Origin: a virus
DNA: 64,000 bases
Direction: 5' to 3' (one strand)
IMG/VR virus record: IMGVR_UViG_3300035670_000179
Span: 2,501-66,500 of that record
In this document: positions 1 to 64,000 of the stretch, in pieces
Layout of the letters: each line of letters starts with the position of its first letter
Position numbering within the stretch: position 1 is the first letter of the stretch
Notes under the pieces: generated by a model
What the model saw: the letters and a program-made list of their open reading frames with translations, nothing else
Told to the model about the DNA's origin: nothing
Databases searched by the model: none
Made by a program: the position numbers and the translations under genes

Positions 1-213
1 ATCTATATCCAAACTAATTGAAGAAATGTGAAAATTAAGTGAGAAAACACTACCATTAAAGATACTAATACCAAATCTAATGTTAGGCTCCCAATCCCAA
101 TATGAACTTGAGTAAAACATAACTTCAAATAAGTTGAGTTTTCTGAATTGTCCTATGATAAGGTATGCGTCTCTTCCGTAGTCCCATTCTGTATAAAAAT
201 CAAAGAGTTTCAT
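1..213 (-). CDS. hypothetical protein (runs off window)
   Basis: ATG at 211-213 overlaps the upstream stop (ATGA); open to position 1 (MKLFDFYTEWDYGRDAY...). Confidence 0.6.
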   Translation of the reverse strand, partial: MKLFDFYTEWDYGRDAYLIIGQFRKLNLFEVMFYSSSYWDWEPNIRFGISIFNGSVFSLNFHISSISLDID

Positions 214-464
214 TTTTGAATTACCGAATGACGTTGTGAAGGACAATCAAGGAAGAACTTATATTCCCGATAATTTCCATTACCGTTCCATTTTACAACA
301 TTACAGTTTCCATATTTATCCACCACTTGAAACCTGTTCTCAAGTTCTTGTTCTTTTGGTTCAACAGTAATCGCAGTATTGATGAGAGTTAATACTGTCG
401 CACTTGTAAAACCAAGAATAAACCCAAGTAGAATAAACCGATAATAAGTGAGTTTCTGTTCCAT
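210..464 (-). CDS. small membrane-anchored hypothetical protein
   Basis: 84 aa, N-terminal hydrophobic helix; coupled to neighbours. Confidence 0.75.
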   Translation of the reverse strand: MEQKLTYYRFILLGFILGFTSATVLTLINTAITVEPKEQELENRFQVVDKYGNCNVVKWNGNGNYREYKFFLDCPSQRHSVIQK

Positions 465-622
465 TAGGTCGTTTGCTCCTTTCTTTGAGTGTTAATGTAT
501 TCCCCAAGTTTAGTCAAAATCTCCCTACAGTTCGTTTGAACGTATTGGTCTTGGATTTGGCTTTCCTTGTATCTTAGCACAGATTGAAAGACAATCTCTG
601 CTTCTTGTTTAGTGAAGTTCAT
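464..622 (-). CDS. small hypothetical protein (52 aa, MNFTKQEAEIVFQSV...)
   Basis: Read by hand; TAATG overlaps at both ends fill the gap exactly. Confidence 0.7.
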   Translation of the reverse strand: MNFTKQEAEIVFQSVLRYKESQIQDQYVQTNCREILTKLGEYINTQRKEQTT

Positions 623-1422
623 TAGATTTCAATTTCAAAGTTTGGGTTGAATTCAAGGTTCAGGTCTGCGTTGTTGTATCCATTATAATACCCTCTGGGA
701 TTACAGATAACCCTACACTCACCGATTTGGTAATCAAACGATGTGTGAGTGTGTCCGTGCGACCAGTATTTGATTTGAGGATGATTGAAGATAAAGTCAT
801 CAAGGTCACTTACATAAGCACCATTCGCAATACCACTTGTGCGATACTTTGGATGGACCGATTGATACGATGGTGCGTGATGTGTAAGAACCCAAACCTT
901 ATCGTTCTGGAACAACTCAAGGTTCTCCTGTAGATACTTCTTGGTATTCTGGTGAAAGGCATAAGTATCATCAGGGTTCATCTTGCGATACTTTGGAGTG
1001 ATACGAATGGTCTTGTAATCATTCAGACACTGTGCTGCCTCCATCATTTCCAGAGCATTTCCATTACGAAAGTCAGTCCAGAGTGTTCCCCCTATGAAAA
1101 TCCAATCATCAATTTTAACGAAATCGTTTTCAAATATGTGAATACCTTTGGGTAGATGTTCTTTGAGAACATCCCAAGTGCCTTCGTAGTTGTATCCGTA
1201 TGCTTCGTGATTTCCTGCGATATACAAGACATAATCAAAGTTATCGGAACACTTTTGCAAGAAATCATCATATACTTGATGAAGTTTTCCATTGGTCTTA
1301 AAATGACGAGCACAGAGAATGTCCCCACCCAGAATGAGAACATCCCCTTCTCCCAAGTCAGGAACTCCGTGCCCCTGTTCGCAACACTCAAGGTGTAGGT
1401 CTGATACTACTTTGACTTTCAT
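622..1422 (-). CDS. calcineurin-like metallophosphoesterase
   Basis: SDLH, GGD, GNHE, THH and HGHTH metal-binding motifs. Confidence 0.92.
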   Translation of the reverse strand: MKVKVVSDLHLECCEQGHGVPDLGEGDVLILGGDILCARHFKTNGKLHQVYDDFLQKCSDNFDYVLYIAGNHEAYGYNYEGTWDVLKEHLPKGIHIFENDFVKIDDWIFIGGTLWTDFRNGNALEMMEAAQCLNDYKTIRITPKYRKMNPDDTYAFHQNTKKYLQENLELFQNDKVWVLTHHAPSYQSVHPKYRTSGIANGAYVSDLDDFIFNHPQIKYWSHGHTHTSFDYQIGECRVICNPRGYYNGYNNADLNLEFNPNFEIEI

Positions 1423-1446
1423 TTCTCACTTGGGTCCTTTAAAGAC

Positions 1447-1503
1447 ATTATACAGGGAGTTCTCTGAGGTGTGAAGGGGTCTTGTGCCAGTTTGTCAAGT
1501 GGT
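1447..1503 (-). promoter_or_regulatory. early-type promoter: palindromic upstream motif plus TATAAT
   Basis: TATAAT at 1447-1452; ACTTGACAAACTGGCACAA about 30 nt upstream; same layout at 7302-7360 and 8786-8843. Confidence 0.75.
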
Positions 1504-2198
1504 TATTTTCCACCATGAATTCTCATGATTTCATTTTTTAAATTATTAGCAACAAACAAAGGGTCTCTTAGTGCTGATTCAAAAGTTTTTTTATGAATTG
1601 GTGAATAATTTTCCTCAATCAATTCAGTAAGTAAATCAATTTGATAGAGTAAATTTCTCACTTCTGGATTTTTTATTACACTTTTAGTCCAAAAAACAGA
1701 TACATATCTGGTTCCACGAATAACTTCATTTACCCTATGAAGTATTCCAGTTTGATAAGTTATAGCCCAACCTGCATCTAATTTAATTTTTTTCTCACCA
1801 TCATTCCCCAAGTATAAGCAAAGTTCCCCACCAACATAATCATCTGGAGAATTTAGAAAAACTGTGGTACTATAGTCTCCATTTTTCCAATTATCCATAT
1901 GTGGGTGATAATAATTTCCAGATGACGTTTTTGATACAATAACTCTGTCCGTACTATCTGCTACAGTATAAGATAAAAATTTCTTATCTTCATCTAAAGA
2001 TTTCATTATGATGTCATTAATTTGTTTAGATATTTTATCTTCAGATAGTTCAGTATTCTTTTTGACAGAATGACTTCCACCACCCGTTTTTATTCCATCA
2101 TACCAGTAGTTATTTTCATTTGAAATATGAATTAACTCATTAACTCTTGATAATTCAGAATCGCTGAGAAGTTTTCTTATATAATAATTTGTAATCAT
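1503..2198 (-). CDS. PKHD-type (PiuC/YbiX-like) 2OG-Fe(II) oxygenase
   Basis: YHPHMD...GGEL...ILHRV...RYVSVFW; start likely MITNYY, overlapping the upstream stop. Confidence 0.85.
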   Translation of the reverse strand: MITNYYIRKLLSDSELSRVNELIHISNENNYWYDGIKTGGGSHSVKKNTELSEDKISKQINDIIMKSLDEDKKFLSYTVADSTDRVIVSKTSSGNYYHPHMDNWKNGDYSTTVFLNSPDDYVGGELCLYLGNDGEKKIKLDAGWAITYQTGILHRVNEVIRGTRYVSVFWTKSVIKNPEVRNLLYQIDLLTELIEENYSPIHKKTFESALRDPLFVANNLKNEIMRIHGGK

Positions 2199-3376
2199 AC
2201 TAACCAACTAATAATAGAATATCTTGTTCCCTTTGTTACTGGAACTATTTCGTGAGGATACATAAAGTTTGATGGGAACAAGATAGCAGAACCTTTTTTA
2301 CACTTGTACTGAATTTTTCTACCAAAAAAGGAAAATTCCCCACCTTCATAATCATCATTCAACTGCAAAGAACAAGATAAAGACCTTTGCTCTTTATCGT
2401 AAGAGTCTGTGTGTTCTGTATAAAAATCTCCAACATCATAGCGTAAAAAGTTATATCCAGTATCAATAGAAATTTTAAAGTTACTAAAGATATTTGAATA
2501 CTTTCTTACTGATTTTGAAACACAATCAAAAACTATAGCGTCAAGTTCTTTTCTTTTGTTATAATTTTTTTTGATGATGTTATCTGAAGATATATTTAAA
2601 TTCTTACAATTTCTTATTTTACTATTTAAAGGATTATTAATATCCGCAATTGTAGCGGGAAGTAAATCTTCACAATTAGAATATTCCGCTATAAGTTCAT
2701 CACAAACATCTTCTGGAACAATATTATCAAAGGTAACAATATAATCCTCTAACTTACTATCGGGATTTGAAATGAACTTATTTGTATCTACAATAACTTT
2801 ATTTTTTTCTATTGGATACTTAAGGTCTGTAGTTTCTCTCTCTTTTGTTTTATCAAAATATGCATAAGAGCAATCCCCACGACTTCTTACATAATGTAGA
2901 AACACTTGCCCATACTTTTCTCCTTCATATTCTTCTCTCCAGTGCTCGGCAATTTTGCCAAGATATAACATAGCATCGCCTGGTTTAAGAATAACAGATT
3001 TTTCTTCACCACTTGGATTTTTTATAAAAATGGGCCAAGGTTTGTCCCCATTTAAATGAAGAGTTAATGATACCTCACAAGCATCACGGTCTGTATGCCT
3101 CTCTAAGACATTTCCTTTATAATAAATTCTTGAATAGACATAAGTTGGCAGTAAACTCTCTTCAACTATAGAAGAAACTTCTTGTGTCTTTTGGCAAAGA
3201 ATCTCTACAAAGGGTAGAAAATTGGGAACTGATTTTGATACTGGAACCTGTGGGTCCCCATCAACCTCAGAATTTTCACAGTAAAACAAAAATTGATCAT
3301 ACAACTCCAAAGATTTATCTTTATCAATAAAGTTTGGAATTATCAAATAATTATTTTGGACTAATAACTTATTCAT
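2195..3376 (-). CDS. tandem two-domain 2OG-Fe(II) oxygenase
   Basis: Two HxD...H sets: RHTDR...EHWRE and EHTDS...GGEF...PHEIVPV..GTRYS. Confidence 0.88.
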   Translation of the reverse strand: MNKLLVQNNYLIIPNFIDKDKSLELYDQFLFYCENSEVDGDPQVPVSKSVPNFLPFVEILCQKTQEVSSIVEESLLPTYVYSRIYYKGNVLERHTDRDACEVSLTLHLNGDKPWPIFIKNPSGEEKSVILKPGDAMLYLGKIAEHWREEYEGEKYGQVFLHYVRSRGDCSYAYFDKTKERETTDLKYPIEKNKVIVDTNKFISNPDSKLEDYIVTFDNIVPEDVCDELIAEYSNCEDLLPATIADINNPLNSKIRNCKNLNISSDNIIKKNYNKRKELDAIVFDCVSKSVRKYSNIFSNFKISIDTGYNFLRYDVGDFYTEHTDSYDKEQRSLSCSLQLNDDYEGGEFSFFGRKIQYKCKKGSAILFPSNFMYPHEIVPVTKGTRYSIISWLV

Positions 3377-3413
3377 TTAAATTTAAATCAACGATACTAT
3401 TATATCATATGTA

Positions 3414-3581
3414 TTAGAAAAATGTTCTTTTTTCTTCCTCAAACTTTTCCCACTTAGCAATCCCCAAACACATTTGTACTGTTTCCCGTTCTCTTTCTCC
3501 TCTTGGAGTTCCACGATACATAAATGCCCTTTGATAGGCACAACACCAAATGTTCTTGTAAAGTTTATCCTTTTGTTTCAT
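3414..3581 (-). CDS. small hypothetical protein (55 aa, MKQKDKLYKNIWCCAYQR...)
   Basis: Read by hand; starts immediately after the HNH stop. Confidence 0.65.
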   Translation of the reverse strand: MKQKDKLYKNIWCCAYQRAFMYRGTPRGERERETVQMCLGIAKWEKFEEEKRTFF

Positions 3582-4052
3582 TTATTTTTTTTCCAAGATT
3601 TTTCTACATTCATCCCTATGAAAAATAGCTTCTTCTATTGTGTCGTAAGTACCAAAACAATAATTAACTTTTTTATACCACATATTAACCTGATATTTGC
3701 CAGATGGAAGTTTTTTAATATTGCGAAATTTTCCGTTTGGGCATCTGCGATTATTATTTTGTGTATAATTATCTGCCCATCTTATATTTCCAGGAAAATA
3801 TCCATATTCATTACATATTCTATCTAATGAATATCCTTTAGGTTTATCTCCAAGATTTTTATTAACATAATCTAAAAATCTCAAAAATCCTTGAGGTGTT
3901 TTTGATGTTCCGTGTGAACCTTTTTCTGCCCATTCTTCAAAAACTAAAATTCCACGACCACCATAATGTGGATAATTTATATTTTTAGGGTCGTTACATC
4001 TACGAACCATTCCATTCCAAGTGTGATATAACGGATGCTTTGAAACTTTCAT
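3582..4052 (-). CDS. HNH homing endonuclease with AP2-like C-terminal domain
   Basis: HPLYHTWNGMVRRC, YGGRGI, SLDRICN..GY.PGNIRWA..TQNNNRR; AP2-like GKYQV...FGTYDTIEEA. Confidence 0.88.
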   Translation of the reverse strand: MKVSKHPLYHTWNGMVRRCNDPKNINYPHYGGRGILVFEEWAEKGSHGTSKTPQGFLRFLDYVNKNLGDKPKGYSLDRICNEYGYFPGNIRWADNYTQNNNRRCPNGKFRNIKKLPSGKYQVNMWYKKVNYCFGTYDTIEEAIFHRDECRKILEKK

Positions 4053-4058
4053 ATTACA

Positions 4059-4382
4059 TCAATCCCGATTTCTCCAATCCGGTTCATTTTCATCACGACG
4101 GAAGAAATCTACAATATCATCAACACTTTCAAATCTACGAATACCTTTCCCTTCGTGACCAACTCCACCAATATCAAGGGCATTCAAAAACCCATCCAAA
4201 CTATCCTCAGTCATATCAGGATTTTCTGCTTTTCTTCGTGCCTGACGGAGCATCGTAGCAGCAGAACGATTTGCTTTCGCAAGCTTTTCTGCCCATATCA
4301 TTTCTTCAAGTTCAACAGTTTCTCTGCTGATGATTTTTTGACAGATACCTTCAAGTTTGAGACGATATTGTGTAGAAAGCAT
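4059..4382 (-). CDS. cyanophage hypothetical protein
   Basis: Start MLSTQYRLKLEGIC after GGAG SD and ATAAATA late promoter. Confidence 0.8.
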   Translation of the reverse strand: MLSTQYRLKLEGICQKIISRETVELEEMIWAEKLAKANRSAATMLRQARRKAENPDMTEDSLDGFLNALDIGGVGHEGKGIRRFESVDDIVDFFRRDENEPDWRNRD

Positions 4383-4404
4383 AATTACTCCTGATTTGAT
4401 GTAT

Positions 4405-4620
4405 TTATTTTGGATGTATGTGAGTTGGTCGTGAATATTCAATATCATTCCAGTGTCTTATCGCATTCGCAATAATGAAACCGTTTGTAACTACCATTTG
4501 AAGCATAATCATAAGACGAATAAAAGCAATCTTATCTGCTTCTCTATCATCCTTTCCTGCCTTTTCACCTAAGGATTTTGCTATCAGCCTCCAAAGATTG
4601 GTTTTTGGTTTTTTCTTCAT
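4405..4620 (-). CDS. hypothetical protein
   Basis: 71 aa ORF packed in the operon (LWRLIAKSLGEKAG..DREAD). Confidence 0.7.
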   Translation of the reverse strand: MKKKPKTNLWRLIAKSLGEKAGKDDREADKIAFIRLMIMLQMVVTNGFIIANAIRHWNDIEYSRPTHIHPK

Positions 4621-4993
4621 ACGATTGTAAGATACCGTCTACAAAGTGAATTCTACAAGTGGGCCAATCATCATATTCACCTTTCCATTCTGAAGGATAA
4701 ACCTCCACATAATCCGTGATTTTATAAGGTTCAACCTTACCGTGTTTTCCTGTAGGCACCCATTCAAAATTCATAAACTTAAGTTTTGGCTCATAACGTG
4801 GGTCATTCTCTTCAATAATCTCAAAGGTATGAGTTTCCTTATAGGTCATTACCCACAACTTACCTGCCGGGTCTAACCAATAATGAGACATAGAACCTCC
4901 CATATGTCTATCCATATCTTTTGTTTGGCAGGGTTTCTCAGTGAAATGTTCTCCCAAATCATAGGAAGAACGGAAATAATCAAACATACCCAT
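4565..4993 (-). CDS. hypothetical phage protein (MGMFDY family)
   Basis: 142 aa ORF; MGMFDY...QTKD motif. Confidence 0.75.
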   Translation of the reverse strand: MGMFDYFRSSYDLGEHFTEKPCQTKDMDRHMGGSMSHYWLDPAGKLWVMTYKETHTFEIIEENDPRYEPKLKFMNFEWVPTGKHGKVEPYKITDYVEVYPSEWKGEYDDWPTCRIHFVDGILQSYEEKTKNQSLEADSKILR

Positions 4994-4998
4994 TTTAT

Positions 4999-5565
4999 TT
5001 AAACCTCAATAAATTGAATTGAAAATATAAATCTAAATTCATCTGCTTCTATTGATATTGGAGTTGCTTTATGTAAAATCGAACTATCAAATATTACAAC
5101 TCTGCCAGAAATGTAATCGACTATTATCTCAGATTCTCCCGAATCATTTGAAAAAACAGTTTCTCCACCCCAATTAGTATTCCATCTATTATTTACATAA
5201 TACAGTAAAGTTTTACCATTTGCATTTGGACTTAAACAATCCACATGATAGTATTGTGTTGAAAAAGGACTTGATGCTATAGACCAACAACTTCTTACAT
5301 TAAACTTTTCACTTGAAACATGTTGTTCAATAGGAATAAAAGAGTTTGAATTTAAAAAACCAAATTCATTTATATCACTTTCTGTAAAATTTGATTTAAA
5401 AAAAGTTTTATTTCTTTGCCAAAGTTCAGTATTACTTGTAGACCCTAATGTATGAGGTTTATTTTGAATATAATATTCAAAATAACTTTTTTCTGATGAA
5501 GTAAAAACATCATCGAATATTTCTATAGATTTATTGGATGACGTTTTTATTACTCTATGTCTCAT
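4999..5565 (-). CDS. 2OG-Fe(II) oxygenase (prolyl-4-hydroxylase-like)
   Basis: YHVD...TLLYYVN..W...WGGET...GRVVIFDS.ILH...FRF. Confidence 0.85.
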   Translation of the reverse strand: MRHRVIKTSSNKSIEIFDDVFTSSEKSYFEYYIQNKPHTLGSTSNTELWQRNKTFFKSNFTESDINEFGFLNSNSFIPIEQHVSSEKFNVRSCWSIASSPFSTQYYHVDCLSPNANGKTLLYYVNNRWNTNWGGETVFSNDSGESEIIVDYISGRVVIFDSSILHKATPISIEADEFRFIFSIQFIEV

Positions 5566-5798
5566 TTTTTGGAAAATTCCTTTTCAAGTTCTCTAGCAAT
5601 TTTATCATACTCCCAACGCATCATCAAGTTTGTAATGGGGTTCTTGGGGTGAAGTCTTATCATCCAATATACTCTCTCTACATTAATCTTTATCATCTTA
5701 AAGACCAACGTAAGATACTCTGCTACGTTTGGGTCTATAATCATCATATATGCTACAACCCCAAATAATAGGAGTATTATGGAATTAAGTGGGGTCAT
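5562..5798 (-). CDS. small membrane hypothetical protein
   Basis: 78 aa with N-terminal hydrophobic helix. Confidence 0.75.
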   Translation of the reverse strand: MTPLNSIILLLFGVVAYMMIIDPNVAEYLTLVFKMIKINVERVYWMIRLHPKNPITNLMMRWEYDKIARELEKEFSKK

Positions 5799-5824
5799 AG
5801 TATTATCCTATGGTATGGGGTTAT

Positions 5825-6190
5825 TTATTCTTCATCTTCTTCAAGGTCTATGAGGTCAGACAATCTTTTCATTGTGTCCCAATGCATAGGAACAGTTTCA
5901 ACTTTTCCAGTCGCAACATCGTGGGACATTTGCAGCAAACTATCAAGAAAATCTTTTGAGTAGATTTCATCCTCTAAACTATCCCAGAAGTATAGAATGC
6001 ACTGCTCTAATGGGTCATCATTCTTTAGAAGAGCATAACTCTCATAGTTGTTTCCCATCAGGTCTGCCCAGTTCTTAAAGGCATACCAACAGTTATACCA
6101 CCCCTGAATGAGACAGGAGTGCCAGATATACTCAAACCAAGTCATTTTAACTTTATTGGTTTCTGTTCCTAAAAGAGGTTTTGAAAACAT
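5825..6190 (-). CDS. hypothetical protein
   Basis: 121 aa ORF in operon. Confidence 0.75.
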   Translation of the reverse strand: MFSKPLLGTETNKVKMTWFEYIWHSCLIQGWYNCWYAFKNWADLMGNNYESYALLKNDDPLEQCILYFWDSLEDEIYSKDFLDSLLQMSHDVATGKVETVPMHWDTMKRLSDLIDLEEDEE

Positions 6191-6191
6191 T

Positions 6192-6362
6192 TTACTTCTT
6201 GGGTGGCGATTTAATAATAACGGGACAAGTAGGAACTACTTTCCTCAATTCTAGCACAATTTCCGCTTTTTGTTGAGGAGTGAGGTGTAGCACCGTCTCC
6301 ATTCTGTTAAGGATTGAATATAATTGCCCACAGTTCAGGAAGGTAACTAAAAGCATATCCAT
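6192..6362 (-). CDS. small hypothetical protein (56 aa, MDMLLVTFLNCGQL...)
   Basis: Read by hand; GGAGG SD and ATAAATA upstream. Confidence 0.7.
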   Translation of the reverse strand: MDMLLVTFLNCGQLYSILNRMETVLHLTPQQKAEIVLELRKVVPTCPVIIKSPPKK

Positions 6363-6401
6363 AGTGAATTACCTCCCTTATTTGATTGTTGTTCCTATTT
6401 A

Positions 6402-6602
6402 TTACTCAATCCCATCAAATTGACGCAGATACTCTACACAGTCTTTGAATTGCTGCCATTCCTCATCTGAGAAGTTATCAGAGGCATAAGGAATTTCCAC
6501 AATTGCGGCACAAACCCGATTGACATTTACTCGTATCATCATATCATTTGCCATCGCAGGAGTGGCAAAGGGAATGATAAGCAGTGGGATTAGACTTTTC
6601 AT
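6402..6602 (-). CDS. small hypothetical protein with signal-peptide-like N-terminus
   Basis: 66 aa; MKSLIPLLIIPFATPAMA. Confidence 0.7.
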   Translation of the reverse strand: MKSLIPLLIIPFATPAMANDMMIRVNVNRVCAAIVEIPYASDNFSDEEWQQFKDCVEYLRQFDGIE

Positions 6603-6835
6603 AGGTGTTGCTCTAGTGATGCTTTGCTGTTTGCTTTCTTAAGTACTTTGATTTGGGAGTTGATATGTTTTTTAGCAGTCTCTAATGTGTTGGAGACTTG
6701 AACCTGCTGACCATTATGAATAATCATAAAACGGTTCCCAAAAGGAACCGCTGCCCACATTCCATCTTTAGTTACATAACCCGAAGGTTCTGTTGGTACT
6801 GGTTCTAAGATACCATAATTTTGAATTTCAATCAT
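6599..6835 (-). CDS. hypothetical protein
   Basis: 78 aa; ATGA-coupled. Confidence 0.75.
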   Translation of the reverse strand: MIEIQNYGILEPVPTEPSGYVTKDGMWAAVPFGNRFMIIHNGQQVQVSNTLETAKKHINSQIKVLKKANSKASLEQHL

Positions 6836-7125
6836 ACGAAGATTTTATACAGAATGAATAGTGCTGCAATAGCAAGTGTAATTGGCCAATATGTGATGGC
6901 AAGAGCAAAAACTACCAGAATAGCAATAGCACCAAAACTAAATTCGCTACCACCACCACCAGATGAAGAACTACCTTCATTAACTTGTCTGAGATTAATG
7001 ATTTGCTCAGCACCATAAATTCGCTGGAGTTGTTCCTTTGCACCGTGAGCAGTATTTGATTGAACCTCAAGGTCCTGATAACCACTAGCAGAACCTAGCC
7101 AGCATTTAGCAGTCCAACGTGCCAT
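6832..7125 (-). CDS. membrane-anchored hypothetical protein
   Basis: 97 aa; S/G linker followed by hydrophobic C-terminal helices. Confidence 0.75.
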   Translation of the reverse strand: MARWTAKCWLGSASGYQDLEVQSNTAHGAKEQLQRIYGAEQIINLRQVNEGSSSSGGGGSEFSFGAIAILVVFALAITYWPITLAIAALFILYKIFV

Positions 7126-7127
7126 AA

Positions 7128-7271
7128 TCAGCGATGAGTTGGATTGGCACGAAGAATGCGGGCATTCGGATATTGTGCCTGAGCAACTTGCTTTGCCTCT
7201 TGAGGATTACGGGCATAGCATTCAAACATAAAAACTTTACCAGCAACCCAGAGTTCGACTTGATGTTTCAT
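7128..7271 (-). CDS. small early protein (47 aa, MKHQVELWVAGKVF...)
   Basis: Read by hand; AGGAG SD; first gene after the early promoter; resembles the N-terminal domain of the 6832-7125 product. Confidence 0.75.
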   Translation of the reverse strand: MKHQVELWVAGKVFMFECYARNPQEAKQVAQAQYPNARILRANPTHR

Positions 7272-7301
7272 TTGGAAAAGGTCTCCTTTGTGTATGAACT
7301 A

Positions 7302-7360
7302 ATTATAGGGTAAGTTGAGAGTTTTGAGAAGAGTGTTGTGCCAGTTTGTCAAGTGTCACA
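7302..7360 (-). promoter_or_regulatory. early-type promoter: palindromic upstream motif plus TATAAT
   Basis: TGTGACACTTGACAAACTGGCACAA upstream of TATAAT (7302-7307). Confidence 0.8.
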
Positions 7361-7536
7361 TCAGACAGATGACGATGATACCGAAATGAATGATTAATCC
7401 ATTCAATTTGTTAAAAACCGATTTCATAAGGATTTTGTGGGGAGCAGAGGGCAATAGGGCGTTCGGGGCGAAATCACGAAAAAATCACGTTTTCGCCCCA
7501 GTCACCGCAAGGGTTCTCAGTGAGACCCAACCCGTC

Positions 7537-8772
7537 TCAACGACGGATGGTGCTCACCGCAACGTCCCCCTGCTCAAAGATAATGTCAACAACGTTCTGG
7601 ATTTTCTTGGCAGCAGAAGCAGTTGACTTGGAAAACACAGGAACAATCACCAGACCGAAAGATTTGGTGTATTGCTCCAGTTGACCAGGAACAATGCTGC
7701 CGTTGCGAATACCAGCAGCATCATCAGGGTGAAGACGCAGAGTGCGACCCACAGTCTGACCGATACCGACAATATCCATATCCCGCATAAACACAACTGC
7801 CTCAAGAGCAGAAATGTTGATGCCTTCTGCCAGAATGCTGTGGTGAAGAACAATAAATTTCTTCTGAGGGTCACGACCCCAAGCATTCAGAGTGTCGAAG
7901 AACACTTCACGGTTCACTTTCTGACCGTCAATAAAACCACCGTGCTTCGCAGTAATGTGCATCACAGAGTAACCCTGTTCCGCAACAACCTGAGCAAAGT
8001 CAGTTTGAGACAGCAGACCAATAATGTGCTTGGTTGCCTTCGCACAAATCAGAACCTTATTGACGGGATTTTCTTCCAGAACTTCCAGCAGATTGTCACG
8101 GTCACGTTGGGCAATATCATCACCCTTCTTGACCATTTCAAGTTGCTTCGCAACCACCTTAGGGGGAATGATGTAACCACCCTGAACCAGTTCGGGAGCA
8201 GGAACCTTAGCAATGATTTGACCATAAACGTCAGTATCATTCATACCAGGCTTACCAACAGTCACCGAATACTTGGGAGTAGCAGTGAAGAAGTAGCAAC
8301 GTTGTGCCTCCTGACTGAAATACTCCACAGCAGGGAAGAAATGACGTTGAACACTGTTATGTGCCTCATCGAAGTAGATGGTATCCACATCGACTTCTGC
8401 CTCTTGTAGACGGTTCAGGGAGTTGTAGGTGGTGAAGATGAGTTTGTGACCTTGAGTATTGCGAACCCAAGTGTAAATCTCATTCAGTTTGGTAGAAGAG
8501 AAGTGGTGCGTTTCACCACTATGAACGTGCATCACAGCAGCGTTCGTCACAAACTCCAGATACTCAGCAGAGAGTTGTTCCGCAAGCAGAATGCGGGGAG
8601 CAACCACTACAACAGTCTTAGGAGTTTCGGATTGGAAGACACGGAGGGCATCGAAGATACCAACGTTAGTCTTACCACCGCCAGTAGGAAAGACACAAAT
8701 GCCTTTGCTATACTTGGCGAGAGCGTCAAGTGCTTTCTGCTGGTGGGGACGGAGTTGAATCACGGGTTTCAT
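7537..8772 (-). CDS. superfamily II DExH helicase (ResIII/UvsW-like fold)
   Basis: Q-motif LRPHQ, Walker A PTGGGKT, DEAH, TATP, LAEGIN, QTVGRTLR; start likely MKPVIQ. Confidence 0.9.
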   Translation of the reverse strand: MKPVIQLRPHQQKALDALAKYSKGICVFPTGGGKTNVGIFDALRVFQSETPKTVVVVAPRILLAEQLSAEYLEFVTNAAVMHVHSGETHHFSSTKLNEIYTWVRNTQGHKLIFTTYNSLNRLQEAEVDVDTIYFDEAHNSVQRHFFPAVEYFSQEAQRCYFFTATPKYSVTVGKPGMNDTDVYGQIIAKVPAPELVQGGYIIPPKVVAKQLEMVKKGDDIAQRDRDNLLEVLEENPVNKVLICAKATKHIIGLLSQTDFAQVVAEQGYSVMHITAKHGGFIDGQKVNREVFFDTLNAWGRDPQKKFIVLHHSILAEGINISALEAVVFMRDMDIVGIGQTVGRTLRLHPDDAAGIRNGSIVPGQLEQYTKSFGLVIVPVFSKSTASAAKKIQNVVDIIFEQGDVAVSTIRR

Positions 8773-8785
8773 TTCGTATGAATAC

Positions 8786-8843
8786 ATAATAACCCCCTTA
8801 CGGGGAAACCGCAAGGGGGCTTGTGACAGTTATCAAAGTGTCC
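8786..8843 (-). promoter_or_regulatory. early-type promoter with embedded GC stem-loop
   Basis: GGACACTTTGATAACTGTCACAA upstream of TATTAT (8786-8791); hairpin CCCCCTTGCGG-TTTCC-CCGTAAGGGGG lies between them. Confidence 0.7.
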
Positions 8844-8893
8844 TTAGAGTATTTTAGAAGTAACTAGTTCTTATCTTCAACGGAGACAAACCT

Positions 8894-8923
8894 AGTCTAG
8901 CAGTATTCAGGGGGTTGTGTCAA
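8894..8923 (-). promoter_or_regulatory. sigma70-type promoter
   Basis: TTGACA-N18-TAGACT. Confidence 0.6.
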
Positions 8924-8931
8924 GAGGGGTT

Positions 8932-10956
8932 TTATGATAGAGTTAAGTCTATTGAAAATCCATTTGCTTGAATTGTCAATATGTTTCCACTTACAGAAAA
9001 AGTAATGGACCCATTTCCCGTAGATAAAGATGCTGCAGTCACATCTCCAGTAAAAGTTCCATCATTTGCAGAAACATTTCCAGAAAAAACCCCATCATCT
9101 CCAGAAACATTTCCAGTAGCACTTACAGTTCCACTGAATGTTCCATTTCCACCAGATATATTTCCTGCAGTTGATGTAATATCTCCAGTTATATTAATTT
9201 CGCTAGGAAGTCTAGAATTATTTAAAGTTCCACTGGAAATATTAGTAGCATCTAAATTAGTAATTCCAGTCCCAATTCCACTAAGATTTCCTGATGCAGT
9301 CAAATCTACACAATTAACATTTGTTAATGATGTGATATTATTTGCTGAAAAATTTCCAGATAAAGTAACGTCAGAGGGAAGTCTAGAACTATTTAAAGTT
9401 CCACTAGAAATATTATCAGCATTTAATGTATTAATTGTAGAACCATCTCCACTAAATCTAGTTGCGGTTAGAATACCAGCAGAGTTTAATTGTATATTGT
9501 TAGTTGCAATTAAAGTTGGGAATGTTGCAATACCAGTAATGCTAATATTTCTAGACGAGATATCTTGTCTTGCTACAATATTTCCAGTGCTTGTAATTCC
9601 AACCCCACCACCAGCATTTAGTGGGTTTGTTCCAATTTGCAATCCATATGATGTTGATGGACTTGCAGTAAAAATTCCAACCGTACTATTAAATGTGGCA
9701 GAACCTGGAACTAGAATACTTGCAGTATTAAAAGAACCATTAATAGTTACATTTCCAGCGACAGAAAAATTACCACCAACAAAAGAATTTGAAGTAACTG
9801 TAGAGGTGCCAACAACATGCAAATTACTTTCAGGATTATCTAGATTAATACCCAACTTTCCATCAGAAGTTAGAGTCATCAAGTTAGTTGATGTTCCTTG
9901 TAACCAATAATAATTTCCAGCTCCACCAAAGATATTATTATAATAATTAAAGTTTCCACTATCATAATTAATAATATCTAAAGATTGTTCCGTACTAAAT
10001 GTAAACCCACCATCAGTATTTCCAAATCTCAATTCTCCATTTCCATCATTTGAAGTTGCACTTCTACCGAAAGTAATTCTAGATGGGAAACTACCATCGC
10101 TAGTAAGTCTTAGTGAACTAATGCCAGACCTTCTTATATGTAAATCAGCATTTGTTACATTTGTTCCTACTCCTATAAACCCTTCTGAATGAAGAATATT
10201 TGTAATTGTAGCAACACCAATTCTAGAACCGGCAATATTAATTGTAGAAGTTGGAGTTACATCATTTGCGGTTGCTGCTACCCCAATTAAAGTTCCACTA
10301 AAGTAATTTTGTGCCGTTACAATTCCACTGATGTTTAAATTTGCTGGAAGTCTAGAATTATTTAAAATTCCTAGACTTATATTTGAAGCATCAATTGAAG
10401 TAATTAATGAACCAATTCCAGTAAAGTTACTTGAGGTAATAATACCAGTTGCAAAAATATCACCTAGACTATTGATACCAACTCCTCTTTGGAAAGAACC
10501 TGGACTATTATTTCCACCAACTTGTAAAACAAATCTTGGATCTATGGTTCCGATACCAACGAAACCTTGAGCATAAACACTGGTAAAACCTAAACCAACA
10601 TCAACATCTAACCACTGAGAAGTTGGTAAGTTTAATAATCTCCCTCCATCACCGTAATAAGTAACCACACCAGTTGTTGCCGTAATAATCCCAGAAGTGA
10701 TTGTAGTAATTCCTACAGCAATAAAATTTTGAGATTTTAAATTTGCAACGGTTGAAATTCCAGTTATATTTAAATTCTCAGATTCTATTTGTTTTGATAA
10801 AACGGCATCTGATACCTTTGCATTACCATAAACATCAAGAACCTCTGAAGGAACAGAGGTTCCGATGCCAACTAGACCATTTGGATTTACAATAAAATTA
10901 TCATCATCAACTTGAACACCATTTCTAAGGTTAAATGACTTTCTAATATTTGCCAT
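8932..10956 (-). CDS. tail fibre-like structural protein
   Basis: G/S/T/N-rich; repeated VGIGT..P motifs and three (DA)xNISxGxLNxSRLP repeats. Confidence 0.8.
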   Translation of the reverse strand: MANIRKSFNLRNGVQVDDDNFIVNPNGLVGIGTSVPSEVLDVYGNAKVSDAVLSKQIESENLNITGISTVANLKSQNFIAVGITTITSGIITATTGVVTYYGDGGRLLNLPTSQWLDVDVGLGFTSVYAQGFVGIGTIDPRFVLQVGGNNSPGSFQRGVGINSLGDIFATGIITSSNFTGIGSLITSIDASNISLGILNNSRLPANLNISGIVTAQNYFSGTLIGVAATANDVTPTSTINIAGSRIGVATITNILHSEGFIGVGTNVTNADLHIRRSGISSLRLTSDGSFPSRITFGRSATSNDGNGELRFGNTDGGFTFSTEQSLDIINYDSGNFNYYNNIFGGAGNYYWLQGTSTNLMTLTSDGKLGINLDNPESNLHVVGTSTVTSNSFVGGNFSVAGNVTINGSFNTASILVPGSATFNSTVGIFTASPSTSYGLQIGTNPLNAGGGVGITSTGNIVARQDISSRNISITGIATFPTLIATNNIQLNSAGILTATRFSGDGSTINTLNADNISSGTLNSSRLPSDVTLSGNFSANNITSLTNVNCVDLTASGNLSGIGTGITNLDATNISSGTLNNSRLPSEINITGDITSTAGNISGGNGTFSGTVSATGNVSGDDGVFSGNVSANDGTFTGDVTAASLSTGNGSITFSVSGNILTIQANGFSIDLTLS

Positions 10957-10978
10957 TTTTTCTGCGATTTATAACTAT

Positions 10979-13900
10979 TTAGATGATGCGGATAATGTAG
11001 TTGAGTGCTCTGTAAGGTGGTAAGTTTTCATGTGCTTCACTACCACCATTTGGATCTATAATTAATCCATGATTGTGAGACCCATCATCATTAATAGTAT
11101 GAATATGTGCTCCATTAGGTTGAATAGTGTGACTGTGGCTTGCTTCTGCTGTAATTGGGTGAGTGTGAGCAGGAGCTTGATTTATTGGGTGGTCATGATT
11201 TCCAACTGGATTAATTGGGTGAGTATGAGCACCACTTTGACCAGTATTTGCACCTCCTGAAGGACTATTAGCAACCTGAGCATTTGCTTGTCCTGTAGGA
11301 GCTCCTCTGAATGTAGTATCGACTCTCCAAGTATATCCATGAGAATGTTGACCCACAGGACCAACTTGACCTCCGTGGTTATGGCTTCCCCCACCTCCAG
11401 TTGTTCCACCATGCCCATGAACTCCACCGGGTTGAGTTGCTCCACCATGACTATGCCCACCATTCTCTTCTGCGTTATGGAAGTGTGTTCCATTAGGATT
11501 AGCTCCACCATGATTATGCGTACCAGCTAAATCCATCGTATAAGTATGACTATGTGATGGAATTTGTGCTATCTGTAAAGTAACAGTTGCGGCACCACCA
11601 GTAGAATTAATACCACTTAATGGGTATGATGGACTAGAACCAACAATAAATCTACTTCTTAAATCTGGGAGATTAAATGTAGTTGAACCATCACCTCTAC
11701 CATAAGTTTCTCCGATCAGATTAAACAAAGAGGAGTATTGGGTTCTACTTATTGCAGCACCGTTACAAATTCTCCAATCTCCTCCTGCTGGAGTGGAACC
11801 AGAAGGCCATAGCATAATACTTCCAACAGGGGAAATATTTGGAACCTCAAGGAAGTCTGCGGAAAGAGTTCCAGAAACATCTAAATCTCCAGTAACTGAT
11901 GCATTAGTGCTGATTGCAACAGTATTTCCTGTGGTCGCTGCTAATGTAAGATTTCCAGTAACTGAACGAATAGTTCTATCTTCAGCATCAGTTGTTCCTG
12001 TTGCAATTCCAATCTCACCAACCCAAGATTCACTAAATGGTCTAGAAGCAGAACCTAAGTAAGCACCTTCATCAGCATCTGGAACAATACCAGTATTTAC
12101 GGTAACTTCTCCAGAAAGAATTGTGTTTCCAGATACTGTTAGTGAATCTCCAACAAGCAAATCTCCAGTAATAGAAGCAGGAGTATCGGGATTTGTAATC
12201 TTAAAGACTGAATCTGCTCCAAGAGTTAGATTTCCTTTAATTCTAACTTCTTTATTGAATGTTACAGGACCATCAAATTGAGAAAGTAAAGTTCCTGAAG
12301 AACCACCTTCAACTAGAAGTTTTTGTTTGATTGTAACTTCATCAAATACTGCAGTAAGTGCAGATACATTTTGTCCCGTTACAGTTGGTTTTGGAATATC
12401 AAAGGAAATGATTTCTCCACTAGATGAAAGAGTTTTGGTATTTCCAGCAAATACATCACCATTATTGTTGATTCCATTATAAACAACAACACCACAAGTC
12501 CTTTCTTGTGCCTGTACTAAGAATGATTCTCTATCTGTGAGAGTTTTAACTTGAATTTGGGGAAGTGCTGTAGAATAGTTTCCTGGTCCATATCCAAGAT
12601 ATTCAAATGTATGACCTGAAGCACGAAGAATAGAAGGTCTTCTGAATTCAACAGGAATTGGTTTAATCTTACGAATGAGTGAATTTACTAAGTGTGTTTC
12701 TGGGCGAGTTCCGAGAACACCACGAATAACTGAGATTGAGGAATCATTAGAGTTACTAGTAACTCTCATAATCTCGTTATCAATCTGAACATAAGAACCT
12801 AGTGGAATTCTTCTTGAAGTTGAAATTCCTACTAGAGAACTAATCGAGAAACTATTTAAGGTTTCGTTAGTAATTGCAGTATTCAATCTGAATACTTCAT
12901 TATCATAAACGGTAGCATTTCTAATACCAAAGTTTTCTTCTGTAATGTCAGATACTGCTTCGTTTGAGGATAATCCGTGCTTGAAGATATATCCATTTGT
13001 TGCAGTAATTGAAAGTCCAGTATATGCAGTAAATTGAGTTACGCTATTTACATTTTGTACTAGATAATCTCCACGATTATTATTTGAAGAATCTACAATT
13101 CTAAACCTATTTCCAGCAAGCAATCCATGAGATGAGGAACAATTGACCGTAAGAACTCCAGTTGTTGTATTATAACTTGTTGAAGTAATTGTTATGGCAG
13201 GTCCAACTACAAATGCATATTGGGAATTTGTAATCGTTGTGTCTCCAGCAGTTTTTGCGATTGCAACTGCTGTAGAAGAACTTACACTAGTAATTCGATG
13301 ATATGTATCTGGAGTTGTTCCTGAACCAGTAAATTGGACAACATCACCAACGTTAGTTGAAATTCCTGCAGTTGTAATTGATAATGAAGCACCAGTACCT
13401 GGACCAATTACGGTGTCAAAATACAAAGTTCCTGTTGAATATCCAGAACCGGAAGAAGTTATAGTTGCAGAAGTTACTGCACCTCCAGATACAACTACTG
13501 TTGCTGTTGCACCTCTCCAATCGGAAAGTCCTACATTATTGAATAATCTTACATTATAGTAAGTTCCATTAGAATAACCACTTCCACCAGTTACAGTTCC
13601 ACTTACCACACCTGAGAGTCCATGTCTTCTATCAAATGTAATAGTTGCCGAAGAAGTAGATGAAGATACTGTAGAAATCTTAAGAGCACTTCCTGATGCT
13701 CTCATGAACTTATCAACAGTCTCTCTAGTAATGCTACTCTTAAGGTCGTTAGTAACTACATCACCAATTGGAGCACGTTTTGCAAATGTTGCTGCTGATG
13801 GCGGATTATCATTTACATTATCTCTATCAAGTTGTGGATACAAATCAACAGGACTTTGACTGTATTCGATATTTGTAAACTCTACAGGAACGGCATTACT

Positions 13901-16789
13901 TGCGTTTAGAGCATAAACATGATAAATTCCATCCTGAGTTCCTTGAATATATTCGGAAATGACTTCACTTCTATAAATGTAGATGTTTGATTGATTGTCA
14001 TTTCTTTCAAATCTACCAAGACTAGAAACCGTTCTAGTGCTTGTATTATTAATACAGTTTCCAACATTATGTGATATTCCATTTACATCAATAATGGAAT
14101 ATCTAAATGACATATCATCAGGAACAGCAGTTACTTCAAATGTTCCGTTATAACCAAGATTGTCTAGACCAATTGTATTTGTGGTACTTTGTACATTCTT
14201 GACAATAATTGTTTCGCCAACTTGAAGATTATGAGGTCTTTCTGCAATTACGGTAACAACATTTGCGGCAACAGTACAAGTACTGATAAATCTTGGATTT
14301 CTTTGATAATCGAAATCGCTTGCACTAATTGTTGTTAGTGAGAAATCTGCATCACTTCTAGCTCCTGTTGAACTAGATTCTTGAATAACAAATCCAGGCT
14401 CAGGGTTCTTAGAGTTTGTTGCTTCTTTTGGAATTACTACTCTTAACTTATAAATTTTCTCGTCGAGACTTCTTTCATCATTTACTCTCTTCACATATGC
14501 CAGGTCTGTAGATTCTCCAAGAGTTGCAACACCTCCAAGAGAACTTAGGGCATTATAAATTGCATTTCCACCCTGAACTGTAATATACCAGTTTCCTACA
14601 GTTGAGTTGTATTGAATTGGGGAACCAATTTCTCCAGATTCTTTATCTGATACTCTACTTGCAATTCTTAATTGTTGTCCGCCATAGACAGTAATTTCAT
14701 CACCGACTTGTGAATTTCTTCTTGAAGATGCTAGTTTTACTTGTGTAGAACTATGTCTGATTGCATAATAAATCGTGTTTGGATTAATATTTTCTGGAAG
14801 GTCTCCAATATCACTTGTGATGATTACTTTTTCTCCAGTTTGAATTGTATGAGAACCAATCGTAAAAATATTAGAACTTGGAGAACCAGAAACAGTATAT
14901 GATTTAGAGGATGATGTTGCAATATCATCCATTAAAATTCTTGCACCATACTCAGTTCCATCCAAGTTTACATATAATATGTCATTAGAACGAGCACCAA
15001 TCTTAAATCCCTGTGCTACTGAAGCAGGAGCAACAGATGTTTCGGCATTAAATCCAAACAGATATAAATGACTGCTGATACCTACTGATGTAGTCAGTCC
15101 AACGTCAATTGGCAACCAATCAATATCTTCTTGTACATTTGTATTAACTGCTCTTGGAGGAATGATAGAAGTTACATATGCCTTATCATCCTTTTCAAAT
15201 GCTTCCTTTCTGAAACCAGAAGAGTTTAGAGCAATCTGACCAAAGTTTGAGTTTGAGTTTGTGATACTGAAGTCTCCTCCAGTTTCGGCATCAAAGTGCT
15301 TATTGAAACCGATTGCGAATACGGAAACAACCTGAATGAATGCATCATTTGAAATCTTAATGTGGCTTGTTTCCCAACCTCTTCTGTAAATTGCTTCTGG
15401 GTCTAGGTGATAAATTCTAGATGCATCAGTTTGTGAAGCACCTGATGGAAGTGCAGAACCATAAACAGTAGTGATTGGAACTCCGTTATAAGTTCTTGTT
15501 GGTTTGTCATACTTAACAAATGCTCTATCGTCTTTCTGGAGGGATACGCCAGTAAACTGAGCAACAATCATACTCTTAAATCCTGATGCCTTTGAACCGT
15601 CTGCGTGCATCCCATTCATACCCCAGACGGAGCGGAGAGAGCAGTTAAAGACGTAAGGAGATGCACCAGTTACTGTATCGGTCTCTACGATAACTGTGGC
15701 ACCAGAGACGCTAGGATTGGCGTTTAGATTGATTGGGAAGGATGGAAGTAAATATGTGAAAGTTGTATCATCAATAACTTCCTGTACTTTTGTTGAGATG
15801 TTATAATTGGTCGTTGCAACTCCACGAATTTTGATGGGAGTTCCTACGTTCAAGTTATGTTCTCTAGAAGTAGTTACAGTAATTCTAGATGTTGCTGTTG
15901 AACCATTACCAGAAATGATATCTGCAATATCAATAGGGTCTGATGCAAATGCTCCAACAATTTCCCATTCAGGTGCTCTCTTGGCAAATCCATCAGGATT
16001 TTCTGGGAACTTATCTACAATTTCTCTATAAACATTAAATGCATTAGACAACTTGCTATAATACATATCAAGGTCTGTGAGACCATAATTTTCAATATCA
16101 TTTACACCATCAGCATACTCAAAGCAAGTTAGTTTATGGTGACTGAATACTGGAGTTGATTGATATTCTGAACCGAAAAGATTTGGATTAGTGTATACTA
16201 GTCCATTATCATCTCCATCAAAGAATGAAAACTGCCAGAAGTAGCAAGTACCAGTAAGTCTGAAAATTGCAGACTTATTTACATTTGGGTCAGTTGGATT
16301 AGGGACATACTTTGGTCTAATTTTTGTCTTTCTTAAATCTAGACCAACAAGTGAAATACCTCTAGGTACAACTACACCACCATAATAACTATTGAACTTA
16401 TAAAGAATATTATCTTCTTGTGTTAAGTCAAAGTTAGAATCTAGTGTAAGTGATAATGTTGAAACTGCTGGTGTTCCTACGCCACCAGTTCTAGGAACTG
16501 CATAGGCAACACCAGAGTTATCATAAATTGCCCATCCTGGACGGTTATCTACTACGTGCTCTCCTGGAAATAGGAGAATAGTAGTTTTTTCAATAATATC
16601 GTTATTATTTCCTCTTACATATGAGAATCTTGCTGCTTCAATAATTGCCCTTTGAATTGTTTTAAATGGGCGAGCAAGAGAATTGCCTTGATTATCAATA
16701 GAATCTGATGCGTCAAGGTCGCTAGGATTAACATAAAGAATACGTCCTTCAGTATTCTTTATAAAATTATCTAACTTATTTAAAGGCAT
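10979..16789 (-). CDS. large virion structural/tail fibre protein with C-terminal tail-collar domain and His-x-His needle
   Basis: 1936 aa; PVGSIMLW...CNGAAISRTQYSSLF..IGETYGRGDGSTTFNLPDLR collar; 13 HxH motifs; HENLPPY..LNYII end. Confidence 0.88.
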   Translation of the reverse strand: MPLNKLDNFIKNTEGRILYVNPSDLDASDSIDNQGNSLARPFKTIQRAIIEAARFSYVRGNNNDIIEKTTILLFPGEHVVDNRPGWAIYDNSGVAYAVPRTGGVGTPAVSTLSLTLDSNFDLTQEDNILYKFNSYYGGVVVPRGISLVGLDLRKTKIRPKYVPNPTDPNVNKSAIFRLTGTCYFWQFSFFDGDDNGLVYTNPNLFGSEYQSTPVFSHHKLTCFEYADGVNDIENYGLTDLDMYYSKLSNAFNVYREIVDKFPENPDGFAKRAPEWEIVGAFASDPIDIADIISGNGSTATSRITVTTSREHNLNVGTPIKIRGVATTNYNISTKVQEVIDDTTFTYLLPSFPINLNANPSVSGATVIVETDTVTGASPYVFNCSLRSVWGMNGMHADGSKASGFKSMIVAQFTGVSLQKDDRAFVKYDKPTRTYNGVPITTVYGSALPSGASQTDASRIYHLDPEAIYRRGWETSHIKISNDAFIQVVSVFAIGFNKHFDAETGGDFSITNSNSNFGQIALNSSGFRKEAFEKDDKAYVTSIIPPRAVNTNVQEDIDWLPIDVGLTTSVGISSHLYLFGFNAETSVAPASVAQGFKIGARSNDILYVNLDGTEYGARILMDDIATSSSKSYTVSGSPSSNIFTIGSHTIQTGEKVIITSDIGDLPENINPNTIYYAIRHSSTQVKLASSRRNSQVGDEITVYGGQQLRIASRVSDKESGEIGSPIQYNSTVGNWYITVQGGNAIYNALSSLGGVATLGESTDLAYVKRVNDERSLDEKIYKLRVVIPKEATNSKNPEPGFVIQESSSTGARSDADFSLTTISASDFDYQRNPRFISTCTVAANVVTVIAERPHNLQVGETIIVKNVQSTTNTIGLDNLGYNGTFEVTAVPDDMSFRYSIIDVNGISHNVGNCINNTSTRTVSSLGRFERNDNQSNIYIYRSEVISEYIQGTQDGIYHVYALNASNAVPVEFTNIEYSQSPVDLYPQLDRDNVNDNPPSAATFAKRAPIGDVVTNDLKSSITRETVDKFMRASGSALKISTVSSSTSSATITFDRRHGLSGVVSGTVTGGSGYSNGTYYNVRLFNNVGLSDWRGATATVVVSGGAVTSATITSSGSGYSTGTLYFDTVIGPGTGASLSITTAGISTNVGDVVQFTGSGTTPDTYHRITSVSSSTAVAIAKTAGDTTITNSQYAFVVGPAITITSTSYNTTTGVLTVNCSSSHGLLAGNRFRIVDSSNNNRGDYLVQNVNSVTQFTAYTGLSITATNGYIFKHGLSSNEAVSDITEENFGIRNATVYDNEVFRLNTAITNETLNSFSISSLVGISTSRRIPLGSYVQIDNEIMRVTSNSNDSSISVIRGVLGTRPETHLVNSLIRKIKPIPVEFRRPSILRASGHTFEYLGYGPGNYSTALPQIQVKTLTDRESFLVQAQERTCGVVVYNGINNNGDVFAGNTKTLSSSGEIISFDIPKPTVTGQNVSALTAVFDEVTIKQKLLVEGGSSGTLLSQFDGPVTFNKEVRIKGNLTLGADSVFKITNPDTPASITGDLLVGDSLTVSGNTILSGEVTVNTGIVPDADEGAYLGSASRPFSESWVGEIGIATGTTDAEDRTIRSVTGNLTLAATTGNTVAISTNASVTGDLDVSGTLSADFLEVPNISPVGSIMLWPSGSTPAGGDWRICNGAAISRTQYSSLFNLIGETYGRGDGSTTFNLPDLRSRFIVGSSPSYPLSGINSTGGAATVTLQIAQIPSHSHTYTMDLAGTHNHGGANPNGTHFHNAEENGGHSHGGATQPGGVHGHGGTTGGGGSHNHGGQVGPVGQHSHGYTWRVDTTFRGAPTGQANAQVANSPSGGANTGQSGAHTHPINPVGNHDHPINQAPAHTHPITAEASHSHTIQPNGAHIHTINDDGSHNHGLIIDPNGGSEAHENLPPYRALNYIIRII

Positions 16790-16825
16790 TTTATGACTTC
16801 TTTATGATTTGTCTTGTTTTATTTA

Positions 16826-17110
16826 TCAGACAAATTCTTCGTCATCCTGAGGCATATCTTCTGGATTTTCTAGATCTACAGGAAATAAGCAAGGGTGTAT
16901 TTCTTCATCTATAAGATAGAATGATTTTTGGTATAAGTCTTCTGGTTCCCATCTTCTCTGCAAGTCTGCCTTTCCAATAATTTCCAAATCTGTACTAGAT
17001 TCTTTTGGAAGTTCATCAAAAGTAAAAGGAATATGATTTATAAAATACATTCTCACAATCATACTGCCACGATTATACCAACAGTATGCCTGGGTGATTT
17101 TGTATTTCAT
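16826..17110 (-). CDS. cyanophage hypothetical protein
   Basis: Start MKYKITQAYCWY after ATAAATA; the longer ORF call overlaps the tRNA. Confidence 0.75.
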   Translation of the reverse strand: MKYKITQAYCWYNRGSMIVRMYFINHIPFTFDELPKESSTDLEIIGKADLQRRWEPEDLYQKSFYLIDEEIHPCLFPVDLENPEDMPQDDEEFV

Positions 17111-17133
17111 AAGATTTTTTCTTATATTTATTA

Positions 17134-17208
17134 TGCTGGTGGAGGGATTTGAACCCACACTGTACCGATTTTGAGTCGGTTGCCTCCTGCCAATTGCGCT
17201 ACACCAGC
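17134..17208 (-). tRNA. tRNA-Leu(CAA), short variable loop, no encoded CCA
   Basis: GCTGGTG/CACCAGC-A acceptor stem; ACCGA-CTCAAAA-TCGGT anticodon arm; GGTTCAAATCC T-loop. Confidence 0.92.
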
Positions 17209-17217
17209 GTTGAAGGT

Positions 17218-17252
17218 ATTGTAAGAGACTTGAGTTTGTTTGTCAAGTCTCT
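17218..17252 (-). promoter_or_regulatory. sigma70 promoter for the tRNA, overlapped by a 10 bp inverted repeat
   Basis: TTGACA(17241-46)-N17-TACAAT(17218-23); IR AGAGACTTGA/TCAAGTCTCT. Confidence 0.8.
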
Positions 17253-17258
17253 ACTAGA

Positions 17259-17468
17259 TTATTTGTTCTTATAAGTTGCCGGATGATACTTTAGATACTC
17301 AAAGAAAGTAAGTTTCATTTCTTTTTGTGTCATTCCACAGTGCTTTGCTGCTGCTGGAAGTGTCATCGTGCAAGAAAAGAGAGCTTCGTTCGCCTCTTTT
17401 ACATTTTCTGGAGTTGTCTTCACTGGAGGTTCATAAAGCATATTGTAGTTGATTTTATATGGGTTCAT
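17259..17468 (-). CDS. small hypothetical protein, possibly HTH-like
   Basis: MTLPAAAKHCGMTQKEMK segment. Confidence 0.7.
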   Translation of the reverse strand: MNPYKINYNMLYEPPVKTTPENVKEANEALFSCTMTLPAAAKHCGMTQKEMKLTFFEYLKYHPATYKNK

Positions 17469-17734
17469 AGTGTATCAGGTGTACTTAAATTTGTCAAGGC
17501 ATCATCAGACATTTCTTTTGCAGTCTTGATTGGTGCATTTTTAACAATATCAAACTTAGTTCCAGAAATTACACCACCTTCGGCAGTAATTCTTTCTACC
17601 TCCTTCTTTACAATTTCTGATATTGCTTCTTTACATCTAGTGTAGACAATATCTTCAATATGCTTTTGTGGGTCTACAACTTTCCAACGAAGTGCTTTAT
17701 CTTGTGCTGGTGTAAGAGTAATTGTGTATTCCAT
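17465..17734 (-). CDS. small fibre-associated protein (paralog of 18297-18536)
   Basis: MEYTITLT..Q.KAL...DPQ..IE shared with the paralog. Confidence 0.75.
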   Translation of the reverse strand: MEYTITLTPAQDKALRWKVVDPQKHIEDIVYTRCKEAISEIVKKEVERITAEGGVISGTKFDIVKNAPIKTAKEMSDDALTNLSTPDTL

Positions 17735-17766
17735 AATGTTTTTCAGGGTTTTGTGTATTTATCCTA
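17723..17766. repeat. 44 bp direct repeat, copy 1 (gene end + TAAATA late promoter + next start)
   Basis: Matches 18525-18568 with one mismatch. Confidence 0.9.
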
Positions 17767-18295
17767 TAAGAAATCCCCAAAATTGAGACTCTTGTGTTGA
17801 AATACTGTATGATGCATCGGAATTAGAATAGACAAATACTTGGACATAATCATTAGCAGACAATGAAATTATCCCAGTAATATTTAAAGTTACATAGTTA
17901 CCAGTAGTATTAACTACATTAAAAATAGAATGTCCAAATGTTGCAGAACTTGTAGTTCCATTGACTCCAAAATATAATCTAAAGTACTCTGCAGCAACTG
18001 TCATATTTAATCCGTTTATTCTTGTATTAGATCCAAATAAGTAATTTCCTAAAATTGGAGCAGTAAATCCCTCAAGTGTCGTATTATAATTTCCACCAAC
18101 ATTAATAATTGAGGTATTAAAATCAACTAAAGAATTACCAGTAACGGTTATTGATTGAGTTGCACTACCACGACTTTGAAACAAAGGTTTACTTGGCATT
18201 AAAACTCTTCCGCCAGAATCTATGGTAAATGCAGTAGAACCTGTACTACTTGCAATAGTATTTACATTAATTAAATCTACATTTAAGACGCTCAT
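17759..18295 (-). CDS. C1q-like domain fibre head protein
   Basis: FN...NVGGNYN..EGFTAPILGNYLF...LSANDYVQV...FWGFLIG. Confidence 0.85.
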   Translation of the reverse strand: MSVLNVDLINVNTIASSTGSTAFTIDSGGRVLMPSKPLFQSRGSATQSITVTGNSLVDFNTSIINVGGNYNTTLEGFTAPILGNYLFGSNTRINGLNMTVAAEYFRLYFGVNGTTSSATFGHSIFNVVNTTGNYVTLNITGIISLSANDYVQVFVYSNSDASYSISTQESQFWGFLIG

Positions 18296-18296
18296 A

Positions 18297-18536
18297 TTAT
18301 TCCTCTAACTCTCTTTCTGCTGCACTTTTGATGGTTGCTGCCATTACAATATCTTCTTTAGTTCCAAAAAGTTCTCCATTCTCTTCATCAATTCTATCGA
18401 CTTCCATTTCAACGATTTCATCAATTGCGATTCTACACTGATTAAAAACAGCGTTTTCTATCCATTCTTGTGGGTCATAAGCAATATGAGAAAGTGCTTT
18501 GTTTTGAACTTCTGATAGTGTAACTGTGTATTCCAT
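18297..18536 (-). CDS. small fibre-associated protein (paralog of 17465-17734)
   Basis: MEYTVTLSEVQNKAL...DPQEWIE. Confidence 0.75.
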   Translation of the reverse strand: MEYTVTLSEVQNKALSHIAYDPQEWIENAVFNQCRIAIDEIVEMEVDRIDEENGELFGTKEDIVMAATIKSAAERELEE

Positions 18537-18568
18537 AATGTTTTTCAGCGTTTTGTGTATTTATCCTA
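18525..18568. repeat. 44 bp direct repeat, copy 2
   Basis: Matches 17723-17766 with one mismatch. Confidence 0.9.
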
Positions 18569-19061
18569 CTAGATATCCAAAAAAATGAGCGTGTCCTCCA
18601 AGTAAATAATAATAATAAGTGCCTGCAATATTAATATTAAGAAAAGGCTCTATGTAATCATTTACATTTAATTCCAATAATGTAGAAAGATTTCTATCAT
18701 TTTGACTTGCATTTATTCTTCTAGAAAATCCAAATGCATTTGATGTTGTGCCATTTTTACCAAGAGTTAAAGTTGCATAATTTGGGTCAGCTACATTAAA
18801 AGTAAGATAGCTGAGATAAAAATAATATGTTCCTGAAACTGGAGCAGTAAAACGAAAATTAATGGCATCATAATTATTTCCAGAATCAAAATATTTCGTA
18901 TTAAATGGTAATTTTGTAGATGTAGTTATAGCAGTTTCAGTTACTGTTCCTGTTGCATGAAATGATGGTCTATTTGGTGTTAAAATTCTTCCACTAGAAT
19001 CTATGGTAAGAGCAGCAGTTCCAGTTGAATGTTGTATTTGATCGACTCTTAAGATACTCAT
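18561..19061 (-). CDS. C1q-like domain fibre head protein
   Basis: LPFN..YFDSGNNYD..NFRFTAPVSGTYYF...LNVNDYIE...FFGYLVG. Confidence 0.85.
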   Translation of the reverse strand: MSILRVDQIQHSTGTAALTIDSSGRILTPNRPSFHATGTVTETAITTSTKLPFNTKYFDSGNNYDAINFRFTAPVSGTYYFYLSYLTFNVADPNYATLTLGKNGTTSNAFGFSRRINASQNDRNLSTLLELNVNDYIEPFLNINIAGTYYYYLLGGHAHFFGYLVG

Positions 19062-19372
19062 AATTTTTCTGGTTTGGGATATTTATTTTTTACTTTATCT
19101 ATTTCCGTTTTCCAACCTTCAATACCTTGATGGTATATCATATCTAGTTGGTCTTCGATGGGTGGGTACTCATCTTTACGAAGTCTTTGATACTCAAGGT
19201 TATCATATTCTTTTTGAAGTCTTTTTACTTCTTCCTCGACTTCTTCTTTTGAAGGAATATCTTTACCTTCAGGAATATTAACGAAGTTTATACTCTCATA
19301 AGAATCATTAGAAATTACAAATTCCAAATCGGGAACTAATGAATGTAAAGCATCTGAAACTGTTTTTTTCAT
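19058..19372 (-). CDS. tail fibre assembly/chaperone-like protein (XkdW-like)
   Basis: PSKEEV...YQRLRKDEYPPIEDQLDMIYH..W...I..VK.KYPKP. Confidence 0.7.
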   Translation of the reverse strand: MKKTVSDALHSLVPDLEFVISNDSYESINFVNIPEGKDIPSKEEVEEEVKRLQKEYDNLEYQRLRKDEYPPIEDQLDMIYHQGIEGWKTEIDKVKNKYPKPEKL

Positions 19373-19890
19373 GCTAAAATCTCCATAGCTACAATACTTG
19401 AAAGAGACCTCATATCTAAACTATTTCTATCATTTATTCTGATTGTATAGATTACACCATTCCAACTAGAACAAGCAGTTGCTGCATATGTTGTAGTGGC
19501 AGTAGTATTTGGAGAATCTAGATATTGGTAGGTAGTTGCCATACACCAACCAGAATCTGTTCCTGCAGCAGCACCTTCAAAATTAGTCGAAATTGCATTA
19601 GCACTATTTGTATTATTATTTCCACCAATATTTACGCCATTTCTAGCAAATCCAAAACTAGATACATACCAACCATTATGAACTATATGTGCTAAAAGTA
19701 ATATTTTACTACTTGCCCTTGTCGGTGTAATTGCAACAGAGCAGTTTGGAATTACTGAATTATCTTGTGTTGCTATCGTTGCAGTATTAGAACCCATATC
19801 AGAATAAACAACCTGAATAATGCTTCCGACATTATTCAACAAAGGTTGTCCAGTTAAATTTTTAATTGAACCCACATTTAATGTACTCAT
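19369..19890 (-). CDS. small fibre head protein
   Basis: GSIIQVV...ITPT.ASSKILL...YLDSPNTT..TTY...SSIVAMEI. Confidence 0.75.
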   Translation of the reverse strand: MSTLNVGSIKNLTGQPLLNNVGSIIQVVYSDMGSNTATIATQDNSVIPNCSVAITPTRASSKILLLAHIVHNGWYVSSFGFARNGVNIGGNNNTNSANAISTNFEGAAAGTDSGWCMATTYQYLDSPNTTATTTYAATACSSWNGVIYTIRINDRNSLDMRSLSSIVAMEILA

Positions 19891-19896
19891 AATTCT

Positions 19897-21000
19897 CTAA
19901 ACAATCGTCCAAGTTGCACCAGACTGTACTGTGACAGTTATGCCTGTATTTATTGTAATTGGTCCAACACTCATTTCATTATATGTGGGGGAGACCGTAT
20001 AATTCGTAGATATTGTTGGAACATTCCGAACAAATGGAGAACCAGTTAAAGTAACTTGATTAACAGAAGTCAAAGAAGATACCGTAACATTATCTACTGA
20101 GGTTAATACTACACTTCCAGTTCTTCCATAAAACGCAGTTACTCCACCTGAACCTCCACCTCCAGTACCATTTGCACCAGCAAATCCAATATGTCTGACT
20201 TGAATTACTGAACCATTTCCAGGAGGACTTACAAATCCGATTACATTTCCAGATACAGAATAAGAACGAATTTCTGAAGAGTCTGAGGGATACTGAACTA
20301 CACCATCAATTGTTACTAAAACATTTTCATTTAGATTGACTGTTTTTGATAGTGTAAATGCAGATGTACCACCATCACCAGTAAATGTGTCAATAGTATT
20401 ATCAGAAATGTCAAATGTTGGGAAGTTATTTGCATATACAACACCCCAAAATATATCAGAAGATACTGGTGCTTCTGAAAGAACAATCGTTGCATCGGAA
20501 TCAAGACCAAATCCAGATGTAGGTGCCGAAACATCAGAAGGTTTTTGAATTACACCATTTATTGATATGCTAAGTTGTGCTGCCCTTGTAACTAAAACTC
20601 TAGTTCCACCATCATAAGTTGCTCTAAATCTGGTATTATAACCATCAAAGGCAACGGTTAATGTATGAGATGTTCCAGAACCTAGTGATGTAATTGTGAC
20701 TGCAGTACCTGTAATGACATTTGCAGGAGAAGATGCTAATTTGATTGTATTTTGGTCTACTTTAATGATATAGTAAGTATTTCCAGAAGTTAAACCACCA
20801 ATCGTTGAACCACCGCCATGAGTGTAAGTTACTTGTTGACCACTAAGAAATCGGTGATTTGAAAGCGTAAGAGTATTATTTGCAACAGAAACTATTGATG
20901 CACTAGACCCATCAAAAATTCTTGTATGACTTGTAATGTCATCTAATATCTTAAAACTATTATTTTCACCTGATACAGGTTGGTTTCCAAGATATGGCAT
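19897..21000 (-). CDS. fibre/baseplate-associated protein with repeated beta modules
   Basis: Repeats F.GDG...F.L...V.IDGV.Q.P; C-terminal SVGPITINTGITVTVQSGATWTIV. Confidence 0.75.
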   Translation of the reverse strand: MPYLGNQPVSGENNSFKILDDITSHTRIFDGSSASIVSVANNTLTLSNHRFLSGQQVTYTHGGGSTIGGLTSGNTYYIIKVDQNTIKLASSPANVITGTAVTITSLGSGTSHTLTVAFDGYNTRFRATYDGGTRVLVTRAAQLSISINGVIQKPSDVSAPTSGFGLDSDATIVLSEAPVSSDIFWGVVYANNFPTFDISDNTIDTFTGDGGTSAFTLSKTVNLNENVLVTIDGVVQYPSDSSEIRSYSVSGNVIGFVSPPGNGSVIQVRHIGFAGANGTGGGGSGGVTAFYGRTGSVVLTSVDNVTVSSLTSVNQVTLTGSPFVRNVPTISTNYTVSPTYNEMSVGPITINTGITVTVQSGATWTIV

Positions 21001-21016
21001 TTTGTTGTTTTTTGAT

Positions 21017-21024
21017 TATTTATA
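21017..21024 (-). promoter_or_regulatory. T4-type late promoter TATAAATA
   Basis: Perfect consensus; (A/C)TAAATA also at 10976, 16820, 22097, 25300, 26830, 63240 (-) and 56348, 57156 (+). Confidence 0.8.
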
Positions 21025-21031
21025 GATGTGT

Positions 21032-22075
21032 TTATAATTCTGCAGAAGCATCCCAAGTCCAACCAACAGCCCTATATCTTCCTGCTGCTGTTGTTGTTAC
21101 TCTTGCAATAATTCCAGTAGTATTATTTCCAGGAAAACCGACAGCATCTAAATTAGTTATTTCCAAGTTGGAGCAATTAGTATATACAATTGAAGTTACG
21201 TCTAATGATAATGTTGGACTGGTTCTCATAGGAACTGGAAATGTATAATGACCCATAGCCATTAAACCTAATGCTCCACTCGTATCATAAAATTGATATG
21301 AAATCCAACTTGCAACTCCAGCAGGTTTGTAATAATATCTATGACATAATGCTAATTCAGTTCCATAAGGTCTTCTTTCAAAAGGTGTTGCTACTGGTCC
21401 TATTTCTAATTGAACTCCAGTTAGGAAGAAATCATTATTTACATTATCCATTACGTTGACTTGGTTTGAGGTTGCTAAAAAATTACCAACTTGCCAAGAA
21501 CCTGGAGTTGTTTGAAATGTTGTTCCTGAAGTAAGAGTAAAAATAACATCCAGTCCACGACCATTAGTCCAATCCCAAGTGCCTCCAGTAATAAGACCAC
21601 CTACTACCGTAACAGTCTTAAATTCCCAAGTGTTTGCGGTGGATACTGTATACTCTAAGACATAACTTCTATCAATACCAGAATTTCTAAAAGAAACACA
21701 ATGAACTCCAGTTTTAGATGATTTAACCCAAAAAGATAACGTAAATGTTTGTCCTATAAGGTCTCTAACATTATAACCTTCTATACTCTGCTGTATGAGG
21801 GCATAATCTCCAGCAGCAATAGAAGTATCAACTGTAGTTACATCTACTCTTAAAGAATTTTGAAAAGTATTATTGGGAACATCGGTACTTTGAGTTATGG
21901 TCACAACCATAACACCAGTTTCAGACCATCTAAATCTATCAAGAGTATAGTCATTAGCAGCAGCGGGAAAAGAAGTTCCCCTCTGAGAAATTTCCATTGC
22001 CGCATTAATTATTTTATTTCTGCTGCTAAAGGGTCCTACATCCAGTCCAGACGCTTCAATTTTAGTAAAAGACAT
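21032..22075 (-). CDS. fibre head protein with carbohydrate-binding-like domain (paralog A)
   Basis: RNKIIN..MEISQRGTSF...DRF...TLSFWVKS...TGVQLE.G..ATPFERR.YG.EL.LC.RYY. Confidence 0.82.
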   Translation of the reverse strand: MSFTKIEASGLDVGPFSSRNKIINAAMEISQRGTSFPAAANDYTLDRFRWSETGVMVVTITQSTDVPNNTFQNSLRVDVTTVDTSIAAGDYALIQQSIEGYNVRDLIGQTFTLSFWVKSSKTGVHCVSFRNSGIDRSYVLEYTVSTANTWEFKTVTVVGGLITGGTWDWTNGRGLDVIFTLTSGTTFQTTPGSWQVGNFLATSNQVNVMDNVNNDFFLTGVQLEIGPVATPFERRPYGTELALCHRYYYKPAGVASWISYQFYDTSGALGLMAMGHYTFPVPMRTSPTLSLDVTSIVYTNCSNLEITNLDAVGFPGNNTTGIIARVTTTAAGRYRAVGWTWDASAEL

Positions 22076-22099
22076 TAGACTTTTATATCTTTTGAGTAT

Positions 22100-22945
22100 T
22101 TATAGACCAAACCTACCTCTTGTAGCATTATAATTTCTTGCTATTTCCGTAGCACTTAGTTCCCTTAGATACAAAAGAACCATAGATATTCTCCCATAAA
22201 AGCTTTCAGTAAAAGTGTTAACATCGTCTACTGCACCAACTGCCAGTACTCCTGTAGATGTATAACCACCAAATGCAGTAGTATTAGAAGCTCTTAAAGT
22301 ATCATTTATGTAAATTTTTAATCCACTTGCAGAACCAGTCATAGTTACAAATTGCCAATTGCCAGAAGTGATTAATCCCGTTGGAGTTATTAATGTATTC
22401 GTACCACCTATATCATTAATACTTACACTTCCCGATCCATTAATTCTATACCTATATCCTGCATTTCCACCTTTTGATAAAATATTCATAGGATTTCCGC
22501 TTATATTTGTTAATGCTGTAGGTTTTACCCAAGCAGAAACTGTAATAGATGGATTATTTTGTCTGGCATTTTGATGTGTAAAGGATATTAAATCATTAGA
22601 CCCATCAAAAACAATACAACCACCTGCTTCACTATTGAATGTAGGACCATTTGTCAAAGTTCCTGAAGTTGAATATGGACTCAAATCAAACCAATTCAAC
22701 CCACTTCCAGGATATGAATTTGTCTTAGAAGCATCTAGATGTAAATTGAGACCATCAACAACAATAGGAATCATTCCATAGACTAAATCTAACCATTCTG
22801 TGCCATCATACCACTCGGTTAAATTTAACTCCGTATTATATCTTATCATTCCTGCTGATGGATTTACTGGTCTCTGTGCTACAGTTCCTTTTGGAAGTTC
22901 CAAGAATCCAGTATCGTTGATAATCGTATTGTCAAAATTTGCCAT
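22100..22945 (-). CDS. adhesin with LamG/ConA-like lectin head
   Basis: LPKGT.AQRP..GMIRYNT anchor; LHLDA...SYPGSG..W.DLS...TVSAWVKP...Y.RELSATEI..NY. Confidence 0.85.
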   Translation of the reverse strand: MANFDNTIINDTGFLELPKGTVAQRPVNPSAGMIRYNTELNLTEWYDGTEWLDLVYGMIPIVVDGLNLHLDASKTNSYPGSGLNWFDLSPYSTSGTLTNGPTFNSEAGGCIVFDGSNDLISFTHQNARQNNPSITVSAWVKPTALTNISGNPMNILSKGGNAGYRYRINGSGSVSINDIGGTNTLITPTGLITSGNWQFVTMTGSASGLKIYINDTLRASNTTAFGGYTSTGVLAVGAVDDVNTFTESFYGRISMVLLYLRELSATEIARNYNATRGRFGL

Positions 22946-22948
22946 TTT

Positions 22949-23683
22949 TCAGTACCTTATTCTAAAAAATTCTCCAGGTATAACAGATATAACTGAATCA
23001 CTTGGTTTTCTCCAACCAACTTGAATTGCATCTCCACCAGCACCTTCTTCCATTCTTGCTCTAAATGTGTAAAAATTTCCTGCAACTAAATCAATAGTTC
23101 CAGAAAATTGGGTAATACCAGCAACAGGATTAGCAGTTGTCCCACCAGTCCAAGAAGTTGTAGTTCCATGACCACCATAAAAATTAGCAACATTTGTTCC
23201 ATTTACAAAAACATCTATAGCATCATCTCCAACACATCCAAACGTATAAGTTCCAGTTTCTGGAGCATAGATAAATCCTTGAGCTTGCCAAGAATATCCG
23301 TCCGCAGGAGCATAAACAGGTTTAGGTCCTACAACTCCATCAGCACCTGTTTGTCCTGCGTCTCCCCAATTAATCGGTCCATAATGAATTCCAAAATTTC
23401 CAAGATATACTGTTGCAGAATTATTGAAAAATCCATTCATAGCAGTTTCATTAGCAGGATGACCATTTGCAGTAAAATAATCAGTAGTTACATATAACGT
23501 ATAATATAATCCTATTTCCTCCCTCCCTGCTTTCCATGCGGTCCCATCATAAGTTTCTACTGTAGGTATGTCTATGTTTGCTCTTGTCATTCCTTGTGAA
23601 GGAGTAGGACGTTGTGCTGTAGTTCCAGAAGGAAGTTGTATAAATCCAGTATCATTAACTGTAATGCTAGTTAATATTGCCAT
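22949..23683 (-). CDS. adhesin with PA14-like head
   Basis: Same anchor; GFIYAPETGTYTF...DDA.DVFVNG...MEEGAGGD..QVGWRKP. Confidence 0.82.
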   Translation of the reverse strand: MAILTSITVNDTGFIQLPSGTTAQRPTPSQGMTRANIDIPTVETYDGTAWKAGREEIGLYYTLYVTTDYFTANGHPANETAMNGFFNNSATVYLGNFGIHYGPINWGDAGQTGADGVVGPKPVYAPADGYSWQAQGFIYAPETGTYTFGCVGDDAIDVFVNGTNVANFYGGHGTTTSWTGGTTANPVAGITQFSGTIDLVAGNFYTFRARMEEGAGGDAIQVGWRKPSDSVISVIPGEFFRIRY

Positions 23684-24585
23684 TATGGTAAAGAAAATCT
23701 TTTTCTGAGTGCTTGATAATTTCTTCTCACTTGGTCCTGATATAAGAATAAATTTGGTTGTGCGTTTTTATAAAAGTAAACGGCAGCAATTCTTCCAGAG
23801 AAATATTGATTTGTTCCACCAGCATCCCATCTTTTTCCAATATAAACTTCTGCGGCAGTTCCGGCAACCCAACGTCCAGCACTACTTGCTATAGTTGTTG
23901 TTTCAGTTCTTACTCCATTCACATACATATAAACTGAAACTCCATTATGAACTCCCACAATTTGGTTCCAAGTATTAAGAACTAATGGAATTTTTGAGAA
24001 TACTAAGTTTCCAGTCCAAGTTGTTCCATCATAATACCCCCAGGTTGGAATTAATCCACCAACTGTAATTCCCTGACCATTAGTTAAAAGCATCGCAAAA
24101 TTAACTTGGTTTCCTGCCCCAGTAAATTGTTCAGTAATAATATATCCTATTTGACTAGAACTGGTTGGATAAACCCATGCTTCTACTGTTAATCTGCTTC
24201 TAGCTACAGTATTGAAAAGAGTATTTGCCGATAAAACCGCATATTGATTAGTTCCATTAAATTCAAAGTAACCTCCATTATCAGATGAATATGTTGGGGA
24301 ATTTACAAGCGTAGCATCACCACCAGTACCATACAAAGTGCTCCAAGTTGTTCCAGTTCCTGGATATGATGCTGGTTCTCCAGCATCTAAACACAAACCA
24401 ATTCCACTAGTTTCGATGTGAGGAGAATAAATCCAATTACTTCCATTCCAAGTTTCTATTGTATTAAATGATGTATTGTGACGTACCATCCCATATGCCG
24501 GAGATGCTGGTCTTTCTGCCGTTGTTCCTGAAGGTAATTTTAAAGCATCTGTTCCAGTTATATTAGTATCTTCAAGAATTGCCAT
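23683..24585 (-). CDS. adhesin with LamG/ConA-like lectin head
   Basis: Same anchor; LCLDAG.PASYPGTG...TVEAWVYP...WNQIVGV...YVNG. Confidence 0.85.
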   Translation of the reverse strand: MAILEDTNITGTDALKLPSGTTAERPASPAYGMVRHNTSFNTIETWNGSNWIYSPHIETSGIGLCLDAGEPASYPGTGTTWSTLYGTGGDATLVNSPTYSSDNGGYFEFNGTNQYAVLSANTLFNTVARSRLTVEAWVYPTSSSQIGYIITEQFTGAGNQVNFAMLLTNGQGITVGGLIPTWGYYDGTTWTGNLVFSKIPLVLNTWNQIVGVHNGVSVYMYVNGVRTETTTIASSAGRWVAGTAAEVYIGKRWDAGGTNQYFSGRIAAVYFYKNAQPNLFLYQDQVRRNYQALRKRFSLP

Positions 24586-25285
24586 TTTTCAAGTCCTCAA
24601 TTTCTTGCTTAAGTTCTTTAATTGCTTCAACTAGATAAGCAACAATTCTTGTGTAGTTTACTCCACAAACTTCTCCATTCTCATCTTTCGACACAACATT
24701 TGGAAGTATTTCATTTATATATTCGGCAACAAATCCCGCTTCATTCTGATGAGTATCATCTTTTCTATCATAAGTAACTCCAGAAATTTGACAAACTAAA
24801 TCTAGAGCATTTTCAATTGGATTGATATTTTTCTTAAATCTTAAACTAGAAGTTTCTGTTATTGTTCCATTAACATGAAGTTCTGAAACTGGATTTGTTG
24901 TTTCAATACCAACTCTTCTATTTGAAGTATCGAGATATAATAATCCAGATTCATAATTAAACGGGTCTGAAAGTTTAACACCAGTTATAGTTCTATCTCC
25001 AGGAACTCCTACGGTTACTTCAGAACTTAAAACATAACCAAAAAAAGTATCAGTTGCTAAAGGTGGAGATGAAAAAGTTATTTCACTACTTATAACTGTA
25101 TATGAAATACTTGGTTCTTGTATAACACCAGATAGAGAAACAATTAATCCATATGCATTTCCTGGATTAAATGGTCTTCCACCTACAGATAAATTAAAGG
25201 TCGCAGTAGTCCCATTAAACTGAGATGAAATATCATCCAATTTAACATTACTACCGTAGATTAATTGACGACCTATGAGTGGCAT
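24572..25285 (-). CDS. fibre protein with C-terminal intramolecular chaperone (peptidase S74-like)
   Basis: SSLRFKKNI.PIENAL...GVTY...GFVAE...V.Y..IVAYLVEAIKEL coiled coil. Confidence 0.85.
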   Translation of the reverse strand: MPLIGRQLIYGSNVKLDDISSQFNGTTATFNLSVGGRPFNPGNAYGLIVSLSGVIQEPSISYTVISSEITFSSPPLATDTFFGYVLSSEVTVGVPGDRTITGVKLSDPFNYESGLLYLDTSNRRVGIETTNPVSELHVNGTITETSSLRFKKNINPIENALDLVCQISGVTYDRKDDTHQNEAGFVAEYINEILPNVVSKDENGEVCGVNYTRIVAYLVEAIKELKQEIEDLKNGNS

Positions 25286-25310
25286 ATCAGTTTTTTAGGT
25301 ATTTATTGTG

Positions 25311-26396
25311 TTAAAGTTCTGCTGAAGCAAAAACTCTTTGTCCATATAACATTAAACCATCAGATGCAGCATCATTAGTTGTTGGAGTAATTTGACTCCA
25401 AATATAATTGATTTGAGAAGGTTCAGTTGGTATTGGTCTTCCTTCCCAAGAAATTCCACTTATAGTGTCCCATCTTACAGATGGTTTATGAATAATATTA
25501 GAAGGACTTACTGTTAATGTAGTAATATTTGGATTTATTCTCATGGGAGCTGCTAGTGGATATAATCCTTGATAATTATTTACAGAACTTGTGCTTCTCA
25601 AATAAATGGCACCATTATTTGCACCATTACTTCCTATTTCTTGATAATATCTTTGACACAAAAGTAATTCGTGTCCATAAGGTCTTCTTTCAAAGGGAGT
25701 TGGTTCTTGTCCTATTTCTAATTGAACTCCAGTTAAGAAGAAATCATTATTTACATTATCCATTACGTTCACTTGGTTTGATGTACACTGAAAGTCTCCA
25801 ACTTGCCAAGAACCTGCTGTTGTTTGAAATGTTGTTCCACCTTTAAGACTGAATACTACATTCAAACCAGCTCCATTGGTCCAATCCCAAGTGCCTCCAG
25901 TAATAAGACCACCTACTACCGTAACAGTCTTAAATTCCCAAGTGTTTGCGGTGGATACTGTATATTGTAAAACGTAACTTCTATTAAGACCACTATTAAT
26001 AAAAGAAACACAATGAACTCCAGTCTTAGAAGATTTAACCCAAAAAGATAACGTAAATGTTTGTCCTATAAGGTCTCTAACATTATAACCTTCTATTCTT
26101 TGATTTATTATTGCAAAATCTCCAGCAGCAGTTGAAGTATCTGCAGTGGTTACATCTACTCTTAAAGAATTTTGAAAAGTATTATTAGGAACATCGGTAC
26201 TTTGACTTATAGTAACTGCCATAGTACCACTTGCAAACCATGCAAACCTATCAAGAGTATATGTACCATTTACAGGAGAAACAAAAGAAGTTCCTCTCTG
26301 AGAAATTTCCATTGCTGGATTAATTATTTTATTTCTGCTGCTAAATGGTCCACTATCAAAAGCAAGACTACTATTAGTAACTTTAGTACGTGTCAT
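25311..26396 (-). CDS. fibre head protein with carbohydrate-binding-like domain (paralog B)
   Basis: Near-identical core to 21032-22075 with a different C-terminal ~110 aa. Confidence 0.82.
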   Translation of the reverse strand: MTRTKVTNSSLAFDSGPFSSRNKIINPAMEISQRGTSFVSPVNGTYTLDRFAWFASGTMAVTISQSTDVPNNTFQNSLRVDVTTADTSTAAGDFAIINQRIEGYNVRDLIGQTFTLSFWVKSSKTGVHCVSFINSGLNRSYVLQYTVSTANTWEFKTVTVVGGLITGGTWDWTNGAGLNVVFSLKGGTTFQTTAGSWQVGDFQCTSNQVNVMDNVNNDFFLTGVQLEIGQEPTPFERRPYGHELLLCQRYYQEIGSNGANNGAIYLRSTSSVNNYQGLYPLAAPMRINPNITTLTVSPSNIIHKPSVRWDTISGISWEGRPIPTEPSQINYIWSQITPTTNDAASDGLMLYGQRVFASAEL

Positions 26397-26402
26397 AAGA
26401 CT

Positions 26403-26810
26403 TTATGGTTTTATTGGCCAAGATGGAGTTACTGCAATCACATCATCTACACTAGTACATAAATTAATCTCTGAAACTGCTCTATCAGACTCAGTTCTTA
26501 CATCTGCACGATATGTAGACCATTCTGTTGGAATGGCAGTTCCACCTTCTGCTGCACGAACAACCATCCAATCACTAGTAGTTAACAACTGATATGCTTC
26601 TTGCTTTACTTCCGATATTCTTGTAGTCTTTGCAGATTCTAAAGTCTCATAACCAGGAGGAACATAAGGATTTGGAGTATTGCCAGCATCTAACCATTCC
26701 TGATATTGTCTCCATTCTGGAGTTCCATTATTTTCTGGAGGTAGGAACATCATTATACCATTTTCAAGTTCCAATTTAATTCCATTATTTTGTGTTAGTG
26801 TATATGTCAT
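26403..26810 (-). CDS. tail fibre assembly chaperone-like protein
   Basis: YQEWLDAGNTP; LL..SDW.V.R..E....IP.EW..YR..VR; WP.KP. Confidence 0.72.
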   Translation of the reverse strand: MTYTLTQNNGIKLELENGIMMFLPPENNGTPEWRQYQEWLDAGNTPNPYVPPGYETLESAKTTRISEVKQEAYQLLTTSDWMVVRAAEGGTAIPTEWSTYRADVRTESDRAVSEINLCTSVDDVIAVTPSWPIKP

Positions 26811-26832
26811 AATCTTTATGTTTTTTGAATAT

Positions 26833-27414
26833 TTATTGTAATCCTAAAAGTTCTTTAAGTTCTTCTACTGTAAGACCAGCAGCCTCAAGTTTTTGTTGAG
26901 GTGTTAATGGTTCTGGTTTTGGCATTTCGATTAGTTCCCAACCATCATTCCAAATAACCCCATAACCTTCTGGTGCTTGAGGAGGTTTTTCTCTAGTTGC
27001 ATCTTGAGGTTCATTAAATGGGTCTTCATTTATAATTTCTAAACCAGTTAAAATGTTATAATAAATTCCTGCTTTACTTTCAATAATACTCCAATCATCA
27101 TTTTGCCATATTAATGCAAAACCCTCTTCAACTTCTGGTGGGAAGGTTTTAGTTCCATTTTCTGGTTTTTCAAAAGGATTGTTCCATTCAAATTGTTCTT
27201 GGGTATTTGTATCGAAATAAGTTCCAGAATGATTGGTAATAATTTCCCATCCATTTTCAGTAAACACTTGTATTTCATAGTCCTCACAATTAGCAGGTTC
27301 TATATCAGTTGCATGGGCAGGAATTAAGAAAACTCCAGGTTCTAAGGGAGATTCGTCAGCATCAGTACAAGAAATAAAATATTTGTAATATGGGTGGTAA
27401 TTATAAATTTTCAT
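26833..27414 (-). CDS. tail fibre assembly protein (Tfa-like)
   Basis: IYNY...ADESPLEPGVFLIPAHAT.IEP; repeated PP..EG...W..DGW modules. Confidence 0.8.
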   Translation of the reverse strand: MKIYNYHPYYKYFISCTDADESPLEPGVFLIPAHATDIEPANCEDYEIQVFTENGWEIITNHSGTYFDTNTQEQFEWNNPFEKPENGTKTFPPEVEEGFALIWQNDDWSIIESKAGIYYNILTGLEIINEDPFNEPQDATREKPPQAPEGYGVIWNDGWELIEMPKPEPLTPQQKLEAAGLTVEELKELLGLQ

Positions 27415-27418
27415 AATT

Positions 27419-28105
27419 TTAAAACTTTATACAAGCTAAAAGAGCAATATTGCGAGGTCTAGCCGTGCTGCTATTAGAAACTGAAGGTGCAGACGTTGTT
27501 TCATTTGATGCACCGGATGATGTACCTCCTCCCCCTCCAGATTCAGTGAATGCTATTCTTGCAGCACCAGTACCAAAAGCATTATTTGTGTGAATAATTC
27601 TAGCGACAGGATTAACAACCCCGCTTCCATGAACTGGATTTCCAGCACCATCTGACCATCCATATGTAGACCCACTATCCCATCCAATAGGAAGTTGGTG
27701 AGCGTGGTTTGGAATGGTATGAGTATGTGCCATAGTATGAGTATGGCTTGGTAAAAATCCATCCTGAAAGGTTCCAAACGTTCTACCACTATCAATTCCA
27801 CGTCCATCATCCCAACTTCGTATAAATTCTCCTCTCAAATCGGGAAGATTGAAAGTAGTAGAACCATCACCAAAACCAAATGTAACTCCTATAGCAGAAA
27901 ATAAAGATGAATATGTGGACCTTGAAATTGCAGCACCATTTGCTTTTAAATATCCTGAAGGTGCAGTAGAGCCACAGTGGAAGACAATAGTTCCTGGTGG
28001 AGTATTTACAGTTGCACTAGTAATAATACCAGCAACTGCCGGTGCTAAAACTGGTGCAATACTGTCAATATCGAGAATATTTTCAGTTACTCTGGTAAGT
28101 GTCAT
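27419..28105 (-). CDS. short tail fibre with tail-collar domain (gp12-like)
   Basis: PPGTIV...APSGYLKANGAAISRSTY..LF.AIG.TFG.GDGSTTFNLPDLRGEFIR; HxH motifs; RPRNIALLACIKF. Confidence 0.88.
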   Translation of the reverse strand: MTLTRVTENILDIDSIAPVLAPAVAGIITSATVNTPPGTIVFHCGSTAPSGYLKANGAAISRSTYSSLFSAIGVTFGFGDGSTTFNLPDLRGEFIRSWDDGRGIDSGRTFGTFQDGFLPSHTHTMAHTHTIPNHAHQLPIGWDSGSTYGWSDGAGNPVHGSGVVNPVARIIHTNNAFGTGAARIAFTESGGGGGTSSGASNETTSAPSVSNSSTARPRNIALLACIKF

Positions 28106-28431
28106 CAGGTAATCTCCATAATAGTTATGGCAGCATCAACACTATTTGTTGTATCGCTAACAACATTAATTACATCTGTTGCTTCCAATACAATCTTATT
28201 TCCACTCATAAATTCTAGAGATGAACCATAAGGAATTGGTGCATTCTTCAGTAAGCTTATATCATCTAAAGAAACTCTTGAAATTGATATTCCTACATTT
28301 ACATTAGAACTAGAAATATTAGCAAGAGTAATACCAATAACAACTGTTGTTGTTGCTGCCGGAACTGTATAGACAGCGGTTGTAACAATACCGATATTTG
28401 CTTTTGTTCTTAATTTAAAAGTATTTGCCAT
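28105..28431 (-). CDS. small structural adaptor-like protein (paralog of 40969-41316)
   Basis: VYTVP...AN...IP..SS....KIVLE.TD.I.V pattern. Confidence 0.75.
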   Translation of the reverse strand: MANTFKLRTKANIGIVTTAVYTVPAATTTVVIGITLANISSSNVNVGISISRVSLDDISLLKNAPIPYGSSLEFMSGNKIVLEATDVINVVSDTTNSVDAAITIMEIT

Positions 28432-28436
28432 TTATA

Positions 28437-29690
28437 TCATCCTAATGCGATTGCAAATGCTATTGCGTCATCAATAACACTAACACCATTAATTTGAACA
28501 TCTGTCAAACTATTTATATCTCCCGAAACAGTCATATCTCCTGTTGATGGATTAAATGTCAGTTTTGTGGAAGAAACATTTACTGATGTGACTGTTCCAG
28601 AAACTGCTTCATCAAATAAAATATATCTTGTTGCGTTGGTAGAAGTATCGTTTACAACCGTAAATCCACCATTATTATTTCCCTGAAGACCTTGAGAACC
28701 TTGTCTTCCTTGAGTGCCTTGATTTCCTTGTGTTCCTTGTAGACCTTGAGAACCTTGTGTTTGTCCTGGTATTCCTTGAGCACCCTGTCTACCTTGAGAA
28801 CCTTGAGTACCCTGAGAACCTTGGTCTCCTCTAATTCCCTGATTACTTAATCCTTGAGCACCTTGTCTTCCTTGAGAACCTTGAGTACCCTGAGAACCTT
28901 GGTCTCCTTTAATTCCCTGATTACTTAGTCCTTGAGTACCTTGAGTTCCTTGAGAACCTCCCGTACCCTGAGCCCCTTGTCTTCCTTGAGAACCTTGAGT
29001 TCCCTGTGAACCTTGTGAACCCTGATTTCCATCCCCACCAGAAAGACCTTGAGCACCTTGACTTCCCTGTGAACCTTGAGTTCCTTGTAAACCTTGTGAA
29101 CCATCTTGCCCAGAAACCCCCTGAAGACCCTGCAATCCTTGAGCACCTTGTCTACCTTGTGCCCCTTGTCTTCCTTGAGAACCTTGATTTCCTTGAGTGC
29201 CCTGTAGACCTTGAGTTCCTTGATTGCCTTGAGTTCCCTGAAGACCCTGAGCACCTTGGCGACCTTGTGCTCCCTGCCTACCTTGTGTTCCTTGAGTACC
29301 TTGGGAACCTTGAGCACCAGCACCTATTGCTGTCTCCCAAATAACTCCAGAACCAGTAGAAACAAGAATTGAACCTCCAGCACCTACACTATTATTAGTA
29401 TCTTTTAATCCACCAACGATTTTTATATAACTATCTACTTGACCTAAACTTATTGTTTTATTAGTAAGACCTCTTATTTCGCCGTCTTGTTCAAAAACAA
29501 TATCTACATTATTGATACCGTCACCTATAAAAATATCCCTATTTGTATCCCCAATAGTCAAATCTCCACCAGGATTGGCAATATTTAAATTTCCATTATC
29601 ATCTAACTGTATTGTAGCACTACTGATGCCAGTATTGCTTTGAAAATCTACTAGACCTGAGGCAGGCGTTATGATTACATCTTTTGGCAT
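28437..29690 (-). CDS. collagen-like (Gly-X-Gln) fibre protein
   Basis: About 210 aa of GXQ repeats; FNPSTG module; ends AIAFAIALG. Confidence 0.88.
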   Translation of the reverse strand: MPKDVIITPASGLVDFQSNTGISSATIQLDDNGNLNIANPGGDLTIGDTNRDIFIGDGINNVDIVFEQDGEIRGLTNKTISLGQVDSYIKIVGGLKDTNNSVGAGGSILVSTGSGVIWETAIGAGAQGSQGTQGTQGRQGAQGRQGAQGLQGTQGNQGTQGLQGTQGNQGSQGRQGAQGRQGAQGLQGLQGVSGQDGSQGLQGTQGSQGSQGAQGLSGGDGNQGSQGSQGTQGSQGRQGAQGTGGSQGTQGTQGLSNQGIKGDQGSQGTQGSQGRQGAQGLSNQGIRGDQGSQGTQGSQGRQGAQGIPGQTQGSQGLQGTQGNQGTQGRQGSQGLQGNNNGGFTVVNDTSTNATRYILFDEAVSGTVTSVNVSSTKLTFNPSTGDMTVSGDINSLTDVQINGVSVIDDAIAFAIALG

Positions 29691-32155
29691 TAGAAAACTC
29701 CTCCTCCTAGTCTAACTTTTTTCTCTGCAAGAGACGCTCCAACTGAAATTAACGCCTTATCTGATGGACTAGTATTAGCAACAGAAAATCTAGAAATAGT
29801 ATAAGGCTTATCAAGTAAAACAAGAATATCTTTCATCCAATAACCTTCAGATGAAGTAGCACTAGAAACATGAACTCCCACATTAATATATCTAGGAAAT
29901 GGTTTGGATGTAATAGTTATTTCTTTAGTTTCATAACTATTTGCTGCTGCAGCAGTAAAATCGACAAAATCAAATCCACCAGATAATAAAGAACTCCACT
30001 GCCCCCCAGAGTTTCCAAGTTGATTTGGACCAACACCAGAAATTGTAGACCGTGCCTCAAATCTTGGATAAGTTCCTGAAAAATTTGGAGCAAGTTTAAT
30101 TTGTGCTTTTGCTCTTACCGTTACATTTGATGGGACAAAAACACTCTCAAACCACCCACAACCATAATCTCCAGCATCGGCAGTATTATATACTCTCCAA
30201 GCATTTTCATTACTATCCCAAATTCTTTGAGACAAATAAGTTGCCTGATATATTGCATCATACTCCATATTGTGTTCTATACTATTAAACCAAGAAGTAT
30301 TTTTTCCCCTATCAATATGTCCAGAATGAAAACCAAATCTTATTTGACTATTTGTTTTATAATCATAATCTGTAATATAATTTAGTGTTGAATAAATTGT
30401 ATTAAGTGGAAGTCCATTTGAATCTGACTGAGGACCTCTCCTTGTTCCCGTTGCCTTTATTTTATACAAGTCAATAGATGTTGCCGTAACGCCATGATAA
30501 CAATATTCTGTAGAATCAGAAATATAATGATGTAATCCTAAACTTGCATCATAAGCAGCTTGCCACCTTCCTCCCCTAAAACATCTAGAAACATATACAT
30601 ATCCTATTTCACTCCACTCAGTACAACCTTCTAATCTTGGAGCCCAAGTATCACTTCCTATGGCAATACTGTTATATAAACACTGACCTTCACGATAATA
30701 TAATCCATAAGAACTATTAAATCTTCCTTGAACATGACAACATCTTAGTTGGTCATATCTACCACGAATCCAAAATCCACCCCAATCTCTGGTGGAATTT
30801 GAACCCGTCATAGTAACACCTTCATACCATGCTTGCTGCACTAATGCAGGAACAGTATTTGTTAGTGTTACTGATAAACTACTATTTGCTTTCCAATTTC
30901 CTTCACGAATATAAATTCCACCTTCTACTTGCCCAAAGGAACTTCCACAATATTTTAAATAAACATCTTTTAAAATGACTGCTCTAGAGTAATTTGTTCC
31001 TCCTGGTTCAATATAAAATCCATAATAATCAGTATTTGGAGTAACTGGTTCAATAACAACATCTCTTGTAAGTCTATTGACTAATGCACCTTCAACAACA
31101 TTATATCCAATCTGTCCTGTTAAAGTGATTATATTGCCATTAACTGATGAAATCGTATGCTTATATCTTGGTCCTGGTGTTTCATCTCCATATGCAGTAT
31201 AACCATAATCACTAGTTCCACCACATTCACTTCTTGCTTCAATCCAAATATCATCATTTGCGGCAAACATATTTGCATTTGCTACAGTAATAGTTGTTGA
31301 AGTTGAGGTTGAAGTTGTCGTTGTTACTGTCGCAACTTTTCTTACTTTTTCTCCAGAAATGTGGATTTTATCGGTTCCAGTTTCATAAACAGTTAATCCA
31401 TCAACAGTTCCAGTAACTGAACCAGAAAGAATTAAAGTATTATTGAGATAATTAATATCATTAATAGTATGAATATTACGATTTGCTCCTGTTCCAAATA
31501 TAATTTTTTGTCCCACTCTAAAGACTTTAGAGTTTGCTACAACTAATGAAGTTCCTGATGCGGATACTATTGTACTTTCTGGTCCTACAAATTGTCTGAA
31601 ATAGACAGTATTTCCTGATACATCATGAACCCAAAATCCTTCATCTCTTAATGTAGTTGCTCCAGCATTTCCTGCTTGTTCTGTTATATTATCGAAAACA
31701 GCAAACCATTCTCCAGCAGCAAAGTTAGTTGCAGATGTAAATGAAAAACTTGTAGAACCTTCATTTGCTCCTGCTGATAATGTAGTAGTAGGCATTCCAT
31801 CACTACCCTCCATTATTACTGATGCTCCAGTTTCTCCAACAGCATAAAAAATATGAGATGCCGATGCAACCCCTCTAAATTGTAAAGTATGTCCTGCTCT
31901 TGCGTGATAAGTTCCGTTAGTTCTTACTCTCAATCTACCATTCATTCTTAAAGTGGTAGAAGTACTCAATTGTGTTTGTAAAATTCCATAAACATCACTA
32001 TCATTAAATCCATTTGTAACTGGACTTGCAACATCATAAGTTACAGTATGTCCTGTTGCAATTATAAAATTATCACCATCTACTGGCGCAACTCCACCAA
32101 CCCAAGTTGCTCCTGCTGAAAAATTGCCTGATTGAGCTGATGTGATTACTGCCAT
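29690..32155 (-). CDS. large virion protein with G8-like N-terminal domain and probable beta-helix
   Basis: SAQSGNFS..ATW.GG.AP..GD...I..GHTVTYD; V.RLTRDVVI. Confidence 0.7.
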   Translation of the reverse strand: MAVITSAQSGNFSAGATWVGGVAPVDGDNFIIATGHTVTYDVASPVTNGFNDSDVYGILQTQLSTSTTLRMNGRLRVRTNGTYHARAGHTLQFRGVASASHIFYAVGETGASVIMEGSDGMPTTTLSAGANEGSTSFSFTSATNFAAGEWFAVFDNITEQAGNAGATTLRDEGFWVHDVSGNTVYFRQFVGPESTIVSASGTSLVVANSKVFRVGQKIIFGTGANRNIHTINDINYLNNTLILSGSVTGTVDGLTVYETGTDKIHISGEKVRKVATVTTTTSTSTSTTITVANANMFAANDDIWIEARSECGGTSDYGYTAYGDETPGPRYKHTISSVNGNIITLTGQIGYNVVEGALVNRLTRDVVIEPVTPNTDYYGFYIEPGGTNYSRAVILKDVYLKYCGSSFGQVEGGIYIREGNWKANSSLSVTLTNTVPALVQQAWYEGVTMTGSNSTRDWGGFWIRGRYDQLRCCHVQGRFNSSYGLYYREGQCLYNSIAIGSDTWAPRLEGCTEWSEIGYVYVSRCFRGGRWQAAYDASLGLHHYISDSTEYCYHGVTATSIDLYKIKATGTRRGPQSDSNGLPLNTIYSTLNYITDYDYKTNSQIRFGFHSGHIDRGKNTSWFNSIEHNMEYDAIYQATYLSQRIWDSNENAWRVYNTADAGDYGCGWFESVFVPSNVTVRAKAQIKLAPNFSGTYPRFEARSTISGVGPNQLGNSGGQWSSLLSGGFDFVDFTAAAANSYETKEITITSKPFPRYINVGVHVSSATSSEGYWMKDILVLLDKPYTISRFSVANTSPSDKALISVGASLAEKKVRLGGGVF

Positions 32156-32316
32156 TATGGTTCAAAATTAATATATGGATAATTGATTTCTGGTTCAGGT
32201 TTACTCACTTCAATTTCAATTATGCCATTCTCATCTTTTACATAATTTACAGAGCAATCACAATCATCTACTATTGCCTCAAGAGTATTTTTATTGATTT
32301 GAATTTTAATAATCAT
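32155..32316 (-). CDS. small hypothetical protein (53 aa, MIIKIQINKNTLE...)
   Basis: Read by hand; TAATG overlaps at both ends. Confidence 0.65.
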   Translation of the reverse strand: MIIKIQINKNTLEAIVDDCDCSVNYVKDENGIIEIEVSKPEPEINYPYINFEP

Positions 32317-35300
32317 TAGAATTCAACCTCTAGCTTTTCAACGTCTTTTCTTTCGGCAAATACTGTAAAGTAATAATCAAATTCTCCGCTTTCTTTAGAA
32401 AATACTTCTACTGTGTTATTTATTACTCTATACACTCTTGGAAGAACACTATTGCCAATAGGAGTAAGGCTGACAGTAATTGTATCTTCATCTACAAGTT
32501 TTGTCCAATAATCTGGAAGTTCAATTACAATATTTTGACTTCTTCCACGTAAGTATACGCCATTTTCAGGACCCTCAAGAGAACCATAACGAAGTTGTTT
32601 ATCTTTCCTAGTTGGGTGTTGAATAACGAAGGACTTAGTTGTTGCTGCGAAAGAACCAATAACATGAAGTTTATATTGAGGATTTGCTGTTCCTACCCCA
32701 ACATTTCCTCCAATTATTAAATCACTTGTAGAAGGATTGAAACTAAATGCGATAGGTGATGTTCTTATGCTTGGAGTTTGATTTCCAGTTCCAGCTACAA
32801 ATACTGGATAGAAAGTTGCGTTAGTTGTAACTGCAGAGGCATTTAGTACGTTAGATGGTCCTGCAGGTCCTTGTACACCTTGCGTAGCTTGACTTCCTTG
32901 AAGACCTTGAATACCTTGAGAACCCTGTCTTCCTTGGGAACCCTGAATACCTTGAGCCCCCTGTCTTCCTTGGGAACCCTGAATACCTTGAGCCCCCTGT
33001 CTTCCTTGAGAACCCTGAAGACCTTGATTTCCTTGTGTTCCTTGAAGACCTTGAGTTCCTTGAGAACCTTGAGCACCAGCACCAGTAGCAGTTTGCCAAA
33101 CTACGCCAGAACCAGTAGAAACAAGAATTGAACTTGCCGCACCAATTGAATTATTGCTATCATAAAGACCACCAGTTAATCTCAAATCTCCGCTTACGTG
33201 TGCTTTCGCAGTTGGATTTGTAGTTCCAATTCCTAAAGAACCACCATAAGAAACTACACTTACAGTTCCATTTGCATCAACATCAAATGATGGAATACCA
33301 GAAACATCATTTACACTAAAGATACTTCCACTTGTTAAATTATTTGTTACAGAGAATAATTGTCCGGCAGAACCCTCAAATGATAATGTGCCATTACTAA
33401 TATCATAAGGTACAATATCAATAGCGGTTCCTATTCCAAAGGCACCAGTTGATGGGTTAAATTGTAATTTATTTTGTGATATATGAATTGTTTTTGCAAT
33501 TCCAGAATTTGCTGACAATATACCAACAAACCAATTTTGATTTGTACTATTGTCTTCAATTATTGTTACTCCACCATCACTTGCACCCTGAAGACCTTGC
33601 AACCCTTGAGCCCCCTGTCTTCCTTGAGAACCTTGAAGACCTTGAGAACCCTGAATACCTTGATCCCCCTGTCTTCCTTGAGAACCCTGAAGTCCTTGAT
33701 TTCCTTGTGTTCCTTGGAGACCTTGAAGACCTTGAGCCCCCTGTCTTCCTTGAGAACCCTGAAGTCCTTGATTTCCTTGTGTTCCTTGTGTTCCTTGGAG
33801 ACCTTGAAGACCTTGAGCCCCCTGTCTTCCTTGAGAACCCTGAAGTCCTTGATTTCCTTGTGTTCCTTGGAGACCTTGAGAACCTTGAAGTCCTTGCCTT
33901 CCTTGAGAACCCTGAAGTCCTTGAGAACCTACGCCTTGATTCCCTTGAGAACCCTGAAGACCTTGATTTCCTTGTGTTCCTTGAAGACCTTGAGTTCCTT
34001 GAGCACCTTGAGAACCCTGAAGACCTTGAGAGCCTACACCTTGATTCCCTTGAGAACCTTGAAGTCCTTGCCTTCCTTGAGAACCCTGAAGTCCTTGATT
34101 TCCTTGTGTTCCTTGGAGACCTTGGAGACCTTGATTTCCTTGAGAACCTTGAAGACCTTGAGCCCCCTGTCTTCCTTGAGAACCCTGAAGTCCTTGATTT
34201 CCTTGTGTTCCTTGGAGACCTTGAAGACCTTGAAGACCTTGATTTCCTTGTGTTCCTTGGAGACCTTGTAGACCTTGATTTCCTTGAGAACCTTGAAGTC
34301 CTTGCCTTCCTTGAGAACCCTGAAGTCCTTGATTTCCTTGAGAACCTTGATTACCTTGTAGACCTTGAGAACCTTGATTACCTTGTAGACCTTGAGAACC
34401 TTGAAGTCCTTGCCTTCCTTGAGAACCCTGAAGACCTTGAATACCAACACCTTGATTGCCCTGAAGACCCTGAATACCAACACCTTGACTTCCCTGAATA
34501 CCTTGCAATCCTTGAGATCCTTGAAGTCCTTGCCTTCCTTGAGAACCCTGAAGACCCTGAGCACCTTGTATCCCTTGTAGTGCAACATCACGAATAAGAG
34601 CCCAAGAAACTCCAATTCCAGTTGAAATAAGAACAGAAGTGGTGGTTCCTACATTTCCATTTTGATCATAAAGAGCACCATCAAGAGATAAGTCACCATC
34701 AACATTTGTATCGCCACTTACATTAAGGTCTCCAATTACATTAGTAGAATTAATGCCTGATGGATTGATATCAATATCGCCAATTGTAGATGTTAGTTCA
34801 TTTCCAGTTAGAAGTAAGTTTCCAACTGTAATTGATGTTGGAGTAATTGTAGTTGTGTTTGTTCCGTCTGTTACATCTAAGTTAGAAAGACTTGAAATGT
34901 TAAATTCTTGTCCTCCGAATGAAACTAAACCATCTTCTTCATTTACATAGAAAGAATTACCAACTCTAAAGTCACCTCTCTGGTCAATAGAAACATAGAG
35001 AACTTTACCACCATTAATCTGAATAACTTCATCTTCTTGATTTACAAGAGAGTCATCTTGACTGAAATCTTTTCCAGAACCAATATGACCAAAGTTAAAT
35101 GCAAATAATCTTAAAGTACAACCAAGTCCATCAGCAGTAACACCAGTATTTCCAAATACTGCCGCAGAACCAATAGACCTCATTTCAGCACCAAATTGCT
35201 GATAATCTGCTAGAGTAATTTCATCGGCAGTTGCAATTTGAGTTCCAGAACTTACAAATCTAACATCTTGTACTTGAATTGTACTATCGTTAAAGATAAC

Positions 35301-38300
35301 ACTATTATTATCTCCATCACAGTGAAGAAGAATTTTAGTGTTTGCATCACTAGAGAATTGTGAAGTGGTTGGTGTAAAGGAACTAGAATATCTTGAGATA
35401 TTAGAAATTCTAATCTCGTCTAGATATCCATTCAAACTATCATCTGGTGCAGTTGCTCTACCACCAAACTCAACAGCATTTGTGTTATTAATATCATCAC
35501 TACTAGTTCCAGTTCCTTCAATTGAACCATCAAGGGTTAATTGTAGATTATTGCTACCATCTCTACGGAAAGCAGCGTGATACCAAGTATCAATTGCAAC
35601 AGTTGTAGTTCCAGTAACAGTTGTTAGACCACACTGACCGACAAGTTTATTGTTTGAATCAACTTGAAGGACTAAATCAACACCCTTTGAAATTAGATAA
35701 TGTGTTTCGCCTTGAGCATTAATTCTTACAAAAGTTTCAATTGTGAATGCACCAGTTCCAAAGTCAAAGTCTGCATTTTGTGGAGTTGATAGATAATCTC
35801 CAGTACCATCAAAGGATGCAGAACCAGTACCAAACTTTTGCTGTGCAGTAGAAACTCTTGCTCCACCATAAGCAATTACTGGTTTTCCTGACCTTGAAGT
35901 TGCAGTTTCAAAAGCACCTTCACCTTTTCCAACTAAGGTTACGGTTCCAGTACTGGAATCATAAGAACTTACAGTACCAAAACCAAGTGCCTCACGATAA
36001 GTTACATTTCCACTTGTGGTTCCAGAAACAGTATCAGTAATTCTAAAGGTATTGATACCAACAATATTATTGACGATGTAGAAACCATCAGTTCCACCAC
36101 CACTTGTAAAGTCGGCATAAACTCTGTCGCCCGTAGTTAAACCGTGACCGACCTTTGTAATATCAACAGTTGTTCCGCTTCTTGTATAAGTTCCTGAGTT
36201 GTCAGTTGAATCAAAGTAGTAAACTTGATTATTTGCTGAAGGATTAGTTCCTGTGATGGAAGCAACCTTAATTCTTGCTTTACCCGTGCTTCCTAATCCA
36301 ACATTACCAGCATAAGAATATATACCCTTGTCGGCAAAGTAAGTGAAGCAGTTAACCCACTCAGTTCTTGCTCCATTTGTCATTTCAAGAGCAATATTGT
36401 TTGGTGTAATGAAAGTACACTCATTAAACAACATCGCTGGTTCAAGAGTTGTTGGGTCAACTACGGAACCATCAATTAGAACACCTCTACCTGCCTTATA
36501 AGAAACTGGTGGATTGTGTGCAGTATCAAATCCATATGGGTCAGTTGAGGATGTAATGCTTCCTTTGTTGAGAACTGTTACTCGCTGCATATAAGGTGAG
36601 CGAGAAACAGTCTTCATTCCAGAAGCAAACTTAAATCCATAACCAGGCTCATAGAAGTTACCAATTGTGAGGTCTTCTACTGATGTTTCGCCATTTAATA
36701 CGAAACCATCATTTGTTTTTGTTGCCTCTGTTGGTTGAATAAAGGTTCCACGAATACTTGAACCTTTAACTTCTACTCCCTGAGGAATAACTAATGGGAA
36801 AGTCTCTGTGAATGTTCCAACTCCAATATAAACCTTATCATTTGAAGTTGCAACAGAAAGTGCCTTTTGAATGGTAAGGAATGGTTCATTTAATGAATCG
36901 CCAGGATTAGAATCACTACCTTCTACAGTAACATAATAAGTATTTCCTTGAGAAGCACGAATTCCTGTAAGGTTAGAACCATCTCCAAAATATGCAGTAG
37001 CAGTTACAACACCACTTACTAATACATCTCCTGTTACTGTAAGTTTTGATGTTGGAGAAGTAGTTCCTATTCCAACATATTCATTAGAACCATATGGGGC
37101 AAGTTGAATAGTTCCATCAGCATCAACATCAATACTTGGAATTCCAGATACATCATTTACGGAAAAAATAGAACCACTAGTTAAATTATTGGTAATTGAA
37201 AATATTTGACCAGCAGAAGCTTCAAATGATAATGTTCCGTTATTTAAAGTATCATAAGGAATGATATCAAATATAGTTCCAATACCTAAAGAACCCGTTG
37301 ATGGATTGAATTGAAGTTTATCTGAAGAAACGTATACTGTTTTAGCAATTCCAGATGTATTAGTTACAAATCCAACATATAGATTTGTGTTGGTTACTGA
37401 ATCATCAAGAATAGTTACTCCACCGTCGCTAGAACCTTGGAGACCTTGTAATCCCTGAGTACCTTGCAATCCTTGCAAGCCTTGATTTCCTTGAAGACCT
37501 TGGTTGCCTTGAGTTCCTTGAAGACCTTGAGCACCTTGAGAACCTTGAGTTCCTGTTCCTTGATTACCTTGAGTACCTTGTAAACCTTGAGTACCTTGAG
37601 CGCCTTGAGCGCCTTGAGCACCTTGAGGTCCTTGTGACCCTTGAAGTCCTTGAGAACCCTGTCTTCCTTGTAATCCTTGAGAACCCTGAAGACCTTGATT
37701 TCCTTGAAGACCCTGTAAACCTTGAGTTCCTTGATTACCTTGATTTCCTTGAAGACCTTGATTTCCTTGAAGACCCTGTAAACCTTGAATACCTTGAAGT
37801 CCTTGAGAACCCTGTCTTCCTTGTAATCCTTGAGAACCCTGAAGACCTTGATTTCCTTGAAGACCCTGTAAACCTTGAGTTCCTTGATTACCTTGATTTC
37901 CTTGAAGACCTTGATTTCCTTGAAGACCCTGTAAACCTTGAAGACCTTGATTTCCTTGAGTACCCTGAAGACCTTGAGTTCCTTGTGTTCCTTGAACACC
38001 TTGAGAACCCTGAAGACCTTGATTTCCTTGAAGACCCTGTAAACCTTGAGTTCCTTGTGTTCCTTGAACACCTTGAGAACCCTGAATGCCCTGAGAACCT
38101 TGAAGACCTTGAGTCCCTTGAGTTCCTTGTGCTCCTTGTGTTCCTTGAACACCTTGAGAACCCTGATTGCCCTGAACACCTTGAGACCCTTGAATTCCTT
38201 GTGTTCCTTGTGTTCCTTGAACACCTTGAGAACCCTGATTGCCCTGAACACCTTGAGACCCTTGAATTCCTTGAGTTCCCTGATTTCCTTGAAGACCTTG

Positions 38301-40964
38301 AGCACCTTGTAAACCTTGAGTTCCTTGAGGACCTTGTGAACCTTGAATTCCTTGAGTTCCTTGATTTCCTTGAAGACCTTGTAAACCTTGAGTTCCTTGA
38401 GGACCCTGTGAACCTTGAATTCCCTGTGTTCCTTGATCTCCTTGAAGTCCCTGAAGACCTTGTAAACCTTGAGTTCCTTGAGGACCCTGTGAACCTTGAA
38501 TTCCTTGTGTTCCTTGTGTTCCTTGAACACCTTGAGAACCCTGATTACCCTGAACACCTTGAGACCCTTGAATTCCTTGAGTTCCCTGATTTCCTTGAAG
38601 ACCTTGTAAACCTTGAGTTCCTTGAAGACCCTGAGAACCTTGAAGACCCTGATTACCCTGAAGACCCTGAAGACCCTGTGTTCCTTGAACGCCTTGAGAC
38701 CCCTGAGAACCTTGAAGACCCTGATTACCCTGAAGACCCTGAAGACCCTGTGTTCCTTGAACGCCTTGAGACCCCTGAGAACCTTGAAGTCCTTGAGTGC
38801 CTTGGAGACCTTGATTTCCTTGTGTTCCTTGGAGACCTTGTGAACCCTGAGAACCTTGAAGTCCTTGAGTGCCTTGAGTTCCTTGTAAACCTTGGAGACC
38901 TTGAGTTCCTTGTAAACCTTGGAGACCTTGAGTTCCTTGTAAACCTTGGAGACCTTGAGTTCCTTGTAAACCTTGGAGACCTTGAGTTCCTTGTAAACCT
39001 TGGAGACCTTGGAGACCTTGAGTTCCTTGAACGCCTTGAGACCCCTGAGAACCTTGAAGTCCTTGAGTGCCTTGGAGACCTTGATTTCCTTGTGTTCCTT
39101 GGAGACCTTGTGAACCCTGAGAACCTTGAAGTCCTTGAGTACCTTGGAGACCTTGCGAACCTTGCAGACCCTGAGCCCCTTGTCTCCCTTGTGTTCCTTG
39201 AATACCTTGAGAGCCTTGAAGTCCTTGAGTTCCTTGGATACCTTGAGAACCTTGAGAACCTTGCAGACCTTGGGAACCTTGGATACCTTGAGAACCTTGA
39301 GTTCCTTGAATACCTTGAGAACCTTGAGAACCTTGCAGACCTTGAGATCCTTGAATACCTTGAGAACCTTGTAGACCCTGAGAACCTTGCAGACCCTGAG
39401 TTCCTTGTGTTCCTTGGAGACCTTGAGAACCCTGAGAACCTTGTAGACCCTGAGAACCTTGTAGACCCTGAGAACCTTGTAGACCCTGAAGACCTTGAGA
39501 ACCTTGTAGACCCTGAGTTCCTTGCAGACCCTGAGAACCTTGTATACCCTGAGTTCCTTGTGTTCCCTGTAATCCCTGAGAACCTTGTAGACCCTGAGTT
39601 CCTTGCAGACCCTGTGAACCTTGAAGACCTTGAGTTCCTTGAGATCCCTGCAATCCTTGAGAACCTTGAGATCCCTGCAATCCTTGAGAACCTTGAATTC
39701 CTTGAGTTCCTTGTGTTCCCTGTAATCCCTGAGAACCTTGAAGACCCTGAGAACCTTGGATTCCTTGTGAACCTTGAATTCCTTGAGATCCTTGAGTACC
39801 TTGAATTCCCTGTGAACCTTGTGAACCTTGAATACCTTGAGAACCTTGAATTCCTTGTATTCCCTGAGACCCTTGAAGACCTTGAGAACCTTGTAGACCT
39901 TGAGAACCTTGAGAACCTTGTAAACCTTGACTACCTTGGACTCCCTGGTTACTAAGACCTTGTAAACCCTGGAGACCCTGTAGACCTTGTAGACCTTGTA
40001 GACCTTGATTTCCTTGTACGCCTTGATTACTTAATCCCTGTAGACCTTGAAGACCCTGTAGACCTTGTAGACCTTGTAGACCTTGATTTCCTTGTACGCC
40101 TTGGTTACTTAAACCTTGAAGTCCCTGGAGACCTTGTAATCCTTGAGAACCCTGAACACCTTGAGAACCCTGAACACCTTGGTTACTTAAACCTTGAAGA
40201 CCCTGAAGACCTTGAACGCCTTGGTCTCCTTGAACACCTTGAGAACCCTGAACACCTTGGTTACTTAAACCTTGAAGACCCTGAAGACCTTGAACGCCTT
40301 GGTCTCCTTGAACACCTTGAGAACCCTGAACACCCTGATTGCTAAGTCCCTGAAGACCTTGGAGACCTTGAGAACCTTGAGCACCCTGAAGACCTTGATT
40401 ACCTTGAACCCCCTGATTACTTAAACCTTGGAGACCCTGAAGACCTTGATTACCTTGAGGTCCTTGAGAACCTTGAATACCTTGTAAACCTTGATTACCT
40501 TGAGTTCCTTGAAGTCCCTGAACACCTTGAGGTCCCTGTGAACCCTGAATCCCTTGGAGACCTTGTAATCCTTGTGTTCCTTGCTCACCCTGAAGACCTT
40601 GATTTCCTTGAACACCTTGGGTTCCTTGCTCACCCTGAAGACCTTGAGTACCCTGAAGTCCTTGATTACCCTGAAGACCCTGAAGACCCTGTAGACCTTG
40701 AGTACCTTGAATACCTTGAGCATAAACATCTCTGGAAGGAACCCAAAATCTCCTTCCAGTATATCCTTCAGCAGCAATTAAAACATAATGATCTACTGGA
40801 ACAGTTTGTCCTGGAGTAAAAGGATTAGTTCCTATAGAAGAAACGCCAACTAGCGGATCGCCTAAATCTGGTTCTGCTTGTTCAAGCCCAAGAAATTGAT
40901 ACCTATCAGAGGTAATACCAGATTGGTCAAATCTTCTAACTCTTCCAGAACTATACTTTGACAT
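32316..40964 (-). CDS. giant collagen-like fibre protein (2882 aa): three GXQ tracts, beta-helix-like and LamG domains, C-terminal chaperone-like domain
   Basis: GXQ tracts at about 37434-40718, 33585-34577 and 32860-33072; LamG FGTGAFTIE.FV...GYLDEIRISN..RY; C-terminal KSFVIQHP...LRYGSLEGPE.GVY.RG. Confidence 0.92.
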   Translation of the reverse strand: MSKYSSGRVRRFDQSGITSDRYQFLGLEQAEPDLGDPLVGVSSIGTNPFTPGQTVPVDHYVLIAAEGYTGRRFWVPSRDVYAQGIQGTQGLQGLQGLQGNQGLQGTQGLQGEQGTQGVQGNQGLQGEQGTQGLQGLQGIQGSQGPQGVQGLQGTQGNQGLQGIQGSQGPQGNQGLQGLQGLSNQGVQGNQGLQGAQGSQGLQGLQGLSNQGVQGSQGVQGDQGVQGLQGLQGLSNQGVQGSQGVQGDQGVQGLQGLQGLSNQGVQGSQGVQGSQGLQGLQGLQGLSNQGVQGNQGLQGLQGLQGLQGLQGLSNQGVQGNQGLQGLQGLQGLQGLQGLSNQGVQGSQGLQGSQGSQGLQGSQGLQGSQGIQGIQGSQGIQGSQGSQGIQGTQGSQGIQGSQGIQGSQGLQGSQGLQGTQGTQGIQGSQGLQGSQGSQGLQGSQGTQGLQGSQGLQGTQGLQGSQGLQGTQGTQGIQGSQGLQGTQGLQGSQGLQGLQGSQGLQGSQGLQGSQGSQGLQGTQGTQGLQGSQGLQGSQGIQGSQGLQGSQGSQGIQGTQGSQGIQGSQGLQGSQGSQGIQGTQGLQGSQGIQGTQGRQGAQGLQGSQGLQGTQGLQGSQGSQGLQGTQGNQGLQGTQGLQGSQGSQGVQGTQGLQGLQGLQGTQGLQGLQGTQGLQGLQGTQGLQGLQGTQGLQGLQGTQGTQGLQGSQGSQGLQGTQGNQGLQGTQGLQGSQGSQGVQGTQGLQGLQGNQGLQGSQGSQGVQGTQGLQGLQGNQGLQGSQGLQGTQGLQGLQGNQGTQGIQGSQGVQGNQGSQGVQGTQGTQGIQGSQGPQGTQGLQGLQGLQGDQGTQGIQGSQGPQGTQGLQGLQGNQGTQGIQGSQGPQGTQGLQGAQGLQGNQGTQGIQGSQGVQGNQGSQGVQGTQGTQGIQGSQGVQGNQGSQGVQGTQGAQGTQGTQGLQGSQGIQGSQGVQGTQGTQGLQGLQGNQGLQGSQGVQGTQGTQGLQGTQGNQGLQGLQGLQGNQGLQGNQGNQGTQGLQGLQGNQGLQGSQGLQGRQGSQGLQGIQGLQGLQGNQGLQGNQGNQGTQGLQGLQGNQGLQGSQGLQGRQGSQGLQGSQGPQGAQGAQGAQGTQGLQGTQGNQGTGTQGSQGAQGLQGTQGNQGLQGNQGLQGLQGTQGLQGLQGSSDGGVTILDDSVTNTNLYVGFVTNTSGIAKTVYVSSDKLQFNPSTGSLGIGTIFDIIPYDTLNNGTLSFEASAGQIFSITNNLTSGSIFSVNDVSGIPSIDVDADGTIQLAPYGSNEYVGIGTTSPTSKLTVTGDVLVSGVVTATAYFGDGSNLTGIRASQGNTYYVTVEGSDSNPGDSLNEPFLTIQKALSVATSNDKVYIGVGTFTETFPLVIPQGVEVKGSSIRGTFIQPTEATKTNDGFVLNGETSVEDLTIGNFYEPGYGFKFASGMKTVSRSPYMQRVTVLNKGSITSSTDPYGFDTAHNPPVSYKAGRGVLIDGSVVDPTTLEPAMLFNECTFITPNNIALEMTNGARTEWVNCFTYFADKGIYSYAGNVGLGSTGKARIKVASITGTNPSANNQVYYFDSTDNSGTYTRSGTTVDITKVGHGLTTGDRVYADFTSGGGTDGFYIVNNIVGINTFRITDTVSGTTSGNVTYREALGFGTVSSYDSSTGTVTLVGKGEGAFETATSRSGKPVIAYGGARVSTAQQKFGTGSASFDGTGDYLSTPQNADFDFGTGAFTIETFVRINAQGETHYLISKGVDLVLQVDSNNKLVGQCGLTTVTGTTTVAIDTWYHAAFRRDGSNNLQLTLDGSIEGTGTSSDDINNTNAVEFGGRATAPDDSLNGYLDEIRISNISRYSSSFTPTTSQFSSDANTKILLHCDGDNNSVIFNDSTIQVQDVRFVSSGTQIATADEITLADYQQFGAEMRSIGSAAVFGNTGVTADGLGCTLRLFAFNFGHIGSGKDFSQDDSLVNQEDEVIQINGGKVLYVSIDQRGDFRVGNSFYVNEEDGLVSFGGQEFNISSLSNLDVTDGTNTTTITPTSITVGNLLLTGNELTSTIGDIDINPSGINSTNVIGDLNVSGDTNVDGDLSLDGALYDQNGNVGTTTSVLISTGIGVSWALIRDVALQGIQGAQGLQGSQGRQGLQGSQGLQGIQGSQGVGIQGLQGNQGVGIQGLQGSQGRQGLQGSQGLQGNQGSQGLQGNQGSQGNQGLQGSQGRQGLQGSQGNQGLQGLQGTQGNQGLQGLQGLQGTQGNQGLQGSQGRQGAQGLQGSQGNQGLQGLQGTQGNQGLQGSQGRQGLQGSQGNQGVGSQGLQGSQGAQGTQGLQGTQGNQGLQGSQGNQGVGSQGLQGSQGRQGLQGSQGLQGTQGNQGLQGSQGRQGAQGLQGLQGTQGTQGNQGLQGSQGRQGAQGLQGLQGTQGNQGLQGSQGRQGDQGIQGSQGLQGSQGRQGAQGLQGLQGASDGGVTIIEDNSTNQNWFVGILSANSGIAKTIHISQNKLQFNPSTGAFGIGTAIDIVPYDISNGTLSFEGSAGQLFSVTNNLTSGSIFSVNDVSGIPSFDVDANGTVSVVSYGGSLGIGTTNPTAKAHVSGDLRLTGGLYDSNNSIGAASSILVSTGSGVVWQTATGAGAQGSQGTQGLQGTQGNQGLQGSQGRQGAQGIQGSQGRQGAQGIQGSQGRQGSQGIQGLQGSQATQGVQGPAGPSNVLNASAVTTNATFYPVFVAGTGNQTPSIRTSPIAFSFNPSTSDLIIGGNVGVGTANPQYKLHVIGSFAATTKSFVIQHPTRKDKQLRYGSLEGPENGVYLRGRSQNIVIELPDYWTKLVDEDTITVSLTPIGNSVLPRVYRVINNTVEVFSKESGEFDYYFTVFAERKDVEKLEVEF
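33585..34577. repeat. 9 bp-period coding repeat (collagen tract 2)
   Basis: About 110 GXQ triplets. Confidence 0.95.
37434..40718. repeat. 9 bp-period coding tandem repeat (CAA-GGN-NNN) with higher-order 27/78/153 bp duplications
   Basis: 27 bp unit CCTTGTAAACCTTGGAGACCTTGAGTT repeated at 38881-39010; 153 bp-period duplication at 37651/37804. Confidence 0.95.
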
Positions 40965-40968
40965 TTAT

Positions 40969-41316
40969 TTACTGCTTCGCTGTTTCAAGAACGCTGAGAA
41001 CAAGTTCAAGAGAATTATTTTCAGTTGCCTGAATTTTTATAACATCGTTAGTTTCTAATGCTAATCTTCCATCAGCAACTAAACTGTAACTATCATTTTG
41101 AGGTATAGGAACCTGATTGGCAAATTTGTAATCTGCTGGACTTTCAGTATTTCTTGAATGAACTGCAGTTACACTACAAACTCCACTAGAAACATTTGTG
41201 ACCTGAGATAAAATAACAATCGAAGCAACTCCAATAGGACAAGTATATATTCCTACCAAATTTGTACTTAGACCAACTCTAAGCGTTCTAAATTTATTAA
41301 GTGCAACTGCTGCCAT
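40969..41316 (-). CDS. small structural adaptor-like protein (paralog of 28105-28431)
   Basis: IYTCP...TN...IP.NDS....GRLALETND.I.I pattern. Confidence 0.75.
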   Translation of the reverse strand: MAAVALNKFRTLRVGLSTNLVGIYTCPIGVASIVILSQVTNVSSGVCSVTAVHSRNTESPADYKFANQVPIPQNDSYSLVADGRLALETNDVIKIQATENNSLELVLSVLETAKQ

Positions 41317-41317
41317 T

Positions 41318-44300
41318 TTATCTACTTAGTGCAATAATTAATGGTGTTACTGTATTTAACAAACTTTGACTAAACGCTCTTCCTGTAATTGTTCCTGTAA
41401 CTTGGTTAATTGTTACATCATCACCAATCTTAAAATTACCACCTTGGTCTGTGCTTGTATAAACAATAATTCCACCATTTCTTTGCACAACTTCGTTTTC
41501 TTGAATTACTACACCACCCAAAGCTGGTTTTGCACTATTAATATTATTTCCAGAACCTACCCACTCAAAAGAGTGTGAAGATGTAATTTGGAGACTTACT
41601 CTAGTAAAGTAAACTGTTGTTCCTACACTAACTGTATTATTTAGATTTGATAATAAAGTGATTGTAGAAATACCAGCAGAAGGTAAAGTAGCACTCTGAA
41701 CGGAATAATAGATTGGATATAGAGTTGTAGTTGCGGCAGCACCAACTCCTCCTCCACCACCACTAAATGTTATTGTTGGATTTGTTTTATATTGAGTTCC
41801 TGTACTAATAATATCGACAGAAACAACTCTCCCACCTTCAATATTTGCACTTGCTTCTGCACGAATTCCATTTGGTCCTTCTGGGTCACTTAAGGTTACA
41901 TCTGGTGGAGTAGTATAACCACTTCCACCATCAGTCACTTCAATAGACTGGACAAAGTAATAAAGGTCTCCAAAATAAAGTGCCTGACCATCATAAGGAC
42001 GATAAGAACCAATACCAGAAACTACAATTACATCTTGTTCTAGTTCTGCAATTTGATGTGCTTTTCCTGTATAATGGTAAATTGATTTTGTAGTTTGGTC
42101 TCCAACACCATCAGAAACTAGTCCAAGTCTTCCGAATGAAGAGTTGGAGTTTGTAATATCACACTGACCACCAGAACCAGTAAAGATTGCAATATCATCA
42201 CAAATCGTAAAGATTGATACCAACTGAGAATATGCACCATTAGTAATAGAAACTCCAATACCACCCTGATTGTATTGAGTGTAACTGTCAACGCTCATAG
42301 TACCAGTCACACCAATATCAACTTGGTCTCCAGGCTCTGCATCAAAACCATCTACTTTCATTCCAATACTGTCAGGAACGAAATTAGTGCAGTTTCTTAT
42401 ATAAGGTCCTTGTGTAATTGGTCCTACTCCCTTTGAATATGGAGGAATAACTTTTCCACCAGAAACATAAGTATGAGGAATTGTAGAAACTCCAGTATTC
42501 ACAACGAACGTATTTCCAAAACTTGGAACATCTAAAACTCTAAACTTAAATCCACCAGACTTTCCTGTAGGATATATTGTAGTTGTTCCCGCACCACTAG
42601 TGCAGGAGAATTCTAAGTCTCTAAGACCTACATTTTGCCCCAACTTAACATAAGCTCCTGGTGCAACAATCGTAGTAATACCAGTAACATTATCATAAGT
42701 TGCGTCTGTAACATTTATAGAACGGTCAACAATAAATCCACCCCCAACATAAGTATGAGGAATTGTAGAAATTCCAGTATTAATTTCAAATGCCCCATTT
42801 TCAAATACTTTATCTACAAAGAACTCATATCCATATCTTCCTGAGGGAAATTTTTGAGTAGATGTTGTCAATCCAGAAGAACATTCAAATACCAAATCAT
42901 AAAGTTCAATCAAATCTCCAGGTTTGACTGATAATCCTGGAGCAGATAATATGGTCTTTCCAGTTTCATTCTCATAAGTTGCTGACTGTACATTTACAAT
43001 TGTCGTAAATCCTATTCCACTATTACCTGGATAAGTTGTAGTAATTCCTGCAGTTGAACCTAACCCAACAATCGTGGTTACAACTCCAACTGAAGACCTC
43101 ATAGCAGAAACAACGTCGGTGCAAGAATTTAAGGAATTATTAAATCCAGTTTCATAATCAACCTGCATGGATAGGTCTTTGACCTGTAAAAATTCATTTT
43201 GGAAGTTTTGATACTTCTGAATTGTTCCGCCCGAAACATAAGTGTGTGGAAGCGTTGATTGACCTACGACAACCTCAAAGGTATTTGAGTTGACAACTCT
43301 TTTTACTGGAAAAACATATCCAAGACTTCCTGTTGGGTATGTTAGAATTGTTGGTCCTGATGGACAGGAGAACTGGAGACCTTGAATTTTTACTGGGTCA
43401 TCTAATAGTAATCCGTGATTGGATGCAGTAACAGTAGTAATTCCAGTTAGATTATCATAAGTAGCACCCGATACGTTTATAACAGGTCCTGCTGGATATC
43501 CACCCCAAGTACAATTATTTACAACGGCACGGGCAATATTGAAAGAATAATCCAAAGTAGCAATAGTTTGTTCTACTTCTCCAGGATTTTTAAGAATTTG
43601 TGGTATTAAATTCCAGTCATCATCAAAGTAGAACTTAGCAGCACGAACTGATTTAGAGTTACCACCTCTTGTCATATCAAAACATATTGCTCTCCAAATA
43701 TCCTTTACATCGTCAGCACAATCGTTACTTTCAAGAGTTACTCCAAACTCAATTGGTGGTGCCTGTTCCGTTCCTATTCCAATAATATCTGTGATAATTT
43801 CTGCAAGAGATTCAATTCTTATGATTGTATCTCCACATCCACCAGAAACTAAAATTGGAGAATAACTACTAGTATCTTGTGATAAATTTGTATATTGTGT
43901 TGGATAAGACTCATTATTAATTACAAAGGTTACAATTCCAACTGCATGATTGATTGCATCTACGGTTGCATCACGAATACTGTATCCATTAATATCAGTT
44001 CCCGTAATGTGTAAAAGACCGCCATTACTATCATAATATGTTAATCCTGCACCAATAGATTTCTTATTGCTTCCTGCCTTTAAGTCGTAAGAGATGGAAC
44101 GGAGAATATCTTTAATATCATCTTCACAATCTCCTGGAACAGTAGGAACAACAAATGGTGGAGACTTATAATCTGTAGAAGTAAGAAATCCTATAGTTTC
44201 TGATGCAATATAGTCAATATTTAAATCAATAAGTCTTGCGGCATCTTGTTCTCTGTGACTTCCAGCAAATCCACTAAATCCACTTGTTAAGAAACCAACT

Positions 44301-46594
44301 GCTTCTTTTGCAATATAATCGAGATTGATGCGAACCATTCTTGCCCCATCAAAAAATCTATCAGTCGATACTCCTAATAGTGGTTGTAGTGCAACAATTG
44401 CTGCACCGTTAGTCATATTAGGACCAATAAAACTCATATCAGTAATATGACATCCATTATTAACATGGAATAAGTCACGGTCTAAGAATTTTGGAGTTAC
44501 GACACAGTTACGAAGTTCTGTTCCCTCAACAGATACTGTCTTTGCCAAAACAATCGGGTTCTCTTCAACATAAACTCCTGGAAATACTTTGATGGTGTCA
44601 CCAAAGACTGCAACAGTAGATGCAGATTTAATCGTTCTCTTTGGATAATTTTCTGCTAGTCCAGTATTATTATCATCTCCAGTTTGTGAAACGTAGATTG
44701 TTTTTCCTACTGGTCGGTATGAAGTAATTTCAACAATTCCCTTACCATCAGGTTGTGTTGATTCAATATCAATTCCAATACCTGCAGTAATTTGAGTAAC
44801 AATTCCAGTTAAATTTACACCATTTCCTAAGAAAGTATCTGCAAGTAGATTGCCAGAAACTTGTAATCTTTCTGTTGGATTTGTTGTTCCAATACCAACA
44901 AACTCTGTTTCGGGAATATAAACAAAATTAGTAGCACCAGCAGCAACATTTTCATTATTGAAGATGACTTGCGTATCTTCACCAGCTACTGGTCCCTCTG
45001 TACCTTGAAGACCCTGCAGACCTTGATTTCCCTGAAGACCTTGAAGACCCTGCAGACCTTGATTTCCCTGAAGACCTTGAGTTCCCTGGTCCCCCTGTAA
45101 GCCCTGTAAACCCTGTGAACCTTGTGCTCCCTGAACACCTTGTTCACCTTGGAGACCTTGAGTACCTTGTAATCCTTGAAGACCTTGTGCTCCCTGAACG
45201 CCCTGGTCTCCCTGAATACCCTGTAGACCTTGAGTACCTTGGTCTCCTTGTAGACCTTGTAGACCTTGTGCTCCCTGAACACCTTGCTCACCTTGGAGAC
45301 CTTGAGTACCTTGGTCTCCTTGCAGACCCTGTAAACCTTGTGCTCCCTGAACACCTTGCTCACCTTGAAGACCTTGATTGCCCTGAACTCCCTGATTACT
45401 TAAACCTTGAAGACCCTGAAGACCTTGAACACCTTGGTCTCCCTGAAGACCTTGCAATCCCTGAAGACCCTGAAGACCTTGTAATCCCTGAAGACCCTGA
45501 AGACCCTGAGTTCCTTGAAAATCACTTAAAGGTCCTTGAGCACCTTGAAGACCCTGAAGACCTTGCAATCCTTGAAGACCCTGAAGACCCTGAGTTCCTT
45601 GAAAGTCACTTAACGGTCCTTGAGCACCTTGAAGACCTTGATTGCCTTGAGTTCCTTGAAGACCCTGAAGACCTTGAACACCTTGGTCTCCCTGAAGACC
45701 CTGAAGACCCTGTAAACCTTGAGTGCCTTGGTCTCCCTGAAGACCTTGCAATCCTTGAAGACCCTGAATACCTTGTCTTCCCTGATTTCCTTGTAGACCT
45801 TGTAGACCTTGAAGACCCTGAGAACCCTGAGAACCTTGAAGTCCTTGATTACCTTGAAGTCCTTGATTGCCTTGAGTTCCCTGAAGACCTTGAGAACCCC
45901 TAGACGATGCTTGGCATATTGTAAATTCACATTCACCAACTACGGTATTAACTGCATCTGATTGGTCTGCTTGGTCCATCCAAGCATATATTTCAAGATA
46001 GTCGCCTTGATTTAATTTTATTTGTGTGGTTACTTTTATATTTTTATTGTCGCCTAATGCAGCACCTTCACTATAAGAGGTTGACCTAGTTTCTGTAACC
46101 TCATTACCATTAACAAATATAGAAGCTATTGGAGAGATTCTCCCAGTTCCGGTATTTATAATTCCTATATTTGCATCTATTAAGTAAATACCCTCTATTA
46201 CTACTTGAACTCTTTGAGGATTTACTGTATTTGAATGAACGTATGATTCTAGTTGAGTATAAACAGTATTATCAAAACGAATAGGAACTCTATTCGCATA
46301 AGTTACATTAATATTTTCTGTTAACGTAACCTTGTTAAAATTGCAAGCATTAACATCTTTGTTTAAACCAATATTAAACCAAGTCCATCCACCTTGACCA
46401 TCAGATGTAAGAACATCAAATATATTTCCAGAGCTATTATCTTTGTCGTAAATTCCACCTGATACTTGAATATCATTAAAAGTGGATTTTTCTGAAGATG
46501 TTACATTACCTACTAAGTCACCTTCTGCAGTATCAAATAATCTTACCTTTTTATAAAACCAAGCCTCTTGACCTACAATAAACTTATCTGACAT
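41318..46594 (-). CDS. large collagen-containing fibre/baseplate protein (1758 aa)
   Basis: C1q-like N-terminal domain; about 300 aa GXQ (44991-45900); three ATY.N.TG...L.F.C..G...HTYV.GG repeats; ends PLIIALSR. Confidence 0.88.
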   Translation of the reverse strand: MSDKFIVGQEAWFYKKVRLFDTAEGDLVGNVTSSEKSTFNDIQVSGGIYDKDNSSGNIFDVLTSDGQGGWTWFNIGLNKDVNACNFNKVTLTENINVTYANRVPIRFDNTVYTQLESYVHSNTVNPQRVQVVIEGIYLIDANIGIINTGTGRISPIASIFVNGNEVTETRSTSYSEGAALGDNKNIKVTTQIKLNQGDYLEIYAWMDQADQSDAVNTVVGECEFTICQASSRGSQGLQGTQGNQGLQGNQGLQGSQGSQGLQGLQGLQGNQGRQGIQGLQGLQGLQGDQGTQGLQGLQGLQGDQGVQGLQGLQGTQGNQGLQGAQGPLSDFQGTQGLQGLQGLQGLQGLQGAQGPLSDFQGTQGLQGLQGLQGLQGLQGLQGLQGDQGVQGLQGLQGLSNQGVQGNQGLQGEQGVQGAQGLQGLQGDQGTQGLQGEQGVQGAQGLQGLQGDQGTQGLQGIQGDQGVQGAQGLQGLQGTQGLQGEQGVQGAQGSQGLQGLQGDQGTQGLQGNQGLQGLQGLQGNQGLQGLQGTEGPVAGEDTQVIFNNENVAAGATNFVYIPETEFVGIGTTNPTERLQVSGNLLADTFLGNGVNLTGIVTQITAGIGIDIESTQPDGKGIVEITSYRPVGKTIYVSQTGDDNNTGLAENYPKRTIKSASTVAVFGDTIKVFPGVYVEENPIVLAKTVSVEGTELRNCVVTPKFLDRDLFHVNNGCHITDMSFIGPNMTNGAAIVALQPLLGVSTDRFFDGARMVRINLDYIAKEAVGFLTSGFSGFAGSHREQDAARLIDLNIDYIASETIGFLTSTDYKSPPFVVPTVPGDCEDDIKDILRSISYDLKAGSNKKSIGAGLTYYDSNGGLLHITGTDINGYSIRDATVDAINHAVGIVTFVINNESYPTQYTNLSQDTSSYSPILVSGGCGDTIIRIESLAEIITDIIGIGTEQAPPIEFGVTLESNDCADDVKDIWRAICFDMTRGGNSKSVRAAKFYFDDDWNLIPQILKNPGEVEQTIATLDYSFNIARAVVNNCTWGGYPAGPVINVSGATYDNLTGITTVTASNHGLLLDDPVKIQGLQFSCPSGPTILTYPTGSLGYVFPVKRVVNSNTFEVVVGQSTLPHTYVSGGTIQKYQNFQNEFLQVKDLSMQVDYETGFNNSLNSCTDVVSAMRSSVGVVTTIVGLGSTAGITTTYPGNSGIGFTTIVNVQSATYENETGKTILSAPGLSVKPGDLIELYDLVFECSSGLTTSTQKFPSGRYGYEFFVDKVFENGAFEINTGISTIPHTYVGGGFIVDRSINVTDATYDNVTGITTIVAPGAYVKLGQNVGLRDLEFSCTSGAGTTTIYPTGKSGGFKFRVLDVPSFGNTFVVNTGVSTIPHTYVSGGKVIPPYSKGVGPITQGPYIRNCTNFVPDSIGMKVDGFDAEPGDQVDIGVTGTMSVDSYTQYNQGGIGVSITNGAYSQLVSIFTICDDIAIFTGSGGQCDITNSNSSFGRLGLVSDGVGDQTTKSIYHYTGKAHQIAELEQDVIVVSGIGSYRPYDGQALYFGDLYYFVQSIEVTDGGSGYTTPPDVTLSDPEGPNGIRAEASANIEGGRVVSVDIISTGTQYKTNPTITFSGGGGGVGAAATTTLYPIYYSVQSATLPSAGISTITLLSNLNNTVSVGTTVYFTRVSLQITSSHSFEWVGSGNNINSAKPALGGVVIQENEVVQRNGGIIVYTSTDQGGNFKIGDDVTINQVTGTITGRAFSQSLLNTVTPLIIALSR

Positions 46595-46605
46595 CTCCTA
46601 TATCC

Positions 46606-47208
46606 TCACGCAAATGTTCCAGCTATGTTAGTTGCTGCACCAATTGCACCACCAATACCAATATTATTGGCAGCAAGACCAGCAACTTCGCCAGCAAATG
46701 ATGTGAGAGAAAATACTTGAGTTCCAAATGTTCCTAAGACAGTTTCAATTACATTTCCAAAAAGACCATCGACCTTAATTTCAATTGCTTCCATATCAAT
46801 TGTGGTTCCAGCAGTCAGTTTTATATTTCTTCCTGCTTTAATATCAACATCTTCTGCAGCATCTAATATGATATTTTTACCTTTTATTTGGACGGACCCA
46901 TTACCAAGTGCTGTAATTGTTATACTACCATTTAAAGAATTTAATGCAATATCTACACCTTCTTCTTCAGTCTTATTTCCAGCAGTTATTTCAATAGTTC
47001 TATCATTAAGGATTCTAAAGTGTCCTCCTTGCGTTAAACTAATTGATGATTGGTCTTTAGAATTTGTTACACCATAAAAATTATAAACATTTTCGCCATC
47101 AATTCCCATCTGGGGATTGCCAACATCTATTCTAAAATTTGGTCCTAAAGAAAGATAATTTCTTTCCTCCCAATTCTGCTGAGTTCCTGTTTTAAGTCTT
47201 TCTGCCAT
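46606..47208 (-). CDS. gp5 C-terminal/spike-like beta-helix protein
   Basis: I.I.A.NG.I.I.GKNI.L.A...I.I.AG repeats; directly downstream of gp5. Confidence 0.65.
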   Translation of the reverse strand: MAERLKTGTQQNWEERNYLSLGPNFRIDVGNPQMGIDGENVYNFYGVTNSKDQSSISLTQGGHFRILNDRTIEITAGNKTEEEGVDIALNSLNGSITITALGNGSVQIKGKNIILDAAEDVDIKAGRNIKLTAGTTIDMEAIEIKVDGLFGNVIETVLGTFGTQVFSLTSFAGEVAGLAANNIGIGGAIGAATNIAGTFA

Positions 47209-47209
47209 T

Positions 47210-49450
47210 TTAGGAAATACAATCTATGATTTGCGTTAGTTTGGAAATAGATGTGACAATACCAATAGATGCTTTAATTTCAGCTCCAGTACCAGTAGAA
47301 CTTCTAATTCTAATTTCTGGATATTCATCAGAAACAATAGCAACAGGAGATTCTGAAATAAAATTCACAATTCCTCCAGAACTATTTACACCAACACTTA
47401 CAGTCTCTCCAAATCCAGTAACAATAGGTATATCAAATGGATCAACAACAATATCACCAGTCGAATAACCAATTCCAGGTCGTATAATAGTTAGGCTAGC
47501 AATACCAACATTTATGGCAGAACCAACACCGACTGTAATTGTTCTTGGTCTTCTATATTGAGGTGCTAGTGGATCATATCTTAAATTGTTGGGGTCAATT
47601 ACAACTCCACCAGGACCAACTATAGGAACTCTAGAAGAATCTACTTTAGTACTTCCTACTGGGTAATTTTCCCCAATAGAAACCATATAAACTTCAGAAA
47701 CTTTTCCATCTCTAACAATACTTCTAGCAACAGCACCATAACCTTGCTTACTATTATCCACAACTTCTATAAATGGGGGATATCTATAACCCTCTCCAGG
47801 TTCTGTAATTTTTACGCCAATAATACTTGCAGTAATTTGAGCGTCATTAATATCCTGACCTACCTCTGGAACATTACGAACAAATCCACCAAGAATAACT
47901 TCAGCTTTTGCACCAGAACCACCACCACCAAAGATACGAATTTCTGGAATTTCTAACGGTCTTGGTAACTTGAAATTACATTCAGGAATTCCAGTTGCAC
48001 CTCCTGAAGTATTTCCGACTTCACCCTCAGCATCTGCACCAAAAATATCATTAGCAATTCTTCCAATTTCTGCGGATAATTTTGCATTTTCTAAAATTCC
48101 ACCCAAAAGATCGTCCTGATTTTCTGAACTTTTAACTCCTTTACCAACAGTATATTCAGTAAATACGCCACTACATTTTGATGGGTCTTGATTACATCCT
48201 AATAGTGAACCTGCTTTTGCAATTGTATCTACGCTACTAGTAAGTGTTTCATATATATCCATACCTTCAGCAAATAAATCACTAACACCTTCTAATGATG
48301 GTGATACAGCTTCGGTAATTTTTCCAATAATAGTATTCAGTAGAGAACCAGCAAATTGAGTGCCAACGCAAGATACAAAGTTTTCTACATTATTTAAAGT
48401 AGATTCAAGTAATTCCTTTATATCATCATCTAAACTATTTGTTACTTGACCTACAGCACATAATAGACCTTCTTGTAGTCCAAATACTGGTTCAATAAAT
48501 GCTTTTTGTGCTTCAACTCCCGCTAAAATTCCCGCTGCTTCATCTGAATATGAAGAAGCGACCTGATTATAAAGACTACCTAATCCCTCTTGAAGTGAGG
48601 GTATCATAGTCTCTCCAAGAGTTTTAAACATCTGACCAGTAACAGAGTTTGTTAATGCTTTAATTGAAGCAGTTGCTCTGTCTATTTCTAAATCAATATT
48701 TGTAAATGCAGATTGAAAACCAGTAACCTTACCTAATAAATTATTAACTTCTCCAATAATACCTTTGACAGCAGTATCTTCACAAGTATTTGCTAGAGTA
48801 ATTACTCTTCCTATTCCAGTATAAGTTTGAATTTCAGGTTTTAATGGTGGTACTGTCTCATTAAATTCACCAGTTGCTGCAATATTTCTCTCATTAATAA
48901 CTGCAATTTGAGTATTAAGAGCTTCTGCTGCTTCTGCAGGGACATCTCTTGGTGATTTTTGAGATTGAGTATTTTGTTCGTTAGATTCGTCTGGTGCTAA
49001 TGTCCCATTTGGTTTTTCAACTCTTGAGGTGTAACCAGTAAAAGGAACAAATGGGGGAGTTGTTAATGGATTATAATTTTCTTGTGATACTTCTGATGTT
49101 CTTCCAAATACTCCGAGAATGACTGGTATTTGAGCATTATCTCCATCAAGAAAAAATCCAAATACAGAATCTGATGGTCTTAGTTTAGTATTTGTTGCGA
49201 CATTACCAGCACCAGAACCTGCGGTGGTTGGTAAAAGAACCTGTGCCCAAGGTAAATCTTCGTTTGATAATTCTTCTTCGTTAAACGGATGATAACCTAA
49301 AATTCTAACCTTTTGCCTATTTCCCCATCCACCACCATTATTTTGGCTCTCTTGACCAGTCCCAGATTCAAATGGTGCAACTTGCCCAACCCACCATCTA
49401 AATCCATCTCTACCGATGAAATTACTCTTTAATAAAGATTCATCTATCAT
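47210..49450 (-). CDS. gp5: baseplate hub subunit gp5 (OB-fold N-terminus; no T4 lysozyme domain seen)
   Basis: GRDGFRWWVGQV...R.KVRILGYH...LPWA.V..P....G.........VFGFFLDG..AQ.PVILG. Confidence 0.88.
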   Translation of the reverse strand: MIDESLLKSNFIGRDGFRWWVGQVAPFESGTGQESQNNGGGWGNRQKVRILGYHPFNEEELSNEDLPWAQVLLPTTAGSGAGNVATNTKLRPSDSVFGFFLDGDNAQIPVILGVFGRTSEVSQENYNPLTTPPFVPFTGYTSRVEKPNGTLAPDESNEQNTQSQKSPRDVPAEAAEALNTQIAVINERNIAATGEFNETVPPLKPEIQTYTGIGRVITLANTCEDTAVKGIIGEVNNLLGKVTGFQSAFTNIDLEIDRATASIKALTNSVTGQMFKTLGETMIPSLQEGLGSLYNQVASSYSDEAAGILAGVEAQKAFIEPVFGLQEGLLCAVGQVTNSLDDDIKELLESTLNNVENFVSCVGTQFAGSLLNTIIGKITEAVSPSLEGVSDLFAEGMDIYETLTSSVDTIAKAGSLLGCNQDPSKCSGVFTEYTVGKGVKSSENQDDLLGGILENAKLSAEIGRIANDIFGADAEGEVGNTSGGATGIPECNFKLPRPLEIPEIRIFGGGGSGAKAEVILGGFVRNVPEVGQDINDAQITASIIGVKITEPGEGYRYPPFIEVVDNSKQGYGAVARSIVRDGKVSEVYMVSIGENYPVGSTKVDSSRVPIVGPGGVVIDPNNLRYDPLAPQYRRPRTITVGVGSAINVGIASLTIIRPGIGYSTGDIVVDPFDIPIVTGFGETVSVGVNSSGGIVNFISESPVAIVSDEYPEIRIRSSTGTGAEIKASIGIVTSISKLTQIIDCIS

Positions 49451-50772
49451 AGATTTTGCCTTCCAAAGGTATCTCTAATAAGTTTTAATGATGTATATGA
49501 ATTTTCAGCATCAAAATGATGACAAAGTTCTTTTATGATATATAGACCACTTATTTCAGGGTCATATTCTTGCTTATCGACGCTTTCACTTGTCTTAGGA
49601 AATAAGCATTCTATAGAATCTCCTGCATTTAAATCTAAATTACAGGGAACCATAATATTTATGGCCTGTGTCAAAAGCAGATTATATCTCATCAGAGATT
49701 GTGATTGGTATTTTTCTGGGTCAGAATTTAAACCTTTTGTAACCTCTTGGTCAGTTGTTCCAATATCTAGTATTTGGGTAAAAATTCTTGTTGGTATATC
49801 ACCTAAGGTCTGATTTGAACCATCAGAGACCTTAGGTAATTTTGGTTTACTTCCTAGGGTTTTAACTTTGTTCTTATAATCGCTGAAACTATACTGACCT
49901 TCTTGAGGAGAAGTTACATTAAAATTAACAGGATTGAAAAACATTCTTTGACTTGCATAAGCACCTAGTCTTAGTTTTTCTAAAAGATTTTGGTTTCTAT
50001 CTACATAATAATTCAATATATGAAATTCTTTATCAATTTTTTCTAGACCATCAAAAGATTCGCCAGTAAGAATATACTGATATGTTGCTTTCTTTTCCTG
50101 AGTGATTAAACCATCTAAAGACCTAAAATTAAATCCTTCTTTTGTTTGATAGAATACAAATCCAGCGTTAGAATCTTTTTCATCAGGAACTGCCTTTGAT
50201 GCCAACCAAACTAAAACAGTAAATGGTTTTCTAAGATTGCCAATAAAACCATAAGGATTAGAAGTTTTATCCACCTGATTGATTTTATTTGCTACTAAGT
50301 ATTCTTCAAGTATACTAGTTACAGATTCATCTATTCTAAGGTCTGATGGATATTTTTTTACTACACGAATTGTTTCATTTGTAATCGCTTCTCTAGATAC
50401 TAAATTTAATGTAAAACTTTCTCTTGTTGTGTCTACTACTACATCAGTAATACTGGAGACATAAAGATATCTTTCTGGTGTTGTAAAATCTAAAGAACTT
50501 TTAACATTACTTGAGTTAGGAGCAACTTTTAATACCAGTCTTTCGCCACCTCTTAATGGTAAACCATTATAAATTGACTGCTTATCCTTAGAACCTTTAG
50601 GTGGAGTTATAGTGTTCCCCACGTTCATAATTTTTAATTTGGCAGTAATTGTTGGAGAAAAAATATCCTCATAATAGTCAAAAATTACTGCACCCTGAGA
50701 AATATCTACAGTTCTTGACTGGTCATTTGATTCTAATATTAAGGTTTCGTAAACGGATTTTTGTAATGCCAT
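49447..50772 (-). CDS. baseplate hub protein (gp27/late-control-D-like)
   Basis: Position before gp5; YYEDIFSP; FYQTKEGFNF.S.D; SGLYII.ELCH.F...T.L.LIRD. Confidence 0.65.
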   Translation of the reverse strand: MALQKSVYETLILESNDQSRTVDISQGAVIFDYYEDIFSPTITAKLKIMNVGNTITPPKGSKDKQSIYNGLPLRGGERLVLKVAPNSSNVKSSLDFTTPERYLYVSSITDVVVDTTRESFTLNLVSREAITNETIRVVKKYPSDLRIDESVTSILEEYLVANKINQVDKTSNPYGFIGNLRKPFTVLVWLASKAVPDEKDSNAGFVFYQTKEGFNFRSLDGLITQEKKATYQYILTGESFDGLEKIDKEFHILNYYVDRNQNLLEKLRLGAYASQRMFFNPVNFNVTSPQEGQYSFSDYKNKVKTLGSKPKLPKVSDGSNQTLGDIPTRIFTQILDIGTTDQEVTKGLNSDPEKYQSQSLMRYNLLLTQAINIMVPCNLDLNAGDSIECLFPKTSESVDKQEYDPEISGLYIIKELCHHFDAENSYTSLKLIRDTFGRQNL

Positions 50773-52823
50773 TAGACGTAAGATAAATCCAAGAGAAGTT
50801 TTTGTTTCATAAAGTTATTTAACAAGGTTCCCATAGAGACTGAAGATTTTGTAACCGAAGGCATCATAGGACCTTGAGACATTTGTGGTGCTGGAGACGA
50901 TTGTTCTGGTATAAAGGCAAATATCTCTGCTGGTTTGTTTACTGGAGTTAGTGATTGAAAAAGTGTTTGTTTAGATTGCTGTGATGGGGTTTGAGATATT
51001 TGTGCTGGTGGTGGGGTTTGTGCTTGTGGTTGTGGAGATACTTGTGCTGGTGATGGGGATTGTTGTTGAGGTTGTTGTGTTACTTGTCCTGGAGAAATTT
51101 TACTTGCAGAAGAACCAGCTGCACCGTGAGAAACAGTAATTCCTCTACTACCTATAATTTCAGCTTCTCTACCATATCCACCTCTAGAATAAACTTCACC
51201 AACTGCAAATGGGAATTTAGTAGCAGAACCTGGCTGGGAAGGAAAAGTACGTTTTACATTTGGATTAATTTCTTGAATATCAACTCCAGCACTACTTCTT
51301 GCATCATGAGCTCTTTGTTCTGCTGCAATTTGGTTTCTAAGTGTTCCATCATTTTTAGATGCATATTGATTTAAATTTCCAAACCATACGGTAGAACCTC
51401 TTGCAAGCATTACTTTTACTGCTTGGAAAGATACCTCTCTAATATTTGCTAGTTCTTCTTGTGTTGGATTTGCATTCTTAGAATCAATATGAAAGTGTGT
51501 AGCATATTGTGCTTCACCTTTACTTCCAGAACCACCTTGAATAAAACCACCAGCACCTGTTTGAGGTATCAACTTCATAGTACCTGCTGATACTGCTCTG
51601 GATGGTGAGGGTGAGGATGGTTGTGATTGTTGTGGTTTTGAACCTTCTTTTTGCAAATATTCGTAAGCAATTTTAGATGCTTTCCAACGGTCTCCAAGTT
51701 CTCCCCAAACAATATATCTATAAGATGCTTTTTTTAGTTCTTCATCAGTTGAATTTGGATTCATAAAAACCTTTAAAACACCATCAGACCCACTATTGTA
51801 ATATGGCAAAGACATCTCATGTTTAATCCAATCAATTTGCTCTGAAGCACTTGCGGTTTCTAAAGGTTTTCCTAAAAATTTCTCAGCAGCAACAATTCTA
51901 GACCTATTCCAACTAATTAGTCCTTTATTAATTCCAGCTCCATCATTTAATATCCAGGGTTTTCTTTTTGCTTGCCACACAGATTCTGTCTGTATATTTC
52001 CTGCCAAATATGCAGCTGCCTTAGGTGGAAACCCTTTTTGTGTCAATAATTTAGCACCATCTTTTAAATTTGTAGGATTTGGACCAACTGAACTAGAAGT
52101 AGAACCAGAAGAAGTATCACCATAAGCACCCATGTCTTCAGGAGTACTTCCAAATGGAGGGATTTCTTGACCACTATAAGAACCTATTTGCGTACCATCT
52201 TCAGTAGTTTGAGTTAAAGGTGTAGTAATTAATTTTACTCCTGCCTCTAGTTCACTTCCCATATCATTAATTGAATCGACAAGTTCATCAAATGAATTTC
52301 TTATTCTATTTGAATCATCAAATAAATCAAAGTTTTTTAAATTTTCAATTGCTCCAGTAATCAAACTATATGAGGATTGAAAAACTCTAATTGCTCCTGT
52401 TACAAAACTACCAATAATTCTTCCAGCTTCCTGAAGTCTAGCAATAAATTCCTTTGCCATTCCTTCCCAAGTTGGGAGATTTTTAATAACCCAACCAGCA
52501 GCAAGATATCCTAGAGTATTTACAATTCTGTCAATAAAACTTCCAGTACCATCAACAATACTAGGTTTTGAAGTTATATTTGGAGAAGAAGCAATTTGTT
52601 TTGCTTCCAATTCATCTTCTTGCTCTTGCCTTATAGTAGCATACTCTCTTTTTTTTCTTTCCGTAAGAATTTGTGAACTTATTTTTTCTCTATCCTCAGT
52701 TCTTTCCTTCAATAACTTTGAAAGATTGGTAAGAGAAGTTTGAGTATTAAGTAAAGTTTTTTGAGACTTCTTAATACTTTCATTAAAATTAGTTCTTTTT
52801 GGTAATAAGGTAGTTTGTGCCAT
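50772..52823 (-). CDS. tail-associated lytic/tape-measure-like protein with phage-tail-lysozyme and M23-like domains
   Basis: Coiled coil plus hydrophobic segment; AAAYLAGNIQTES...GLISWN..R...EQIDWI.HE; HFH and H....AGVD motifs. Confidence 0.75.
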   Translation of the reverse strand: MAQTTLLPKRTNFNESIKKSQKTLLNTQTSLTNLSKLLKERTEDREKISSQILTERKKREYATIRQEQEDELEAKQIASSPNITSKPSIVDGTGSFIDRIVNTLGYLAAGWVIKNLPTWEGMAKEFIARLQEAGRIIGSFVTGAIRVFQSSYSLITGAIENLKNFDLFDDSNRIRNSFDELVDSINDMGSELEAGVKLITTPLTQTTEDGTQIGSYSGQEIPPFGSTPEDMGAYGDTSSGSTSSSVGPNPTNLKDGAKLLTQKGFPPKAAAYLAGNIQTESVWQAKRKPWILNDGAGINKGLISWNRSRIVAAEKFLGKPLETASASEQIDWIKHEMSLPYYNSGSDGVLKVFMNPNSTDEELKKASYRYIVWGELGDRWKASKIAYEYLQKEGSKPQQSQPSSPSPSRAVSAGTMKLIPQTGAGGFIQGGSGSKGEAQYATHFHIDSKNANPTQEELANIREVSFQAVKVMLARGSTVWFGNLNQYASKNDGTLRNQIAAEQRAHDARSSAGVDIQEINPNVKRTFPSQPGSATKFPFAVGEVYSRGGYGREAEIIGSRGITVSHGAAGSSASKISPGQVTQQPQQQSPSPAQVSPQPQAQTPPPAQISQTPSQQSKQTLFQSLTPVNKPAEIFAFIPEQSSPAPQMSQGPMMPSVTKSSVSMGTLLNNFMKQKLLLDLSYV

Positions 52824-52824
52824 A

Positions 52825-54600
52825 TTACATTACCACATTATAATTTAATTGTGAGTAAAGCACATAAAAATTATCTGGATTTGATGATGAAATAAGTGGA
52901 ACATCAGTCACAGTCGGTGACATAGGAGGAGTTGTTGGTTTTTGTTGGGGAGCACTAGAGACTATCACATTTGGTGGTGGTTCTTTTGGAGGTTCCATCG
53001 CAGGAGGTGTCGATGGTTTAGCCTGTATCATATCAGGTTTCGCAGTAATCTGTTGAAGTTTAGAAGTATCCACTTTCATTTTTTCAGTTTCCATCAAAAA
53101 TGGTGGAGTATCCGTTTTACCTTCAAGATAATCTATTTCATCTTGTGTCAGTTCTAATTCTTCATAAGTCATTCCTTTTTTCAATCCATCAGAAATCATA
53201 TTCCAATAATCACGTTCTGATTCCCAATATTTTTCTTCTTTTGATTTTTCACCTTCAGGTATAAATGCCAAGTCTTTTGATTCTGGCATCATTGGTTTTT
53301 TTGGTTCATATTTTTCTTTCTTTTCGTTCTCTTTCATAGAGATATTTAATGTTTGATTCTGACCAGAAGGAATCATAGTAGATGTTGGAGTACTTTCTGC
53401 TAATTTTTTAGATTCTTCTGTAGGTACTTTTTGTTCTGGTGGAGTTTTTGACTCAGCCATACTCTCCATATTTGCTGGTAAATTTGGTGGTGTATTTTTT
53501 GAATCAGTACCAGAAGGTTGTGGAGAATTTACTTTTAGGTCTTGAACTTTTGGTTGTTGTGGTTGTGCTTCTGGTGGTTTATTTCCACCTCTTGGCGTAT
53601 TGCCAATTATACCAGCACCTCCACGAAAACCGGGAGCAAAGCTTTCAACCATCTCATCGGCAAATGAAGCAAGTCTAGCAGCACCTCCGATAGGTCCAGG
53701 AGCAAATCCAAGAGCATTTGTAGCGGCATCGGCATATTCTCCGCTTTTCAAATTCATGCCAGCACCAATAGCACTAAACATACCACCAAATATTCCAGGT
53801 CCTCTGCCACCAGAACCTCCAGAAGGTTTAGGACTTGCTGGACTTGGTGGTGATTTTTTTCCTCCACTAAGCATAGATCCTAAACCAGCAGCTGCTGCTC
53901 CTGCTGCTTTAAAAGGAAGTTTAATTGCATTCAAAGTCAAACTAGTAACAGTTCTAATTACTGCACCTATGGCAGTTTTTACTAAACCTAATCCAAACTT
54001 TATAGAAGCAATTACTCCTACACCAATACCAATATTAGATAATAAACTATTTTTAATATCATTTAACGCCTTTTCATCTTTATTTCGCCAAGCATTTAAT
54101 GCTTTAATTCCTTGAAGACCTAACCACCCAAGAAAAAGGCTTGTTAAAGCATTAGCAACGTTTCCAAATATATTTTCTACTTTATTTGATAATGCTTGAA
54201 TAGGAGCAGATATTGCATTCCTTATTTTTTGTTCTAATTGATTTTCAGAATCAATTCTTATTTTTCTTTGAGTACTTTGTACTTCCTGTTTTTGTTCTTT
54301 TGCTAAAAGATTTTGTTCAGATTGAGTATCTGCTTGTATAAGTTTATATACATTAGCAATATTTTGAGAAAGAGTATTAATCTGATTTTGTAAGCTTTGA
54401 AATTGCTGCTGTATTCCCGTTAAAGTAGTTTGATTTTGTTGCTGAGATTCTGCAAACTTCTTAGATTGCTCTGCAATCTCAGTCTTATACCCAATATCAG
54501 TTCCCCTAAAACTAGAAGAAGATACTCTAGAAGAACTAAAAAATGAGTTTCGGTTTTCTCTAGATAAGGGAGAACCTGTTAGTGGGTCTACTTCAGCCAT
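52825..54600 (-). CDS. tape-measure-like protein
   Basis: Long coiled coil, G/A-rich hydrophobic middle, P-rich tail; directly downstream of gp26/gp51. Confidence 0.6.
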   Translation of the reverse strand: MAEVDPLTGSPLSRENRNSFFSSSRVSSSSFRGTDIGYKTEIAEQSKKFAESQQQNQTTLTGIQQQFQSLQNQINTLSQNIANVYKLIQADTQSEQNLLAKEQKQEVQSTQRKIRIDSENQLEQKIRNAISAPIQALSNKVENIFGNVANALTSLFLGWLGLQGIKALNAWRNKDEKALNDIKNSLLSNIGIGVGVIASIKFGLGLVKTAIGAVIRTVTSLTLNAIKLPFKAAGAAAAGLGSMLSGGKKSPPSPASPKPSGGSGGRGPGIFGGMFSAIGAGMNLKSGEYADAATNALGFAPGPIGGAARLASFADEMVESFAPGFRGGAGIIGNTPRGGNKPPEAQPQQPKVQDLKVNSPQPSGTDSKNTPPNLPANMESMAESKTPPEQKVPTEESKKLAESTPTSTMIPSGQNQTLNISMKENEKKEKYEPKKPMMPESKDLAFIPEGEKSKEEKYWESERDYWNMISDGLKKGMTYEELELTQDEIDYLEGKTDTPPFLMETEKMKVDTSKLQQITAKPDMIQAKPSTPPAMEPPKEPPPNVIVSSAPQQKPTTPPMSPTVTDVPLISSSNPDNFYVLYSQLNYNVVM

Positions 54601-54769
54601 TTGCTACACTATTTTTGAGATTTTGCTCTTCAATATATTGCTGTAGAAGTGCAATATAAACATCTCTCTCCCAAGGTATCATATTTTCTAACTCTGTCAA
54701 AGAGTATTTATGATGTTGCATTAATGCAAAATTAACTTGATAATATGACACAAGACTTTCATGTGCCAT
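54593..54769 (-). CDS. gp51: baseplate hub assembly catalyst gp51 (short form; possibly expressed as a gp26 -1 frameshift fusion)
   Basis: YYQVNFALMQHHKYSLTELENMIPWERDVYIALL; read by hand. Confidence 0.85.
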   Translation of the reverse strand: MAHESLVSYYQVNFALMQHHKYSLTELENMIPWERDVYIALLQQYIEEQNLKNSVANG

Positions 54770-54771
54770 TC

Positions 54772-55488
54772 CTAGGCGAAAAAAGATGTTAATCCCTCCA
54801 ATACAACTTCACTCTCAACACCAGTATTTGGATTCTTTATTTTTAATTTATGAGATAACTTAGGCATAGTTTGGAAGAATGTTTCAATTTCCTTAAACTG
54901 ACTTGAACTTAGTTGGTCTATGAACTCAACCAATTCTTTTTTAGTGCATTCTGACGCAGACCAAGACTCTTCTTCATTATAAACTTGATCCATACAAGAA
55001 CAAATCAAATCAAAAGTATCTTCAACTCCTACATCACCCCCGGCAAAGTTAGTTTTAATAAACTCTTCCATAGAAGGATATTTCATTCTAAGAACTAGAG
55101 AATCATCTAACTTAATATCTCTAGAATGTTTAGGATCAATAGTTACTTCTATTTCTTCTAGATTGATAGTTACAGGAACTCTAGTACTTCCATCATCAGG
55201 ACAAGTAATCAAAACCTCAACAGTTTCTCCTACAGATTTTCCTCTAATGTTAAGAAAAATATATTCAATATCAAAAGTTGCAAGTTGATTGACCTTTATT
55301 CCACGAGTAAGAATACAATTTGAAATTACAGTTTTGACTGCTTCTGCAATTTGACTTGCATCTTCACTTTCCTGAGCGATGATAAGAATTTTTTCTTCCT
55401 TAACTAAAAAAGGTCTATACTTTATAGTTTTCTTAGTAGATGGTATAGTCAACTCATAAGTTGGAGTTGCAATCTTTGGTAATGGCAT
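54772..55488 (-). CDS. gp26: baseplate hub subunit/assembly chaperone gp26
   Basis: MPLPKI.TPTY.L..PST...YRPFLVKEEKIL...FDIEY.FL.IR.KSVGE...CPDD...LEGL.SFF. Confidence 0.92.
   Translation of the reverse strand: MPLPKIATPTYELTIPSTKKTIKYRPFLVKEEKILIIAQESEDASQIAEAVKTVISNCILTRGIKVNQLATFDIEYIFLNIRGKSVGETVEVLITCPDDGSTRVPVTINLEEIEVTIDPKHSRDIKLDDSLVLRMKYPSMEEFIKTNFAGGDVGVEDTFDLICSCMDQVYNEEESWSASECTKKELVEFIDQLSSSQFKEIETFFQTMPKLSHKLKIKNPNTGVESEVVLEGLTSFFA
54778..54799 (-). other. candidate programmed -1 frameshift site (SD GGAGG + N10 + T_TTT_TTC)
   Basis: GGAGG-GATTAACATC-TTTTTTC-GCC-TAG; the -1 frame reads F-F-R-L-G-M(gp51). Confidence 0.65.
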
Positions 55489-55514
55489 AATTTAACTCTT
55501 TAATTTTATTTTAT

Positions 55515-56345
55515 TTAGAATATAGAATTGACGACATTTGCTGCATTCGATACTGCATTTGCAACTCCATTAGCGGCATCTACAATATTACTAAATCCTA
55601 GTTGTTCACTTAATGAGTCTGTTTTTCCTACGATGTATCTATCAAAGCTAAAAGATGCACTTACCTTTAATATTTGAGAATCTGCATAACTAACTCCAAT
55701 CGGATTTAATGCAATCGGAAATAACCCAACAAAGTTATAAATTAATTCTCTTTTATAATCCCTATCAAATTTTACAATTCTAGTTGCATTTGATTTATAA
55801 TCTTCAGGATATTGCATTCTTACATGATAATTTTCTTGATTTTGAAAATTCATATTAGCAACAGTATACGAACCACTAGAAATAAATTCCATCCAACTTT
55901 CTAAGAATATCAAAGACTTATAGTTTTTATCAACATAAAAATCCAAACTTATTTGTTGATACATTTTATAATTAGCAAATGTCTCACTAACACCAGTATA
56001 ATTTCCTTCAGCCTTTGAAGAGGAAAAAGAAGTTGTTGGTAATGATGCTGAATTACATAACAGACCAACATCATCTGTTACAAAAGAAGATGTAACATTT
56101 TTTGCTGCTAAGTAAGTTTTTAATGCATCAGGAATACCACCAAACTGAACCTCATAATGGGTTGTTTGTGCTAGATTAGTTAATAGTGGTTTAAAATCAC
56201 TTATATTTTTTCTTGGAGATGGGGCACCTAATTCTTTTATTTTCCAAACTCCATGCCTATCTTCAGTTACAGACTTTCTAGTATCATCAACACTATCGAA
56301 ATTCCTATTTTTTTCCCACTCAAATGGTCCTGGTCCTTGGGGCAT
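55515..56345 (-). CDS. tail tube/baseplate tube initiator-like protein (gp19/gp54 family)
   Basis: LAQT.HYEV.F...LLC.SASLP...FYVD..Y....F.E.W...FP.....VSY....LKV...F...RY. Confidence 0.75.
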   Translation of the reverse strand: MPQGPGPFEWEKNRNFDSVDDTRKSVTEDRHGVWKIKELGAPSPRKNISDFKPLLTNLAQTTHYEVQFGGIPDALKTYLAAKNVTSSFVTDDVGLLCNSASLPTTSFSSSKAEGNYTGVSETFANYKMYQQISLDFYVDKNYKSLIFLESWMEFISSGSYTVANMNFQNQENYHVRMQYPEDYKSNATRIVKFDRDYKRELIYNFVGLFPIALNPIGVSYADSQILKVSASFSFDRYIVGKTDSLSEQLGFSNIVDAANGVANAVSNAANVVNSIF

Positions 56346-56380
56346 TTCTAAATAGTATGAAAGAATCTATACTATGTATA

Positions 56381-56815
56381 ATGGCATATAAGGGAAAATT
56401 TCAACCCTCATACCCAAAAAAATATAAAGGCGACCCTACAAATATCGTCTATCGTTCTTTGTGGGAAAGAAAGTTTATGGTGTATTGTGATAAGAATGAA
56501 AATGTCTTGGAGTGGGGAAGTGAAGAGATAATGCTGCCATATCGTTCCCCAGTTGATGGAAAAATACACAGATACTTTCCTGACTTTTATATTAAAGTAA
56601 AAGAAAGTACAGGAGAAATAAAAAAGTATCTAATAGAAATAAAACCTAAAAAGCAAACAGTAAAACCAAAAGTTCCTAAGAGACAAACAAAAGGATACCT
56701 TTATGAGGTTTATGAGTATGCCAAAAATCAATCTAAATGGGAAGCAGCAAAAGAATATTGTAAAGATAGAAATTGGATATTCAAAGTCCTTACCGAAGAT
56801 GACCTAGGAGTATGA
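56381..56815 (+). CDS. gp4: head completion nuclease gp4
   Basis: MAYKGKF.P..PKKYKGDPTNI.YRSLWE...W.SEE...PY.SP.D...HRYFPDF...EIKP..Q...N..KW.AA. Confidence 0.92.
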   Translation: MAYKGKFQPSYPKKYKGDPTNIVYRSLWERKFMVYCDKNENVLEWGSEEIMLPYRSPVDGKIHRYFPDFYIKVKESTGEIKKYLIEIKPKKQTVKPKVPKRQTKGYLYEVYEYAKNQSKWEAAKEYCKDRNWIFKVLTEDDLGV

Positions 56816-57159
56816 ATAGAATTAGACCTGTTCTCAAAAATATTACAGGAAAAGAAGACCCTGATGATTTAATGCAGGAGATATTAGGAGTATTGAAAAT
56901 AACCACACCAGTTCCTGATGTTGGTAAGTATTATACTTTTGTATATTCTCCAAAAACTGATAATTTACAGTATGATGAATATCCTTTAGTAGCAGTAACT
57001 GATATTTTTCAGTGGGGATTTCGTGGTATAAATTTTCACTGGGGAGGACCAAGACAATATACTTGGGTAGAAATAGTTGGAAACTTACATCTTGTCTATC
57101 CACAAGAATTTGGTGACTTGAGAACAATACCTTATGGAAAAATCAAACTTAAGAGATAA
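56812..57159 (+). CDS. DNA end protector gp2-like short protein
   Basis: GKYYTFVY.PKT...YDEYPLV......GF.GINFHW. Confidence 0.65.
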   Translation: MNRIRPVLKNITGKEDPDDLMQEILGVLKITTPVPDVGKYYTFVYSPKTDNLQYDEYPLVAVTDIFQWGFRGINFHWGGPRQYTWVEIVGNLHLVYPQEFGDLRTIPYGKIKLKR

Positions 57160-57176
57160 ATAACTAAAAAAAGTAA

Positions 57177-58049
57177 ATGACAGTACCTCCATTACTAAGG
57201 TATCCAATCAAAAAACTAGATTCTGATGATTTCATTAAGATTGATATTTACGAATATCAACCAGGAACTCTTCCTACTGAAGCTTCATTTAGCACTACTC
57301 CAGGAGGAATTAGAGGAGCAATAAAACAAACTATTATATTGCCCATGACAGAATCTATTCCACAAAATACATTATCAACAGTTTGGGGAGAAGATAGATT
57401 AGGTCCATTACAAGCTGGGGCATTTGCTGTTGCAACTGAAGCATTAGAATCTCCCGGTGCTGGTATTGCGGAATTTCAACAACAAATCCAGAAAGTAGGA
57501 GATGCTTTAAATACTAGTCTTGGTTCAAAAGTAGCATCTTCGGCACTGGCACAATCTATACTTAAAAGTATTGGTGTACAAAATGCGGGTTCCATTTTAT
57601 CTAGAACTGGTGGTATAGTCTTTAATGAAAATGTAGAACTTTTGTTTCAAGGAGTAACATTAAGAGGTCCATTTGGTTTTGTTTTTACTATGACACCTCG
57701 TTCACAAAAAGAATCTCAGACCATAAAAAATATTATTCTTTCACTTAAAAAGGCTATGACTCCCAACAGAGGAACAGTTGCTGGAGCAGGAGCAGGTCTT
57801 CTTTTAAAGGCACCAGATGTATTTAAAATATCATATAAAAGTGCAAATAAAGACCACCCATTTATGAATAGATTTAAAGTATGTGCTTTGAAAGATTTAT
57901 CAGTTGACTACACTCCCGATGGAGTCTATATGACATATAAAGACTCTACTCCAGTTAACATAACACTTTCATTAACATTTCAAGAACTTACTCCAATTTA
58001 TCGTGAAGATTATGATAAGGATGAAGGACTAATCGGACTAGGATACTAA
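57177..58049 (+). CDS. gp48: baseplate tail tube cap gp48
   Basis: LRYP...I.LP...N.N.ELLF.G..LR.F.F.F...PRS..E...I..II...P..F.I.Y...CAL....V.YTPDG...L.FQEL. Confidence 0.88.
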   Translation: MTVPPLLRYPIKKLDSDDFIKIDIYEYQPGTLPTEASFSTTPGGIRGAIKQTIILPMTESIPQNTLSTVWGEDRLGPLQAGAFAVATEALESPGAGIAEFQQQIQKVGDALNTSLGSKVASSALAQSILKSIGVQNAGSILSRTGGIVFNENVELLFQGVTLRGPFGFVFTMTPRSQKESQTIKNIILSLKKAMTPNRGTVAGAGAGLLLKAPDVFKISYKSANKDHPFMNRFKVCALKDLSVDYTPDGVYMTYKDSTPVNITLSLTFQELTPIYREDYDKDEGLIGLGY

Positions 58050-58050
58050 A

Positions 58051-59151
58051 ATGACTTATTTCAGAGAGTTACCAGACTTAGAATATCAATCATTTTTATC
58101 TGATAGGCAGAGGTCTAATGATTATGTGCGTGTTAAAAACTTATTCAGAAGAGCAAAACTTCGTGATGATTTAAATAATGTTCTTACAGTTTTTGATAAG
58201 TATCAAATACCTGATGGATATAGACCAGATAACGTTGCTGAAGAATTATATGGAAGTGCAGAATATGATTGGGTAGTTTTAATTAGTGCTGGAATTGTAA
58301 ACGTAAGAGATGAGTGGCCAATTTCAGATGGTGATTTATATTCATATGTTGAATCTAAGTATGGTAATGAACTATATGGAACTCATCATTACATTACAAA
58401 AGAAGTAAAAGATTCTGGTGGAAGAATTATTATGAATGAAGGTAGATTAGTCAATAATATTATACAATTACCTTATCCATCGTATTTTCCCGAAATTGGT
58501 CCTGATGTAATTGATATTGGAATAAATGAAACATTAGACACAGTATTTGGGAACCTATATCTTCACGATATCAGCACTATTGTAAAAACAGAAGATTACG
58601 GAACATTTACAATTGACGAAGAACAAAATATTTGGACATACGCTATAAATTTAGAGTCTCTTGAAGGACTAGAATTCTTCGATGATGAAGCAATGGTAAC
58701 AGATACACTACAATATATTGCAGTTGATGGGTATCTAAAAACATTCAAAATAGATACAAAGGTATTTAAAAATGAAGAGGATATAGATGTTGAATTTTTA
58801 GTTGATGATAGTAGTATTAATTCAACTCAAGTATCATATGTAACTTATTACGATAGTATAACAACATCATATACAACTTCTTATAATATAACGATACCCG
58901 TTTCAAACTACGAATATGAAGTTGAATTGAATAATCAAAAAAGAAGTATTTTTGTTCTAAAACCTTTCTACTTACAGCAATTTATTAATGATACTAGAGA
59001 TATAATGACTTATAAGAGGTCTTCACAACTTGTTGAAGACCGTAATGGGGATGATATTATCAGAACTGAAAATACAAGAACAACTATGCCTTATGGTTCA
59101 ACATTCCCAAGAGAATCTCCAAGTGAGGTAATTAGAATAGAACTAGCATAA
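58051..59151 (+). CDS. gp53: baseplate wedge gp53 with inserted VCBS-like domain
   Basis: YFRELP..EY...VKNLFRR...RPD.VA.ELYG...YDWVVL...EWP...HHY.T.EV; SNYEYE...N..KR.I.VLKP. Confidence 0.88.
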   Translation: MTYFRELPDLEYQSFLSDRQRSNDYVRVKNLFRRAKLRDDLNNVLTVFDKYQIPDGYRPDNVAEELYGSAEYDWVVLISAGIVNVRDEWPISDGDLYSYVESKYGNELYGTHHYITKEVKDSGGRIIMNEGRLVNNIIQLPYPSYFPEIGPDVIDIGINETLDTVFGNLYLHDISTIVKTEDYGTFTIDEEQNIWTYAINLESLEGLEFFDDEAMVTDTLQYIAVDGYLKTFKIDTKVFKNEEDIDVEFLVDDSSINSTQVSYVTYYDSITTSYTTSYNITIPVSNYEYEVELNNQKRSIFVLKPFYLQQFINDTRDIMTYKRSSQLVEDRNGDDIIRTENTRTTMPYGSTFPRESPSEVIRIELA

Positions 59152-59186
59152 AAAAACTCCCCCTTTCGGGGGAGAATTTTTTTTTT
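59150..59186. terminator. bidirectional rho-independent terminator
   Basis: A7-CTCCCCC-TTTC-GGGGGAG-AA-T10 between convergent gp53 and gp32. Confidence 0.9.
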
Positions 59187-59192
59187 AGTTAA

Positions 59193-60110
59193 TCACTCTT
59201 CGGCAAGACGAGCAAAGTATGATAGCGTATCATCATCTTCGTCTTCATAAGAAGAACTACTTGAAGAAAGACTGTTCAGTTCGCTCCTGAGGTCTTCGGT
59301 AAGAGGAGGAGCATAAGAACCTTCATCTTCACCTTCTTCTTCAACGCTTACGCTGTTGCGGGTAGAAGAACCTTTGATACCCAGAGTGTAGTCAAGACGC
59401 TTCTTGAGTTCTTCATAACTCTTGTACTCGCTAGGAGAAACAAACTCACTCAGGGAGTATTCTTTCTTCCAGAGTGCCTCAAGCACTTCGTCATCATCAT
59501 GGAGTGCTGATGGTGCTGCAAATTCACTTGAATCATAGTTACGATAACCAGCAACATTCTTTGCTTTCAGTTTGAAGTTAGCACCATTCCAGAAATCAAA
59601 TGGGTCGATTGCTTGCTCATCTTCAAACTCAGGTTGCATAGCAGCGGTGAGTTTGTCAAAGATTTTCTTACCATACTTGAAGAGGAAAACCTTACCTTCG
59701 TTTTCTGGATTTGCAGGGTCTTTTACAACATAGATATTGCTTACATAAGTCAGCTTACGCTTCTGCTTACGGGCAATTTCCTTGTTTGCATCTACACCAG
59801 AATTCCAAAGAGTTGAGTTGTGCTCACAAACAGGGCACTTTTGATTTAGAGTTGTTAGGCAGTTATCAATCAACCAACCACCAGGACCTTGAAAGGCGTG
59901 TGAATATACTTTCACAAATGGTAGGTCTTCACCATCAGGTGCAGGGAGAAAACGAATAACTGCATATCCATTACCAGTTTTATCACACTCAAGTTTCCAA
60001 ACACGGTCATCAGAAGAACCGCCAGAGTTATTCATTTTTTCTACTTCTTTCACCAGTTTTTCGGTGAGAGAACCTAGTTTTGATTGCTTTTTAAGATTTG
60101 AAAAGGACAT
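59193..60110 (-). CDS. gp32: single-stranded DNA-binding protein gp32
   Basis: DDR.WK...DK.GNGYAVIRFLP...HAFQGPGGW.I.NC.TT...CPVCE...DPFDFW.GANFKLK; acidic tail. Confidence 0.96.
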   Translation of the reverse strand: MSFSNLKKQSKLGSLTEKLVKEVEKMNNSGGSSDDRVWKLECDKTGNGYAVIRFLPAPDGEDLPFVKVYSHAFQGPGGWLIDNCLTTLNQKCPVCEHNSTLWNSGVDANKEIARKQKRKLTYVSNIYVVKDPANPENEGKVFLFKYGKKIFDKLTAAMQPEFEDEQAIDPFDFWNGANFKLKAKNVAGYRNYDSSEFAAPSALHDDDEVLEALWKKEYSLSEFVSPSEYKSYEELKKRLDYTLGIKGSSTRNSVSVEEEGEDEGSYAPPLTEDLRSELNSLSSSSSSYEDEDDDTLSYFARLAEE

Positions 60111-60151
60111 TAGATACCTCAGATTAATTGGATTCGGGGGATTACTTGGAT

Positions 60152-60180
60152 ATTCTAGCAGGGTCTGCCTCAGGTGTCAA
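60152..60180 (-). promoter_or_regulatory. sigma70-type promoter of gp32
   Basis: TTGACA-N17-TAGAAT. Confidence 0.8.
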
Positions 60181-60502
60181 TATGTTTTTTGAGCGATTCG
60201 ATTGTTTTTGCCATACTGCCGAATAAGACATTCATATCAGTATCTGGAGGAAACCCCATAATAACGATTGATTTTTTGAGACTCTCTTTCATTTCTAGTG
60301 CCTTAGGGTCATCAGAAAGTGAAAGGCGAGTATACATAATCTTCTGCTTTTCTATCAGAAGCGTCAATTTTTCAATATGTTCCATCTTTTCTTCTTTGGT
60401 CATAAAACCAAAATTTAAGACATTCTTATAAATGTCTTCTTGAAGAAAATTGATTTCTTTTAACTCATTTTGTATGATATCAGAATCAAAGAAATTAGAC
60501 AT
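60170..60502 (-). CDS. cyanophage protein (DUF1825-like)
   Basis: FFDSDIIQ.E...Q...Y.RLSLSDDP.A..MK. Confidence 0.75.
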   Translation of the reverse strand: MSNFFDSDIIQNELKEINFLQEDIYKNVLNFGFMTKEEKMEHIEKLTLLIEKQKIMYTRLSLSDDPKALEMKESLKKSIVIMGFPPDTDMNVLFGSMAKTIESLKKHIDT

Positions 60503-61094
60503 TTAGGATAGTCCTTAAAATTTTTCTATACTGGAACACATCAATATTTAGAAAAGAAGAATACTTTTTGATTTTCAAACTTACGGTTTCCCACACAGGG
60601 TCAAGTATCTTCTTATCAAATTCGCTAGAATAACGAAATATCTTATCATAGATTACCATAGTTTCTGGAGATATATTACCACCCAGAAATTTCTTTAGAA
60701 TAATCGGATGAGACTTTGAACAGTCAAAAATATTTTCTAATTTTTCCTCAGAGAAAAGATTTTCAGACTCTTCTTTAAAAATATAAGTCATACTTTGCTG
60801 GCGTCTTTTCCAGTCAGTATAATTCCTTTCTCCTGAGTTGATAATTTCGCCAATCCATACGCTTGATGGATTATCAGACGCAATAAAGTTGGATACAAAG
60901 TATTCAATAATTTCTTCGTCACTCATTTTGCGACTAGTTTTCTCAAAGAAATACTTATCCTTTCTTTTATTAAAGGATGCTATAGATGCTCTTGATTTTC
61001 CACCATACTTAAAAAAGTCATATTTACGACTTGTAAAATGACTTTTAATTGATAAGTATGTTTTGTATGTTTCAAAGGGTGTCACTTTAATCAT
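60495..61094 (-). CDS. gp59: helicase loader gp59
   Basis: YK.YL..K.HFT..KYDFFKY.GK.R....F.KRKD.YFF.K. Confidence 0.88.
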   Translation of the reverse strand: MIKVTPFETYKTYLSIKSHFTSRKYDFFKYGGKSRASIASFNKRKDKYFFEKTSRKMSDEEIIEYFVSNFIASDNPSSVWIGEIINSGERNYTDWKRRQQSMTYIFKEESENLFSEEKLENIFDCSKSHPIILKKFLGGNISPETMVIYDKIFRYSSEFDKKILDPVWETVSLKIKKYSSFLNIDVFQYRKILRTILNV

Positions 61095-61266
61095 TTACTC
61101 TTTCAAAGTTTTCAATTTGCTCTACAGAAACAGTATGCTTATTGTTAATTCGATACCAATATGTTCCTTCACCTTCACCCAGATATTTGATTTCAGACTT
61201 AGGAATGTTATTTTCTCTAATTGCAGCCTGAATCTTATAATGCATCAATTTAGAATGACTAATCAT
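61087..61266 (-). CDS. small hypothetical protein
   Basis: Start MISHSKLMHYKIQAAIRE overlaps the gp33 stop. Confidence 0.65.
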   Translation of the reverse strand: MISHSKLMHYKIQAAIRENNIPKSEIKYLGEGEGTYWYRINNKHTVSVEQIENFERVND

Positions 61267-61550
61267 AATGGAAGTTTTGCTCTGGTAGTTTTTTTCATAA
61301 AGTTTAGACGGATTGCATCCCATTTCAAACGCTCTTTGAGAGGTTTTGAAATGAGTTTTGTTACGGATTCAATCTCTAGATTATTGTTTTCACAATACAT
61401 TACGATTGCATCAATATAATTGATGTTTTCTTCGGCAACAATTTTTTCAATCTCTAAAGCAAACTTAGATGGTGTTAAGAACTTATCTTCGATTGCTTTT
61501 TCTAAGCTTTCTTTTCCATAAAATTCTGTATCGCTAGTTTTTTGTTCCAT
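61263..61550 (-). CDS. gp33: late transcription co-activator gp33
   Basis: F...IE.IV....NYIDAIV.YCE.N..E.E...KLISKPLKE.LK.DA..LNF. Confidence 0.88.
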   Translation of the reverse strand: MEQKTSDTEFYGKESLEKAIEDKFLTPSKFALEIEKIVAEENINYIDAIVMYCENNNLEIESVTKLISKPLKERLKWDAIRLNFMKKTTRAKLPL

Positions 61551-62220
61551 AGAGTTCCAGTTTATCTCTAACAAACTTTCTAATATATTCGGTGAGTAGT
61601 TTGATGTACTTTGATTTGTTGTATTCTTCATAGACGACGCATTCTCCATTTTCACAAGCCATTAAAATTACAAGTTTTTTTACAGGAATACCAGTAAGTT
61701 CATAAAACATACAGGCATAGGCAGCACACTGAACAAAATAGTGTTCAATCCATTCTCTAGGTTTTGCTTTTTTTGAAGTCTTAAAGTCAATTATAGCAAG
61801 CTCTCCGTTGTATTCTGCAATACAATCTACAGTCCCTGCAATCCCTAATTGCCTACTATATAGGGAACCTTCAAGAGCGTAAATATTATTTATCTTATTC
61901 AGTTCTGTTTTTAAAATCTTAAACAGAAATTCTGAAATCGGAAGAATATCGGATTCACAATTAGAGTTTTTTAAATACATCTCTACAAGAGTGTGCATAT
62001 CCGTGCCACGACTAGTTGCCTGTTTCGTAACACGGTTTGCTTCCTCTTCTCCTACCTTCTTTCTCCAACCCTCAAAAATGTGTTTGTTAAAGTGACTGGT
62101 GACTGAAGTAATAGAGACCAACTTTAGCAGTTGGTCTTCATCTGAAACTTTATAATAACGCACACCATCTATAGTTTCCCTATCGAGTTGGGGAAGTTCA
62201 ATATCAATATGTTTAAACAT
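61534..62220 (-). CDS. PD-(D/E)XK exonuclease
   Basis: SITSV...RGT.MH..E...AG.VDCIAEY.GELAIIDFKTS...YF.Q..AYA. Confidence 0.88.
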   Translation of the reverse strand: MFKHIDIELPQLDRETIDGVRYYKVSDEDQLLKLVSITSVTSHFNKHIFEGWRKKVGEEEANRVTKQATSRGTDMHTLVEMYLKNSNCESDILPISEFLFKILKTELNKINNIYALEGSLYSRQLGIAGTVDCIAEYNGELAIIDFKTSKKAKPREWIEHYFVQCAAYACMFYELTGIPVKKLVILMACENGECVVYEEYNKSKYIKLLTEYIRKFVRDKLELYGTKN

Positions 62221-62972
62221 TAAAAACCAGCTTCCATTTTTGCTACAATATACTCTTTAACAAGACCTGAACGAACAATATCATCAACGCCAAACTCAAT
62301 TACATCAAAAGAAGGCATCGCTCTAATAATTTTCATAAAATCAACAATACCATTACGGTCATTAGTCTTGATTAAGTCTGTTTGAGTTGCGTCTCCACAA
62401 AACATAATTTTTGAATTTTCCCCAACTCTTGTAATAATACTATCAAGTTCGTGAAAAGTCAAATTCTGGAACTCATCTACGATAATGATAGCATTATCAA
62501 GAGTGGTTCCACGAAGAAAAGAAGTGCTCCAGAACTTTATCGTTTCTTGTGCCTTAAGACCACCATAAAGCATTTCAAAATCAGCATCAGAAGGCATTTG
62601 GAACATATACTTTACCATATTCTTATATGGAATTTGATAAAGTGAAGATTTGTCCTCATGGTCTCCAGGAAGAAAACCAATCTCTCTTGTAGCAACTAAA
62701 GAACGGACAAGATATACTCTTTCGTAAGGTGTTCTTTCGTTTAAGACTTCTCTAAGAGCATTATAGAGTGTGATGAATGTTTTACCAGTTCCAGCACATC
62801 CATAAGCTACAATATGTTTTCCTTCATCATATGAATCAAAAAGTCTTTTTTGATTTTCTGTGAGAGGGTCAATATTGATTAGTAGTTCACTATTTAATGG
62901 TTTCCTTCTCTTCATTTGTTTTGTAGTAAGACCAACACCGATTGGTTGTTCTGTTCTTCTTTTTCTTGCCAT
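62220..62972 (-). CDS. phoH: PhoH family ATPase
   Basis: GCAGTGKT, REIGFLPGD, SFLRGTT.D..IIVDEFQN, GDATQTD, DIVRSGLVKE. Confidence 0.96.
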   Translation of the reverse strand: MARKRRTEQPIGVGLTTKQMKRRKPLNSELLINIDPLTENQKRLFDSYDEGKHIVAYGCAGTGKTFITLYNALREVLNERTPYERVYLVRSLVATREIGFLPGDHEDKSSLYQIPYKNMVKYMFQMPSDADFEMLYGGLKAQETIKFWSTSFLRGTTLDNAIIIVDEFQNLTFHELDSIITRVGENSKIMFCGDATQTDLIKTNDRNGIVDFMKIIRAMPSFDVIEFGVDDIVRSGLVKEYIVAKMEAGF

Positions 62973-62973
62973 A

Positions 62974-63216
62974 CTAGATTTTCTTTACGGTTGAACCAGG
63001 CATTTTTGAGGCACGTCCTAAGACATCATTCCAAGATGGGTGTTTTGACGCAAGTTTATTACGCCAATCACCCACTTCACCTGGAGTGGCACATCCCTCA
63101 GACCAATCCCTTTTCCATTCAGGATTGTCTTTATACCATTGTTGAATGTCGTGAACACTCATTTCAACAACACGTTTTTCGCCAGTTTCAACATGAATAA
63201 TAGGATAAATTGCCAT
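62974..63216 (-). CDS. small phage protein (FmdB-like)
   Basis: MAIYP...TGE..V.MS...W..DNP.W...W.DVL....K.PG. Confidence 0.7.
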   Translation of the reverse strand: MAIYPIIHVETGEKRVVEMSVHDIQQWYKDNPEWKRDWSEGCATPGEVGDWRNKLASKHPSWNDVLGRASKMPGSTVKKI

Positions 63217-63245
63217 AAGTTACGAAATCAAGATAAATTTATTTA

Positions 63246-63998
63246 TCAGGGACTTAGACGTGCTTTATGAAGCCTCTTCTCCTCATAATACTTCCAAATA
63301 TGAGGTGCCCACTTTTCAAGATGAGGAACAAGTTGTTCGCAAAGTGCTTGAATTTCTAATTGGGCATCCATCTTTGCTCGCAAATCCATAATATGGAGGA
63401 CAGAACGCAGATTAAAAGAAACCACAAAGTTCTGACGAATTGCTTGTGCAAGATAATCCCTAATGTGTTCTTCACACATTCCTCTTTCGTATTTTGAGGC
63501 ATAACGCTTACAACCTTCGTAAATGAAATCTAGTTCATCCTGATAGTCATTCAACGTCCATTCATACTTCTTACCATAACGATTGGTATAGAAACCAGGA
63601 GGACGAACATAGAATACATCCTCAGGATTAAGTTCTCCACTCGCAACCTTTACGACACGCTTACCAGTATAACGCTGGGACTGAACATCAAAGGTTACTC
63701 CAACACGATGAGTTCGTGCCTGCATCGCTACGTTATGGACATACCCTGAAACAGAGAATGTGATACCAGGATGCTCTAGTGGTCCCCAATGCCCCTTCTC
63801 GTTGCTCAGGAGACGTTCTACGACCCACTCACCACACTTAGCAGGGTTTGGGATTTCCTGTTCGTGAATAGGGGTTTCTGAGTAGTCACACTTTGCTGCC
63901 TGATAGATGACTTGCTCAGGGATAGCATAGCACTGCAGAACTTGAACCTGCAGGTTTTTATCAAATTCTAGAAGGTCTTTTGCTTTAATAGGTTTCAT
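63246..63998 (-). CDS. thyX: FAD-dependent thymidylate synthase
   Basis: GHWGPLEH, QARTHR.GV.FDVQSQRY, FNLRS..H..DLR...DAQLEIQ. Confidence 0.93.
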   Translation of the reverse strand: MKPIKAKDLLEFDKNLQVQVLQCYAIPEQVIYQAAKCDYSETPIHEQEIPNPAKCGEWVVERLLSNEKGHWGPLEHPGITFSVSGYVHNVAMQARTHRVGVTFDVQSQRYTGKRVVKVASGELNPEDVFYVRPPGFYTNRYGKKYEWTLNDYQDELDFIYEGCKRYASKYERGMCEEHIRDYLAQAIRQNFVVSFNLRSVLHIMDLRAKMDAQLEIQALCEQLVPHLEKWAPHIWKYYEEKRLHKARLSP

Positions 63999-64000
63999 TT

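What the first reader, a model, noticed from the sequence alone, without database searches (positions are those of the whole stretch)
54593..54800. Candidate programmed -1 frameshift fusing gp26 to gp51: a lambda G/GT-like tail chaperone pair in a T4-like phage
Seen: gp26 ends ...TTG GAG GGA TTA ACA TCT TTT TTC GCC TAG GA ATG(gp51). T_TTT_TTC (54778-54784) is a correctly phased X_XXY_YYZ slippery heptamer one codon before the stop. Slipping -1 reads TTT TTT CGC CTA GGA ATG GCA CAT, an open path into gp51, giving a fusion of about 298 aa. An internal SD-like GGAGG (54795-54799) sits exactly 10 nt upstream of the heptamer. gp51's own ATG has no properly spaced SD (AGGA abuts it). The pair lies directly upstream of tape-measure-like genes. 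Known: a 5' SD about 10 nt upstream stimulates -1 shifting in E. coli dnaX; lambda G/GT and P2 E/E' use -1 frameshifts just before the tape measure gene; T4 encodes gp26 and a long gp51 separately and is not usually counted among the frameshifting phages. Inference: the short cyanophage 'gp51' is the frameshift extension, and the 'SFF' end of gp26 encodes the slippery site.
Basis: partly seen in the sequence, partly recalled or inferred. Interest (0 to 1): 0.85.

Follow-up and report, generated by a model that had tools for sequence, protein, structure and literature searches.

The report
Frameshift site in cyanophage tail-chaperone gene
This T4-like cyanophage very probably makes a short and a long form of one tail-assembly chaperone because some ribosomes slip back one base on a strictly conserved TTTTTTC run, which is real but appears to have been described for T4-like phages in 2022.

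Summary
On the minus strand, gp26 (54772-55488, 238 aa) ends in an in-phase T_TTT_TTC (54784-54778). The 58-aa 'gp51' ORF lies in the -1 frame, and a slip gives a 298-aa fusion.

Comparative evidence is strong:
- 173 of 174 related loci keep an in-phase T_TTT_TTY.
- Its third positions are the most conserved of 236 codon columns.
- 26 of 150 unique junctions have no start codon for the extension.
- T4 gp51 is itself a gp26-type domain plus this extension, colinear across the junction.
- One-gene genomes have one PF12322 copy; T4 has two.
- 0 of 8 two-gene phages keep the heptamer.
- The N-terminal domain of gp26 folds like the HK97 tail assembly chaperone.

Best reading: a programmed -1 ribosomal frameshift giving a lambda G/GT-like short/long chaperone pair. 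In this clade a GAGG element and a covarying hairpin that buries the 'start' ATG probably assist it.

It is not new. Vladimirov, Gautam & Davidson 2022 (Virology 566:9) was not held here. Two citing papers say it identified gp26/gp51 as T4-like tail assembly chaperones with poly-T slip sites. This scan has also flagged the same feature on at least 503 other genomes. Public annotations still miss it. No expression data could be obtained.

The parts
54772..55488 (-). gp26-type gene (238 aa): the short, 0-frame product, equivalent to lambda G and T4 gp26
   Evidence: PF12322 at 250.8 bits against a 24.5-bit cut-off; phrog_150 positions 5-232 of 282. AF2 model pLDDT 95.1. Residues 1-91 match the HK97 tail assembly chaperone 2ob9, Z 7.5.
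54795..54799 (-). SD-like GGAGG, 10 nt 5' of the heptamer: a possible upstream stimulator
   Evidence: GAGG occupies this position in 116 of 150 unique junctions. The Glu codon is GAG in 127 of 158 against 29% GAG elsewhere in the gene.
54778..54784 (-). Slippery heptamer T_TTT_TTC: the proposed -1 shift site
   Evidence: In-phase T_TTT_TTY in 173 of 174 loci. It holds the top two of 236 columns for third-position conservation. In 3 loci the -1 frame opens exactly at its first T. It is absent from 8 of 8 two-gene phages.
54772..54774 (-). TAG stop of the 0 frame, one codon after the heptamer
54745..54769 (-). Predicted hairpin: ATGGCACA, 9-nt loop, TGTGTCAT. It starts 8 nt 3' of the heptamer, and its 5' arm contains the annotated gp51 ATG.
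   Evidence: 92.1% of cells paired against 26-47% in slid controls. Pair 24:38 is U-A 38, G-C 23, A-U 1, G-U 1, with at least 14 state changes on the gp26 tree. The hairpin is clade-specific.
54593..54778 (-). -1 frame extension (61 codons after the slip; annotated alone as the 58-aa 'gp51', 54593..54769): the T-like C-terminal domain of the long product
   Evidence: phrog_634 E 7e-27, and phrog_150 positions 239-278 of 282. Aligns to T4 gp51 residues 200-246, E 1e-7, including the three codons before the ATG.
55515..56345 (-). Upstream neighbour: tail-tube-family protein (gp54-like tube initiator)
   Evidence: PF23849 E 1.6e-15; phrog_45 E 8e-32. The same neighbour is annotated as tail tube or tube initiator in HTVC008M, phiN3, ValKK3 and AS-zj.
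52825..54600 (-). Downstream 591-aa low-complexity protein in the gp29 (tape measure) position. Its ATG overlaps the extension's TGA (ATGGCTGA).
   Evidence: No Pfam family. No BLASTP similarity to T4 gp29, though the length matches (591 against 590 aa). The counterpart in HTVC008M is annotated 'putative tail tape measure'.
50772..52823 (-). 683-aa protein with a tail-lysozyme domain and a tape-measure PHROG hit
   Evidence: PF18013 E 1.3e-7; phrog_9570 'tail length tape measure protein' E 1.3e-10.

Best explanation
The gp26-type gene encodes a tail (tape-measure/hub) assembly chaperone that is made in two forms. Most ribosomes stop at TAG and give the 238-aa short form. A minority slip back one base on U_UUU_UUC while tRNA-Phe occupies the P and A sites. 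They read on through CGC CTA GGA ATG... and give a 298-aa long form carrying the 'gp51' domain. In this clade the slip is probably assisted by an upstream GAGG element 10 nt away and a hairpin 8 nt downstream. By analogy with lambda G/GT, the shared body would bind the tape-measure protein and the extension would recruit a tube-family protein. T4 achieves the same pair with two paralogous genes, 26 and 51.
Shown: the conservation, the frame relationship, the homology and the fold.
Inferred: that the slip is ribosomal, its efficiency, and the binding partners.
For: (1) Heptamer conservation. An in-phase T_TTT_TTC or T_TTT_TTT sits 7-13 nt before the stop in 173 of 174 usable loci. These span gp26 identities from 83% down to about 28%. 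It is also present in Aeromonas AS-zj, Vibrio ValKK3, Vibrio VmeM-32, Delftia phiW-14 and Desulfovibrio phage 7757.
(2) Nucleotide-level selection. Among 236 codon columns of 163 unique genes, the two most conserved third positions are the first Phe codon (T in 163 of 163) and the codon before it (T in 162 of 163, across 6 different amino acids). The second Phe is TTC in 153 and TTT in 10, whereas TTC is 30% of Phe codons elsewhere.
(3) Frame. The extension is in the -1 frame in every case. In L031, L034 and S-N03 the -1 frame opens exactly at the heptamer.
(4) No obligatory start. 26 of 150 unique junctions have no ATG/GTG/TTG in the first 13 extension codons, yet they keep the conserved N-terminal motif. 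The ATG was gained or lost at least 20 times on the gp26 tree. In AS-zj, VmeM-32, ACP17 and 2050H1 the extension is unannotated.
(5) Architecture. T4 gp51 is PF12322 (residues 1-201) plus this extension, filling phrog_150 13-280; T4 gp26 fills 14-235. The trans-frame peptide aligns to T4 gp51 residues 200-246, E 1e-7.
(6) Copy number. T4 has 2 PF12322 genes; 8 of 8 complete one-gene genomes have 1.
(7) Natural control. 0 of 8 two-gene phages keep the heptamer: FF is encoded GAR TTC TTT or is lost.
(8) Ribosomal rather than transcriptional. In E. coli U_UUC outranks U_UUU, and U_UUU_UUC is among the more efficient heptamers (PMC4066793, passages). GAGG is enriched at -15..-11. The hairpin shows covariation.
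(9) Fold. gp26 residues 1-91 match the HK97 tail assembly chaperone 2ob9 (Z 7.5, rmsd 3.9, 85 aligned) and the prophage proteins 3fgx and 3klu (Z 7.9, 7.3); the next row is 5.0. Foldseek gives 2ob9 prob 0.63.
(10) Lambda model and the phrase 'except T4': PMC5009743 (passages).
Against: - There is no direct evidence of the long product: no RNA, ribosome-profiling or proteomic data were available.
- The stimulators are not universal. GAAG replaces GAGG in 30 of 150 junctions.
- Strong downstream structure is confined to junctions that carry the ATG (median -12.2 kcal/mol, z -2.7, n=100). Without the ATG it is weak (-4.9, z -0.7, n=43). The hairpin may therefore serve to mask the ATG and not to stimulate slipping.
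- Hairpin covariation rests essentially on one pair, inside coding sequence.
- Ackermannviridae (3 of 3) and Vibrio K444 have only a T_TTY tetramer. K444, ValKK3 and YC have a TAATG overlap that would allow coupling.
- The fold match is moderate: Z below 8, Foldseek E 1.2.
[quoted passage not shown] I could not read the paper to see whether that refers only to T4's two genes.
Confidence: 0.8

Rival explanations
1. Transcriptional slippage. RNA polymerase adds one extra U in the T6 run, producing an mRNA subpopulation that encodes the same 298-aa fusion without any ribosomal slip.
For: The site is a homopolymer run. Some lineages have T7 or T8 (phiN3, VmeM-32, HTVC008M). U7 and A7 runs are said to be avoided in E. 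coli genes, possibly because of such slippage (PMC4066793, passage). [quoted passage not shown] The protein product would be identical, so sequence comparison cannot fully separate the two.
Against: The run is capped at six T's by a C in 153 of 163 unique genes, although TTT is the preferred Phe codon (70%) elsewhere; polymerase slippage would favour longer runs. The run is always in X_XXY_YYZ phase. GAGG lies 10 nt upstream and a hairpin 8 nt downstream, spacings typical of ribosomal -1 shifting. Ackermannviridae keep only four T's. PRFect's authors read the 2022 title as referring to T4's two-gene solution.
Confidence: 0.1
2. No fusion is made. The 58-aa gp51 is produced as a free small protein by termination-reinitiation or coupling at TAG-GA-ATG, and the T run is only an Phe-Phe motif.
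For: An ATG lies within 5 codons of the slip site in 104 of 150 unique junctions. TAATG overlaps occur in K444, ValKK3 and YC. Many GenBank records annotate a separate 'baseplate hub assembly catalyst'.
Against: 26 of 150 junctions have no start codon in the first 13 codons, and some have none for 26 or more, yet the upstream residues remain conserved. The ATG is evolutionarily labile, with at least 20 changes, while the heptamer is fixed. The ATG has no spaced SD and sits in a hairpin arm. This model does not explain the invariant T at the third position of a variable preceding codon, nor the loss of the slippery codons wherever the long form has its own gene. The three codons before the ATG align to T4 gp51.
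Confidence: 0.05
3. Both routes operate in ATG-bearing clades such as the window's. The frameshift gives the fusion, and the hairpin gates a low level of independent initiation that gives a free T-domain.
For: Strong structure co-occurs with the ATG: 83% of ATG junctions have MFE of -9 or lower, against 26% of ATG-less ones. The stem sequesters the ATG.
Against: The ATG may exist only because it complements the conserved CAT of the Ser-Tyr codons in the 3' arm. There is no SD. ATG-less clades do without it.
Confidence: 0.05

Closest known systems
[quoted passage not shown] The paper is not held; I know it only from citing passages in PMC10885494 and PMC12846349.
   Same: The same protein family (PF12322). 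The same short/long logic. The same poly-T sequence at the 3' end of the short gene. T4 carries a short gene plus a long fused gene instead of a frameshift.
   Different: Probably nothing essential, so the window is one more member. I could not verify whether that paper covers cyanophages, the clade-specific hairpin and GAGG, the lability of the ATG, or the Ackermannviridae tetramer variant, nor which mechanism its title refers to.
Phage lambda gpG/gpGT and the conserved -1 frameshift of tail assembly genes (Levin 1993 and Xu, Hendrix & Duda 2004 are recalled. The model as summarised in PMC5009743 was read as passages.)
   Same: Two products share an N-terminal chaperone body. The extension is in the -1 frame, and the slip site lies just before the stop. 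The gene sits between a tube-family gene and tape-measure-like genes. The N-terminal domain has a TAC-like fold.
   Different: The heptamer differs: U_UUU_UUC here against G_GGA_AAG in lambda (recalled). There is no sequence similarity. gp26 is about twice the size of typical TACs, with an extra C-terminal half containing a Cys-rich knuckle in many relatives. In T4 the pair was historically tied to baseplate-hub assembly (PMC3004832).
E. coli dnaX -1 frameshift (recalled; the heptamer context is discussed in PMC4066793)
   Same: Three-part signal: an SD-like element about 10 nt upstream, a slippery heptamer, and a downstream hairpin.
   Different: dnaX uses A_AAA_AAG, and its shift truncates the product rather than extending it. 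Here the stimulators are lineage-specific, not universal.

Membership tests
Frameshifted tail assembly chaperone pair (lambda G/GT type) | Second ORF in the -1 frame of the first, overlapping or abutting its 3' end, with no need for its own start | tested here: met
   The extension is in the -1 frame in all loci examined. 26 of 150 junctions lack any start codon in the first 13 codons.
Frameshifted tail assembly chaperone pair (lambda G/GT type) | Conserved in-phase slippery heptamer X_XXY_YYZ within the overlap | tested here: met
   T_TTT_TTY in 173 of 174 loci. Highest synonymous-site conservation in the gene. The shift window is pinned to the heptamer in 3 loci.
Frameshifted tail assembly chaperone pair (lambda G/GT type) | Position between the tail tube gene and the tape measure gene | tested here: met
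   A tube-family gene lies upstream (PF23849). Downstream are a 591-aa low-complexity protein and a 683-aa protein with a tape-measure PHROG hit. The tape-measure identity is positional only; there is no similarity to T4 gp29. The context differs in phiW-14, ACP17 and Ackermannviridae.
Frameshifted tail assembly chaperone pair (lambda G/GT type) | TAC fold of the shared N-terminal body | tested here: met
   AF2 model pLDDT 95.1. VIA-align: 2ob9 (HK97 TAC) Z 7.5, 85 of 104 residues; 3fgx Z 7.9; 3klu Z 7.3; next row 5.0. Foldseek: 2ob9 prob 0.63 but E 1.2. This is moderate strength only, and it covers only residues 1-91 of 238.
Frameshifted tail assembly chaperone pair (lambda G/GT type) | Two products actually made in a set ratio; both absent from virions | not testable with these tools
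   No expression or proteomic data were reachable.
Frameshifted tail assembly chaperone pair (lambda G/GT type) | Body binds the tape measure protein; extension binds the tube protein | not testable with these tools
   Inferred from lambda only (PMC5009743).
PF12322 T4_baseplate (T4 gp26/gp51 hub assembly chaperones) | Match to the family model above its curated cut-off | tested here: met
   250.8 bits against a 24.5-bit cut-off, profile positions 2-219 of 219. T4 gp26 scores 215.6 bits and T4 gp51 177.5 bits.
PF12322 T4_baseplate (T4 gp26/gp51 hub assembly chaperones) | The long form carries the gp51 C-terminal extension colinear with the PF12322 domain | tested here: met
   The extension matches phrog_150 positions 239-278 and phrog_634 at E 7e-27. 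It aligns to T4 gp51 residues 200-246, E 1e-7. It is met only if the -1 shift occurs.
dnaX-type three-part -1 signal | SD-like element about 10 nt 5' of the heptamer and a hairpin 5-9 nt 3' of it | tested here: met
   In the window, GGAGG lies 10 nt upstream and an 8-bp hairpin lies 8 nt downstream. Across relatives this is only partial: GAGG in 116 of 150, and the hairpin mainly in ATG-bearing junctions.

The most novel reading that the evidence does not exclude
In the window's clade the annotated gp51 'start codon' is not a start codon. It is the 5' arm of a covarying hairpin that stimulates the frameshift and/or masks initiation, and it has been gained and lost at least 20 times while the heptamer stayed fixed. 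The -1 frameshift is the ancestral state of the whole T4 superfamily. T4's two-gene solution arose by duplication of an already fused gene, because T4-type gp26 proteins still end FF-[K/E]-[L/I/V]-[L/I/M], resembling the first trans-frame residues. If the 2022 paper does not contain these points, they refine a known system and would settle ribosomal against non-ribosomal biogenesis.
Probability: 0.35. Interest if true: 0.4.

Novelty: already known. Interest (0 to 1): 0.3.

Why it matters
The feature explains two old puzzles. Cyanophage 'gp51' is only about 20% of the length of T4 gp51, and gp51 appears 'missing' from Aeh1-type phages (PMC3037559). T4 was also listed as the exception to the tail-chaperone frameshift of long-tailed phages (PMC5009743). 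The practical value is for annotation. None of the 60 sampled phage records names the extension a tail assembly chaperone, and 14 leave it unannotated. The family is very large, with 4,640 clusters at 50% identity. As biology it appears to be already published.

Tried and rejected
- Sequencing runs: no RNA holder was listed and all holders are kept as contigs. Expression and U insertion in the T run could not be examined.
- Complex prediction of the 58-aa extension with the gp54-like tube protein: no verdict (score 0.00, mark 0.32, partner's own fold uncertain). It says nothing either way.
- The 2022 Virology paper is not held. Four further citing papers gave only the reference entry.
- Literature searches for a cyanophage gp26/gp51 frameshift returned nothing relevant.
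- The search for homologous proteins returned only close relatives (at least 74% identity) and no fused forms within its length band. The 'longer' option was not run.
- A profile search of PDB sequences found nothing meaningful (best E 0.11). NCBIfam found no family for gp26 or the extension.
- BLASTP of the 591-aa protein against T4 gp29 found no similarity.
- RNAalifold alone recovered only 6 pairs of the hairpin, with a weak energy of -3.07 kcal/mol.
- A search of the window's own record for gp19 (PF06841) found none. The record is a 30%-complete fragment, so the one-copy count of PF12322 in it is not informative by itself.
- The idea that the hairpin is a universal stimulator was rejected: it is largely absent from ATG-less clades.
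Full report
WHAT IS THERE

The genes lie on the minus strand. The gp26-type ORF (54772..55488, 238 aa) ends ...TTG GAG GGA TTA ACA TCT TTT TTC GCC TAG. Its features are:
- The heptamer T_TTT_TTC occupies 54784..54778 in X_XXY_YYZ phase.
- GGAGG occupies 54799..54795, 10 nt upstream of the heptamer.
- The 58-aa 'gp51' ORF (54593..54769) starts two bases after the stop, in the -1 frame, with AGGA abutting its ATG.
- Translation in the -1 frame from the heptamer reads FFRLGMAHES... and is open to the TGA at 54595..54593. A slip would give 237 + 61 = 298 aa.

The surrounding genes form a hub and tape-measure module. Upstream is a tail-tube-family gene (55515..56345; PF23849, phrog_45). Downstream are:
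- a 591-aa low-complexity protein whose ATG overlaps the extension's stop;
- a 683-aa protein with a tail-lysozyme domain and a tape-measure PHROG hit;
- a tail protein;
- a gp5-like hub/lysozyme.

The bare string TTTTTTC is not rare in this AT-rich window: 31 matches against 39.7 expected. All the weight rests on comparison with relatives.

CONSERVATION OF THE SLIP SITE

I collected 181 related loci plus the window. They came from IMG/VR contigs found with four gp26 queries and from named phages. Some contigs were fetched twice. Seven loci were unusable because they ran off the contig or matched only partially.

Of the 174 usable loci, 173 have an in-phase heptamer:
- T_TTT_TTC ending 10 nt before the stop: 160
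- T_TTT_TTC at 7 nt: 2
- T_TTT_TTT at 7 nt: 10
- T_TTT_TTT at 13 nt: 1
- none: 1 (Vibrio phage K444)

A codon alignment of the 163 unique genes has 236 columns.
- The two most conserved third positions in the whole gene are the first Phe codon (T in 163 of 163) and the preceding codon (T in 162 of 163), although that codon encodes six different amino acids. These beat the invariant Met columns.
- The second Phe is TTC in 153 and TTT in 10, whereas TTC is only 534 of 1,769 Phe codons (30%) elsewhere.

Eight more distant phages were then examined.
- Five carry the heptamer: Aeromonas AS-zj, KVP40-like Vibrio ValKK3, Vibrio VmeM-32, Delftia phiW-14 and Desulfovibrio phage 7757.
- Three Ackermannviridae (Bue1, YC, 2050H1) keep only a T_TTC tetramer. 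The extension is still in the -1 frame.

In L031, L034 and S-N03 the -1 frame opens exactly at the first T of the heptamer, and the 0-frame stop follows 7-10 nt later. This pins the shift site to the heptamer.

THE EXTENSION DOES NOT NEED ITS OWN START

Among 150 unique junctions:
- 104 have an ATG within five codons of the slip site.
- 26 have no ATG, GTG or TTG in the first 13 codons. Some have none for 26 or more.
- The N-terminal motif (L-x-H-x-x-L-x-x-Y-Y-x-x-N-F) stays conserved in the start-less junctions.

Parsimony on a gp26 tree needs at least 20 gains or losses of the ATG. The heptamer class changes only 5 times. In AS-zj, VmeM-32, ACP17 and 2050H1 the extension has no nearby start and is unannotated.

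HOMOLOGY TO T4

T4 genes 26 and 51 are divergent. T4 gp51 (249 aa) is a full PF12322 domain (residues 1-201, E 3.9e-52) plus a C-terminal extension, and it fills phrog_150 positions 13-280. T4 gp26 (208 aa) fills 14-235.

The window's gp26 fills positions 5-232 and its 'gp51' fills 239-278 of the same profile. The trans-frame peptide aligns to T4 gp51 residues 200-246 (E 1e-7). That alignment includes the three codons lying between the slip site and the ATG.

Copy number is complementary. T4 has two PF12322 genes. S-SRM01, Syn9, HTVC008M, phiN3, S-N03, Yut2, K444 and ACP17 have one each.

As a natural control, I examined the gp26 3' end in T4 and seven other two-gene phages: Melville, KPV15, QL01, phiR1-RT, Kimel, RB49 and Aes012. 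None of the 8 keeps the heptamer. FF is written GAR TTC TTT or is replaced by FM, FV or FL.

MECHANISM

One extra U added by RNA polymerase would give the same protein, so sequence alone cannot fully exclude transcriptional slippage. Three observations favour the ribosome.
- The run is capped at six T's by a C, against the gene's codon preference. In E. coli the tetramer ranking is A_AAG >> U_UUC > U_UUU, and U_UUU_UUC is listed among the more efficient heptamers (PMC4066793, passages read).
- GAGG occupies -15..-11 in 116 of 150 junctions. The Glu codon there is GAG in 127 of 158, against a 29% background.
- In the window's clade (66 distinct sequences, alignment A1) a hairpin starts 8 nt after the heptamer. 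92.1% of cells are paired against 26-47% in slid controls. Pair 24:38 is U-A 38, G-C 23, A-U 1, G-U 1, with at least 14 state changes on the tree.

There are caveats. The covariation is essentially one pair inside coding sequence, and RNAalifold alone gives a weak consensus. Strong downstream structure tracks the presence of the ATG: median -12.2 kcal/mol and z -2.7 for n=100, against -4.9 and z -0.7 for n=43 without it. The ATG forms part of the 5' arm. It may exist only because it complements the conserved CAT of the Ser-Tyr codons. The hairpin may therefore mask initiation as much as stimulate slipping.

FUNCTION

An AlphaFold2 model of gp26, built from 127 diverse sequences, is confident: pLDDT 95.1, pTM 0.89.

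A search of about 48,000 PDB representatives puts three chains on top, all aligned to model residues 1-96:
- 3fgx: Z 7.9
- 2ob9, the HK97 tail assembly chaperone: Z 7.5, rmsd 3.9, 85 residues aligned
- 3klu (YqbN): Z 7.3

The next rows are at Z 5.0 and 4.8. Foldseek also lists 2ob9 with prob 0.63 but E 1.2. This is a moderate match.

Together with the gene order, it supports a tail assembly chaperone of the lambda G/GT kind. In lambda, the body binds the tape measure and the T domain binds the tube protein (PMC5009743, passages). The binding partners here are inferred only.

PRIOR ART

Three background papers frame the question.
- Leiman et al. 2010 list T4 gp26 and gp51 as hub assembly chaperones of unknown mechanism (PMC3004832, passages).
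- Sullivan et al. 2010 noted that cyanophage gp51 is about 20% of the T4 length and that gp51 is 'missing' in Aeh1. The word 'frameshift' occurs 0 times in that text (PMC3037559).
- Atkins et al. 2016 call G-T frameshifting conserved in long-tailed phages 'except T4'.

However, PRFect (PMC10885494) and the phage Adele paper (PMC12846349) both cite Vladimirov, Gautam & Davidson 2022. PRFect cites it for the statement that some T4-like phages carry a short and a long fused TAC gene instead of frameshifting. The Adele paper cites it for poly-T slippery sequences in the TAC-N genes of T4-like phages. The 2022 paper itself is not held, so I saw nothing of its text. The RefSeq record of Acinetobacter phage Kimel already labels gp26 and gp51 'tape measure protein assembly chaperone'.

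This scan has also noted the same feature 569 times on at least 503 other genomes, with the same reading. One of those notes reported no published account, which the citations above contradict.

Public annotation lags behind. None of the 60 sampled records names the extension a tail assembly chaperone, and 14 annotate nothing there.

VERDICT

The feature is a real recoding site but is already known. Confidence that a fusion is made at the T run is about 0.9. Confidence that the slip is ribosomal is about 0.8. No expression data were obtainable, and the one complex prediction gave no verdict.

Noticed in passing
window 54593-54600 (-); also L081, L082, L087, L194: The stop of the -1 extension overlaps the start of the next (tape-measure-position) gene (ATGGCTGA). 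Overlaps of 1-8 nt recur in S-SRM01, Syn9, Yut2 and ValKK3 by their annotated coordinates. Ribosomes that have shifted therefore terminate right on the next gene's start, while unshifted ones stop about 170 nt upstream. This may be translational coupling specific to the shifted ribosomes.
   Followed up: partly
L196, L199, L200 (Ackermannviridae) and L088 (Vibrio K444): These keep the -1 extension but only a T_TTC or T_TTT tetramer (ATT TTC, GCT TTC, GTT TTC, CTT TTT). In 2050H1 the extension has no nearby start and is unannotated. They may represent a weaker single-tRNA slip or a different route.
   Followed up: partly
L083 and L201-L207 (two-gene phages): T4-type gp26 proteins run 3-4 residues past FF (FFELL, FFKLI, FFKIMS, FFKVM). 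This resembles the first trans-frame residues (FF-R-L/I-G/A-L/M) and T4 gp51 (VF-K-L-L). It hints that the short paralog descends from an already fused gene.
   Followed up: partly
L193 (Aeromonas AS-zj), L197 (Vibrio VmeM-32), L089 (Acidovorax ACP17): The gp51-like extension is present in the -1 frame but has no start codon and no annotation. This probably explains the reported absence of gp51 from Aeh1-type phages (PMC3037559).
   Followed up: partly
window 55405-55411 (-): A second in-phase heptamer, T_TTT_TTA, lies at codons 26-28 of gp26, within the conserved RPFLVKEE motif. Its conservation and the -1 frame there were not examined.
   Followed up: no
window 10979-16789, 32316-40964, 41318-46594 (-): Three giant ORFs of 1,936, 2,882 and 1,758 aa. 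The last hits many tail-fibre and collagen-like PHROGs.
   Followed up: no
alignment A2; L087, L089, L193-L200: Many distant gp26 relatives carry a CxxC...CPxCG zinc-knuckle-like motif near the C-terminus. The window's cyanophage protein lacks the second pair. T4 gp51 gives weak zinc-ribbon hits.
   Followed up: no
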